Below, one piece after another: positions 1 to 64,000 of a stretch of 64,000 bases of DNA. The notes beneath the pieces were generated by a model. That model was not told where the DNA came from. It searched no databases and saw only the letters and a program-made list of their open reading frames with translations. The DNA is from Paraspadella gotoi (Eukaryota > Animalia > Chaetognatha), in NCBI GenBank assembly GCA_051294375.1, contig CM119267.1, forward strand, positions 12,595,081-12,659,080. The letters run 5' to 3'. The position numbers were made by a program, and so were the translations under genes. Positions within the stretch are counted from its first letter, which is position 1. Each line of letters opens with the position of its first letter.

Positions 1-1201
1 CCAATCGGGCAAGGAGCAGGCGGAGGTTACCCTCCAAGAGCTCAAAATCATCAAATCTACATAACAGGCAAGAAATTGCCGATCTCAAAGGCCGCGTCTA
101 GGACTGCGAGGCCAACCTTGGATCAAAAATCGACGAGCTTCGCGGGATGATGCAACAAATGATGACCCAGGTCAGCAACAACAATCAGCGTCAACGAAAG
201 GCTCATAGGTCTTTCCCGAGCCCAATCTTGAAAGATTGTGAAAAAAAGCTGGGGTTTCGTAGGAGCATATTGGTAACTAGTAAGGGTTAACAACTTGCCT
301 TACCTTTCGCCTTACCCCTTACCTTTCTAGTCTTCAATCTATCCTTGATAACTCGTCACTAAACTCTCGAGGGAAAAAAGAAACGCCTCCTTGAAAGAAA
401 ATTTCCGACCACCCAGTTTCCCTCTCGAATCATCACAGCGATACTATTTCCTCTCGAAATATTCCTTCTTTTATTTTCTCAAATCTCGTTTAATCTCAGC
501 CCCCTCCCCCCACTGCTCAAGTGCTCATATACTCTCGTCCCCCATAATGACTTACCTTACTTCACCCTCCCCACCCCACCGCCCCTCTCTCCGCCTCGCA
601 GCAGCCGAGCGTCAGGCGGAATCGCGTCTTTGGAAATAAATCTGGGATTAAGTTTACTAAAACTCAATTAAGTTAACGATCCTCCTGTTTCATTCTCGCG
701 CTAACGAATCTCATTCAAAGACTTCGGGAAAAAAAAAGAACAACTTCTTCTCCCTCTGGGAGATTACGGCCGACGCATGCGCACGAGCGTTTCTTTTTTC
801 TTTTGGCCGATAATCGATAATCGATAATAGAAATCATCGTAAACAAGTAACCAAACCTACATGTAAATCGATGAAATTTCTCATTGTCTCTTTTGCGAAG
901 AACACATATTTAAAAAAAAACAAAAACAAATGTTTCCATTTGTGTCTCAAAAGTCTAGTTACTTATTCGTATTATAAATTAAATATTCCACAGCTTTAAC
1001 TGGATCATTAACTCAATCTTTTCATAAATAATGTGAACCAAACGTCTATTAATAAAAAAAAAAAAAAAAAAGAAAAAGAAAATTGCGGAAGAAAAAATCG
1101 GAGGACGAAAAGAATTCGCGATGCAATTTCTTTTTTCTTTTTCTTTTTTTTCCTCCTAACCCTTATGAATATGAAACTCTCGACCAACCGGAGAGCAACC
1201 G

Positions 1202-1292
<91 letters not shown>

Positions 1293-1429
1293 CGGTTATC
1301 TCCAAGCCTTTTCCCTCTCATTGATCCGAGCGCGGAAAATGGTTTTCATTTTTGTCTGGAATCATTCTTCGGAAATTTCCGCGCGTGGTCATTATGTCGA
1401 CGTGAAGGGGCGAGGGGGAGTGAAAATGG

Positions 1430-1510
1430 TTGCGGGGGGAGGCCAGACGGTGGCGGGGGAGGCCAGACGGTGGAGGGGGGAGGCCAGACGTGGCGGGGGA
1501 GGCCAGACGC
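1430..1510 (+). repeat. G-rich ~20-bp tandem repeat x4
   Basis: ggcgggggaggccagacggt units. Confidence 0.9.
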
Positions 1511-1789
1511 CGACGCAGAACGCTGTGGTGAATAACGTAACGTTTAAGTAGATTTAAAAATTACAAAGATTCGTAAAAATATTTTATTTTTAAATTACCT
1601 TCGAACTATTATCGCTTCTCTTTCTCTCCCCTAGATGCGTCACATTTCTTTTGTTAAAGGGGTGGTTTGTTTGTTATCCTTAATTAATTAGTAGTAGAAG
1701 CTCGCCTATATGCCTTCTCATATTCTGACATGATAAGAATAACAATATCTTTTAAGAGAAAATAATAATCACTTGGGTAACTTTCATAC

Positions 1790-2900
1790 TTTTAGTCGGA
1801 TCTGCTTATCAGCAGATTCCGACTCTAAATTCACTTTGTCGGTCCGTCGGTCCGCCCCCTCAATCTTGTCGGGCATTAATTTAAATATGTCAGGACATCA
1901 AGTTATGATAAATTATGCAAAAAAAATGCTGTCTGTCCGTCCGTCTGTCCGTCCCCCCTTAGCAATAAACTCCAATCACTCGTGATTGAATGGTTGGATA
2001 GAAATAAAATTTTGTGTGTGGGTAGTAAATTGAATGATTGAATTGGATATAAAATTCCAATGGAATCATGCGTATGGAAATGAGTTTAAAAGAAAAAAAC
2101 ATAAGTCACGTTTATTTAAATATTTTTACTTAGATGACCTCATAATTACTCTAATTAATCATAATTAGATTATTGGATTTAGATGATATTTTGTCTGTGT
2201 GAAAGACATTAAGTGATTGAACTGAATATAAAGTTTAAATAGAATCGTACGAGTGAAAATAAGTTTAAATGGAAAAAAACAACTTTAACTAAATTGACTT
2301 TTATTTAATTCTTTATTTTATTTTAAAGTTTCTCTCTCTCTCTCTCTCTCAGATAAAATGATAGATTGGTAGATAATCAGTTGTTTGAATGATTGATTGA
2401 TAGATTTTCATTACATAAATTATTAATTATCATCACAACTACTATTATCGCATCAATCAATAAATATCAATCAATATCAATAAATCCTTAACATCGCTTC
2501 TATGAAGGACTATAATATAATCAATGAATGACTATTATTTTATTAATGCAAGTTAAAAAATTATACAAATTAAAAAAATTATACAAGTTTAAAAAATTAT
2601 GTTTGTTTAAAAAATAATGCAAGATAAAAAAATGCAAATTCAAAAAGTTGTTAATTTTTATGCAAGTTGAAAAAAATTATGCAAGTTTGAAAAATTATAC
2701 AAGTTGAAAAAAATATGTAAAATAAAAAAATTATACAATTTCAAAAAATTATGCTTGTTTAAAAAATAATGCAAGTTAAAAAAAATAATGCAAATAGAAA
2801 AAATTGTTAAATTTGAAAAAAATTATGCAAGTTGAAAAAATTATGAATGTTAAAAATTATCGTGCTTATCATCTGTTTAGCTGATTACCGCTAAATTATC
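1790..2900 (+). mobile_element. Helentron-associated (DINE-1/HINE-like) element, 3' end in gap
   Basis: TT start, subTIR gtcggatctgc with adjacent inverted copy, (GTCY)n tract, ~150-bp and ~20-bp internal tandem repeats. Confidence 0.75.
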
Positions 2901-2929
2901 NNNNNNNNNNAATTATGCAAAAAAAAAAC

Positions 2930-4505
2930 TTAATTAAGATTTTTCTACGATTCTCTTCATTTTTTTTCATCTTCGCAGCTGCTGAACACTTTTTTCCTTC
3001 GAAAATTCATTTTTCATAGTTTCGTAATTTTAATTTAATTCGTTCACATTTTTCATTTAATGGTTTACTGTTGAAAATTTTCGCGAGGAAAGTCTCGCTT
3101 GTTCTTTCTTATCTTTCTCTCGTCTCTCTCCCTCTCTCTCTCTCCTCTCTTCTTCTCTCATCTGCTCTCTCTCTCTGCTCATCTCTCTCTGTCTCTCTCT
3201 TGTATCTCGGGCGTGGTTTGTCGCGCAACATTTATGCCTTGTGAAAGAATTAATTATTAATGAGCTCTTTCGTTAATGAAGTAATTATTTTTCCCGAGAT
3301 TGAGATTGAGATTTATTTCATAAAAACAAAATTAAAACTATAATATATATATTGGTTGTACCAATTTCATAAACAAAGATTTTTCACGAAATAACAACAC
3401 TTCACATTTTTCCGGGATTTACAGTGGATTCGTTCTGATAGAAAATTGAGCCTTTTCGGTGAGAGAGAGAGAGANNNNNNNNNNNNNNNNNNNNNNNNNA
3501 AGAGAGAGATGTATAAATGAGTAGAAAATTATCAAGGTCATAGTAGTATATATCTTGTTTAGAATAAAATATGGCGCCAGAGTTAAGTAAAAATAGTGCA
3601 GGAGAGTTGTGGATGATATTAGATGATGTATGAGAAAAGATTTAGAATATTGGGAATTATGAAGTTAAAAGAGTAGAGTGCGTGGCTTATCATGGCGTTG
3701 GACATAGAGTAGTAGATAGGTAATATTATCGTAAAGCAGAGAGATATGGTTGATCACAAACTGTTCCTGCATCTCTGCTCTCTCTCTCTCGTCTGCTCTG
3801 TCATGCTTCTCTGCGTGTGCTCGGTCCAAGCAGAGTAGTTCTATTAGTCTCTCTCTCTCCCATCCCTCCCGCCCTAGTCTCCTCAGATGCACTTTTGGAT
3901 CGAGGCGTGTGTTCTCCGTCTATCTTTCTTATGTCGCATTTTCTCGCCTTTACGGAGAGGAATTAAATTAATTAAGATTTTCTCACGATCTCTTCATTTT
4001 TTTTCATCTTCCGCAGCTGCTGAACACTTTTTTTCCTTCGAAAATTCATTTTTCATAGTTTCGTAATTTAATTTAATTCGTTCACATTTTTCATTTAATG
4101 GTTTACTTTGAAAATTTTCGCGAGGAAAGTCTCGCTTGTGATCTTTCTCTCTCTCTCCCCTCTCTCTCTCTCCTCTCTCTCTCTCTCTTCTCTCTCTCTC
4201 CTCTCTCTCTCTCCTGTCTCTCTCTTTTCTCGGCGGTTTTCGCCAACATTTATGGCCTTGTGAAAGAATTAATTATTAATGAGCTCTTTCGTTAATGAAG
4301 TAATTATTTTTCCAGAGATTGAGATTGAGATTTATTCATAAAAACAAAATTAAAACTATAATATATATATGTGGTTGTACCAATTTCATAAAAAAGATTT
4401 TTCACGAAATAACAACACTTCACATTTTTCCGGGATTTACAGTGGATTCGTTCTGAATAGAAAATTGAGCCTTTTCGGTGAGAGAGAGAGAGAGAGAGAG
4501 AGAGA
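2930..4505 (+). repeat. ~540-bp duplication next to N-gaps (2930-3474 vs 3968-4505)
   Basis: Near-identical copies differing by indels; the first is bounded by gaps, so probably an assembly artefact. Confidence 0.8.
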
Positions 4506-5564
4506 GGTTTCACTATTTCATTTTACTTAGTTTCATACTCCTCGAAAATTTCTTCGGTCGCTGACCTTTCTCATAGTGGTCATCGTCGTCATCGTCGTCA
4601 TCGTCGTTTTCGATCCGGTTTTGATTTCATCCAAATCCAAAGAAATAAGCGGAAAATTGCGCGAACGAAGGAAAGAGAAAGGAAGAGAGGGAAAGAAGAA
4701 AGGAGAGCAGAAGAAAAGGAGGAAATGAGAGAAGGAGATTGAATTTTGAAGGTGGAATAAGAGTTAGACGTTATTTTAATTGAAAAGGAGTAATTGTTGG
4801 ACACTCGAAGACATCAAACATCAAACTAAAAATAAAACTTGGTTTCGATGGATGTGGCACTCGTCTGGTCACGTGAACGAATAAAAAACTGGTACTATTT
4901 CATGAAGTGTCTTCGCATGCACAGGTAAAAGTTAGAACATAAGAAGAAAAAAAACTACACATGAAACCTCAAACGAAATGGTAATATTTCTATGAAATGA
5001 AATGAATTTTTCATTTCGCAATCACTGATTGGCTCTAAGAGGAACTCGGGAATGTCTCGCCAGTAAGGCTTTCGCGAGTGACGATAAATCGGGGCGTGGC
5101 TCTTTAATGGTTTCCGCTCACGGATTTGTCGCCGTTTGACGTCTGAATAACAAGTTAGACCCCCCTTTCGGCCTGGCTCAGTCCGGTTCCTTTCTCTACC
5201 TTTGGCGGGATTTTGGTAGAATTCGGTAGAATTCGTGCGAAAAGAGACTCTCTCTCTCTCTCTCTCTCAGCGAAGAAACCAAGGATCGGCCAAATGAAAA
5301 CAAATTTGCGGCATAAAAACGCGGAAGCCGCGAGAAAAACCGCTTTTTGATGGGGGAGTAGTGGGAGGGCGGAAAAGGGGCGTGGTTTTCTTGGCGATAT
5401 TACGAGACGCGGTTGATTTACGAGTCCCGGATGAGCGAAGATGGGGAAAAAGCGAGAAAAAAATAAAGGGAAAAATAATAAGAAACATTTAGTCAAGACG
5501 AATCTGTATCAGTTGAAGAAAAATAAGATGCTTCTCCTCTCTACTTTTCTGTCGGTCAACTTCA

Positions 5565-5762
5565 AATGACCGGATATTTTTTAGTGATTGAACCTGACCT
5601 TTTAAGGTTAATATTTACTTGTAGGCTGACTTAAAAAGTAGTTATTCTATGTCTTGATCGAATCAAGTTAGCGTCTGCCCGTTGAAGTAAAGTTTCGACG
5701 AGTTTTTTGATGATATTAATACTAATAAAACGAATATTATCCAAAAGATTCTCGTCGTACTC
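5565..5762. repeat. Unclassified interspersed repeat (inverted copy at ~26386-26563)
   Basis: tgattgaacctgacctttt...cttgtaggctgactt...gcgtctgcccgtt...ctcgtcgtactct matches in reverse complement. Confidence 0.75.
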
Positions 5763-5867
5763 TTTATCACTCAAATCAAATTGAATATAGCCTGAAACGG
5801 ATTCGGAAGGTTAAGCTCATGACGACTCAAAAAAATGTATTCACTTCATCTTTTTTTTCCTAGCCGT

Positions 5868-6150
5868 TATGGTGGACCAAAATCCACCAACCATTCATTA
5901 GCGGCCATTGGTGTCGGAGGCAAGTCATTTGCCTTCCAACCTAAAGGTCCGGTGTTCTAGCCCTGTGATCACCTAGCATTTAAGAGGGACGGGGCGCTTA
6001 ACCCGCCTGTAACACGGTGTAACAACCTGATCCGAAGCTCAGGGACTGCTTATATTGAACAATTCTGTCACTAACACATAACAATATTTCTTGTCTCTTC
6101 ATTGGTGAGCCCGACTTCCGAACACCACACCAACAACAACACTTTCAGGC
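5868..6150 (+). mobile_element. TRIM 5' LTR + PBS + truncated internal region
   Basis: LTR 5868-6101, PBS tggtgagcccgac from 6103, internal region breaks off at ~6150. Confidence 0.85.
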
Positions 6151-6926
6151 ATACACACTTTTTTATTAGGCTTGAACTACGCAAAAGAAAAAAGGGGAAT
6201 GTACTTTTCTTAGCGTAAATAAAAAAATAGTACATTCTGGCAATGAGTAACTTTAATATCTTGTTAATTTTTTTAAAATTTTTCTCATTATATATCTTGA
6301 TCTTTTCTTTCTTCTCTCATCATCTCATCTTTCTCAGTCTCTTTCTCCTCTATCTGTTTTCTCTCTCTCTCCTGTCCTTTTTCTCTCTCTCATCTCTCAT
6401 CCTCTCTACTTCTCTCTTCTCTATCTAGTCTCTCTCTCTCCTCTCTCTCTCTCTCTCTTTGTCTCTCTCTCTCTCTCTCTTCTCCCTCTTCTCTCTGTAT
6501 CTCTCTCGTCTCTCTCTCTCTCGTTACCTCTCCTCTCTCATCTCTCGTCTGCTCTCTCTCTCTCATACTATTTTTCTCCCATTCTTCCGTGGCCCGTCAA
6601 CCCTCAACCCTTCTCCCCTTCCCGCTTTTATGACGCTCAACTTCAACGGGTTCGACCCGTAAGTCAATGACCCCATAATTCCTTCGCTTTCCTCCCATGA
6701 CCTTGCGCAAATCGACGAACCTTACCCGAAAATCCATTGTTGCCATTAATTTTGTAGGGTAAAAAGTACAAAACTGAGTAAATTTACTTTACAGTAACTA
6801 TATACAAAATAAGCTGACTGGGCTACTATATTTATAAAAAAAGAAAAATAATTACAGATTAGTATTCACTAATATGATAGTTTTCAAGATATAACTTTTG
6901 ATTCCAAACTTTCACTTCACCCTACT

Positions 6927-8209
6927 GTTCATCTTCCTCACAGTCTTGCCTCAGCAAACTGGGTTTTTGTGCTCCGCGGCCAACAGGGTCACTCGCTAGC
7001 TACGCCCTACTTGGGCCCTTACAAAGTAGTCTCAAGAGATGACAAGACCTTCACAGTGGACATCCCCGGCCGAGGACAAGAGAAGATCTCCATCGACAGG
7101 ATCAAGCCAGCAACAACAGAACCGGATGTCCAACCAACACCTCCAGCAGCCCCACGAAGAGGACGACCACCAGCAGCAACAGGCGAGTCGTTTCCTAGGG
7201 GGGAGGGTCAAACAAATATTAGAACAAGAGTCAGTCCAGCGGCCGACTCCACTCATTCCCAACATTTATATCCTCAGGCGGCCCAACCTCATCAGCAACG
7301 TCAACAAGAACCTCCACAGCAACAGCAACAACGGCCATCACAAAAACAATCCACTCAACAACCAACACGACTTCAACCTCAAAGACAAGCACGTGCAAGA
7401 CAATACCATCGTCTGGGTTCTGAAGGAAAAGATATATATTGTATTAGATGTCTAAGATCTATCAGTCATTCGCGAGATCCGTTATTGTTAGATAACCGGT
7501 TATCAGCACTATCACTAAATCATCACCAGTTGGTCACTGTTACGATTAATCACAACTTGCCTAACAGCAAGTAATCATCAAAAACAAAATCATCAACAGC
7601 TGGTTATTTTCATGATTTAACCAAGCTTGCCTAATAGCAAGCAATCATCATAACAAATCATTTTTCCTATCTCCCTACTTCCTTTTTGTAAAATTTCTTC
7701 CCAAACTATTTTTTTTTGAGAAGAGATATATGTAAATATTTATTGTAGAAGACAAACCCCTTTTTAGTGGGTCCCCATAATTGTTTCTCCTAGACCTTAT
7801 TGTTTGCCCAAATATTCCCCCAAGGAGAAACAATATTGTAAAGTACTTTGTTCCTTAACTAGTAGTTCAAGTCACCTCAACTGTAAATAAGGTAAGTTCG
7901 AACCCCTAAGGTCCGAACTTGAGGGGGGGATGAGGCGACTTACCACCGGTCTCTCTCTCTAAACCCTTCCTCTCTCCTCTTTCTTCGAGCCGGTCTATTC
8001 CACACGGTCATTTTGCCCTAGCTTTGGCAATGACCTTAGATTGACTAGACACAGTAATAGGGCCGAGGCGATCGTAAGGTCAAGTTGGTCCGGGCGATGA
8101 TAAAAGTGGATCAGGAGAGAGCTAGTCTCACTTCTTTTCTACTTCTCTTACATCGTCACAATTCTTCACCTTCTCCTCACTTTTATTTTTATTATTTTCG
8201 TCTACTACA
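6927..8209 (+). mobile_element. Ty3/Gypsy 3' remnant: integrase C-terminus, 3' UTR, PPT, 3' LTR
   Basis: VHLPHSLASANWVFVLR...PYLGPYKVVSRDDKTFTVDIPGRGQEKISIDRIKPA is a GPY/F integrase tail resembling the CsRN1/Kabuki clade; PPT gaggggggga 7921-7930; LTR TG...ACA 7931-8209. Confidence 0.85.
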
Positions 8210-8315
8210 AGTTGAAACATGTCCGTTTAAAGAAATAAACTTCGTTGTTTGTAAACAAAAACAAACTTTGTATTCTCTCTCAATTTAAAAATGTAACGAA
8301 ACGAAAGTTCTTTTA
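8210..8315 (+). mobile_element. Penelope-type pLTR fragment (3' half of hammerhead + tail)
   Basis: gaaacatgtccgt-aataaa-ttcgttg-aaactttg...aacgaaacgaaag, matching the arms at 43160 and 53860; the 5' core has been replaced by the Gypsy LTR. Confidence 0.6.
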
Positions 8316-10256
8316 CTATGTTTATAAAATAGTAAATTAAAAAAAAAATTTTGAACTTTTAAACTTTTAATAAAGATTTAGGTTCTTCATAAAAAGTTAA
8401 ATCAAAAATATAAAATATGTTATAATAAATTCTGTCATCTTCAGCATTTAAAACGGGAAAAAAGGTAAAAATTCTTAACTTTTTATTCTCTGTAATAGAA
8501 ACTTACATATGTTAAAACATTTTAGTCATTTTTTGCGGTCTAAACATGAAAATATCATATAACATATTTTATAAACGTTTCTTATTTTTTTACGGAAAAT
8601 CCAAATTTGTTTTTAAAAATAAAAAAAATATTTTGAAATTTAATAATTTTATAAGGATATTACTACATGAATAATTAATTAAATAATTAAATTTACTATT
8701 ATGCTATCACAGATGAATGAAACCCGGAAACAGAGGAAAGGATTAAGGAAGAGGATTCCGGAAGAGGAAGAAGATTCTAGAATGATTTCGAATATGATTT
8801 TGGTGTGGCGGTATATTCACACCGCCTCACGTCCACCATCCTTCAGCCAAATCCATTGGCTCAGAGGGGGAACACACCACACCATCCATGCGTAGTGTTC
8901 CATCCACAGTCCTAACGACTTCCCTCTGCGTTGGCAAAGCGAGATCGTCCTAGGATAACCGCGCCAGTGACTGGAAGCGTTACTGAGGGTCGGAAGCCCC
9001 AAGCCAACAGTGAGATGCCCCATCCCAATGGGCATCACAGGCAACCCGGCTGTTGCCATATTGGAAGGATTTATTTTTTTTTAATTACATATCCATAGGC
9101 AGCAAAAAAATAATGTTCAATCGCTCAATCTTTTCATCACTCCACCCTACTAATTAACCAAAGAGGCTTCTTATCAATCTTATGAATTCATTTTATTCTC
9201 GTGTAATCGCATAATTATCTTGAAATACGCCCATAAAAGAAAGTTTTTGTTGCGCAACACTTTAATATTGACGGTTCTTGTTTCTCTCCGCCCCGTCCTT
9301 TCTTTTTCCGCCCATTTTCCGTTTCGCCATTACGCCTTTATTTTCGTCACCCGGTCTTTGTTTATTATTTGTTTGTTTGTTTTTCTTTGTATTTTCCTCT
9401 GCTTACGTTGCGCGGGAAACGTCGCCGGTTAAACGGGGGCGATCGACATGTTTCTTCGTTGTCGGCGACGTTAGTTGCCATGGCGAAGGGGAAAGGGATG
9501 ATGGGAGGGTGGTTGTCGTCTTCGTCGCCGTCGTTCCTTTCAAAAATTTACCCACTATTGGTGAGGTTTCACATCAATTTAACTGTTATATACTATGTAT
9601 GTATCGTAATGCTCTTTTGTTTCATTTTTTAACCTGAAAAAAAGAATATTAAAAGCCATTTTTCGCTCCCGTTCTCCTTTTGAAATTAACCGAACTCTTT
9701 CGTACTTTCTCTATATCTCCCTCTCTCGTCAAGTGGTTCCCCTTTTCGCCGGCGATCACGTGACCCGTGAGATTGCGGCGTCGTCGGGCGCAGGAAATGG
9801 GAATCAATTCGAGACGATCGATTCGACGCCGGCCCGGCCGGCTTTAGATTCCACGCCGGATCTGTGGGATCCCGGCGTCGAAATCGTTCTAGTCCCGGCG
9901 ACGTAAGCCCTCCGGTTAACGATTTCCGGTCGGACGACTTGAGGTAACGAGGCTTGTAATTCGGGGCCACGCCCACCAATTTTGTCGCTGCCGGAAATAA
10001 GATCCGAAATTCTTTTTCCACTTGCGTCGTTGGTGGGGATTATTTTTCGCGAGAGGTGAGTGTACGTACAACTGATCGTCGATAAAATACAGAGAAAAGG
10101 TTATGTTAACTAGGGGGACGTTTGGGGTTGATGGGAGCTGGGGCATCTCACCATTTCACTGGCGTGCTTAATGTTTATACCTGCACCATCACACTTCAAC
10201 CAGCGTGTCCGTGACAGGATTAATCCCGGAATTTAAATTTGGCAAGCGGTAGTTCA

Positions 10257-10680
10257 CAGATCTGGTCAAAAAAAGTTTAATAGTTATGCTAAAAACATTT
10301 TATTTCATTATTTGAAGGAAAATGATACTTTTTAGGACTCAGTTAGTTATTACATTGTCGGACCATCATTTTCTTCCAACACCGCTTCCATGCGACAAGG
10401 GAGAGAGTCATAGAGGCTGCGCAAATATGAAGGGTTCAGCTTCCCCAAATGCATTTTAAAATTGTCTTCATTTTGTTAACTGTTATGGCGTTGTACTGCA
10501 AAATGTCATCCTTGACCAGACACTTTCGATGATGTTGGTGTCAGGTGAGTTTTCGGGCCAACCTTCGAGCTCCTTAATCCCGTTTTCCTCCTGACTTTTT
10601 TGGGTGGCTTTGGCTTTGTATCAAGGAGATCCATCCTCCATGAAAAGCCGCCCATTCACTGTTAAATGACTGACAACAAT
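10257..10680 (-). pseudogene. Tc1-family transposase C-terminal remnant
   Basis: Minus-strand FMEDGSP*YKAK...WPENSPDTNIIE...LRSLYDSLPCRMEAVLEENDGPTM* with an internal stop; TIR-like cagatctggtcaaaaaaagttt at ~10257. Confidence 0.85.
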
Positions 10681-10797
10681 TCCTCTTCTCTCCATTTTTT
10701 TCTCAACTGGCTTGCAGAATCCCTACGGTCTTGAATTGCCAGACTTTCCAGGTAATTATCCTTGCTCTCAATAAACATGCAAGGCCGTCTGATCCCA

Positions 10798-11700
10798 ATT
10801 AATTAATTAATTAATTCAAGTTAATTAATTAATTAATGTCGTGGTTAGTGACGAAAAGACTTAAAACAATCTATTAATTAATTTGATCCGAAATGTTTGT
10901 TTTTAAGTCTTTTCGTCAATAACCACGACAAAAGCAATGACGACGATGAGAATAATGCCGATAATGATTGACTTGATTGATTGATTGATTGAATAATTAA
11001 TTAATAGATAAATAAATTGATTGATTGAATACTTAAATAATAGATAAATAAATTGATTAAGTATTTATTAATTAATTGACTAATTGAATAATTAACTGAA
11101 TTATTATTAGATTAATTAATACATCTTGCATTTATATTTAATAGAAAAAGAAAAAGAAGCATAATTAATTAGTGAAACTAATTTTTTTTTCCATTATAAC
11201 TCATTTCCACTTAAACGATTCCATTGAAACTTGATTTTCACCTCAATCACACACTTTCCTACCCTCATACAAAATATCAGGTCAATCACCCCATTCACTC
11301 ATGAGTAATTAGTGTTTAAAGAGTGAAATATATTTTTTTTTCCATTTAATCTCATTTCCACTCGGACGATTCCATTGAAACTTCATATCCGGTTCCATCA
11401 CACACTTCCCCACCCACACACAAAATTTCATTCAATCACGAGTAATAGGTGTTTTTTGCTCAGGTGGGACGTAAGGATGGACGGACAGACCGACAGATGG
11501 ATGGACAGATATTTTTTGCATAATTTATCCATAATGTGGTATTCCTTTCGTTTCGTTGTGTTATTGTAGTACAAATCTAAACTTTGTTTTCGCTAAAAGC
11601 TTAATTTATCATAATTCGATGTTCTGACATGATATAAGTGAATGCCCGACAAGATTGAGGGGGCGGACCGACGGACCAACAAAGTGAATTATATGGTCGA
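10798..11700 (-). mobile_element. HINE-like element, degenerate ends
   Basis: Reverse-complement homology to the 1790/18118 family body. Confidence 0.7.
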
Positions 11701-12328
11701 AAAATAAAGTTGAGCTCCTGGCGATTCAAAAAATTTATTTACTTTAAACATTTGATGCATTCTATGCCACTTTATATGGTTTGAATTATAATATAAAATA
11801 AAAAAACCTATCTGAAGAGTTGTCAAACGAAAAAGCCAATCCATCTGATATTTTTTATGAATTTTCTATTACTGAATTAGAAAAAATGTAATAGAGAGAC
11901 AGTGAAAAAGATTGATCCCCTATAAAGTAAACCACGCTTGAGTTGTTGTTGCAAAATGTGAATTTCGGTACTGTACTCGGGAAAAATTTGAATTTTCTAT
12001 TGCTAAACATGGTCTACTACTTTTTTTTTTCAATTCGTTCCGTTTGCTGGCCGCAGCTTTGAAAAAACGAAATATGCAAATTAGTCGCCGCCGACAGATC
12101 ATTTCATTAAGATTTTGAGCTTAAATTTTGTTTTTAATTGACAACGTTTTATATCATAGTTTAGAAGATAAAAAATAATTAAGGGATTATAATAAAGCTT
12201 TAAGAATAATACCTAGCTAAATATATTAATAAAACTATTTTTAAACCATTAATCCTTCTTTTATATAAGACTCCCATTAAATATTATTAAAAAATAATAG
12301 TTGATTTGAGGTGGATGAGATGAGAGAA

Positions 12329-12752
12329 TGATGAACGGTTGGTGGATTTTAGTCCACCATACATCCCCCCCTCCTGTAGGGAGAAGTCTGTTGCGTCTCT
12401 TCAGTGAATTGTTGTTGGCGGAAAGTTCGTCACCAAGATGAGGAATGTCGCCTGATGTGTTGTGGGCGGAAAGTGCATCGCCAGGTTGAGGCATGTCGCC
12501 TGAAAATGTTGTTGTTGCTCTTGTGTTCGGAAGTCGGGCTCTCCAATGAATTATTGTTATGTTTTAGTGATAGAACCGTTCATTATAAGCAGTCCCTGAG
12601 CTTCGGATAAGGCTGTAACACCGAGTTACAGTCGGGTTAAGCGCTCGGCGGCCACTGGGCTAGAACCCTGGACCTTTGGGTTGGGAGGCGAATGACTTCC
12701 CTCCGGCACCAATGGCCGCTGAGGAACGGTTGGTTGATTTTAGTCCACCATA
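12329..12752 (-). mobile_element. TRIM: 5' LTR, PBS, internal region, PPT, 33-bp 3' LTR stub
   Basis: 5' LTR 12752-12547 (two small deletions); PPT ggaggggggga then TG then TATGG at 12361; the 3' LTR stops immediately before the tRNA-like module. Confidence 0.85.
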
Positions 12753-14110
12753 CTTTTAACAAAATTGAAAACTTTCTACTTCCCAAAAAGATAAGTAAAT
12801 GTTTGATATCAAGAACCAATTTAGCTAAGTAGTAAGTACTAGGAAGAGATCTACAAAAATATCTCCATTAAGTATGCCAAAGTTTGAAAAAATATTTTAA
12901 TTAATACCTTATTGCAAAAAAAAAAAAGTATATATTATATCACTTAATTAGTATTTACTAATATAATAGTTTAAAAAATAACTGCTAAATTTTGATTCCA
13001 AACTTTCACTTCACCCTAATGACCACCAGGCAACTTTTTATGTTACCCTTTTAACCTGTAGAGATCGCGAAACAGTCCGGCACGGCCCCGGCAGCTTTCT
13101 TTTCCCGTTATTTTCAGAAGTCAATTGACTATATCCTTTAGTAAATAATAAACCGGGCTTCAACGCCGCTATGGCTTTGTGCAGCCGGAAGCTCTGGAAG
13201 TGTTTGATCGGTTTATGACAAGTTTCCCAGCGGAGGAGATAAAAATGCCAGGAAAAAGTTGAAACGCGCAGAGCGAGATAGGTTTTCTTTTTTTACTACG
13301 AAAAAAAAACTAGTGGAGTGAGAGTTATTTGTTCATTTTTACAATCAAATGTTATTATATCTCGAAATGACTGTCGGTTTCTCAAAAGATTAAAATAATT
13401 ACAATTTTTTTTATTTTATATTATTTATTGAAACAACAAACCAACACGACCGAAGCAGTATGCAGGAAATACAGCAAAAAATTCTACACTAGTTTCTAAT
13501 AACTACTGGGGCCTTCCAACCAGCACAATAGTCGATATTGAATAAAGGATGATCTGGCGTAGTTATAACTCATCGATATGGGTGACGCAAATCACGATTA
13601 CATTTGGTAACAACGTAACAAAATTGAAATTAACAATGAAAGAAAGATTCAAATAATTATTTCTTAGTAGATTAACACCAAGAATTTCTAAAATAACATG
13701 AAGAAAATTGGGAGGAAAAAACAAAGGGGGAACTTTTCAATGTACAGTTTTTTATTCAATAGAGTTATAAGAGAAAAGAAAAGGTGTAGCTAGTGATCAG
13801 CGCAACATAACGAGGTCGTCTACTCAGACGCCGATGGAAGACTAAAGACCTGAGTGATTCGTTGTTTTCGTCGTAATGTACGGAACAGTACGTTAACGAT
13901 CGAAAGGTTCAAATAGTAACATTCTAATAGACTAAAACTGCAAACAATAACAGAGGAAAGGATAACAAAACGAATCGACCAGTTGAGTGGACGAGTCGTG
14001 TCGAACGAAAAGAGGAGAAACCAACATCGTTCGTGGATTCTTTAAAATTGGAAGTGGTGGTTGTTGTTGTTGTTGTTGTTGTAGCATTCGTCGCTTCTAC
14101 GACGAGGGCC

Positions 14111-14172
14111 TTACCAAGAAGGGTAATTTCGAATGGGGATAGGATCCTGGACTCGCAGTTGGCAGAGGCCAC
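14111..14172 (-). CDS. Secreted two-EGF-domain protein, coding exon 2 (GLCQLRVQDPIPIRNYPSW*)
   Basis: Acceptor tatttcag|GT; splicing in phase supplies the missing 6th Cys of EGF2 (CHCAPGYEGGLCQ) and a TAA at 14113-14111, giving 155 aa. AATAAA lies on the minus strand at 13751-13756. Confidence 0.8.
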
Positions 14173-14650
14173 CTGAAATAGTAATGGGGATAGAATTGCA
14201 TTAATTGTTATAAGAATTGCGCAAGGAGTTTTAATTTACTAGAAATATTAATAAAACGATATGGATTAAAATGAGGGGGACGCAACGACAGAGAGAAATA
14301 GACTGAGAAAGTAAGATGGAGAGATGGGAAGAGATCTTATATAGTAAAGAAATAAAAATATTTGTAGAAATAGATTTATAAAAGGGATATATAGACAAAT
14401 TCTCGAACATAAAGTAATAGTAATAATGATAGTAATGATAGTAATAATGATAATAAACGGAGAAAGATTTAAATAGAGAAACTGAAAGAGATAAATTAGA
14501 TAGAGAAAAATGGAGAAAGAGAATGATAGGAAGGGAGAATGAAGGCGAGATAAATATATAGAAAAAGAAAGACGAGAGAGAGTTTTATGAAAAAGATAAA
14601 TTGAGAAGAGAAATATAGAAAGACGAAGAATTCGAATTAAATAACCTTAC

Positions 14651-15056
14651 CTTCGTATCCCGGAGCGCAATGGCAAACTCTCTGGACGATCTGATCGATT
14701 CGTCCTCCCAAAAGAAAGCAGCGTCCGTGAAAGTTGCAGAGATCCGGTTCGCAAGGATTCTGGCGGAACTGGCACTGACGACCCTCCCATCCGGGGTGGC
14801 ATTCGCAATGGAATCCGTCATTGAAATTTCTGCAGATGCCGCCATGGCCGCATGGCATGTTCAAGCACATGTCGCCCAATTTGCGGCGAATCGCCACAGG
14901 GACCACGACGCTCTGGGGTCCGACGGGAGAGGCGCCGTAACCCGGGACACGCGGCCTCTGGACAGCGTGAGCGTGTGCGGCGGGGGCGCCCCTGGGCAGC
15001 GTGGCGGCGGAGGCGGCCAACGCAATCGTGGAAAGAATGAGCGGCGTAAAAATCAT
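14651..15056 (-). CDS. Secreted two-EGF-domain protein, coding exon 1
   Basis: caacATG start; hydrophobic signal peptide MIFTPLILSTIALAASA; EGF1 CLNMPCGHGGICRNFNDGFHCECHPGWEGRQC; EGF2 lacks its 6th Cys at the phase-1 donor GAAG|gtaagg (14651/14650). Confidence 0.9.
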
Positions 15057-15489
15057 GTTGATTGTATGATTTTTTTTTTAGTTTTTGGTCACGCAGGGAC
15101 GTAGACAAACGAGAGTTGGTTGTTTGACTTATCGAATCTCGAATCGGCTTTTATACTCCTTGCGGTCGCGGACAATGTCGTCTATAACATCGTCGTCGTC
15201 CGAACCAAAGTCCACTCCGAGCCGGCTTCATCGTTGTCGTCGTCGTCGTTGTCGTCGTCGTTTTCGTCATCTTTCCCTCTCCCTTTATGGTCACTTTCCG
15301 CGGCTTCTTCGCTCCAACGGCTTTCGTTATTTTTTTACTTTGTTTTTTGTTTGGGACTAATTTTTTTACCTTTTCGGTCAATCTCTCTTTTTCCCTCCTT
15401 TTTTTCTCTCTTCCTTCTTCCCCGTCCCATGTCTTTCGCTTCTTTAGCTTTTAAACTAGGCTGTTAGGCAAATCGCACAAATTACAAAC

Positions 15490-15537
<48 letters not shown>

Positions 15538-17371
15538 TTTGTTTACATCGGCGCCCAAGTCGAAGCCCCCGTCGACCGTCGATCAGAACTCACTCTATTT
15601 CCATTCTGTCCGTTTCTTTCTTTCTTTTTTTTTCTTTCTTTTCTTTCTTTTGCTTGACCCGTAAATCGGGGATACAATTTTTTTTAGCCTTGACATCGAA
15701 AAACGATAAGAATAACAGTTTTAACAAAATTATATACGTATGTAATAGTTTCTTAATTAAAAAAATAATAAGAAAATTGCAAATAGTTATAATTCCTCTA
15801 TAGATATTATTTGTTAGTACCAAAAGAAACCAACAAATGTCGAATTTTAGAATCGACGTCATCCCCGTGAGATTCTTTGTCTTCGATCGTGACCTTTGAA
15901 CCCACCGTTTCGTCAAAAACCCGGCCCTTGTCCTCACGAGCCTTGACCCATGGCCCTTTGTCCCCTAGGGACTTGACCTCGGGCCCAGAGCCGGTCGGTC
16001 CGTCGTTCATCGATGCTCGCATCTCGTCTTTTCTTTTTATTTTTTTCTTCTGAAACAACATGGGGCGCCGGGGGGGGGGGTACGACGGGCTTCGCCAGAA
16101 GAATCGGCTTGGTCACTGACATTTCTCATTCTTCCTAAAAGTCAAGCATAATTTGGTTTCTTTTCTGAAATGTAAACTGAAGTTTGCCTAAACTAAACTG
16201 AAGTTTGCCTCAGTTTGGAATTTCCACCTTTGTTTCTTTTTCCGTTTACTGTTTTTTTTTTGTTTCTTTGTTTTCCTTCGTCGTCCTCGTAGCAGTCGAT
16301 GTCGTCGTCGTCGTCCTCTTCTGTTTGTGACGCAGCTAGAATGAACGACCGTTTTGTTGTTTTGTGTGTTTTTTTTTTTCTTCTTTTTTTTCTTTTTCTT
16401 TCTTTTTCTTCTTTTTCTTTTTTTTTAACTCATTAAGGACGCGAAAAGCGCAGGTGAAAAAAAGAAGATTTGCCGTCGTTTAAGTGGGAGGAAGAAATTA
16501 ATGAAATTTATCACCCGAGAAAGATTCACGGTGTGAGTAGAGTGAAAAGTTTTCTGGGTGTGAATGTCACGATTTTATTTCGGAACCACGCTTTGCTAAT
16601 ACAGCATTTTCGTATGTTTCACAGAACAGAAACGCGTCAAACGACAGCATCGAAACTACTTCACAACTTACTAAGAGTGAACTGGTTTTTGACGATGACG
16701 ACAACAACAACGACGTCGACGAATAACGTCTGGGGTTCCCTGACTGAAACCAAACTTCCATTGAACGAAGCGATTGAAGCGGGAAGTGTTTTTTGTCAGA
16801 GAATTTGCATAATGCGTGAGCAACTTCTTCGTTCGCTCCGTCCGCGTGATTTCGCAAACTCGCCTCGTTTTCGACTTTCGCTTTCCCGACACCATTTTCG
16901 CCTCAACACCCTCTACCGCCAAAATCCTTAAGCTTCTCTCAAAGTCCACGGTCACTCTTTTCCCCAAATCGCTTTCCCCTTTAGTACAACTTATTTATTA
17001 TTCATCTTTCTAACAATCGTCAGTCTAGGAAGATCATAGCTTTTTACTTTTGCTTTTTTTAATGCCTTTTTTTCGGGAGGTGATAGGGTTTGTAAAACGT
17101 ACATTGTTTTATCATGATCTTTTACTTCTCTTCTTTTGTTACTCCAATTTTCTTTTGACTTTTTTCAACAGTTTATGCTTGCTATTTTATGTCAGCAATA
17201 TATTTATATTTATTTTAAACTTTTCTTCCAAATCGCTTCTTTCAATTCTTTCAAAAAAAATCGCCTCGGCTTTAGCACTGAATCGCTCCACTCAATCGAT
17301 TCCAACCCTAAAATAAAACTCCACGAAATCCTCGCCCAATGGATTCAACCATTAACTCTTTTCTCCTTCTT

Positions 17372-17428
<57 letters not shown>

Positions 17429-17730
17429 GTTGGTCGCTTTCCTCTCCGTCTCTCTAGATTCCACCTGGACGTGATCTTTCATGTTAATCAGTAATCACAA
17501 TGCGGGTTGTCCGTAGATCGGTCCTCCATTCAAAACGTGATTCGGTCATCCCTGTCAAGACCACGGAGTATTTATCCTGCTTATATTCTTGCTGTATTCT
17601 TCTTTTTCTTCTTCTGCTTACATTTTAACTCTCAATCTTTTTTTCCTTCTCGTGCTGATTTCTAACAAAACAAACAAATATGACGTCATTATGCAAATGA
17701 GAAACGAGGCGCGTGAAGGGGAAAAGATGA

Positions 17731-17775
<45 letters not shown>

Positions 17776-18117
17776 AGAGATGAGAAGAGAGAGAGAGAGA
17801 GAGAGAGCGCCATTGAAACCTAACCCAGTCTGAAAGAAATAGACAGGGAGACTAAAAATGGAACGAGAATCAGAAAGATGAAAAAAAATGGTCGCGCATT
17901 GACTCGAAAAATGACCGATTTATATCTTTCTCTCTCTCTCTCTCTCTCTCTGTGCTTCAAACAATTTCAATATGTAATAAAACGAAAAAAATTACTAATA
18001 GTTGAAATAAATATTTAAAAAAAAATAATATAACAATTAAAATTTATAATAATAATTTATTATAAAAGACTTTCGTTTCGTTGCATTTTAAAATTGAGAG
18101 AGAGAAAACAAATATTT

Positions 18118-19948
18118 TTTTAGTCGGATCTGCTTATCAGCAAATCCCGACTCTATAATTCACTTTGTCGGTCCGTCGGTCCACCCCATCAATATTGTCG
18201 GGCACTAACTTACATCATGTGGGACATCAAATTATGATAAATTATGCAAAAAAAATGTTCGTCCGTCCGTCCGTCCGTCCCACCTTAGCAAAAAACACCG
18301 ATTACTCGTGATTGGATGGATGGATTTGAATAAAATTTTGTGTGTGGGTAGGGAAGTGTGTGATTGAGCTAGATATGAAGTTTCGATGGAATCGTCCGAG
18401 TGGAAATGAGTTTAAATGGAAAAAACAAAAAAATATATTTCACTATTTGAACACCAATTGCTCATGAGTGAATGCGGCGATTGACCTGGAATTTTGTATG
18501 TGGGTAGAAAAGTGTGTGATTGAACAGGAAATCAAGTTTTGATGGAATCGTTTGAGTGGAAATGAGTTTAAATAGAAAAAAACAAAAAACCTGTTTCACA
18601 AATTGATTATGCTTCTTTTTCTTTTTATATAAAATGTATATGCAGGATGTATTAATAAAATAAATAATTAATCAGTTAATTAATCAATTAGTCAATTAAT
18701 TAATCAATATTTAATTAATCAATCAATCAATCCATCCATCCATCCTACCTTAGCCAAAAGCTCCAATAACTTGTGATTACCTGGTTGGATTGAAATGAAA
18801 TTTTGTGTATGGGTAGAAAAGTGTGCAATAAAGCTGGATATAAAGTTTCGATGGAATCATGTGAGTGGAAATGAGTTCAAATGGAAAAAACATAAGCCGC
18901 ATTTACTAAAATCTTTTTACTTATTTAAACCAATAAATACTCTAATTAATCATAATTGGATGGATAGATTGAGTACAAATTTTGTATGTGGGTAGGAAAG
19001 TTTGTGATGAAGCTTGATATAAAGTTTCATTACGAGTGGAAATGAGTTTAAATGAAAAAAATATGAGTCACATTTACTTGAATCTTTTTACTTATTTTAA
19101 CCCATAATAGATTGAGATGAAATTTTGTGAGCGGGTAGGAAAGTGTGTGAAGAAGCTAGATATAAAGTTTTGACGGAATTGTGCCAGTGGAAATGAGTTT
19201 AAATGAAAAAAACATAAGTCACATTTACTTGAATCTTTATTATTTATGATTACTAATAAATGTTTTAATTAATTAATTAATTAATTAATGTGAAAAAATG
19301 ATGCAATTTAAAAAAATTATGCAAGTTAAAAAAATGATGCAAGGTGAAAAAATCTTAAAAGCATAAGCATCGTCGCAAATGCAGAGAGAGAGAGAGAGAG
19401 AGAGAGATAAAAACGAAATAAAAACATGATTTTGCGATAGCAAAATGATAACATGCACAAATACGATGCTTAATTTTACGAGTTCAATCCTAATTCAATT
19501 TTGTTTTAATAAAAACTCAGAGAAAGAGAGAGAGAGAGCGGCAACAGCAGAGGCAGCCAGAAAAAAATAAAGAAATCAAAAGGCAGCAGTAGAAGCAGCA
19601 AGAGAAAAGAGAGAAAAAGAAAAAGCCCCTGCAGAGCCAGCTGCAGACTCGTTTTTTTCCCCGATGAATCAGCACTAAAAATGATCATAAAAATGGCGCA
19701 AGTTAAAAAATGATGCAAGTTGAAAAAATGATGCGAATTGTGAAAATGATGCAAATTTAAAAAATGATGTGAGTTGAAAAAATGATGTGAGTGGAAAAAA
19801 TGATCCGAGTGGAAAAAATGATGCGAGTTAAAAAAAATTTAAAAAAAATTGTAATTTATCATCTGATTAGCTGATTACCTACTATTTTCGTCTTCTACAA
19901 CCGCTTAATTATTGTAGGCAGATCCGACATTGTTTGCTCAAACTTGTT
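18118..19948 (+). mobile_element. HINE-like element, full length
   Basis: 5' subTIR gtcggatctgc, (GTCC)n, central tandem repeats, 3' subTIR gcagatccgac then attgtttgctcaaacttgtt; T-rich target, no TSD. Confidence 0.82.
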
Positions 19949-20168
19949 ATAAAGAGACTCGAGAGAGAGAGAGAAAAGAGTAAGTCAGCCGCTGCGGCTC
20001 AGACCGGATCGACTTTGCAGTCGCGCGGATCCGGGAGAAAAGGAGAAGGAAGAGGAAGAGGAGTAAGAAGAGCCGAGAGAAGTAAGTCGAAGGCAGGGAG
20101 AAGCCGATCGGCCGCCGCGCGGTTGCTCCTGGATTCTGCGCTGATACGAGGCTCCTGAGTATAGCCAT

Positions 20169-20275
<107 letters not shown>

Positions 20276-21380
20276 CTCTCTCCCTCTCCGCCGTTCTACA
20301 GAATATTTAAATCTAATTTTAGATTTCTGCTCTTGGTTTAGGGAAGAGGAAAAAGTGTTGGAAGGAAAGCAGAGGAAGAGAAAAGAAAAGGGAAGAAAAG
20401 AAGAGAAATAAAAAAGATGTTTAAAATGTGGATTATGGTCGGGTCACGATTCTTGCAGGTGAAAACCAAGATCGCATCATTGATTCAATGATTCTCCTTT
20501 ATGATTATCTTCGTGAGCGATTGAATTAAAAAGCTTGGTCCTTTGCCAAATAATTAACCAAATCTCTATACTTAATCCCTAACCTTCTCCTTTTACCCTA
20601 AACTCTTATCTTTAACCTTAATCCGTAGCAAAATTCCTAACCTATCCCTTAACATTAATACCTGACCTTAATCCCAATCCTACACTTTTTCATTTCACTA
20701 ATACTTCACCTAATCTTTAAACTTATTTAATTATGAATTTAAGGGGAATTTTAGGAAAATTTTGAAAAATATGGCAGACGAACGCAAAACCTTTGACGAA
20801 ATCAGTTAGTCAGTAGGGTGAAGTGAACGTTACTGTTCCGTGCATAAAAAAATTCACTGTTCAATATTATTATATTTTTTAAAATTTTTTGAAACGTTAT
20901 AGTTTCATATATTGATATTTTTTAGATATGATTGAATATAGGGTGAAAGATGATAAATTTTGTTAAAAAGTTACTTATTCATATTTATTCATAGAATTGT
21001 AATAAAACAAAATAAAAAAAATTAATAGTACCAATAGTTAGTGTTATGTCTCAAATAGATTGAAAAAAAAACCTCATTTAAAAATTCAATCGGGAAGTGG
21101 GGTACCTAAGGCTTACCAATGGCATCCTCCACGCCGATTTTTCTCTTAAATAATTTTTTTTATTTATTACATTTGAAAGAGAAAAAAAGAAAATTTGGAA
21201 TGCAGGTTGCAGAATGGGTACAGATAATCTGGACTTCCTGACTTGATAACCATGACCTTTTATATCTTGTAAAATTTTTACTAAACCGATGAGAAAAAAA
21301 CTTTATATAAACTATACAACAAAAAAGTTAAAAATGTAAAAAAATGTATTAAAATTTGGAATTTTTAAAAAAAATTATTA

Positions 21381-21424
21381 CCGCTGATGAAGACTCGAAA
21401 TGAAGAGTCGAAACATGTCCGTAT
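21381..21424 (+). ncRNA. Minimal type I hammerhead ribozyme (Penelope-like pLTR)
   Basis: ccg-CTGATGA-A-gactc(gaaatgaa)gagtc-GAAA-catg-TC/cgt: intact core, 5-bp helix II, palindromic CATG loop on helix III, short helix I. Confidence 0.75.
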
Positions 21425-22249
21425 ACCAATAAAAAAAAAATCGTTGACGAAAACATTTCCAAACTTTGTTAAAAAAATTATTAAAAAGTTTTATAATATT
21501 TTCATAATTTTATTTTCAACTTACTTCTGTAACCTCCTTGTGTGAATATATGAGTGAGTGAGTCAAAGAACGTTCTCTTTTTCGTTGGCGATCAGATTTT
21601 CGCGCAACATATCAAAGCTGAGCCTCATTTGAATTCCGAGCCGAACGAAAAATACTTTCTTTAGAAGTCCTTTCTTTTGTCTCTCTCTCTCTCTCTCCAC
21701 CCTCGTCGCGCCGCGTCCTCCGCGGAGCTCCGGGCGAAAACCCTATTTTTTTAAATAAATTTAAAAAATCCGAATTTTTATTAACGCCTCCGTTTTACTT
21801 TTAAAATTTAGCGCCTTTTTTATCCGCCGACAAAATATATGTACATTTAAACAAGTTTGAGCAAACAATGCCGGAACTGCCCACGATCATTAGCGGTAAG
21901 CAGCTGATGATATAATCAATTAATTATTTAATTAATTGATTAATTAATTTTTTTTTCGTGTCAAAATCGCCTCTCAATCTCAAAACAACAAAATCAATCA
22001 CAAAATTAATTAATTAATTACAAATAATTAATTAATTACTTATTTATTAATAATTAACTAATGCAGCTTGAATTTATATTTAATATAAAAATAAAAAAAG
22101 CATAACCAAAGAGTGAAATAGATTGTTTGTTTTTTTCAATTTTTAACTCATTTCCACGATTCCATCAAAACTTTATTTCCTGCTCACTCACACATTTTTC
22201 TACCCACATACAAAATTTGAAGTCAATCACCCCATTCACTCATGAGTAA

Positions 22250-23094
22250 TAAGGCGTAGTGAAAGTTACATACAAAAATTATAAAAGTCAATTATGAACA
22301 ACTATGGTGGACTAAAATCCACCAACCGTTCATCAGCGGCCATTGGTGCCGGAGGCAAGTCATTTGCTTCCCATCCCAAAGGTCCGGGGTTCTAGCCTGG
22401 TGGTCGTCTGGCAGTTAAGAGGGACGGGGCGCTTAACCCGCTTGTAACACGGTGTTACAGCCTGATCCGAAGCTCAGGGACTGTTTATATTGAACGGTTT
22501 TGTCATTCATAACAATAATTACTGTTTCTTCACAACATACCATCAGTTAATATTAATTTATAAAAAAAATTAATTTTATGTTTTTTAATTTTTGCAGTAA
22601 GCTATATTTATATATAGTACTATCCTTATAAAATCAAAAAAATTCAAAATAGTCTTTTCTTAATTTTGATTGCAGATTTGAATTCCTCGTCAAAGTTGAT
22701 ATAAGAAAATATAAATCATTTTTAAAAATTCTTTCATTAAGTGGGTTAAAAATTAAAAAAACTATATTTAATATATAGAAAGTTAATTTTCAGCTTAAAA
22801 TATATGTTTTTTATAATTTTTAATCCATTTAATAAAGGAATTTTTCAAAAAGAGTTATATTTCTTATTATCAAATTTTTATGACGAATCCAAATCTGAAA
22901 AAAAATCTTAGAAAAAACTGTTTTGAAATTTTAACATTTATTGGTTTAGTACTAGTATAAATATGGCCAACTTCGTAAATTGTAAAATTTATTATAATTT
23001 TTTTATTACATAAATGTTCATTAGTATAATGTTGTTCATTCCTTACTTTTAAAATTTTAATAAAAGTTATATTTATAAATTTTACTACGCCTTA
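22250..23094. mobile_element. Non-autonomous hAT-type element A
   Basis: TIR TAAGGCGTAGT(G/A)AAA; 8-bp TSD ATGAGTAA (22242-22249, 23095-23102). Related fragments at ~37690-37924 and ~39800-39916. Confidence 0.8.
22303..22532 (+). mobile_element. Solo LTR of tRNA-bearing TRIM
   Basis: TATGG...CTTCA flanked by a perfect 4-bp TSD CAAC. The empty site gaacaacatacc is seen in the paralogous host repeat at ~37730. Confidence 0.9.
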
Positions 23095-23577
23095 ATGAGT
23101 AATTGGCGTTCAAATAGAGAAATATATGTTTTTGTTTTTTTCCATTTTAACTCATTTCCACTCGGACGATTCCATCGAAACTTGATTTCCAACTCAATCA
23201 CACACAAAATTTCATTCCAATCCATCCATCAAATCACGAGTAATTGATGTTATTTTCTAAGGTGGGACAGACGGATGGACGGACAGAGAGACAGACGGAC
23301 GGACATCATTTTCACCGACAAAATGAATTATAGAGCCGGAATCTGCTGTAAGCAAATCCGGCTAAAAAAGAACTGTGAGCGGAAAATGTGAAAATGTGAA
23401 AAAAAAAGTGAAAATGAAAAAATGTGAAAATGTGAAGTGGGAGTTTTTTATCTTTCGATTTTAAGATGGAATTTTCTACTTGCGCGAGCTTTTCACGCCT
23501 CTTCTTAATCTTCTCTCGAGTTAGTTTTTCATTCATTTTTTTTACGCCCTTTGGCTTTCAGATTAAATCTATATCAA

Positions 23578-24357
23578 AACAAATTTGAGCAAGCAATGTC
23601 GGATCTGCTTACGATCATTATCGGTAATCAATTAATTAATTAATAATTAATTCCATTTAATTAATTATTTAATTAATTAATAATTAATTTATTCAAGTTA
23701 ATTATTTAATTAATTAGGCAATTAATTAATTAATTTGATCCGAAATGTTTGTTTTGATTGATTAATTGACTTATTAATTAATTATTGGTTAATTAATTGA
23801 CTAATTGATTAATTAACTGATTAATTATTTGATTAATTATTACATCTTGTATTTACATTTAAAATTAAAAGAAAAATAAGCATAATCAATTAGTGAAACA
23901 GGTTCTTTGTTTTTTCCATTTAACCTCATTTCCACTCAAACGATTCCATCGAAACTTGATTTCCAGTTTAATCCCACATCTTTCTACCCTAATACAAAAT
24001 TTCAAGTCAATCGCCCTATCCACTCATGAGTAATTGGTGTTCAAATAGTGAAATATATTTTTTTATTTTTTCCATTTAAACTCATTTCCACTCGGACGAT
24101 TCCATCGAAACTTTATATCCAGCTCCCTACTCACACACAAAATATCATTCCAATCTATCCATCCAATCACGAGTAATTGGTGTTTTTTGCTAAGGTGGGA
24201 CGGACGGATGGACATCGTTTTTTTTTCTTTTCTTTTTATCATAATTAGATGTTCTGACATGATATAAGTAAATGCCCGACAAGATTGAGGGGGCGGACCG
24301 ATGGACCGACAAAGTGAATTATTGAGTCGGGATCTGCTAAAAGCAGATCGGACTAAA
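23578..24357 (-). mobile_element. HINE-like element, full length
   Basis: Both subTIRs present; close inverted match to 27107-27909. Confidence 0.8.
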
Positions 24358-24419
24358 AAGTTTTAACGAAAAAGAGACCATCGAATAAAAGAATAATATT
24401 TGGCTTTCTAACCCCCCCC

Positions 24420-24760
24420 CCACAATGTTATATTTTGAAAAAGGGCCCCCAGGCTTAACCCCCTGCTTCTTCCTCGGTCCATCATCTCGTACACAATGTT
24501 ATAATTTGAAAAAGGGCCTCCTGGTTAACCCCCTGCTTCTTCCTCGGTCCACCTATCTCATACACAATGTTATATTTTGAAAAGGGCCTCCAGGTTAACC
24601 CCCTGCTTCTTCCTCGATCCACCTATCTCGTACACAATGTTATATTTTGAAAAAGGGCCTCTAGGTTAACGCCCTGCTCCTTCCTTGGTTTGCCTATCTC
24701 GTATACAATGTTATATTTTGAAAAAGGGCCTCCAGGTGAACGCCCTGCTCCTTCCTCCAT
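24420..24760 (+). repeat. Minisatellite, ~71-bp unit x5
   Basis: cacaatgttatattttgaaaaagggcctccaggttaaccccctgcttcttcctcggtcc... recurs at 24421, 24492, 24563, 24633 and 24704. Confidence 0.95.
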
Positions 24761-27106
24761 CTATTTCTCTCGTCCTTCTTTGCTTACTTTTTTTTCGCCC
24801 TGTTTATGGATCGACCCTACATCCCACCCACCTCCCTTTTGGTATTACTAATTTATACTATACTCGACAAAGTTTTTAAAATCTTTTATTTTTTAGTTTG
24901 AATAATTATGATATAAATTGTTTATAAAATTAAAAAAATTCATATTATTCCAAAATACCATGATAGAAAAAAAAAGTGTTGCGGTTTGGAAAAGCCAGTT
25001 AATTTTATGTGGTCATATATTGTGGCTAATAAATAAGTTTTAATAAGTAATATGACCTCCCTAAGACTGAATAAAATGATTATTTCTCAACAGCCTTAAA
25101 TTATTCAATGCATTCAAATACTTCCAAAAAAGGTTGTCTCTAACTGTTTTCACTTCTTTTTGATTAAGAGAACTACTCATATTATTGTTAAAATTATATC
25201 TCTGACATGATATTTTTTATCAGATTTGGGGCAAAAAATGGGCCTTAGCAAGCAGTGAAAATATTGATCCTCTATAAAGTAAACCTGGCTTGAGTTGTTG
25301 CGCATAATTCTTGTCTTTCACTTCAACAAAATCTTTTTTTTTTTTTTGACTTGTTTGATACTTGATTCTGATAATTACATCCAAAGGTAAATAAAAATGA
25401 TAACTTTGCTTACTGAAATATTACCCGGAACCTTATAACTTTTACTTTACAATTTAAAAATAATATTCTGTAACTTCTAAAGCATCAATGTATTTTTAAG
25501 ATTGCTATTTTTTTGACATATGAATTAAGATTCATCCCTGAATCTATCCTAATAGAGATAAAGCAAAAACCATTTAATAAGAGACTGAGAAAAGGCAGGG
25601 ATTTTTAATAGTATTGGTTAAACTCAAAAAGTAATAAAAAAGAACCGGAAATAAGTATAAATAAAAGTATAGATATAAAAAAGATAAAAATGAAGGAAGC
25701 ATTTTTTGGACAACGCATTTTCATTTACATGGAACTCCTGTATTTTTTGTCATACATAAATGAGACACAGCTTATATGAATCACAAAAGGCCAAAGTTTC
25801 TTGATATCTAAATTTTATTTTTCGATTCTTACATAAAAATACCGAAAAATAACTGGAAAGTAACCTCGACACTTTTTTTTCCATCATGGTATATAACTTT
25901 GTTTTGTATTTTTAAGCCATAATTCATCTTTTACTATTAAATGGTTATATCAATATATTTTTAATAAATATGTTTTAGAAACTACAATATGCAAATAAGA
26001 CTAGGTCATTTTTTGGTTGGTCAGTAGATGGACCTATTTTTCTCTGGATGTCCGAGTCACCTATTTTCACATTTTTCTGGTTAATTCTTATTATTATTAC
26101 CTTTTGTGAAAGATAATTCAAATTGATAAAATAGGCAGAGAGAAAGAGAGAGAGAGATTGAGAGAGAAAGGGAAACAGAGAGAGAGATAGTGAACTGAGA
26201 GAGAGAGAAAAGACAGAGAAAGACAGAGAAGGCAGACAGAGAGAAAGAGGGAGAGAGAGAGGTCAGATAAAAAGAGAGGGAGAGGGAGAGAGAGAGAAAA
26301 GACAGAGAGAGAGAAAAAAATGGAGAGAGAGAGAGAGTGCAGAAAATATATGTTATTTTCTATGCCTAAAGGTGTCGCGCGTTCAAGAGTACGACGAGTC
26401 TTTGCATAATAATCGTTTTATTAGTATTAATATAATCAAAAACCTTTAGAAACTTTACTTTAACGGGCAGACGCTCACTTTATTCGATCACGAGATTGAA
26501 TAACAAATTCTTATCAAGTCAGCCTACAAGTAAATAGTAACTTGAAAAGGTCAGGTTCAATCAAGGAGACAGGCAAAGCATATTCTTTTTCTTCAGACTA
26601 TGAAAATGAAAAAAACTGAAGACTATGTTGAAAAAGACAACAACAAAGTAGAAAACGACAAATAGAAGACATTGAAGAAAAGGATGACGTGTAAGAAGAT
26701 GAGATCGCAGAAGACAATGAGGAAAACGACATCGATGAAAAAGAAAATGATCACGACGACGACGATAAGGATGACAACAACGATGAAGACGATGAGAAAA
26801 AAAAAAGACAAAAACAAGACGAAGACGATTCAACGTTAAGACAATAAATATCGCCAATCTTACAAAATAAAAAAAGAATAATAATATAAAAATGAAGTAC
26901 ATGAAAACCAAATTTTGATTGTTCATAGCTATGTTTCAAACTTTGTAATCTCGGATATCTGATGAGTTTACTGGTTGGGCTTGTTTTTCAATTAAAACAT
27001 CACTGTAATCTGGGGCAAAACAAAAATACCTTTCCTTTTTAAAAGAAACCAGCGTAAACAAACTCATCAAAGTCAAAGTTATAAAAAATAGAAAATCCTA
27101 GTTCTT

Positions 27107-27909
27107 TTTTAGTCGAATCTGCTTTCAGCAGATCCCGACTCTATAATTCACTTTGTCGGTCCGTCGGTCCACCCCCTTAATATTGTCGGGCACTCATTTA
27201 TATCATGTCAGAACATCAAATTATGATAAATTATGCAAAAAAAAAAACGATGTCCGTCTGTCCGTCTGTCTGTCTGTCCATCCGTCCTTCCGTCCGTCCT
27301 TCCGTCCGTCCGTCCGTCCGTCCATCCCACCTTATCAAAAAACACTAATTACACGTGATTGGATGAATGGATTGGAATGAAATTTTGTGTGTGGGTAGGG
27401 AAGTGTGTGATTGAGCTGTATATGAAGTTTCGATGGAATCGTCCGAGTGGAAATGAGTTTAAATGGAAAAAATAAAAAAATATATTTCACTATTTGAACA
27501 CCAATTACTCATGAATGGATGGGGCGATTGACTTGAAATTTTGTATTAGGGTAGAAAAGTGTGTGATTAAACTGGAAATCAAGTTTTGGTGGAATCGTTT
27601 TAGTGGAAATGAGTTTAAATGGAAAAAAACAAAGAACCTGTTTCACTAATTGATTATGCTTCTTTTTCTTTTTATTTTAAATGTAAATGCAAGATGTAAT
27701 AAATAATCAAATAATTAATCAGTTAATTTAATCAATTAGTCAATTAATTAATCATAATTAATTAATCAGTCAATTAATCCAAAAAAGAAACATTTCAGAT
27801 CAAATTAATTAATTAATTGCCTAATTAATTACATAATTAACTAATTATTAATTAATTAATTACCGATAATGATCGTGGGCAGATCCGACATTGTTTGCTC
27901 AAACTTGTT
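27107..27909 (+). mobile_element. HINE-like element, full length
   Basis: Both subTIRs, long (GTCY)n tract, 3' end aaacttgtt. Confidence 0.8.
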
Positions 27910-28709
27910 AGGTTTGAGACTTACATTGGTAGACCTTGTTTCTCCCTTAAAACTCAAAACTCAAAACTCAAACCGTAATAGCCAAAACCTATTACTAACT
28001 AATAACTATGGTCAATTTTTAACTATGATAAACCTTAGTAAACGAATAACTACAAGAAAAAATTTTATTTCTATCCAACTTCGACTATCTCATTAATTTT
28101 CAGATCTGTTAACGCGCTGTGGAATCCGCTGCCGGTCAATCCATTTTTTGCCACGCGATTCAAGTCATAATTTTCGTGATTAATCAAATCTCCTAATCGG
28201 GAGCGCGGGCGTAGGGATTCCGCGTGATCCCGATGAAGGATTGCGTGGTTGAGCGAGAGCTGAAGAAGCAGTAGCAGCAACGGCAGAGTGATGAACTTCG
28301 AAGCAGCTTGATTCGCTCTCGAGACCGTAGTGAATAATGCTTTAAAAAGTCAGGTTAATTATAAAGATATGTATTCATACGCAGTAATTTATTTGCAGGA
28401 TAGCATGAAAAGTGGTACTTTGTCTAATGTCTGGAACAAGACAGAAAAAAGTACCACCTCCATTAAAAAAAATTATACAAACTACCATGACGCGATCCTT
28501 TCACTCCGAATAGAGACGGTGACATTCCTACTTCATTAAAGTCACGTCAAAATATCACACGAACTTTCGGCTCCTGAATTTTATAAATTTATAACCGTAA
28601 AAAAATAAATAAATGTTGAATTCAAAGCTTTTCAAAATATGACGTCTTCATAAAAAAAAGTCCCCAGAGGAATATTGACGGGTGCTTTGAAGCGAGTGAC
28701 GTGAGCTGA

Positions 28710-28807
<98 letters not shown>

Positions 28808-28975
28808 TTCTCTCAGGTTTGAAAAAGGTTGCACGAAAACGTGGGAAATGGAAGTTAAACGAAATTTGAAGAAAAATTCTAAGAAAATCGCCTTTGGCGT
28901 CGAAAATGGTAAAATCGAGAACAGTACCGAAAGGTTTGCATTAGAATTATGAAGGCATAAGTTAAGGTTAATGGT

Positions 28976-29040
<65 letters not shown>

Positions 29041-29377
29041 AAAACACGTTCTTTAATAAGAGACAAGAGAGGAAAAGACGAGGCAAAAAAGTGAGGTCGT
29101 CCTTGAAAAGAATTCCTTGAAAAGAGGGAAAAAATGAAAAATTCTATCGCCACGTGAAAGGGCGAGAAAGAGAGACAGGGAAAAAAGAGTTCAAAAAGAT
29201 AGAGAGAGAGTGAAAGAGAGAGCGAGAGGAAGAGAAAAGGAAAAAAACTTGAGATTAACATGTTTATTACCAGAGGATAGCGAACTCGCTTAACTATAAG
29301 TTTCGCATGTTTTTAAAAGGTAATGAGACGTGGGTAACTGGGTATTGTGCGTTGATCACTGCGAAACTGTGGCCTCT

Positions 29378-29434
<57 letters not shown>

Positions 29435-29612
29435 CTGTCCCAATCTGTCCCACTCTTTCCGCTTTCTCTTCCTGGTCATCTCAGTTCTCAGTAATGCCCC
29501 ATTATCCTGACCAACTCTATTACCCATTTATCTTTTCTTTTCAAGTTCGCTTTTTTCCTTCGTTCTCTCTCTCTCCCTATCTCTCGCTCTCTCTCTCCCT
29601 TTCTCTTTTCTC

Positions 29613-29658
<46 letters not shown>

Positions 29659-29842
29659 TCTTCCCTCCTTTTCATCATGTTTTTTTTCACCTTCCTCTTT
29701 TTTTTTTTTTCGTTTTTAACACAAAAAAAGAATAATTTTCTTTTTCCCACAACGCATTAGGCTTGACTAACAATGTTTTTTCGTTCTTCAAATTCACTTT
29801 ACATGCATAGAAAGTATCAATCGTTTGTGATGATCGAACCCT

Positions 29843-30445
29843 TACCTTTATTTTCTCGTATTTTTGTCTTTTACATTGGTGAGTCCGACGTGATCCAATA
29901 GAGAAGACGAAAATACGAGAAAATAAAGGTAGGGAAAAAGGTGGAGGATTGTGACGATGTAAGAGAAGTAGAAAAGAAGTGAGACGAGCTCTCTCCTGAT
30001 CCACTTTTATCATCGCCCAGACCAACTTGACCTTACGGTCTCCTCGGTCCTATTGCTGTGTCTAGTCAATCTAAGCTAGGGCAAAGTGACCGTGTGGAGA
30101 GACCTGCACGGAGAAAGAGGAGAGAGGAAGGGTTAAGAGAAATTGAGACTATGGTGTAAGTCGCCTCATCCCCCCTCAAGTTCGACCTTAGGGGTTCGAA
30201 CTGACCCTATTTACAGTTGAGTGACTTGTACTACTAGTTAAAGAACAAAGTACTTACAATATTGTTTCTCCTTGGAGGAATATTTGACCAAACAAATCAT
30301 TTCCCTATTCCGTACTTCTTATTTTTAAAATTTCTTCCCAAAATTATTTTTTAGAGAAGAAATATATGTAAATAGTTATTGTAGAAGACAAACCCCTTTT
30401 TAGTGGGTCCCCTCAATTGTTTCTCCTAGACCTTATTGTTTGTAT
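29843..30445 (-). mobile_element. Second copy of the Gypsy 3' UTR/PPT/LTR, plus an opposed LTR end with PBS
   Basis: LTR 30168-29899 is homologous to 7931-8209; PPT 30169-30177; a + strand LTR end at 29843-29875 is followed by the 18-nt PBS TGGTGAGTCCGACGTGAT. Confidence 0.8.
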
Positions 30446-31843
30446 GAGAAAAAAAAACCTATATCAGAAACAGAAAACAGTGATTATTTTAGTGTATTAT
30501 AAAAAGATAATCAATAACTTTTTGCCTATAAAATCTGATTGTAAATACTATTCTAAGTTTTTATTCACTACCCTGTAAAAAATTATTTTTTTCTAGTAAG
30601 TATCCCTATCAGAACTTACGATTCTATCCTTAAGAAATAAAATGGAAAAAAAATCAAACATAACCTTAGTCCCCCCAAAAAATTACCCATTCCACCCCTT
30701 TCTGTTTAGTCTTTTAGATATTATGAGATTCTCAATAATGATTTTCTTACAGAAATGATGTGTGATATCTAATCAAAAAACCAGGGCAGGAAGTAATGTA
30801 GTAGTGTAGTGTGTAGTAGTGTTGTATAGATGCTCCCTCTCTTTCCAGATGACAACACTAACAACCCTCTCCCATTAATAAAATAATATTTTCAGATTTA
30901 GATTATCAAAATTAATATAAAATAATAATAAAAATAAAAATTATAGAACTTATAATATATATTTTTAATAAATATTATAAAATCTAATTTTGGAATTTTC
31001 ATAATGATATTACTACAAGTTTATTGTAATTTCTGTTAAGATCCCTTTAGAATAAGAGCAAAATATTTTTTGTTCTTCATAATTATATCACTTCACATGT
31101 AAATATCATTGTAAGATATTTATAATTAAAATTTTATTCTCGAGAGCTCCACTATACTCTCCATCCCTTCCCATTTTACCTTCCCATGAACAATCACATT
31201 AGACATCTGGCTTAGCTTCACCTCGCTTCGCGTCTATTTTTAGCTCACCTGAAACTCAAATGCACTGTACCTCTTTTTTTCAAAGGCATTCAGGATAGAC
31301 CCCCCTTACCGCCAGAACCTTTCTCTCTCCCGGGTCTTCTCTTCCTCCTCTCAACGCCTCCTCCTCCTCCTCCCTTCGTCGTCCCCTCCTCCTCATCCCC
31401 GAGTCACGGATCAGGGTCTTGGAGATAGGCATAACAACTCCTCTCCTCACGATCTCGGGGTCCTCAAATCTTCCTTCTCCCCTCTCCCCCTTTTGTGTGT
31501 GTGGATAAGGCGCTAAGTGGGCTGAAGATGACTATCCGTCACTTCTATAACCACCTCTAGGGTAGGTACCGGGTTGGGACTTACCGTTTTTTTTTAAATA
31601 AAAATTATTTTAGACATGAAACGAAAAATTCGTTAGAACAGCAATTTTTAGTTTTTATTATTGTACATGTTTCGACAAACAACAAAAAGAAAGTCAAAAT
31701 ACAATACAATAAAAATTATTATAAATTAAAATGAAGTTTTATAAAAGTGTGCAATCATAGTAAGTTAAAAATTTAGGTATGGCTTCTCATCTTGAAATAG
31801 CTCTGAAATATTCATATTACATTTGGATTCAAGTATTTTTTTG

Positions 31844-33111
31844 TTACCTCGCCAAGGAATCTTGGCGAGATAATGCAAAGTAGTCGTCATTGTCGTCGTT
31901 GTCGTCGGTGTCGTCGTCGTCGCCGTCGTCACGCTGTTTTTATCAGCAGATCCCGACTCTATAATTCACTTTGTCCGTCGGTCCGCCCCCTCAATATTGT
32001 CGGGCAATAACTTATATCATGTCAGAACATCGAATTATGATAAATTATGCAAAAAAAATGATGTCCGTTCGTCCGTCTGTCCGTCCGTCCGTCCATCCGT
32101 CCGTCCATCCGTCCGTCCGTCCGCCCCACCTTAGCAAAAAACTCCAATTACTCGTGATTAGAAGGATGGATTTGAATAAAATTTTGTGTGTGGATAGCTA
32201 AGTGTGTGATTGAGCTGGATATGAAGTTTCGATGGAATCGTCCGAGTGGAAATGAGTTTAAATGGGAAAAAAAATATATATTCACTATTTGAACACCAAT
32301 TACTCATGATTAGATGGGCTGATTGACCTGGAATTTTGTATGTGGGTAGAAAAGTGTGTGATTGAACAGGAAATCAAGTTTCGATGGAATAGTATGAGTG
32401 GAAATGAGTTTAAATGGAAAAAACAAAAAACCTGTTTTACTAATTGATTATGCTTCTTTTTCCTTTTATATAAATGTATAAGCAGGATGTATTAATAAAT
32501 CAAATAATTAATCAGTTAATTAATCAATTAGTAAATAAATTAATCAATAATTAATTAATTAGTCATCAATCAATCATCCATCCGTCCCACCTTAGCAAAA
32601 AGCTCCAATAACTCGTGATTGGCTGGTTGGATTAGAATTAAATTTTGTGTGTGGGTAGGAAAGCGTGTGATAAAGCTGGATATAAAGTTTCGATGGAATC
32701 GTGTGAGTGGAAATGAGTTCAAATGGAAAAAACATAAGTCGCATTTACTAAAATCTTTTTACTTATTTTAACCAATAAATACTCTAATTAATCATAATTG
32801 GATGGATAGATTGAGTTGAAATTTTGTGTGTGGGTAGGAAAATGTGTGACGAAGCTTGAAATAAAGTTTCGGTGGAAACGTACCAGTGGAAATGAGTTTA
32901 AAATGAAAAAAAATATGAGTCACATTTACTTGAATCTTTTATTTAATTTAACCCATGATAGATTGAGATGAAATTTTGTGAGCCGGTAGGAAAGTGAGTG
33001 AAGAAGCTACATATAAAGTTTTGACGGAATGCAAGTTGAAAAAATGATGCAAGTTGAAAAAATGATGCAAGTTAAAAAAATCTTAAAAACATAAGGATCG
33101 TCGCAATTGCA

Positions 33112-33209
<98 letters not shown>

Positions 33210-33493
33210 TGAGAGAGAGAGAGAGAGTGAGAGAGAGAGAGAGAGAGTGAGAGAGGGAGAGAGAGAGAGAGAGAGTGAGAGAGGGAGACATAAATAAAAT
33301 AGAGGATATTTGTTTGTTTTGATAAAATGTAAACAAAACATTTAATAACTGTCCTGACTCAATTTTAAGGACATCGATGATGACAAGCTGAACATAAATT
33401 ATAATTAATTATTAAAATTAATTAATTAATTAATCGATTAATTAATTAATTAATTATCGTAGGCAGATCCGACATTGTTTGCTCAAACTTGTT
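31844..33493 (+). mobile_element. HINE-like element with a foreign 5' end
   Basis: Family body from ~31937 to the canonical 3' end; preceded by a different palindrome ttacctcgccaag/cttggcgagataa and (GTC)n. Confidence 0.7.
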
Positions 33494-34009
33494 TTTAAAA
33501 ACTACTACGCTTTTATAGTTTTGGCTGGGACTTACAGTTTTTTTTTAAATAAAAAAAACTATGAATTACGATGAATTTTATAAAAATGTGCGATCATAGT
33601 AAGTTAAAAATTTAGATATGGCTTCTCATTTTGAAATAGCTTTGAAATTTTTATATTACATTTGGATTTAAGTATTGTTTGGATTTCCACTTCATTATGA
33701 TTTACTGCATTATGCAAATGAAATTATAGTACTCATTATAATATCCAAATTAGTATATAGAAATGCTTTAATCTAATTTACATATTGCAGTAAATAATAT
33801 TGAAGATGAAATTCATAAACAAATCTTTGAATCAATAAAAAACATGTGAAATCAAAAGACCTTTTTAATGAGAAGCTATATCTTAATTTTAAATAAAAAT
33901 AAAATCTTTTACAAGCTATGATTGGAAAAAATTTGAAAAATTTCTAATTGTAAACAATTGTAACTTTTTTCCTTTCTTTTATTTTTTAAATTATATATAG
34001 ATTTTTCTT

Positions 34010-34213
34010 CTTATTTTTGTCAGTTGCTGCCTTATCTGAACCCTTTAAAAACGAGTTCAGGCTCTGCATTGACTGCACAGCTGCCTTCCATTTTCTCCTT
34101 TTAAAAACTTTTAATATCGCCATTTATTCCGCGCTTTTTTCTCAATGCAAAAGCCCAAATTTATATCCGAGATTTTCGTAGATTTATTCTCTTTCTTCCT
34201 CTCTCTCTTTCTT

Positions 34214-34247
<34 letters not shown>

Positions 34248-34562
34248 ACTCATACACGCATTTGTTTGTTTTTTTTATGATGAATGATTCATTGCGTCAA
34301 TGAATGACTATCATCGCATCAATGAATGACTATTATCGTATTAATGAATGATTATCATCACATAAATTAATGACTATCATCGCATCAACCATTTGGTTAT
34401 TATCACATCAATCATTTGGTTATCATCACATCGATCATTTGGTTATCATCGCATCAATTATTGGTTATCATCGCATCAATTATTGGTTATCATCGCATCA
34501 ATATTTGGTTATCATCGCATCAATCATTTGGTTATCATCGCATCAATATTTGGTTATCATTG
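34010..34562 (+). repeat. Unclassified interspersed repeat with ~22-bp tandem array (inverted relatives at 58920-59335, 49520-49655, 48125-48180)
   Basis: atcatcgcatcaatcatttggtt array plus a shared unique flank (gctgcc..tctgaaccctttaaaaacgagtt). Confidence 0.75.
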
Positions 34563-35979
34563 AGATTTTTTTTCTATCTTTCCTCGCACAAAAAAAAACA
34601 AACTTTCAACTCTACCAAAAATTTTTATTCATCGCACAAAAAAGTTTACAAATTTTTATTTCCACAATTCAACAAGACAAAAAAAGAACCTCGTGCATAC
34701 CTTCAGAGGCAGAGGTTACCTTTTTCTATTCTGTCAGTATTCATCCTCATCCAGCTTCAGGATACATTTTTTATTTACCTTCCTTTCATGTATACCTACT
34801 TTTTTTCCACCCATCTATTTTCACCTCAAACCTAATCACCTTACCTACATCCTCCTTACCCACTCCCCCTCGTCCTTTGAGATTACCCCCCCCTGCCTCC
34901 TTCTTTCCAAGTCTCATTCGTCTTGAGGCCTCGTCCATCATCTCATCTTCGTCCTCAAATCCTTTTTCTCTCATCTTTTTCCCATCTCCTTTTATCTTTG
35001 CTTAATTATCCGAGTCCCATTTGCAGTCACGTTTTTTCTTTTTTTTCACCGAGGATTTCCGTCCCACAAAAAATTGCCGTTGAATCTAGTATATATTGAA
35101 ATATATAAAATATAAAATATTTCAAAAGGCATCTCGCTCCCCTAAAAAGGACAATCTTTTTAATTACGTTCAAGTCACGGACGTTTAGAATCTAAATATG
35201 ATTGTAAAATTTTATCTTTGTTTCCATCTTAAAATTTATTTTGACACTTATTTTTAAACTTTAAAACCAGGAGCTGAAACGTCGATCGAAATAATCTAAA
35301 AATGCCCAGGTTATTTAAAAAAATGGGCGCTAATTTTTGCTGAATTGAAAAGTTAACTTACATTCATTATGTGATAGTAGGCAAACAAGAAGAGAGTAGC
35401 AATAGCAACGAAAGAGGTCGTAAACCTGGAAAACCGAATTTCTATCACACGTTTTTTATACCTCTCGGCTTCTTTCATCCATGAACTCTCATCCTCAATC
35501 TTCTATATTCACTTCCATCAAAAAGAAACAAGTGAAGAGACAGTAATTATTATTATATGTTAGTGACAGAACCGTTAAATATAAGCAGTCCCTGAGCTTC
35601 GGATCATGCTGTAACACCATGTTACAGGCGGGTGAAGCGCCCCGTCCCTCTTAACTGCTAGGCGGCCACCGGGCTAGAACCCCGGACCTTTGGGTTGGGA
35701 GGCGAATGACTTGCCTCCGGCACCAATGGCCGTCTCTTCAGTGAATTGTTGTTGGTGGAAAGTGCGTCACCAAGTTGAGGCATGTCGCCTGATGAGTTGT
35801 TGGCGGAAAGTGCATCACCAGGTTGAGGCCTGTCGCCTGAAAGTGTTGTTGCTGTTGTGTTCGGAAGTCGGGCTCACCAATGAAGAGACAGTTATTATTA
35901 TTATATGTTAGTGAGAGAACCGTTCAATATAAGCAGTCCCTGAGCTTTGGATCAGGCTGTAACACCAAGTTACAGGCGG

Positions 35980-37526
35980 TGTATTGAACTAAGTTCGTAG
36001 AGGTGGCTGTCGTTGACGACTAACTTCCTGAGCTGATTCTGCTCTATCAAAACGAGAGGAATTCGAGTATGATGGCGCGAAATTGACGATGGCGCCGGTC
36101 GCGATGTTCAAAGATATGACGACAAAGTCGAAGCCCAGGACTTGACGAATCAAGTATCTTTAGCAGTCTAAGATAGAGTTAGAAGTCCTGGGCAAGGAAT
36201 AACATAACATTTAATACACACTCAGCAAATATATATAAAGTTGAAAGAATCTTTCTTACTTGTTTCTGAAGCCAAATTTGTAGAAAAAGGTTGCCTCTAT
36301 CACAAGGAAAGTCCACCAATCCAGCGATCACAAAGGTTTCTTTAAAAAGAAGTTTCCGAGATATCTTATTTTAGCGAATTATTATCTTTTGAAAAAGTAG
36401 TGAAAACGCATTGCAAGATCTGAAAAGTCACACGTCGATAGAAATCGTGCCTCGAATCTATCGAAATCGCGGGAACCAATCAGAATCAGCCATGCGTTGC
36501 TCTCGGAGAACTGTACTTAGTATAGTATATATTAGGACTAAGCTCTGACGAACAAAGCCTGAGGTTTTTTAATATATTCTTATACCGGCCAAGGCCAATT
36601 GGACCTCATTTGTTGAACAGGAACATACCTCAGTCACGTTTATATCGTTTTCAAGGAAAAAAATCCCTTTCATTTCTATATAAATAGGACTAAGCTCTGA
36701 CGAACAAAGCCCAAGGTTTTTTTAATATATTCTTATACCGGCCAAGGTAGAATGATGGCAATATTGTTAATATTAAGTTTCAAAAAAATCCGACTATAAA
36801 TATAGAAAATATTAACCAAAATCTTCGGAAAATTCACCCCTTCTTTGGAAGATTTTCGCCATAGAAGATTTTTCCCGAATCTGACTCTATAAATTATATC
36901 TATAAATAAAATTTTCACTAAAATGGACTAATTCACTTTACCATGATCGTATCATATCAAAATAACCTAATAAAATGTAAAGAAAAATTTTGAGAGCCCT
37001 TCAGACACTTTGCTAAAGGATTTCAAAATTGGACCTCATTTGTTGAACAGGAACATACCTCAGTCACGTTTATATCGTTTTCAAGGAAAAAAATCCCTTT
37101 CATTTCTATATAAAATCAGAGATGGAAAATTTTTCTGTCCAGAAGCAGTCTATTTGTTCTGGATTGTTTGATATCAAGATGTTGATGATTTGACAAGAGA
37201 AAAAAAATGCAAGCCCTTCAGATGCAACAGGATCGGAATCAAGTGTTTTTACATCGATATTTTACCAGAATTTTTACCAGGAGCGTTTATATTGTTTGGT
37301 AGTCAGATTTGAACGAAAATCTCCATTGAAAAAGTCTTCCTCGATCTCTAAAAACGACGTAGACTCCTATATATATACTATAATACAAGATCGAAACCAG
37401 AGATGTCGCTGTGATCGCTGAAGAAACGGAAAATCCTTGCGTTAGTAAGAGAGAATAAAAGATTATCGGGGAGAAAGTAGAGAAGCTTGGTTTTCTTCAA
37501 AATATAATGATTATTATTTCGTAACA
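35980..37526. mobile_element. 1547-bp insertion, probable solo LTR
   Basis: TGT...ACA ends; 5-bp TSD GGCGG (35975-35979, 37527-37531) splitting a TRIM LTR; internal direct repeats; TATA-like ~37368 and AATAAA ~37454. Confidence 0.75.
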
Positions 37527-37561
37527 GGCGGGTTAAGCGCCCCGTCCCTCTTTACTGCTAG

Positions 37562-37633
37562 GCGGCCACCGGGCTAGAACCCCGGACTTTTGGGTTGGGA
37601 GGCGAATGACTTGCCTCCGGCAGCAATGGCCGC
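37562..37633 (-). other. tRNA-like module in TRIM LTR (not a functional tRNA)
   Basis: 72 nt closed by a 7-bp stem GCGGCCA/TGGCCGC; A-box-like TGGTGCCGGAGG (family consensus); B-box-like GGTTCTAGCCC in a CCGGG/CCCGG stem. The anticodon arm does not pair. Confidence 0.75.
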
Positions 37634-37968
37634 TGATGAACGGTTGGTGGATTTTAGTCCACCATACCAGGTGCCCTGCCCGGTTGAACGTAGTGAAAGT
37701 TACGTACGAAAATTCTAAAAGTTAATTGTGAACAACATACCATCAGTGAACATTAATTTATAAAAAATATTAACTTTCTGTGTTTTAATTTTCGCAGTAG
37801 GCTAAATTTATATATAGTACTATCCTTAAAAAATCGAATAATTTAAAAATAGGCTTTTCTTAATTTTGATTGCAGATTAGAATTCCTCGTCAAAAGTTGA
37901 TAAAAGAAAATTTAAGTCATTTTTAGAGGCAATTTGGTTTCATGTTTACAACGATTTTTATTTCAGAG

Positions 37969-38011
37969 AAACGTACATGTTTCGGCTTGAATTCAAGCCT
38001 TCTTCAGCGTC
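37969..38011 (-). ncRNA. Minimal type I hammerhead ribozyme (Penelope-like pLTR)
   Basis: Minus strand gacg-CTGAAGA-A-ggcttg(aatt)caagcc-GAAA-catg-TA/cgtt, followed by AATAAA...TCGTTG as in the other copies. Confidence 0.8.
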
Positions 38012-40199
38012 AAATAATTTTTGAAATGTTAGACAGATTTTTGTGAAAGAAAGGAGAGGGAGTGAGAGAGAGAGAGAGAGAGATAGGGCAAAGTTTCCAA
38101 CACAGAGTTGAGAAAGAATAGTGGTCAAGTGGTGAGGACAGGTTAAGAGTGAGGACAGATAGAGAATTTAGTTTTGAATAGGAAATGAAATGGTCAGAGT
38201 GAGAGAGATTGAGAGAGAGAGAGAGAGAGAGGGAGAGAGAAAATAATAATACATTTCAAAATGTACAACAAATAAAAATTATTTAAACTAAATAAACACG
38301 AGTCTGTTGTTTACTTTCAAACATCGCCGTAATTAAAATGCTGTAATTAAAATGATTACTAAATATCGGTCATACGGCAAAGCATTATTATTATACTAAT
38401 GTTCACACCAATTTGATTAATTTTGATTAATTACTATTAATTTTAATAATAACTTGTTCAACTTTCATTAAATAAGAGCAGAGACTATACTTTCTGTAAT
38501 TTCAATTTCAATTATTTAAATACCTTATTTTCATCGAAAAAAATTAAGAATGATTTTCATTCGCCACTTTGGCTTTTTCATGGTCTTACGGAGACGAACT
38601 CAGACGTGCTGAGCTCAGGGAAGGGCTCGTATTGCTGTCCGCAGCCTCAGTTCGCTAAGGCCGTCGAGTGCCGCAATGCGTTCTTCCGACGGGCGACGCC
38701 GGCGGCGGTCGGGACAGCGACAACTCCGAATTTTATTTCGAGTTCGACGCCGTCTTCGGTCGTTCGTTCGTACGCAATGACAGCTCTAGAGAAGGTGTTA
38801 GTTTCGATCGGCGGCTGCATAGGAACTTATGAAATTGGTACAACCAATATAAAATTCTTGCCCCTGACTNNNNNNNNNNGGCCTCCATCACATTATATTA
38901 TTATCGTTTTCGTTTTGCGTTTCGGTGCAAAGATGGGTTGGGTAGATGCCCTCACCCTGGCGGCCAGTAGAGGGAGGGGGCCAGGTGCCAGGTGTGTGTG
39001 GCATGTATATCATAACCCAGAAGTGCCCGAGACGCTAGAGATGCAGTCGAGAAGGGTAAGGAATTCAGAAGCCTAAAGTGATGATAAATACATCGATATA
39101 TTTTCCGAAATTTTCTCACCTAGACTTAATATATATATATATATAATTAAATTTACATTTTAGTTCTGAACTGTTTGGCCGGAAGTTTCGAATTATTTTC
39201 AAAATAATTTATTTTTGTTACGTTTTTTCATATTAGATGCAGCGCAGATTTATTTTTGTCCTGAATTTACTTTTCCACAATTTAGCTATATGTGATCAAT
39301 TGTAATACTGTTATAACTATTGAGATTATTTGTACTACTGCTTTACATATGATCATTTGTACACATTGTGTAGCTTACTCGTCTATTTGCCATTTAACAA
39401 AATTTGTTTTGGGGGGGATATGTTAGTTATATTTTAATTAGCCTCCAATTTAGTAATTAACTTTCATTCAAATTTTATCTTTCTAAATTTTCTCAGTTCC
39501 AAAGTTTAATATTTCATAGATTCCCAGGAACTCGGCATCTATTTTATAAACATTTTGTCTAATTAGAATAAACAAAGGAAGAGAGACGAGAAGGTGGCCG
39601 AGATTTTAGTGTATTCCATTTTTAGATCTCAAGGGAGTAAGACGCAATATTTTATCAACTGTTTTATTAACTAATACAACTTTGGCAATCTACAATTATT
39701 TCAGGTAACTTCAAAAACTAATTAGACAGATTATGCATAATCCAGCTCTCTATCTGACATCTATTGAGGGTCACAGGTCACGTTACCGACAGCCTTCTGC
39801 GTAAATCGTAAAATTTATAATACATTTTTTTTATACATAAATGTTCATTAGTATAATGTTGTTCATTTCTCACTTTTAGAATTTTAATTAAAGTTAAATT
39901 TAAAATTTTTACTACTGCCCGGTCTACCCTTTCATTCAAGCACCTCCCACCCCATTCCCACGCCCCCCCCGCCCCAATGTTTCGTATTTTATCTCTGCAT
40001 ATCTTTCAAACTCTGACGGTTAGAATCTTCCCAATTTTTCTTTTCGCCGTTTGCCCTTTGTTTTCATCCTCGGATCCCGCGTAGAATTCCAACCATAGGT
40101 TTTCTTTCACGTGGCCACGGTAGGGGATCGCCAACTGGTTTTGGGAACTGGAAGCGAGGACGGCAGCAACGGGCCTCGACGGTAGTTGCAACAATAATA

Positions 40200-40455
40200 T
40201 ACTATCTTGGAAAAAAGTATATGACATAATTCATTTATTCAATAAAAAGTATATAAAACATAGGTAAAACATCATGATGACATTCTCAATATTTGGTATA
40301 CCTTTCCTCGGCATTAACTACTACCTGCTTTTGTCTGGGTATGCTTTTATACAGCAAATTGAGGTATGACAGTGAAATGTTTTTCGACATCTTTAACACA
40401 ATTTTGCGCAGCCCCGATATTAATGTTACGCATCTTTCCCTCTTTTCTGAGAGCT
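40200..40455 (-). pseudogene. Second Tc1-family transposase C-terminal remnant
   Basis: Minus-strand ISLSYLNLLYKSIPRQKQVVVNAEERYTKY* (stop at 40286) matches the Tc1 L..SMP.R...V..A.G..TKY tail. Confidence 0.65.
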
Positions 40456-41962
40456 ATAATAATACTTTTTTGAACCAAAAAAGGTGCAAGGCTTTTAGCA
40501 TTGCCAAATTAAAAAAATATTTAAAAAATAATTAACTCTATTTAAAATAAAAACAAATAACTAAATACTAAAAATGGTAAAAAATTAAATACATTTTTTG
40601 TTACCATTTTTCATTTGAAGTAACAATATTTTTTGCCTGTAACTTCTAAACGATTTGACCTACAAAAAAATAAAAGGAAGCTACTCACTATGATCGAAGT
40701 GAATGTTAAAATCGAAAAATTATACTAATGACATATTCGGATAGCTTAACACGAGTAATTCTTGAAAACTTTAGAGGTTATTCCCATAAATTTTTAATAT
40801 TTCCAAAAAGGACAAAAATGTTTCATTTTATTTTTTACGTTTCCTAAAGATGAATCAAACGCTAAGCGGAGTTTTTTTGGCTTTATTTAATTATTTTTAC
40901 CTCTCAAATACGGTAAAATGAAATTTTAAAGAGAAAAAAATGATTCAATAAGTTAAACCACTTCAAAATCGCAGTTAAAAAAATAATTTACTTAGTAAAT
41001 GGTTCTTATCGGGGTGTTAAAAAAAAAATTAATTTGAAAATCATTTTGGCATTACTCATTTTGCGGATCGTTGCGGATGAAATCCCGAACACATCAAGTG
41101 CGTTATAATATCAATCATTTTATTTAATTAGAATGGTAGTGATTCCCCATGATTCCCTTTATATTTTAAGCTAGTTTTCAAAAACTCAGATACAGTAAAA
41201 CCTTTTTAGAACAAATTTGTATTTAATCCATGCTTGGTATCCAGTTGTTTATCAATATTTAAAAAAAAAAGTAAATTCATCATAAAGTTCCTGGAATATA
41301 GCTCGACAAAGTGAGTCTGAAATAGAGAAAGCCTTATATCTCCTAAAGAAATGATTTTTGACAACTGATATTGCTTGAGAGGTTTCCGATGATAGTCCCT
41401 AATTAATTAAAAGCATATATATTTTTGTACGATGGACTACACTTTTTCCGAGAAAAAAAATTATTTCGATGATAGTGCTACTGAAAAGAAATTCAATATA
41501 GATTCAAAAACGTTCTGATTTTTTAAAAATTAAATAAGTTTACGAGTAGATATCTTTTATTAAAAATGTCCTATACTTTTTTCCTAGATAGTAAAGGAAG
41601 CGTTCCTCCAGCTTCATGCCTTGGGGGGAAAAGGCTGCGGTGGCGCACGCAGCGGCGGGAGCAGCAGCGGTGGGAGCGGCAGTGGCTGTGGCGGCAGCGG
41701 AGGCCGCGGAGACGGCGGGTCAGAGCACGATCGAGTTATGAGTGTCCAGGTGAACGAAGGTGTTTGTTTTAAATGGATACGGGGCTCGTCGAAGTTGGAT
41801 AGATTGAGACGAAAGTGTGAGAGAGAGAGAGAGAGAGAGAGAGCAAGCTACAGACAAAGAGAAAGAGAGAGTGAGAGTGATTCGACCTCATAAGTTGAAA
41901 GTATGTTTGCGACGGGCGACAAATGGCTGGTGGTCGTCGTCACCGTCGTCGTGTTTGTCCTT

Positions 41963-41995
<33 letters not shown>

Positions 41996-42623
41996 TCCGT
42001 CGATGATAAATATAGTGCCTGATGCTAATAAAATTCCACGGGGAAAAAAATCGTGCGGGTTTCTCCTTTATTGAAATTGCTCGGGCCGCGTCCATAAAGA
42101 ATTTACTTTATATTCACGGTTCAGCCGTTTATTTTTTTTTTCTGTACTTACCGTCATTCTCCTTTGTCTCGGTAGACGAAAATAATGTTTTTAACAATAA
42201 AATTTCTAGCTTCTACTAATTTTTTTGTAACTGTAACGTGTAATGTTTTCGTATTTTGGAATAACTATTTCACTGAAGCCATTTTTTTCTGCCATTGTGG
42301 ACAATCGCCACGATAGTGGGTGACGACCACAAAAGCGACGGCGCTGGCGAAAACGATTATGACCTCGATGATCTTGAATGATGATAAACGAAGACCACGA
42401 CGACGGCGACGACGACTACAACGACGATAACGACGACGACGAAGACGAGGCGCTAAAAATTCGCGAAAACTTGGACGAAAATGTTTTTCACCTTGACCTA
42501 AACGTTACCAAATTTTTTTAGTCGGATCTGCTTATCAGCTGATTCCGACTCTATAATCCACTTTGTCGGTTCGTTGGCCCCCCCTTAAATCTTGTCGGGC
42601 ACTCACTTAGATCATGTCAGAAC

Positions 42624-44118
42624 TAGGGTTCCGTTAACCGCTAATTTTTAAAGAACTTCGCTTAACTTCGGTTAACCGTTAAAATCGGTTAATTTTATAA
42701 TTTAACTTTAAATTTAAAATATTAATATTTAAAACTAATTAAAGTATTTAATGGTATTTTCTCCTTAACTCCGGCTCCTGAATCGTCTTTATCTTCTATT
42801 TCAGATAGATGAGGTACACATTATAGTTGATAAATGAGAAAATTGGTTTGAGAAAACTATCTTGAATCTACCCATCAGCTAATCAAATAAAGCATTATAA
42901 TAAATCTTTCTTTTGACTCGTAGCATAATAAAAATATGAAAAAAGACAATGAAATAAAAAGCATAATGTAATTCTAATTATGAATATTTTGTTTTCTCTT
43001 TCTCTTTCTTTCTTTCGCTTTTCCTTTTTTTTCCCCTATTTCTCTTCCTCATTATTTTTATAGTTGTTAGTTTCTTGAAAGCATGTTTTCTGTTTTAGTC
43101 TTTCATAAACAATGACCATAAATATAAATATAATTATGAATATTGTGTTAACTGTTAAGACTTTCTTTTCGTTGCGTTTATAGATAAGTGAAAGCAAAGT
43201 TTATTTGTTAACAAACAACGGGTTTTTATTTAAAAAAAACTGACATGTTTCGACTCTCACGCGCTGATGTAGCCTCGGAAAAACTAGAGTTGAAACATCT
43301 CCGTTTTTTGTAAAGAAATAAACTTTGTTTTCTCTTAATTATGAATATCAATTTATTAATTTAATGGTTGAATGATCGATTGATCAAAAGAGTTATTAAT
43401 TAATAAATATTTTTTTCAATTTTATTAAAGTAAAGTATATCATCATTGAAAGATAGTTTTAGTTAGCCTTAATGTCTTTTCAAATATTTATTCCATCTAT
43501 TGTTCATTTTTTATATGTTTTCTAATAATTTTTTTTATTTTAGTTTTTTTTTAATTTATTCGGTTTTATTTTATTTACTTCCTTGTTCATTTTAAAAAGG
43601 GAAAAAAAAGTGAAAAAAAGTAAAATTAGAAAGATTATTTATTTTTTATTAGCAAAATAGAATATTATTACATGTAAAAATTTTATTTGCAAGAAAATAT
43701 ATGCAGATGCATATCATATTTCAAAATATTCTTTGATGTAAATGTATAAAATTAGCTGAAAGGAAAAACGAAAACAATTACGAGAAAGTAAAAAAAAATA
43801 CTGAAAGGGCAGAAAAAAATGATAAGAGATTAGGATATAAAAAAGTTTATAAAGGGTTGAAAATAACAAAGGAAAAAAAAGGGAAAAAATGTAGAAGAAA
43901 CAGGGGGAAAAATATAGTGAGAGAGGGAGAGGAGGATAAGAGAAGACAGGAAAAAAAACTTTTCTCCTAAAAAATCAAAGTTTTCATAACAAAAAATAAC
44001 AAAAATCATACTTGAAAATTAACCGAATTTACCTGTTAAAATAAATATATTAACGGTTAAGTTAAAATTATTTTTAACCGTTAATAACCGTTTACTGTTA
44101 ACGGTTATCGGAACTCTA
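42624..44118. mobile_element. Non-autonomous hAT-type element B (duplicates 51167-52689, 62449-63970)
   Basis: 17-bp imperfect TIR TAG(G/A)GTTCCG(T/A)TAACCG; 8-bp TSD GTCAGAAC; clustered subterminal TTAACCG motifs. Confidence 0.85.
43160..43335. mobile_element. Older, degenerate inverted pLTR/hammerhead (also at ~51710-51890 and ~63000-63180)
   Basis: gacatgtttcgactc ... gctgatgtag...gagttgaaacatctccgt, with opposed AATAAA/aaactttg flanks; the core is mutated. Confidence 0.6.
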
Positions 44119-45573
44119 GTCAGAACATCGAATTATGATAAGTTGTGCAAAAAAATGTCCGTCCGTCCGTCAGTCTGAAAGTCCCTCCCACCTTTTCATT
44201 AAACTCCAATTACCCGTGATTGGATGGATGGATTGAAATAAAATTTTGTGTGTGGGTGGGAAAGTGTGTGAATAAGCTGGATATAAAGTAGGACTGGAAA
44301 AGAGTTTAAATTAGAAAAGCAAAAGACACATTTATTTGAATTTTTAAAAGTTTACCTTTCTCTATCCCTTTGATTGATTGATTTATCTATTGTTTGATCA
44401 AATTATGCCAGTTGATAAAATTATGCCAGTTGATGTCTGTTAATGTTAATGCAACTTGATTAAATTATGTAAGTTATTCAAATTATGCAAGTTAATCAAA
44501 TTATGCAAATTGACCAAATTATGCAAAATTACCAAATTATGCAAGTTAACTAAATTATGCAAGTTGGTATTGGCGCAGCTACTGGTAATGATTGATAGAT
44601 CAATTGATTTATAGATTTTTTCATATATTTTATATATATATATATATATTTTCATATATTTTTCATATATGTTAAGATCACAAATTGAAAGTCAGAAAAT
44701 ATTACCGTGATTTATCTTCGGATTAGCTTATTACCGCTTAATTATCATAGGCAGATCCGACGTCGTTTGCTCAAACTTTTTTTTTAATCTTTGACTTTGG
44801 TTCTTGTTTTATTTGGTTATTTTTCATTCACACACAATCTCTGATTTGAAATCCAATAAGTATAACACTAAGGCTCTAAGGCACTATAGCCTGCCTAATG
44901 CCTATTGTCCAAAGTCAGGGGCACGATATTAGTAAGTTTTTTGAAACAATAAATAATTTTCTAATGGTTGTACTAATTTCATTTTTGTCATCTACTTGTA
45001 TTTTGATGCTAGTGCCGAGTATATTAAAGTAATCCCCGATCTGCTACTTTAAGAGTGATCCTTTTATCCAACGGAAACAGTTCAAAAAATATTATACGAA
45101 TTAATTGAAAGGGTTTGGTTGTTAATAAACGAGACTAGACCTTAATGGTCTAAACGAGACTGCGAGAAAGTCTTGTAAAAGGGATGGCGTCATTAACCCA
45201 CCAATATTAATGGGTAATTTTAATATAGGTTGTACCAATTTCATTTGATCTGAATCCTAAAAAGAATCTTTTTTTAAAATTAATTCATCCAGAAGCTCGC
45301 GCACCCGTGACCTCACCTTTGCAGCAGTTTAAGGAGAGAAGGAGAAAGAGAGAGAGAGAGAGAGATAGGATGAGAATAGCATAAGAGAAATGGGTGATTT
45401 TTTTTTCTGAGGAAAGCTCGAGTCTCGCGCTTCGGAGCGACGACGAAAATAACTCGTCTTAATCGATTCTTGATTTGAACTTTTTTTATATCTTCTTCTT
45501 CTTTAAAAAGTTTCAAAGAGAAAAAAAAGATGATCACCTCCGTCTTTCTCCCATTCTTCATCCTGACTGGATG

Positions 45574-45666
<93 letters not shown>

Positions 45667-47123
45667 CTTGCCATTCGTCACTTCTTCGGTCATTGACCTA
45701 TAACTCGAATGACAACGGCTGAAAAAGAAAAGAGAAGAGCTGTCTGATGTTAATTCTCTTTTTTCATTACTTCTTTCACTTACTTCCTCACGTTTCGCAT
45801 CATGACCGGTGGAGACTTTTTGCCGAACTGACTTTTTGACTTTTCGTCGTCCTAATCGTCTTAATCGTCGTCGCTTTGTCGCTTTCGTCGTCGTAGTCAT
45901 CGTCTTCGTCGTCTTCATAGTCGCCAGCGTCTTTGTCGTCTTCATCTCCGTCACTTTCGTCTTCGTTGTCGTCGCTTTCGTCGACATCGTTTTCGACGTC
46001 GTTGTCATCGTCGGCCTTGGCGTCGACTCCTAATTTCCGTTAAGTTAATGAGCGTGAGTCGTTAAGCGTGAGTCGCGCTTATGTTGTTTTCGTCGTTGTC
46101 GTCGTTGTCGTCGTTTCTCTCTTTTTATTTATCTCCTCCTTCGTTCACCTTTTTTTTTTGACGAGAACGTCTTTTTTTGTCCAAATTCTTTAACCGAAGA
46201 TCAATAATTATTTTTTACGTTTCTGACTGTTGGATTTGTTTCGTCTTTCTGTTTCCGTCTTCCTTTTGTTAGAAATAGTGTAGTATGTTATATGTACTAA
46301 AATTCAATTTTCTTTTTAACTCATTAATTCGCTTTCTGATTTTTTTGAATTGTTCTGATTATTTTTACTCTCACCTCAAAACACGGACTCAGTAGCCCTG
46401 CATTGAATTTTTTACTGCGGCTGAATCAACTTTCGGTGAACTTTACTGTGCTCCCTATTTGACAGGGATACGAAGAATCACGCCGCAGCAGCAAAAATTA
46501 CGGGGATCAAAAACTATGTCTACTTCTAAAAAATAATCATAAACGAAATACTATACTACATTCAAAATACATTCGAAACTCATCCCGAGAACTTTATATC
46601 AACAACGTGTGTTAAATTTTATTCTGCCGATGACATAAAAGTCAAAAGTTTTAGAAAGTCGGCAAAACTCAGACCGCGTCATTAAATTATGTATCTCAGC
46701 AAAAGAAGAGTTGCCTGTCTACGTTTCACGTAAACAAAATGGCGTGCCTCATGATGCAGAGGAAACCTATCAATAAATTGTGTTCTTTCTGCACTAAAAA
46801 AAATGGAAAAAACTATTTTTTTCCTCACGTAATCCTTTTCCTCTGCTACAAAATAATTTTTTGGCAAAATCGTTGGTGTCCTTTAAGGTCAGGGATCAGT
46901 CAATTTAAACATTACGAGAACTTTATATACTATATTAAATACCCCTTCGCATCTCTCTCGTAAGTATTCCAGAAAAAATGGTTTTTCCCCCAAATTTTTT
47001 TTCTCAGTAAACCGTGATTTTCGAGTAAAGACTGATTCTATGGAGAAAATTCTGAGTTGCAATGACGTCATCGCACATCTCGACTATGATGTTGTGCATC
47101 TCGCTAAAGTCAAAAGTACAGAG

Positions 47124-47570
47124 TGAAGAGACAGTAATTATTGTTATGTGTTAGTGACAGAACCATTGAATATAAGCAGTCCCTGAGCTTCGGATCAGGC
47201 TGTAACACCGTGTTACATGCGGGTTAAGCGCCCTGTCCCTCTTAACTGCAAGGCGACCACTGGGCTAGAACCCCGGACCTTTGGGTTGGGAGGCGAATGA
47301 CTTGCCTCCGGCACCAATGGCCACTGATGAACGCTTGGTCGATTTTAGTCCACCATACATCCCCCCTCCCGTAGGGAGAAGTCTGTTGCGTCTCTTCAGT
47401 GAATTGTTGTTGTTGGTGAAAAGTTTGTCACCAAGTTGAGGCATGTCGCCTGATGTGTTGTTGGCGGAAAGTGCATCGCCAGGTTGAGGCATGTCGCCTG
47501 AAAGTGTTGTTGTTGCTGTTGTGTTCGGAAGTCAGGCTCACCAATGAAGAGACAGTAATTATTGTTATGT
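47124..47570 (-). mobile_element. TRIM: 26-bp 5' LTR stub, PBS, 187-bp internal region, PPT, complete 234-bp 3' LTR
   Basis: 3' LTR 47357-47124; PPT 47360-47370; PBS ending at 47543; internal ~50-bp tandem duplication. Confidence 0.88.
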
Positions 47571-50500
47571 ACATAAAATTAGTAACTCTTAAGATATATG
47601 ATTTTTTAAAAAGGATATAGATAAACAAATATTATAATTATAATAATGTGGTTAGTAATGAAAAGGATTTAAAGTATTTTCCTTCACGTAATTCAGGAAA
47701 AATTAAGTGTTTTTGTTCATGCACTGCCTCTCCATAGTGAAATTACAATTAATACTTTAAGTATTATTAAAATTTTAGCACAGGTCTGGGAAGATTCTAT
47801 TTCTAAAACTAAGAAAATGATAAAAGAAAATAGTTATGGTTTTTACTAAAAAAAGGGTATGTACTATAAGTTATTTTACATAAACAATTTCATGATTATT
47901 ACCAGAAAACCTTTTATAACTATTGAGTCAACAATCAGATAATTCTTTATCTTTGTAAAAAATATATTGCCTTGTAACCCTCTTAGTCAATTTTAAACCA
48001 GTATGTTATGGTCTTTATTTTAACTTACATTTATAATATTTTCAAAATTAGTCATGAACGATTCATGAAACGATTAACTTTTGACGAAAAAAAATCTTAA
48101 AAGACTAGGATCGAGCCTCCCTTCAATGATAACCAAATATTGATGCGATGATAACCAAATGATTGATGCGATGATAACCTAGGAAGCCGCTATAGAAAAA
48201 GAAGCCAGTAACTTTTTTCTTATATTTTTGTATCGATAGATGTGGAATGACGGGAATATTGTAAATCTCAAGTTTCGCTTTAATCGGACCTCACATTGTG
48301 GAAAAATCTTAGGAAACCCAACAAAATTTCACCCCTTTTTTTCAACATTCTCGCCTTTTAAGATTTTCGCCGATTCTAACTTCCTCTTACAAACTTATAA
48401 TTCCGCTAGTTAATTTTTTTTTCTTAAACGAGCGAAGGGAATCCACAACTTTCTGTTATTTTATGATTTCTGGGTAAAAAATATAATAAATTACATTAAC
48501 ATTGGAATATTATGAAAGTATAATGTCTTGTGAAGCCTGTGAGAGTTAAATAATTAAAAAATTCGCCTATTTTATTATTGAAAAATGACAGTAAAGTGAA
48601 GAAGTTGAATGTCTTCCGGCTCATTTCAGTAAACATCCCTGTTCTCTAGCATAAAATAATGTTTACTTTTTGCTGGTGGAAAAGAAAGATAAATACTTAG
48701 GCTGTGATGGGGTGAATAATATTTTGTAGAATTTTGTAAGCATGCTTGTAAAATCAGACAAGCAAATATTTAAGTGACAAAAAATTAACATTTTCTTTAT
48801 CCAAAAAACTTTAAAGTTTTACTAGAGTACAATTTAGCCTTTTTTCTTTCAGAATCATTAATAAGAATTAAATTTTCATTTATTCTTATAGGGTGTCATT
48901 AGTTTTAAAATTCATTATAATTTTGACTTAGTTTGACACTCACCCTGTAAGGAGGTTTCAGCATAAGTAATTCTAAAATTGTATCTTGTATGTGCCCTAT
49001 GATTATGGCTTCATTTTGGTACTATTACCATCCCTTTATCTTTATTTTTTCAAAAGATATTAGGAAAAATCAGTTTTTTCTCAACCTTCCTTTTAATTTC
49101 TTTTTAAATAAAAAATTCGCGATTCAAACCGGACTATTTCATTATGTCAAAATCATTATAAAGCTATCAGAATCGCGAAATTCGAAGTCGCTCATGTAAC
49201 AGGAACATATAGCAATCCCGTTTGCAATTTTAAGTTTGTAAACTTTCCCTTTCATTTCTATAGTAAAAATGAGGTTTGAATATTCTCCGGAGATGAGTAG
49301 TGCATTTCCCCTGGCTTGTTTGATATTAAATCCTTTATCAAATGCCATAAAACGAATAGGACAAACTCTTCAGATGTAACACTCTCGGAATCGTGCGTTT
49401 TTACAAGTGTTTTTTAACCGAATTTCTGGCAAACGCGTTTGCAATTTGGGTAGTCAGATTTGAACGGAATTCTCTATTAGAAAAATGTTGAATTTTTTTT
49501 AAGCGAGATTCTCGTCGAGATAACCAAATATTGATGCGATGATAACCAATAATCGATGCGATGATAACCAAATGATTGATGTGATAATAACCAAATGATT
49601 GATGTGATAATAACCAAATGGTTGATGCGATGATAGTCATTCATTGATGTGATGATAATTGTAACGAATAGTCGTCTAAGCGCTACGGTCGGCGTGTTTA
49701 AAGCATAACGACGTTTGTTTACACGCGTTACCAGGGAGATAGAAAACGCGTTTAGTCTGACTTGTTGATGAAGCGAGGAGACGGCATGGGAATAATTAAA
49801 ATGCAGTTTCGTGTTTTCGATCAATGCTCACTTGCCTGACTAGTGAGTATTTAAATGAAATGATCATTAAAATGATAATTGATATATTTAACATGAATTG
49901 ACATTGTTCCCTAATTAATTAAAAGCATATATATTTTGTACGATGGACTACACTTTTTCCGAGAAAAAAAAATTATTTCGATGATAGTGCTACTGAAAAG
50001 AAATTCAATATAGATTCAAAAACCGTTCTGATTTTTTAAAAATTAAATAAGTTTACGAGTAGATATTTTATTAAAAATGTCCTATACTTTTTTCCTAGAT
50101 AGTAATAGGAATCGTTCCTCCAGCTTCATGCTTGGGGGAAAAGGCTGCGGTGGCGCACGCAGCGGCGGGAGCAAGCAGCGGTGGGGAGGCGGCTAGTGGC
50201 TGTGGCGGCAGCGGAAGGCCGCGGAGACGGCGGGTCAGAGCGACGATCGAGTTATGAGTGTCCAGGTGAACGAAGGTGTTTGTTTTTAAATGGATACGGG
50301 GCTCGTCGAAGTTGGATAGATTGAGCAACGAAAGTGTTGAGGGGGGAGGAGAGAGAGAGAGAGAGAGAGGCAAGCTACAGACAAAAGAGAAAGAGAGAGT
50401 GAGAGTGATTCGACCTCATAAGTTGAAAGTATGTTTGCGACGGGCGACAAAAATGGCTGGTGGTCGTCGTCACCGTCGTCGTGTTTGTCCTTGTCTCGTC

Positions 50501-53500
50501 GTCGTCGTCGTCGTCGTCGTCTCCCGTCGATGATAAATATAGTGCCTGATGCTAATAAATTCCACGGGGAAAAAAATCGTGCGGGTTCTCCTGTTATTGA
50601 AATTGCTCGGGCCGCGTCGCGATAAAGGAATTTACTTTATATTCACGGTTCAGCCGTTTATTTTTTTTTTCTGTACTTACCGTCATTCTCCTTTGTCTCA
50701 GGTAGACGAAAATAATGTTTTTAACAAATAAAATTTCTAAGCTTCTACTAATTTTTTTGTAACTGTAACGTGTAATGTTTCGTATTTTGGAATAACTATT
50801 TCACTGAAGCGCATTTTTTTCTGCCATTGTGGACATCGCCACGATAAGTGGGTGACGACCACAAAAGCGACGGCGCTGGCGAAAACGATTATGACCTCGA
50901 TGATCTTGAAATGATGATAAACGAAGACCACGACCGACGGCGACAGACGATACAACGACGATAACGACGACGAGCCGAAGACGAGGCGCCTAAAATTCGC
51001 GAAACTTGGACGAAAATGTTTTTTCAGCGCTGACCTAAACGTTACCAAATTTTTTTTAGTCGGCACTCTGCTTATCAGCTGATTTCCGACTCTATAATCC
51101 ACTTTGTCGGTTCGATTGGCCCCCCTTAAATCTTGTCGGGCACTCAGCTTAGATCATCGTCAGAACTAGGGTTCCGTAACGCGCTAATTTTTAAAGAACT
51201 TCGCTAACTTGCGGTTAACCGTTTTAAATCGGGTTAATTTTATAATTTAACTTTAAATTTAAAATATTAAAATATTTAAAACTAATTAAAGTATTTAATG
51301 GTATTTCTCCTTAACTCCGCTCCTGAATCGTCTTTATCTCTATTTCAGATAGATGAGGTACACATTATAGTTGATAAATGAGAAAATTAGGTTTTGAGAA
51401 AACTATCTTGAATCTACCCAATCAGCTAATCAATAAAGCATTATAATAAATCTTTCTTTTGAACTCGTAGCATAATAAAAATATGAAAAAAGACAATGAA
51501 ATTAAAATGCATAATGTAATTCTAATTATGAATATTTTGTTTTCTCTTTTCTCTTTCTTTTCTTATCGCTTTTCGCTTTTTTTTCCCTATTTCTGTTCCT
51601 CATTATTTTTATAGTTGTTAGTTTGCTTGAAAGCATGTTTTCCTGTTTTAGTCGTTTCATAACAATGACCATAATATAATATATAATTATGAATATTGTG
51701 TTAACTGTTAAGACTTTCTTTTCGTTGCCGTTTATAGATAAGTGAAAATGCAAAGTTATTTGTTAACAAACAACGGGTTTTTAATTTAAAAAAAACTGAC
51801 ATGTTTCGACTCTCACGCGCTGATGTGCTCGGAAAAACTAGAGTTGAAACATCTCCGTTTTTTTGTAAAGAAATAAAGCTTTGTTTTCTCCTTAAATTAT
51901 GAATATAAATTTATTAATTTAATGGTTGAAGATCGATTGATCAAAAGAGTTAATTAATTTAAATAAATATTTTTTTAATTTTTAATTAAAGTAAAGTATA
52001 TCATCATTGAAAGATAGTTTTTAGTTAGCCTTATGTCTTTTCAAATATTTATTCCATCTATTGTTCATTTTTTATAGTTTTCTAATAATTTTTTTTATTT
52101 TAAGTTTTTTTTTTAATAATTATTCGGTTTTATTTATTTACTTCCTTGTTCATTTTAAAAAGGGAAAAAAAAGTGAAAAAAAGCTAAAATTAGAAAGATT
52201 ATTTATTTTTTATTAGCTAAAATAGAATATTATTACATGTAAAAATTTATTTGCCAAGAAAATATATGCAGAATGCATATCATATTTCAAAATATTCTTT
52301 GATGTACATGTATAAAATAGGTGAAAGGAAAAGACGAAAAATGAGGCGGAGAAAGTAAAAAAAAAATACTGAAAGGGCAGAGAAAAAATGATAAGAGATT
52401 AGGATATAAAAAAGTTTAATAAAAGGGTTGAAAATAACAAATGGAAAAAAAGGGAAAAAATGTAGAAGAAACAGGGGGAAAAATATAGTGAGAGAGGGAG
52501 AGGAGGATAAGAGAAGACAGGAAAAAAAAACTTTTCCTAAAATCAAGAGTTTTCATAACAAAAATAACAAAAGATCATACTTGAAAATTAACCGAATTTA
52601 CCTGTTAAAATAAATTATATTAACGGTTAAGTTTAAATTAATTTTTAACCGTTAATAACCGTTTACTGTTAACGGTTATCGGAACTCTAGTCCAGAACAT
52701 CGAATTATGATAAGTTGTGCAAAAAAAATAGTCCGTCCGTCCGTCAGTCTGAAAGTCCCCTCCCACCTTTTCATTTAAACTCCAATTACCCGTGATTGGA
52801 TGATGGATTGAATATAAAATTTTGTGTGTGGGTGGGAAAGTGTGTGAATAAGCTGGATATAAAGTAGGACTGGAAAGAGTTTAAATTAGAAAAGCAAAAG
52901 ACACATTTAATTTGAATTTTTAAAAGTTTACTTTCTCTATCCCTTTTGATTTATCTATTGTTTGAATCAAATTAATGCAGTTGATAAAATTATGCCAGTT
53001 GACGTCTGTAATGTTAATGCAACTTGATTAAATTATGTAAGTTATTCAAATTATGCAAGTTAATCAAATTATACAAATTAACCAAAATTATGCAAAATTA
53101 CCTAAATTATGCAAAATTACCAAATTTATGCAAGTTAACTAAATTATGCAAGTTGGTATTGGCGCAGCTACTGTAATGATTGATACATCAATTGATTTAT
53201 AGATTTTTTCATATATTTTATATATATATATATTTTCATATATTTTTCATATATGTTAAGATCACAAATTGAAAGTCAAGAAAATATTACCGTGAATTTA
53301 TCATCGGATTAGCTTATTACCGCTTAATTATCATAGGCAGATCCGACGTCGTTTGCTCAAACTTTTTTTTAATCTTTGACTGGTTGTTCTGTTTTATTTG
53401 GTTTATTTTTTCATTTCACACACAATCTCTGATTTGAAATCCAATAAGTATAACACTAAGGCTCTAAGGCACTATAGCCTGCCTAATGGCCTATTGTCCA

Positions 53501-53852
53501 AAGTCAGGGGCACGATATTAGTAAGTTTTTTGAAAACAATAAATAATTTTCTAATGGTTTGTACTAATTTCATTTTTGTCATCTACTTGTATTTTGGATG
53601 CTAGTGCCGAGTATATTAAAGTATCCCCGATCTGCTACTTAAAGAGTGATCCTTTTATCCAACGGGAAACAGTTCAAAAAATATTATACGAATTAATTGA
53701 AAGGGTTTGGTTGTTAATGAACGAGACTAGACCTTAATGGTCTTAAAGCGAGACTGCGAGAAAGTCTTGTAAAAGGGATGGCGTCATTAACCAGCCAATA
53801 TTAATGGATAATTTTAATATAGGTTGTACCAATTTCATTTGATCTGAATCCT

Positions 53853-54074
53853 GATGTGATAACCCGCTTTCGTTTTTCGTTGTTATTTAGGATTTAGAGA
53901 AAAACAAAGTTTTTTAATTGTGGTAGCAACGAATTTAATTTGGAGATACGGACATGTTTCGGCTCACATTTCGAGCCTTCATCGCAGCGTTGAAGGCTCG
54001 AAATGTGAGGCCGAAACATGTCCGTATCTCAATTAAGATCGCTGTACCACAATTAAAGGCTTTGTTTTTCTCTA
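53853..54074. mobile_element. Penelope-type inverted pLTR insertion with hammerhead
   Basis: 222 bp absent from the paralogous site at ~45247; 12-bp TSD GATCTGAATCCT (53841-53852, 54075-54086); ~85-bp inverted arms, each with GAAACATGTC; extra ~40-bp tail on the left arm. Confidence 0.85.
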
Positions 54075-54408
54075 GATCTGAATCCTAAAAAGAATGCTTT
54101 GTTTAAAATTAATTCATTCCAGAAGCTCGCCGCCACCCGGCACCTCCCACTTTGCAGCAGGTTTAAGGAGAGAAGGAGAAAGAGAGAGAGAGAGAGAGAT
54201 AGGATGAGAATAGCATAAGAGAAATGGGTGATTTTTTTTTCTGAGGAAAGCTCGAGTCTCGCGCTTCGGAGCGACACGAAAATACTCGTCTTAATCGTTC
54301 TTCGATTTGAAACTTTTTTTATATGCTTCCTCTCTTCTTTAAAAAGTTTCAAAGAGAAAAAAGATGATGCACCTCAGTCTTTCTCCCATTCTTCATCCTG
54401 ACTGGATG

Positions 54409-54462
<54 letters not shown>

Positions 54463-55972
54463 GAGAGAAAATCTTGCCATTTCGTCACTTCTTCGGTCAT
54501 TGACCTATAACTCGAATGACAACGGCTGAAAAAGAAAAAGAGGAAGAGCTGTCTGATGTTAATTCTGCTTTTTTCCATTACTTCTTCACTTACTTCCATC
54601 ACGTTTTCGCATCATGACCCGGCGGAGACTTTTTGCCCGAACTGACTTTTTGACTTTTCGTCGTCCTAATCGTCTTAATCGTCGTCGCTTTGTCGCTTTC
54701 GTCCGTCGTAGTCATCGTCTTCGTCGTCTTGCATAGTCCGCCAGCGTCTTTGTCGTCTGTCATCTCCGTCACTTTCGTCTTCGTTGTCGTCGCTTTCGTC
54801 GACAATCGTTTTCGACTCGTTGTCATCGTCGGCCCTTGGCGTCGACTCCTAATTTCCGTTAAGTTAATGAGCGTGAGTCGTTAAGCGTGAGTCGCCGCTT
54901 ATGGTTGTTTTCCGTCGTTGTCGTCGTTGTCGTCTGTTTCTCTCTTTTTTATTTATCTCCTCCTTCCGTTCACGCTTTTTTTTTTGTGACGAGAACGTCT
55001 TTTTTTTGTCCAAATTCTTTAAGACCGAAGATCAATAAATTATTTTTTACGTTTCTGACTGTTGGATTTGTTTCGTCTTTCTGTTTCCGTCTTCCTTTTG
55101 TTAGAAATAGTGTAGTATGTAATATGTATTAAAATTCTATTTTGCTATTTTAACTCATTAATTCGCCTCTCTGATTTTTTTTGAATTGTTTCTGAATTAT
55201 TTTTACTCTCACCTCAAAACACGGACTCAGTAGCCCTGCATTGAATATTTTTACTGCGGCTGAATCAACTTTCGGTGAACTTTACTGTGCTCCCTATTTG
55301 ACAGGGATACGAAGAATCACGCCGGCAGCAGCAAAAATTACGGGGATCAAAAAACTATGTCTACTTAAAAAATAATACATAAACGAAATACTATACTAAT
55401 TCAAAAATACATTCGAAACTCATCCGCGAGAACTTTATATCAACAACGTGTGTTAAATTTTATTCTGCCGATGACATAAAAGTCAAAAGTTTTAGAAAAG
55501 TCGGCAAAACTCAGACCGCGTGCAATTAAATTATGTATCTCAGCAAAAGAAGAGTGCCTGTCTAGTTTCACGTAAACAAAATGGCGTGCCCTCATGATGG
55601 CAGAGGAAAACCTATCAATAAATTGTGTTCTTTCTGCACTAAAAAAAATGGAAAAAACTATTTCTTTCCTCACGTAATCCTTTTCCTCTGCTACAAAATA
55701 ATTTTTTTGGCAAAATCGTTGGTGTCCTTTAAGGTCAGGGATCAGTCAATTTAAACATTACGAGAACTTTATATACTATATAAATACCCCCTTCGCATCT
55801 CTCTCGTAAGTAATTCCAGAAAAAACTGGTTTTTCCCCAAATTTTTTTTCTCAGTAAACCGTGATTTTGCGAGTAAAGACTGATTCTATGGAGAAAATTC
55901 TGAGTTGCAATGACGTCATCGCACATCTCGACTATGATGTTTGTGCATCTCGCTAAAGTCAAAAGTACAGAG

Positions 55973-56427
55973 TGAAGAGAGCAGTTAATTATTGTTATGT
56001 GTTAGTGACCAGAACACAATTGAATATAAGCAGTCCCTGAGCTTCGGATCAGGCTGTAAGCACCGTGTTACATGCGGTTAAGCGCCCTGTCCCTCTAACT
56101 GCAAGGCGACCACTGGGCTAGAACCCCGACCTTTGGGTTTGGGAGGCGAATGACTTGCCTCCGGCACCAATGGCCACTGATGAACGCTTGGTCGATTTTT
56201 AGTCCACCAAATACACTCCCCCTCCCGTAGGGAGAAGTCTGTTGCGTCTCTTCAGTGAATTGTTGTTGTTGGTGAAAAGTTTGTCACCAAGTTGAGGCAT
56301 GTCGACCTGATGTGTTGTTGGCGGAAAGTGCATCGCCAGGTTGAGGCATGTCGCCTGAAAGTGTTGTTGTTGCTGTTGTGTTCGGAAGTCAGGCTCACCA
56401 ATGAAGAGACAGTAATTATTGTTATGT
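55973..56427 (-). mobile_element. TRIM, duplicate of 47124-47570
   Basis: Same element inside copy 2 of the 8.5-kb duplication. Confidence 0.85.
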
Positions 56428-59400
56428 ACATAAAATTAGTATACTCTTAAGATATATGATTTTTTAAAAAGGATATAGATAAACAAATATTATAATTATA
56501 ATAATGTGGTTAGTAATGAAAAGGATTTAAAGTATTTTCCTTCACGTAATTCAGGAAAAATTAAGTGTTTTTGTTCATAGCACTGCCTCTCCATAGTGAA
56601 ATTACAATTAATACTTTAAGTATTATTAAAATTTTAGCACAGGTCTGGGAAGATTCTATTTCTAAAACTAAGAAAATGATAAAAGAAAATAGTTATGGTT
56701 TTTACTAAAAAAAAGGGTATGTACTATAAGTTATTTTACATAAACAATTTCATGATTATTACCAGAAAACCTTTTATAACTATTGAGTCAACAATCAGAT
56801 AATTCTTTATCTTTGTAAAAATATATTGCCTTGTAACCCTCTAGTCAATTTTAAACCAGTATGTTATGGTCTTTATTTTAACTTATCATTTATAATATTT
56901 CAAAATTAGTCATGAACGATTCATGAAACGATTAACTTTTGACGAAAAAAAATCTTAAAAGACTAGGATCGAGCCTCCCTTCAATGATAACCAAATATTG
57001 ATGCGATGATAACCAAATGATTGATGCGATGATAACCTAGGAAGCCGCTATAGAAAAAGAAGCCAGTAACTTTTTTCTTATATTTTTGTATCGATAGATG
57101 TGGAATGACGGGAATATTGTAAATCTCAAGTTTCGCTTTAATCGGACCTCACATTGTGGAAAAATCTTAGGAAACCCAACAAAATTTCACCCCTTTTTTT
57201 CAACATTCTCGCCTTTTAAGATTTTCGCCGATTCTAACTTCCTCTTACAAACTTATAATTCCGCTAGTTAATTTTTTTTCTTAAACGAGCGAAGGGAATC
57301 CACAACTTTCTGTTATTTTATGATTTCTGGGTAAAAAATATAATAAATTACATTAACATTGGAATATTATGAAAGTATAATGTCTTGTGAAGCCTGTGAG
57401 AGTTAAATAATTAAAAAATTCGCCTATTTTATTATTGAAAAATGACAGTAAAGTGAAGAAGTTGAATGTCTTCCGGCTCATTTCAGTAAACATCCCTGTT
57501 CTCTAGCATAAAATAATGTTTACTTTTTGCTGGTGGAAAAGAAAGATAAATACTTAGGCTGTGATGGGGTGAATAATATTTTGTAGAATTTTGTAGCATG
57601 CTTGTAAAATCAGACAAGCAAATATTTAAGTGACAAAAAATTACATTTTCTTTATCCAAAAACTTTAAAGTTTTACTAGAGTACAATTTAGCCTTTTTTC
57701 TTTCAGAATCATTAATAAGAATTAAATTTTCATTTATTCTTATAGGGTGTCATTAGTTTTAAAATTCATTATAATTTTGACTTAGTTTGACACTTCACCC
57801 TGTAAGGAGGTTTCAGCATAAGTAATTCTAAAATTGTATCTTGTATGTGCCCTATGATTATGGCTTCATTTTGGTACTATTACCATCCCTTTATCTTTAT
57901 TTTTTCAAAAGATATTAGGAAAATCAGTTTTTTTCTCAACCTTCCTTTTAATTTCTTTTTAAAATAAAAAATTCGCGATTCAAAACCGGACTATTTCATT
58001 ATGTCAAAATCATTATAAAAGCTATCAGAATCGCGAAATTCGAAGTCGCTCATGTAACAGGAACATATAGCAATCCCGTTTGCAATTTAAGTTTGTAAAC
58101 TTTCCCTTTCATTTCTATAGTAAAATGAGGTTTGAATATTCTCCGGAGATGAGTAGTGCATTTCCCCTGGCTTGTTTGATATTAAATCCTTTATCAAATG
58201 CCATAAAACGAATAGGACAACTCTTCAGATGTAACACTCTCGGAATCGTGCGTTTTTACAGTGTTTTTTAACACGAATTTCTGGCAAACGCGTTTGCAAT
58301 TTGGGTAGTCAGATTTGAACGGAATTCTCTATTAGAAAAATGTTGAATTTTTTTTAAGGCGAGATTCTCGTCGAGATAACCAAATATTGATGCGATGATA
58401 ACCAATAATCGATGCGATGATAACCAAATGATTGATGTGATAATAACCAAATGATTGATGTGATAATAACCAAATGGTTGATGCGATGATAGTCCATTCA
58501 TTGATGTGATGATAATTGTAACGAATAGTCGTCTAAGCGCTACGGTCTCTGTTTAAAGCATAACGACGTTTGTTTACACGCGTTACCAGGGAGATAGAAA
58601 ACGCGTTTAGTCTGACTTGTTGATGAAGCGAGGAGACGGCATGGGAATAATTAAAATGCAGTTTCGTGTTTTCGATCAATGCTCACTTGCCTGACTAGTG
58701 AGTATTTAAATGAAATGATCATTAAAATGATAATTGATATATTTAACATGAATTGCATTGTTCAAGGTTTTGAACTTTCACAATNNNNNNNNNNNNNNNN
58801 NNNNNNNNNAAGTTTTGAACTTTCACAATACAATACTTGTACGTCTCTAACACTGGCATTGTGACTTGAACGACAGACATTTAAATTAAGTTCTCGAAAA
58901 ATAGCCTTTTTAACTTTATAATAATCATTCATTGATACGATGATAGTCATTCATTGATGCGATGATAGTCATTCATTGACGCAATAAATCATTCATCATA
59001 AATAAAACCAAACAAATGTGTGAATGAGTGAAAGAGAGAGAGAAAGAGAGAGAGAAAGAGAGAGAAAGAAAGAGAATAAATCCACGAAAATCTCGGATGT
59101 AAATTTGGGATTTTGCATTGAAAAAAAAAGCGCGGAATAAATGGCGATAATAAAAGTTTTTTAAAATGAAAAAAAAATCAAAATTTTTTCAAAAAACGAT
59201 CACGCAAAAAAGATTGTACAGAGAGAGAGAGAGAGAAAGCTGGAACAGCCGCTGGAAGGCAGCTGAACAGTCACTGCAGAGCATAAACTCGTTTTTAAAG
59301 GGTTCAGAAAAGGCAGCAACAGACAAAAATTTTAATTTAGACATTGCCCTAAGGAAGTAACATGCGACGCCTCCGGGCTGTTTTGCGCTGAGAAAGTAAC

Positions 59401-62400
59401 TCTGGCGAACGATCAGCTGGGGGTGCAAATCCTTCCGCTTGGCTCTCAGAGCTCTGCCTCGGCGCATTGGCTATCGTGTTTGCCAATGGTCGTGCTAAAG
59501 TCGCTGCTGCATGCATGGCGGCGGTCGACTCTGCCGTCGGCGCGGTCTCACGATTTGCTTCCTCTTGAGCTCTTAATTGTATATCCTCTGCAGTGGCTGT
59601 CCGCTGAGCAATATTGCGTCTTTCTGTCGCGCTCCCTATCCGAGCTGCGGCGGTTCCGCTGAATTCGTTCCAGTTCTTGGGAATATTCTCCTCTGCAGTG
59701 TCTACTCTCGTTGTATGTAGCTCAAGAGCTCGTTGCAGCACTTCATCCCTCCCTCTCCTGGGTCTGCTGTAGGGACTAACGAGGTGGAGTTGTGTCTATA
59801 AAGACTGACTGCGTCGGGCCATGGTTGATCCTAATAGCTATTGTGGTCGTCGATGTTGTTGCTGTTGGCGGTTTCTCCGCTCGTTGCCTGTGTTGAGGTC
59901 AGAGGGTTCTGGAATGCTGAAGTATGCTGCGGGGTGTGGGTGGCCGGGAAGTGGTCTCACGACATTGATTATCGTCCAGTTGTAGCTATCGTGGAAGGGT
60001 CAAGGAAAGCTGTAGTTGGATGCGGCAACTGTCGACGCGGAGGATCTGGTTCTAGGATGCAATTGGTTCATCATACAACCGCATTGCCCCCCCACCGTCG
60101 GTATTATCCCGTCCACCCATCCCTTCGTATCGCAGGTCTTCCAAAGCTGGGGCCGTATCAATACCTCCAAAGCGGATGTGGGCAAGGTCTCGGAGTCCGC
60201 CACAAGCGTGACGAAGAGGCGTGGCAACAATTGAGTTCACAGTCCCTAAGATCTTGACGCCAAAGATAATCATCTCTTGAACATATGGTATTGCAGGGAA
60301 AGTGTGGACGATGGAACGAATTGATTGGTGATTAAATTAATTGTCTCAATGAGTTTTTATCATACAAGGAGATAATGTATTAATTACACTTAGAATGATC
60401 GAGTAAAAACAAGTTGTTTTAATAGCATAATAAACATGTATTTTCCAACATGAGGTAAAAGCCCAGACTGAATTAAATCAGTAAACAATTCATTAAGTTA
60501 AACAATAGATTCAAATACCAATGAGACATCTTCCTGTTGAATGAGTTTGATTACTTAAAAACAAAGGTTCATTATCATATTATAGTTCTTTTATCTTGAT
60601 GTTTTGTAGAAGAGGATCTTGTGGTCGTCTGGTGGCCCAAGATTGGGAATCTTGGTGCTCCAAATGGCCGAGCTCGGGTTCAATCCCCGATGCCTTCTCT
60701 AGTGACGCATAGGAGAGGGGGTACCGACGTGGCTGATCTACAATAGTGGTTGGTATGTTTAAATCGTTTCCATCCGTCGACTGTGAATTGCATGAGGGTG
60801 GTTGCCGGGGTATCGAGGTTTCTCTGGAGACTCCCTCCTGGGTCCTTTCCATCGGCCGCAGTCAGATTTGGGTTGGCCCTGTGCCCACTGCTGGCGGTTT
60901 TTCGCCTTGCTTTTTGAAGCCTTTGGCTTCCAATGCTTCCCTCATGCTGTTGGCGGAGGTGCGGTTCTGGTGGCGATCCGGTCTCCCTCGTATTTGTCGT
61001 AAAAGACCGGCTGAAGGTCCGTAGGAACTCCAGTTGCTCCGCAAACTCCGTCGACAATACTTGTACGTTCTAACACTGGCATTGTGACTTGAACGACAGA
61101 CATTTAAATTAAGTTCTCGAAAAATAGCCTTTTTACTTTATAATAATCATTCATTGATACGATGATAGTCATTCATTGANNNNNNNNNNNNNNNNNNNNN
61201 NNNNCCTAATTAATTAAAAGCATATATATTTTGTACGATGGACTACACTTTTTCCGAGAAAAAAAAATTATTTCGATGATAGTGCTACTGAAAAGAAATT
61301 CAATATAGATTCAAAAACCGTTCTGATTTTTTAAAAAATTAAATAAGTTTACGAGTAGATATTTTTATTAAAAATGTCCTATACTTTTTTCGCTAGATAG
61401 TAATAGGAAGCGTTCCTCCAGCTTCATGCCTTGGGGGAAAAGGCTGCGGTGGCGCACGCAGCGGCGGGAGCAAGCAGCGGTGGGGAGCGGCTAGTGGCTG
61501 TGGCGGCAGCGAAGGCCGCGGAGACGGCGGGTCAGAGCACGATCGAGTTATGAGTGTCCAGGTGAACGAAGGTGTTTGTTTTAAATGGATACGGGCTCGT
61601 CGAAGTTGGATAGATTGAGACGAAAGTGTGAGGGGGAGGAGAGAGAGAAGAGAGAGAGAGGCAAGCTACAGACAAAGAGAAAGAGAGAGTGAGAGTGATT
61701 CGACCTCATAAGTTGAAAGTATGTTTGCGACGGGCGACAAAATGGCTGGTGGTCGTCGTCACCGTCGTCGTGTTTGTCCTTGTCGCGTCGTCGTCGTCGT
61801 CGTCGTCGTCTCCGTCGATGATAAATATAGTGCCTGATGCTAATAAAATTCCACGGGGAAAAAAATCGTGCGGGTTCTCCTTTATTGAAATTGCTCGGGC
61901 CGCGTCCGATAAAGAATTTTACTTTATATTCACGGTTCAGCCGTTTATTTTTTTTTTCTGTACTTACGCGTCATTCTCGCTTTGTCTCAGGTAGACGAAA
62001 ATAATGTTTTTAACAAATAAAATTTCTAGCTTCTACTAATTTTTTTGTAAACTGTAACGTGTAATGTTTTCGTATTTTGGAATAACTATTTCACTGAAGC
62101 CATTTTTTTCTGCCATTGTGGACATCGCCACGATAAGTGGGTGACGACCACAAAAGCGACGGCGCTGGCGAAAACGATTATGACCTCGATGATCTTGAAT
62201 GATGATAAACGAAGACCACGACGACGGCGGACGACGACTACAACGACGATAACGACGACGACCGAAGACGAGGCGCCTAAAAATTCGCGAAACTTGGACG
62301 AAAATGTTTTTTCACCTGACCTAAAACGTTACCAAATTTTTTTTAGTCGGATCTGCTTATCAGCTGATTTCCGACTCTATAATCCACTTTGTCGGTTCTT

Positions 62401-64000
62401 GGCCCCCCTTAAATCTTGTCGGGCACTCACTTAGATCATCGTCAGAACTAGGGTTCCGTTAACGCGCTAATTTTTAAAGAACTTCGCTTAAGCTTCGGTT
62501 AACCGTTAAATCGGGTTAATTTTATAATTTAACTTTAAATTTAAAATATTAAATATTTAAAACTAATTAAAGTATTTAATGGTATTTTCTCCTTAACTCC
62601 GGCTCCTGAATCGTCTTTATCTTCTATTTCAGATAGATGAGGTACACATTATAGTTGATAAATGAGAAAATTAGGTTTTGAAAAACTATCTTGAATCTAC
62701 CCAATCAGCTAATCAAATAAAGCATTATATATAAATCTTTCTTTTGACTCGTAGCATAATAAAAATATGAAAAAAGACAATGAAATAAAATGCATAATGT
62801 AATTCTAATTATGAATATTTTGTTTTCCTCTTTTTTCTCTTTCTTTCTTATCGCTTTTCGCTTTTTTTTCGCCTATTTCTGTTCCTCATTATTTTTATAA
62901 GTTGTTAGTTTCTTGAAAGCATGTTTTCCTGTTTTAGTCGTTTCATAACAATGACCATAATATATATTATAATTATGAATATTGTGTTAACTGTTAAGAC
63001 TTTCTTTTCGTTGCGTTTATAGATAAGTGAAATGCAAAGTTATTTGTTAACAAACAACGGGTTTTTAATTTAAAAAAAACTGACATGTTTCGAGCTCTCG
63101 ACGCGCTGATTGTGCCTCGGAAAAACTAGAGTTGAAACATCTCCGTTTTTTGTAAAGAAATAAACTTTGTTTTCTCCTTAAATTATGAATATCAAATTTA
63201 TTAATTTAATGGTTTGAAGATCGATTGATCAAAAGAGTTATTAATTTAATAAATATTTTTTTAATTTTAATTAAAGTAAAGTATATCATCATTGAAAGAT
63301 AGTTTTAGTTAGCCTTAATGTCTTTTCAAATATTTATTCCATCTATTGTTCATTTTTTATATGTTTTCTAATAATTTTTTTTATTTTAAGTTTTTTTTTA
63401 ATTTATTCGGTTTTATTTATTTACTTCCTTGTTCATTTTAAAAAGGGAAAAAAAAGTGAAAAAAAAGCTAAAATTAGAAAGATTATTTATTTTTATTAGC
63501 TAAAATAGAATATTATTACTATGTAAAAATTTATTTGCAAGAAAATATATGCAGAATGCATATCATATTTCAAAATATTCATTTGATGTAAATGTATAAA
63601 ATTAGCATGAGAAGGAAAACGAAAAGGAAGAGCGAGAAAGTAAAAAAAAAATACTGAAAGGGCAAAAAAAATGATAAGAGATTAGGATATAAAAAAGTTT
63701 ATAAAGGGTTGAAAATAACAAATGGAAAAAAAGGAAAAAATGTAGAAGAAACAGGGGGAAAAATATAGTGAGAGAGGGAGAGGAGGATAAGAGAAGACAG
63801 GAAAAAAAACTTTCTCTCTAAATCAAGAGTTTTCATAACACAAAATAACAAAAATCATACTATGAAAATTAAACCGAATTTACCTGTTAAAATAAATTAT
63901 ATTAACGGTTAAGTTAAAATTATTTTTAACCGTTAATAACCGTTTACTGTTAACGGTTATCGGAACTCTAGTCAGAACATCGAATATGATAAGTTGTGCA

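What the first reader, a model, noticed from the sequence alone, without database searches (positions are those of the whole stretch)
35533..37666. Miniature LTR retroelement whose LTR carries a tRNA-like Pol III module (6 copies)
Seen: what looks like a tRNA-SINE is really a ~650-bp TRIM: LTR (~230-234 bp) - PBS TGGTGAGCCCGAC - ~187-bp non-coding interior - PPT - LTR, with 4-bp TSDs. A solo LTR at 22303 has its empty site in the same window. Each LTR holds, 33 nt from its start, a 72-nt module with a 7-bp acceptor-like stem and A/B boxes, among further hairpins (tggtgga/tccacca, ggaggc/gcctcc, tgtaaca/tgttaca, cctga/tcagg). Known: Cassandra TRIMs carry 5S-derived LTRs and Helenus TRIMs tRNA-like LTRs, so the architecture has precedent; this family and host may be undescribed. 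Inference: a Pol III-transcribed parasite of a Gypsy element.
Basis: partly seen in the sequence, partly recalled or inferred. Interest (0 to 1): 0.8.

Follow-up and report, generated by a model that had tools for sequence, protein, structure and literature searches.

The report
Twister ribozyme in tRNA-headed mini LTRs
This is a small, abundant, protein-free LTR jumping element whose end repeats carry a tRNA-like likely promoter and, right behind it, a fold predicted to be a self-cutting twister RNA, so it would likely spread through a self-cut RNA of about 420 bases, a design the papers I searched describe only for plant elements with a different ribozyme.

Summary
The TRIM is real and not a SINE: LTR 230-234 bp, tRNA-Trp-type PBS, about 187-bp interior, PPT. 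In four sequencing runs, foreign flanks pile up at the two LTR ends. Corrections: the six loci are five insertions, none intact; the focal copy is split by a 1.55-kb insert and lacks its PPT; a perfect 4-bp TSD is shown only at the solo LTR; the tRNA likeness is weak (p about 0.01-0.03).

Its 'further hairpins' form a type-P5 twister-like motif directly behind the tRNA module (descriptor met by 1 of 20,000 shuffled LTRs). A second LTR family in the window (8804-9060), with no BLAST similarity, has the same layout, a swapped pseudoknot and a different self-complementary linker in place of P1. Rfam's P5 model does not detect either motif.

Best reading: a Helenus-type TRIM that likely works like an LTR retrozyme. 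Pol III would transcribe it, and the twisters would cut out a 421-nt unit for a Gypsy helper. Cleavage, circles, Pol III use, helper and host are untested. The scan noted this same element on other pieces of this genome before.

The parts
35533..37666 (-). Focal element: damaged full-length TRIM with a nested insert
   Evidence: 5' and 3' LTR halves 107/112 and 93/99 identical; flanks CTGG/CTTG
37527..37666 (-). 5' LTR, first part (5' hairpin, tRNA-like module, 5' half of the twister-like motif)
37561..37633 (-). tRNA-like module (A box, B box, acceptor-like stem) of the 5' LTR
   Evidence: ARAGORN -ps90/-ps85 possible pseudogene tRNA-Gly(CCC); not found at default
35980..37526 (.). Nested 1.55-kb TGT...ACA insert with 5-bp TSD GGCGG; splits the 5' LTR twister between T2 and P3
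   Evidence: that it is a solo LTR of another family is inference
35881..35979 (-). 5' LTR, second part (P3, P4/L4, P5 3' strand, U5 end TTCA)
35867..35879 (-). Primer-binding site, tRNA-Trp type, one T after the LTR end
   Evidence: 12 of 13 letters match the tRNA-Trp PBS of Gypsy-32_NVi and Helenus-2_SyJa in Fig. S2 of PMC10886601
35733..35880 (-). Non-coding interior (148 bp here, PPT deleted; 184-190 bp in three other loci)
35533..35732 (-). 3' LTR lacking its first ~34 nt
35585..35658 (-). Twister-like motif of the 3' LTR; this copy has C at the predicted general-acid A and a P4 mismatch
22303..22532 (+). Solo LTR with 4-bp TSD CAAC
   Evidence: empty site 37689-37736
22411..22484 (+). 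Type-P5 twister-like motif meeting the whole descriptor; predicted cut after 22434
22428..22433 (+). Six-base self-complementary linker in place of stem P1
   Evidence: homodimer -8.3 kcal/mol, no monomer fold
5868..6150 (+). 5' LTR + PBS + start of the interior (truncated copy); twister-like motif 5976-6049
12329..12752 (-). 5' LTR (18-bp deletion in the twister) + interior + PPT + first 33 nt of the 3' LTR
47124..47570 (-). Last 26 nt of the 5' LTR + PBS + 187-bp interior + PPT (about 47360-47370) + full 3' LTR; unit between equivalent cut sites 421 nt
55973..56427 (-). Duplicate of the 47124 copy inside a duplicated segment
8804..9060 (+). Solo LTR of a second family with the same layout; TSD TTGG; termini TG...TA
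   Evidence: no blastn match to family 1
8930..9008 (+). Second-family type-P5 twister-like motif
   Evidence: Rfam twister-P1, E 0.14; family-1 model, E 0.043

Best explanation
This is a non-coding miniature LTR retrotransposon whose LTR carries a tRNA-like module followed by a predicted type-P5 twister ribozyme; it is likely transcribed by Pol III from the 5' LTR, predicted to cut itself at the same site in both LTRs into a 421-nt unit that would circularise, and likely copied and integrated by a Gypsy helper. Shown: the LTR-PBS-interior-PPT-LTR layout, LTR-bounded insertions, the motif order, and its recurrence in a second LTR family with changed stems. Inferred steps, with my odds: Pol III starts at LTR nt ~34 (0.6). 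The twister cuts U|A after LTR nt 132 (0.7). The self-complementary P1 linker lets the two LTR copies of one transcript pair, so cutting waits until both are made (0.45). A host ligase closes the unit into a circle (0.5). A CsRn1-type Gypsy RT primes with tRNA-Trp and, reading round the circle, rebuilds LTR-interior-LTR or a lone LTR without a strand transfer; its integrase makes the 4-bp TSD (0.6).
For: Twister grammar: the motif parses as P2'-GA-T1'-linker-UAA-P2-GC-P3-P4-U-T1-AAGC, the permuted form of the layout in Table 1 of PMC8501958. Its P3 arms resemble the S. mansoni ones printed there. A generic descriptor hits 2 places in the window, both in these LTRs, and 1 of 20,000 shuffled LTRs and 0 of 20,000 shuffled cores.

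Independent family: 8804-9060 has no blastn similarity to family 1 but the same order of parts. A model built from 4 family-1 copies ranks it the best locus outside family 1 in 64 kb (E 0.043, rough). Rfam twister-P1 aligns its 3' half in register (E 0.14). T1 is CCG/CGG in family 1 and CGG/CCG in family 2, and P3, P4 and P5 differ in sequence yet pair.

Prediction made before and met: this copy's wobble at T1' (8945) reads C in 98.0-99.9% of laid depth in 4 of 4 runs. 8981 also reads a Watson-Crick P3 partner (99.4-100%). Other variation of 5% or more within 8930-9008 lies in the P3 loop (8972, 8976) and in the C-run after L4 (8996-9000). In family 1, 47234 reads the T1-pairing base in 98-99.6%.

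Both linkers are self-complementary with different sequences (-8.3 and -11.8 kcal/mol as homodimers). A 3-nt P2 occurs in natural P5 twisters above Rfam's cut-off (L008, L010). P1 is dispensable and P2 flaws are tolerated (PMC5408937, PMC11662667).

The T4 run of the 47124 copy is private (47419 reads G in 99.8% of X2 depth). 2.4-8.2% of depth reads the canonical A at A-box position 14 (47310). Two truncation points fall at LTR nt 33-35, the predicted start. CsRn1 lineage = tRNA-Trp PBS and 4-bp TSD (PMC3630058). A Gypsy integrase remnant lies at 6945-7208.
Against: Rfam's twister-P5 model hits neither family at E<=10, although it finds 6 of the 7 P5-pattern viral loci submitted.
The descriptor was relaxed after I had seen the sequence (3-nt P2, one mismatch).
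Family 1 has only two clean P2 pairs plus a mismatch or bulge, and an A-U pair where PMC5408937 describes an essentially invariant G-C closing P4. Family 2 keeps a C.A mismatch next to L1 (8942 shows no variant at 5% or more).
Only 2 of 7 family-1 LTRs spanning the region meet the descriptor. No compensatory change is seen within family 1 (0 of 25 pairs, 4 copies).
MFE folds are no more stable than shuffles (z +0.6 to -1.0), and a competing hairpin can pair the UAA region.
The family-1 model scores natural twisters only weakly (best E 0.033).
Absence of T4 is weak evidence (20% of shuffles lack one). Family 2's A/B boxes are not significant (183 of 2000) and ARAGORN does not call it at any threshold tried.
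No breakpoint pile at the predicted cut site appears among the rows shown.
Confidence: 0.6

Rival explanations
1. An ordinary Helenus-type TRIM: Pol III-driven, with normal two-jump reverse transcription of a linear RNA. The twister-like stretch is a captured, decayed ribozyme or a structural signal that no longer cuts.
For: No Rfam P5 hit; short flawed P2 and A-U closing pair in family 1; 5 of 7 copies broken in the motif; no covariation within family 1.
Against: Two families with no BLAST similarity keep both catalytic positions, both pseudoknots and a self-complementary linker. The common variation sits in the P3 loop.
Confidence: 0.15
2. The twister is active but only trims a linear RNA: it gives a read-through Pol III transcript defined ends in place of a T-run terminator. 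It acts as a monomer, and no circle is used.
For: P1-less twisters cut near wild-type rate (PMC5408937). Twister variants process linear Perere-3 RNA (PMC8501958). Several published Helenus LTRs show a T-run right after the B box, where this element has the ribozyme (by eye; not counted).
Against: Cutting both LTRs at the same site leaves no terminal repeat for the minus-strand transfer, so a linear unit could not rebuild LTRs unless only the 3' copy cuts. A self-complementary linker kept in two families suggests pairing of two copies.
Confidence: 0.17
3. A SINE-like or Penelope/Naiad-mobilised ribozyme retroposon that only mimics an LTR element.
For: tRNA head plus ribozyme is a SINE-like layout; animal retrozymes are linked to Penelope-like elements (10.64898/2026.07.22.740005); the termini are TA...CA and TG...TA rather than TG...CA.
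Against: PBS and PPT are in place. Flanks pile at fixed LTR ends in both families. Both solo LTRs have 4-bp TSDs, and no tails are seen.
Confidence: 0.04
4. The element and ribozyme are real, but transcription is by Pol II or by read-through, and the tRNA-like module is a structural relic (for example an RT or packaging signal).
For: Each box has one mismatch at a conserved position; tRNA significance is only p about 0.01-0.03. Retrozymes were said to lack promoters (PMC7761336), and one plant LTR has promoter activity of unstated polymerase in the passages seen (PMC9695139).
Against: Both families have box-like motifs in the same place; a minority of copies carry the canonical A14; two breakpoints fall at the module start.
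Confidence: 0.04

Closest known systems
Helenus TRIMs / TRIMp3 (Kojima 2024, PMC10886601); nearest in layout Helenus-2_SyJa and Helenus-2_SyUm of Synergus wasps
   Same: Non-coding TRIM under 1 kb, tRNA-like sequence with A/B boxes in the LTR, PBS, PPT, 4-bp TSD as in animal Helenus. The two Synergus families share the tRNA-Trp PBS, and by eye their LTRs show a hammerhead core behind the tRNA part.
   Different: No ribozyme is described for Helenus ('twister' 0 occurrences; 'ribozyme' and 'hammerhead' once, in a reference). Five probe strings from this element are absent from its supplement (line breaks could hide a match). Termini here are TA...CA.
Plant LTR retrozymes (Cervera et al. 2016, PMC4918200; review PMC7761336)
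   Same: Non-coding LTR element with a self-cleaving motif in each LTR, PBS, PPT, 4-bp TSD, solo LTRs, presumed Gypsy helper; unit-length RNA between the two cut sites.
   Different: They use a type III hammerhead and a tRNA-Met PBS, have 300-400-bp LTRs and 600-1000-nt circles, and occur in plants; metazoan retrozymes are stated to lack LTR, PBS and PPT. Here: twister-like motif, tRNA-Trp PBS, tRNA-like promoter module, 421-nt unit, and cleavage not shown.
Type-P5 twister ribozyme (Rfam RF02684; clan CL00120)
   Same: Order of strands, GA and UAA of L1, GC/GC T2, three-pair T1, L4 U-NNN-AAGC, P3, P4, P5.
   Different: The ~20-26-nt P1 hairpin of the natural examples parsed (L003, L004, L009, L011) is replaced by a 6-8-nt self-complementary linker. 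P2 is flawed; family 1 closes P4 with A-U; no model hit.
Twister variants of Perere-3 non-LTR retrotransposons, Schistosoma mansoni (PMC8501958)
   Same: Twister inside a retroelement, reduced P1, similar P3 arms.
   Different: Type P1, single copy at the 5' end of an autonomous non-LTR element; no LTR, PBS or PPT.
Cassandra and Ajax TRIMs (as described in PMC10886601)
   Same: Small-RNA-derived Pol III promoter inside TRIM LTRs.
   Different: 5S-derived, not tRNA-like; no ribozyme described.

Membership tests
Helenus (TRIMp3) | Non-coding TRIM under about 1 kb with two LTRs | tested here: met
   234+187+234 = 655 bp, as a composite of damaged copies; no ORF of 120 aa or more in it
Helenus (TRIMp3) | tRNA-derived sequence in the LTR (defined by Censor hits to tRNA/SINE2) | tested here: inconclusive
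   Censor/Repbase and tRNAscan-SE not available; ARAGORN default 0, relaxed 5 of 7 copies vs 2-3% of shuffles; no Rfam tRNA hit
Helenus (TRIMp3) | Box A (TRGCY, YGG) and box B (GGTTC) | tested here: inconclusive
   Family 1: GGTTC and YGG present, TRGCY not (TGGTG); pair matched by 12-23 of 2000 shuffles in two copies and 212 of 2000 in the solo. Family 2: TRGCY present, box B poor, 183 of 2000
Helenus (TRIMp3) | PBS complementary to a tRNA 3' end, and a PPT | tested here: met
   PBS 12 of 13 to the tRNA-Trp PBS in Fig. S2; host tRNA not available; PPT in 3 of the 4 loci whose interior runs to a 3' LTR
Helenus (TRIMp3) | 4-bp TSD (animal families) | tested here: met
   CAAC with empty site (family 1 solo), TTGG (family 2 solo); focal copy 3 of 4; other loci truncated. 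Small n
Helenus (TRIMp3) | Pol III transcription (proposed, not shown, for Helenus itself) | not testable with these tools
   needs RNA ends or ChIP
LTR retrozymes | Type III hammerhead in each LTR | tested here: not met
   No hammerhead hit in Rfam scans; the motif is twister-like
LTR retrozymes | PBS for tRNA-Met | tested here: not met
   PBS is tRNA-Trp type
LTR retrozymes | LTRs, PPT, 4-bp TSD, no coding capacity | tested here: met
LTR retrozymes | Self-cleavage and accumulation of circular RNA | not testable with these tools
   only contigs were available to lay
Twister ribozyme, type P5 | L1 UAA and GA, L4 U-NNN-AAGC, T2 GC/GC | tested here: met
   solo, 5868 copy and family 2
Twister ribozyme, type P5 | T1 pseudoknot with covariation | tested here: met
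   CCG/CGG vs CGG/CCG between two families; majority letters in reads pair; two families only
Twister ribozyme, type P5 | Stem P1 closed as a hairpin | tested here: not met
   6-8-nt linker with no monomer fold, pairs only as a homodimer; P1 is dispensable per PMC5408937
Twister ribozyme, type P5 | Fully paired P2 and G-C pair closing P4 | tested here: inconclusive
   family 1: two P2 pairs plus a mismatch or bulge, A-U closure; family 2: three P2 pairs plus C.A, G-C closure
Twister ribozyme, type P5 | Score above the RF02684 gathering threshold | tested here: not met
   no hit at E<=10; only RF03160 at 19.1 bits, E 0.14, for family 2
Twister ribozyme, type P5 | Site-specific self-cleavage | not testable with these tools
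   bench assay needed
tRNA-SINE (SINE2) | Copies begin at the tRNA head and end in variable tails | tested here: not met
   flank piles at LTR nt 1 and 234 in 4 of 4 runs; none at the head among 24 of 831 rows shown

The most novel reading that the evidence does not exclude
An animal LTR retrozyme lineage of at least two families with its own tRNA-derived Pol III promoter and a twister that works as an obligate dimer through a palindromic P1. The two LTRs of one transcript would have to meet before the 421-nt unit is cut out and circularised. With the hammerhead visible in Synergus Helenus-2, Pol III TRIMs with tRNA-Trp priming would have recruited different ribozyme classes more than once.
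Probability: 0.35. Interest if true: 0.87.

Novelty: new variant of a known kind. Interest (0 to 1): 0.72.

Why it matters
The reviews I read place LTR retrozymes in plants with hammerheads, say that animal retrozymes lack LTR, PBS and PPT, and say that retrozymes seem to lack promoters. A twister-bearing, tRNA-headed LTR element in what is likely an animal would break all three statements. It would suggest how Pol III TRIMs can define their RNA ends without a terminator or an R region, and add a genomic source of viroid-like circles. A natural twister that pairs through a palindromic P1 was not found in my searches. It is invisible to Rfam's P5 model, so such elements may be undercounted. The central claims can be tested with one in vitro transcription gel.

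Tried and rejected
- No whole genome is held, so no genome-wide TSD tally, copy number, intact copy or helper search was possible. Summed contig depths are no copy number; 11,199 contigs of run X2 were laid on the 47090-47600 stretch.
- No RNA holder listed. X9 is only guessed to be RNA and is contigs, so nothing on expression, RNA ends or circles.
- Rfam on the whole window gave only sub-threshold matches, mostly miRNA-like hairpins, none in these LTRs. Local scans gave no tRNA, hammerhead, pistol, HDV or twister-P5 hit.
- Pattern scans for relatives: viral contigs gave 2, 9 and 3 loci; metagenome contigs gave 0 and 2. L001, L002 and L012-L016 look like chance matches (L012-L016 have no Rfam hit; L001 and L002 judged by eye). 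L003-L011 served only as natural P5 controls: 7 of these 9 were submitted (L005 and L007, whose printed stretches repeat L004 and L006, were left out) and 6 passed. No relative outside this organism was found.
- My regex mis-parsed L008 and L010; their 3-nt P2 is taken from the Rfam alignment. The mafft alignment of natural twisters was too poor to build a model from.
- The cofold was off by one base and was redone.
- The R1 hit at 53939-54015 is a plain long hairpin. CTGATGA-like words in the interior were not pursued as hammerheads, since Rfam gave no hit.
- Host: Pfam scans of 7 + 69 ORFs found only an EGF protein above cut-off. The host is not determined; 'animal' is inference.
- Conservation of A/B boxes against the rest of the LTR: the variant table is cut (40 of 52 rows) and dominated by CpG-type changes, so it is inconclusive.
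- The supplement of PMC11662667 (tested natural twisters) could not be read and may hold similar motifs; the bioRxiv supplement is closed.
- The Synergus hammerhead was read by eye only and not scanned.
Full report
1. What is in the sequence. BLAST of the focal region against the window finds the LTR at six loci (alignment). The element reads on the minus strand at 35533-37666. The LTR is 230-234 bp and runs TATGG...TTCA. One T follows, then the PBS TGGTGAGCCCGAC: 6 window matches at up to 2 mismatches against 0.41 expected, five of them in this family. The interior is 184-190 bp, ends in a PPT in three loci, and is 148 bp without PPT in the focal copy. No locus is complete. The focal 5' LTR is split by a 1.55-kb TGT...ACA insert with a 5-bp TSD, and its 3' LTR starts at LTR nt ~35. 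The 12329 copy ends at nt 33 of its 3' LTR. The 5868 and 47124 copies are truncated. The 47124 and 55973 copies lie in one duplicated 4.4-kb segment, so there are five insertions. The solo LTR has TSD CAAC with an empty site at 37689-37736; the focal flanks match at 3 of 4.

2. TRIM, not SINE. Contigs of four runs (X2, X5, X6, X9; three studies, one organism label; X2 may be the source sample) were laid on 47090-47600. Unrelated flanks pile at 47124 (179, 121, 113, 46 contigs) and 47357 (88, 68, 47, 18), the LTR ends. None of the 24 of 831 rows shown lies at the tRNA head. The family is abundant (11,199 contigs laid in X2; not a copy number).

3. The tRNA-like module. It starts at LTR nt 34. 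ARAGORN at default and Rfam miss it. At 85% threshold ARAGORN calls it in 5 of 7 family copies, four as tRNA-Gly(CCC), against 20-28 of 1000 shuffles. The A+B pair has one mismatch per box and is matched by 12 and 23 of 2000 shuffles in two copies, 212 of 2000 in the solo. A minority of copies read the canonical A at position 14 (2.4-8.2% of depth). It is a decayed tRNA-like promoter candidate, not a tRNA gene.

4. Directly behind the module lies P5-(UAA)-P2'-GA-CGG-linker-UAA-CCC-GC-P3-G-P4-UCCGAAGC-P4'-P5', the circularly permuted twister order (layout from Table 1 of PMC8501958; parse). I noted this, before consulting earlier notes. A generic P1/P5 descriptor, relaxed after seeing the sequence to allow a 3-nt P2 and one P2 mismatch, hits only 5985-6042 and 22420-22477 in the window, 1 of 20,000 shuffled LTRs and 0 of 20,000 shuffled cores. 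Five of 7 LTRs spanning the region are broken. The four aligned copies show no compensatory change (0 of 25 pairs), as expected for a young family but uninformative.

The independent test is a second family. The solo LTR 8804-9060 (TSD TTGG; flank piles at 8804 and 9060 in 4 of 4 runs) has no blastn match to family 1. It has the same order of 5' hairpin, box-like motifs and twister-like motif, with T1 swapped (CGG/CCG against CCG/CGG) and different P3, P4 and P5. A model built from family 1 ranks it first among loci outside family 1 (E 0.043, rough; antisense matches of family 1's own hairpins score alike). Rfam twister-P1 aligns its 3' half (E 0.14). This copy's T1' wobble and P3 wobble are private: other copies read the Watson-Crick partner in 98-100% of depth, and remaining common variation is in the P3 loop and the C-run after L4.

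Against the twister: no RF02684 hit, while 6 of 7 submitted viral P5-pattern loci pass. P2 is flawed in both families. Family 1 closes P4 with A-U where a G-C is called essentially invariant (PMC5408937). MFE z-scores are not significant. In mitigation, L008 and L010 are natural P5 twisters with a 3-nt P2, and P1 and P2 flaws are tolerated in tested twisters (PMC11662667).

In place of the P1 hairpin both families have a short self-complementary linker: 6 nt, -8.3 kcal/mol as a homodimer; 8 nt, -11.8 in the window copy. In most family-2 copies the last base is G, giving G.U ends as in family 1. The palindrome-dimer idea came from earlier AI notes; I checked the complementarity myself, not the dimer.

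5. Mechanism. Shown: anatomy, LTR-bounded insertion, motif recurrence. Inferred: Pol III starts at nt ~34 and reads through. The typical element strand lacks a T4 run (47419 reads G in 99.8%), but 20% of shuffles lack one too. Two breakpoints at nt 33-35 are a weak hint of that start. Cutting after nt 132 in both LTRs gives LTR + interior = 421 nt with no terminal repeat, so a circle is the simplest template for rebuilding LTRs, as in the retrozyme model (PMC4918200). A tRNA-Trp PBS and 4-bp TSD are marks of the CsRn1 Gypsy lineage (PMC3630058). An integrase C-terminal remnant lies at 6945-7208 (2 hits among 611 candidates, both with PF00665); its CsRn1 assignment is recalled, not tested. A third LTR family shares the PPT and the PBS core. 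No helper is identified.

6. Comparison. It meets the structural features of animal Helenus, with tRNA ancestry inconclusive. It works like a plant LTR retrozyme but fails membership on ribozyme class and primer.

Ten literature searches listed no paper whose title or abstract start describes a twister in LTRs or an animal LTR retrozyme; subscription journals and Repbase/Dfam were not searched. Papers seen: PMC10886601 (main text parts 1-4 of 6, term search; supplement parts 1, 10, 11 and passages); PMC8501958 (part 3 of 9); PMC11662667 (abstract, sections 32, 33, 38; supplement unreadable); passages only of PMC4918200, PMC7761336, PMC9695139, PMC5408937, PMC3630058 and 10.64898/2026.07.22.740005; others as listings.

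7. Verdict. Real element; first reading partly supported and incomplete. New variant of a known kind (Helenus-type TRIM plus retrozyme logic, with a twister), interest 0.72. The scan has noted the same element on other pieces of this genome; those notes are unreviewed and are not counted as support. Cleavage, circles, Pol III use, dimerisation, helper and host remain untested.

Noticed in passing
window 8804-9060 (+): Solo LTR of a second tRNA-box/twister family, TSD TTGG, abundant in the runs; its interior and PBS are not in the window.
   Followed up: yes
window 35980-37526: 1.55-kb TGT...ACA insert with 5-bp TSD and internal direct repeats; parts are 68-71% like 48213-49485 and 57071-58340. 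Probably a solo LTR of another superfamily (inference).
   Followed up: partly
window 7650-8200 (+) and 29820-30440 (-): Third LTR-like family with the same PPT as the TRIM. At 29839-29936 a fold-back holds a longer tRNA-Trp-type PBS (29877-29895) after the same CA-T spacing. Candidate relative of the helper.
   Followed up: partly
window 6945-7208 (+): Remnant of a Gypsy integrase C-terminus followed by a PPT-like run; homologues carry PF00665.
   Followed up: partly
window 45607-49909 vs 54412-58763; 41396-45258 vs 49908-53852 vs 61205-64000: Large near-tandem duplications. The first pair has 101 gap openings and 10 mismatches, which looks like read error or mis-assembly; N gaps lie at 58785 and 61180.
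   Followed up: partly
window 12329-12362 and 35732: Two independent truncation points fall at LTR nt 33-35, the start of the tRNA-like module; a weak hint of the transcription start.
   Followed up: partly
PMC10886601 supplement, Helenus-2_SyJa-LTR and Helenus-2_SyUm-LTR: By eye a type III hammerhead core (GTC site, CTGATGA, GAAAC, three stems) follows the tRNA-like part; not mentioned in the paper.
   Followed up: partly
window 35745-35860 and equivalents: The TRIM interior is built of about 2.5 imperfect ~50-bp repeats; role unknown (packaging signal is a guess).
   Followed up: no
window 14640-15077 (-): ORF with a signal-peptide-like start and two EGF-like domains (PF00008, E 2e-7).
   Followed up: no
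window 53940-54030: Long near-perfect inverted repeat of unknown nature.
   Followed up: no
window 22255-22724 and 37689-37925; 1923-2304, 18249-19238, 27296-27654, 32095-33089, 44157-44300: Other dispersed AT-rich repeat families; one hosts the solo LTR and supplies its empty site.
   Followed up: no
L008:58-123, L010:58-123: Natural phage type-P5 twisters with a 3-nt P2, above Rfam's gathering score.
   Followed up: yes
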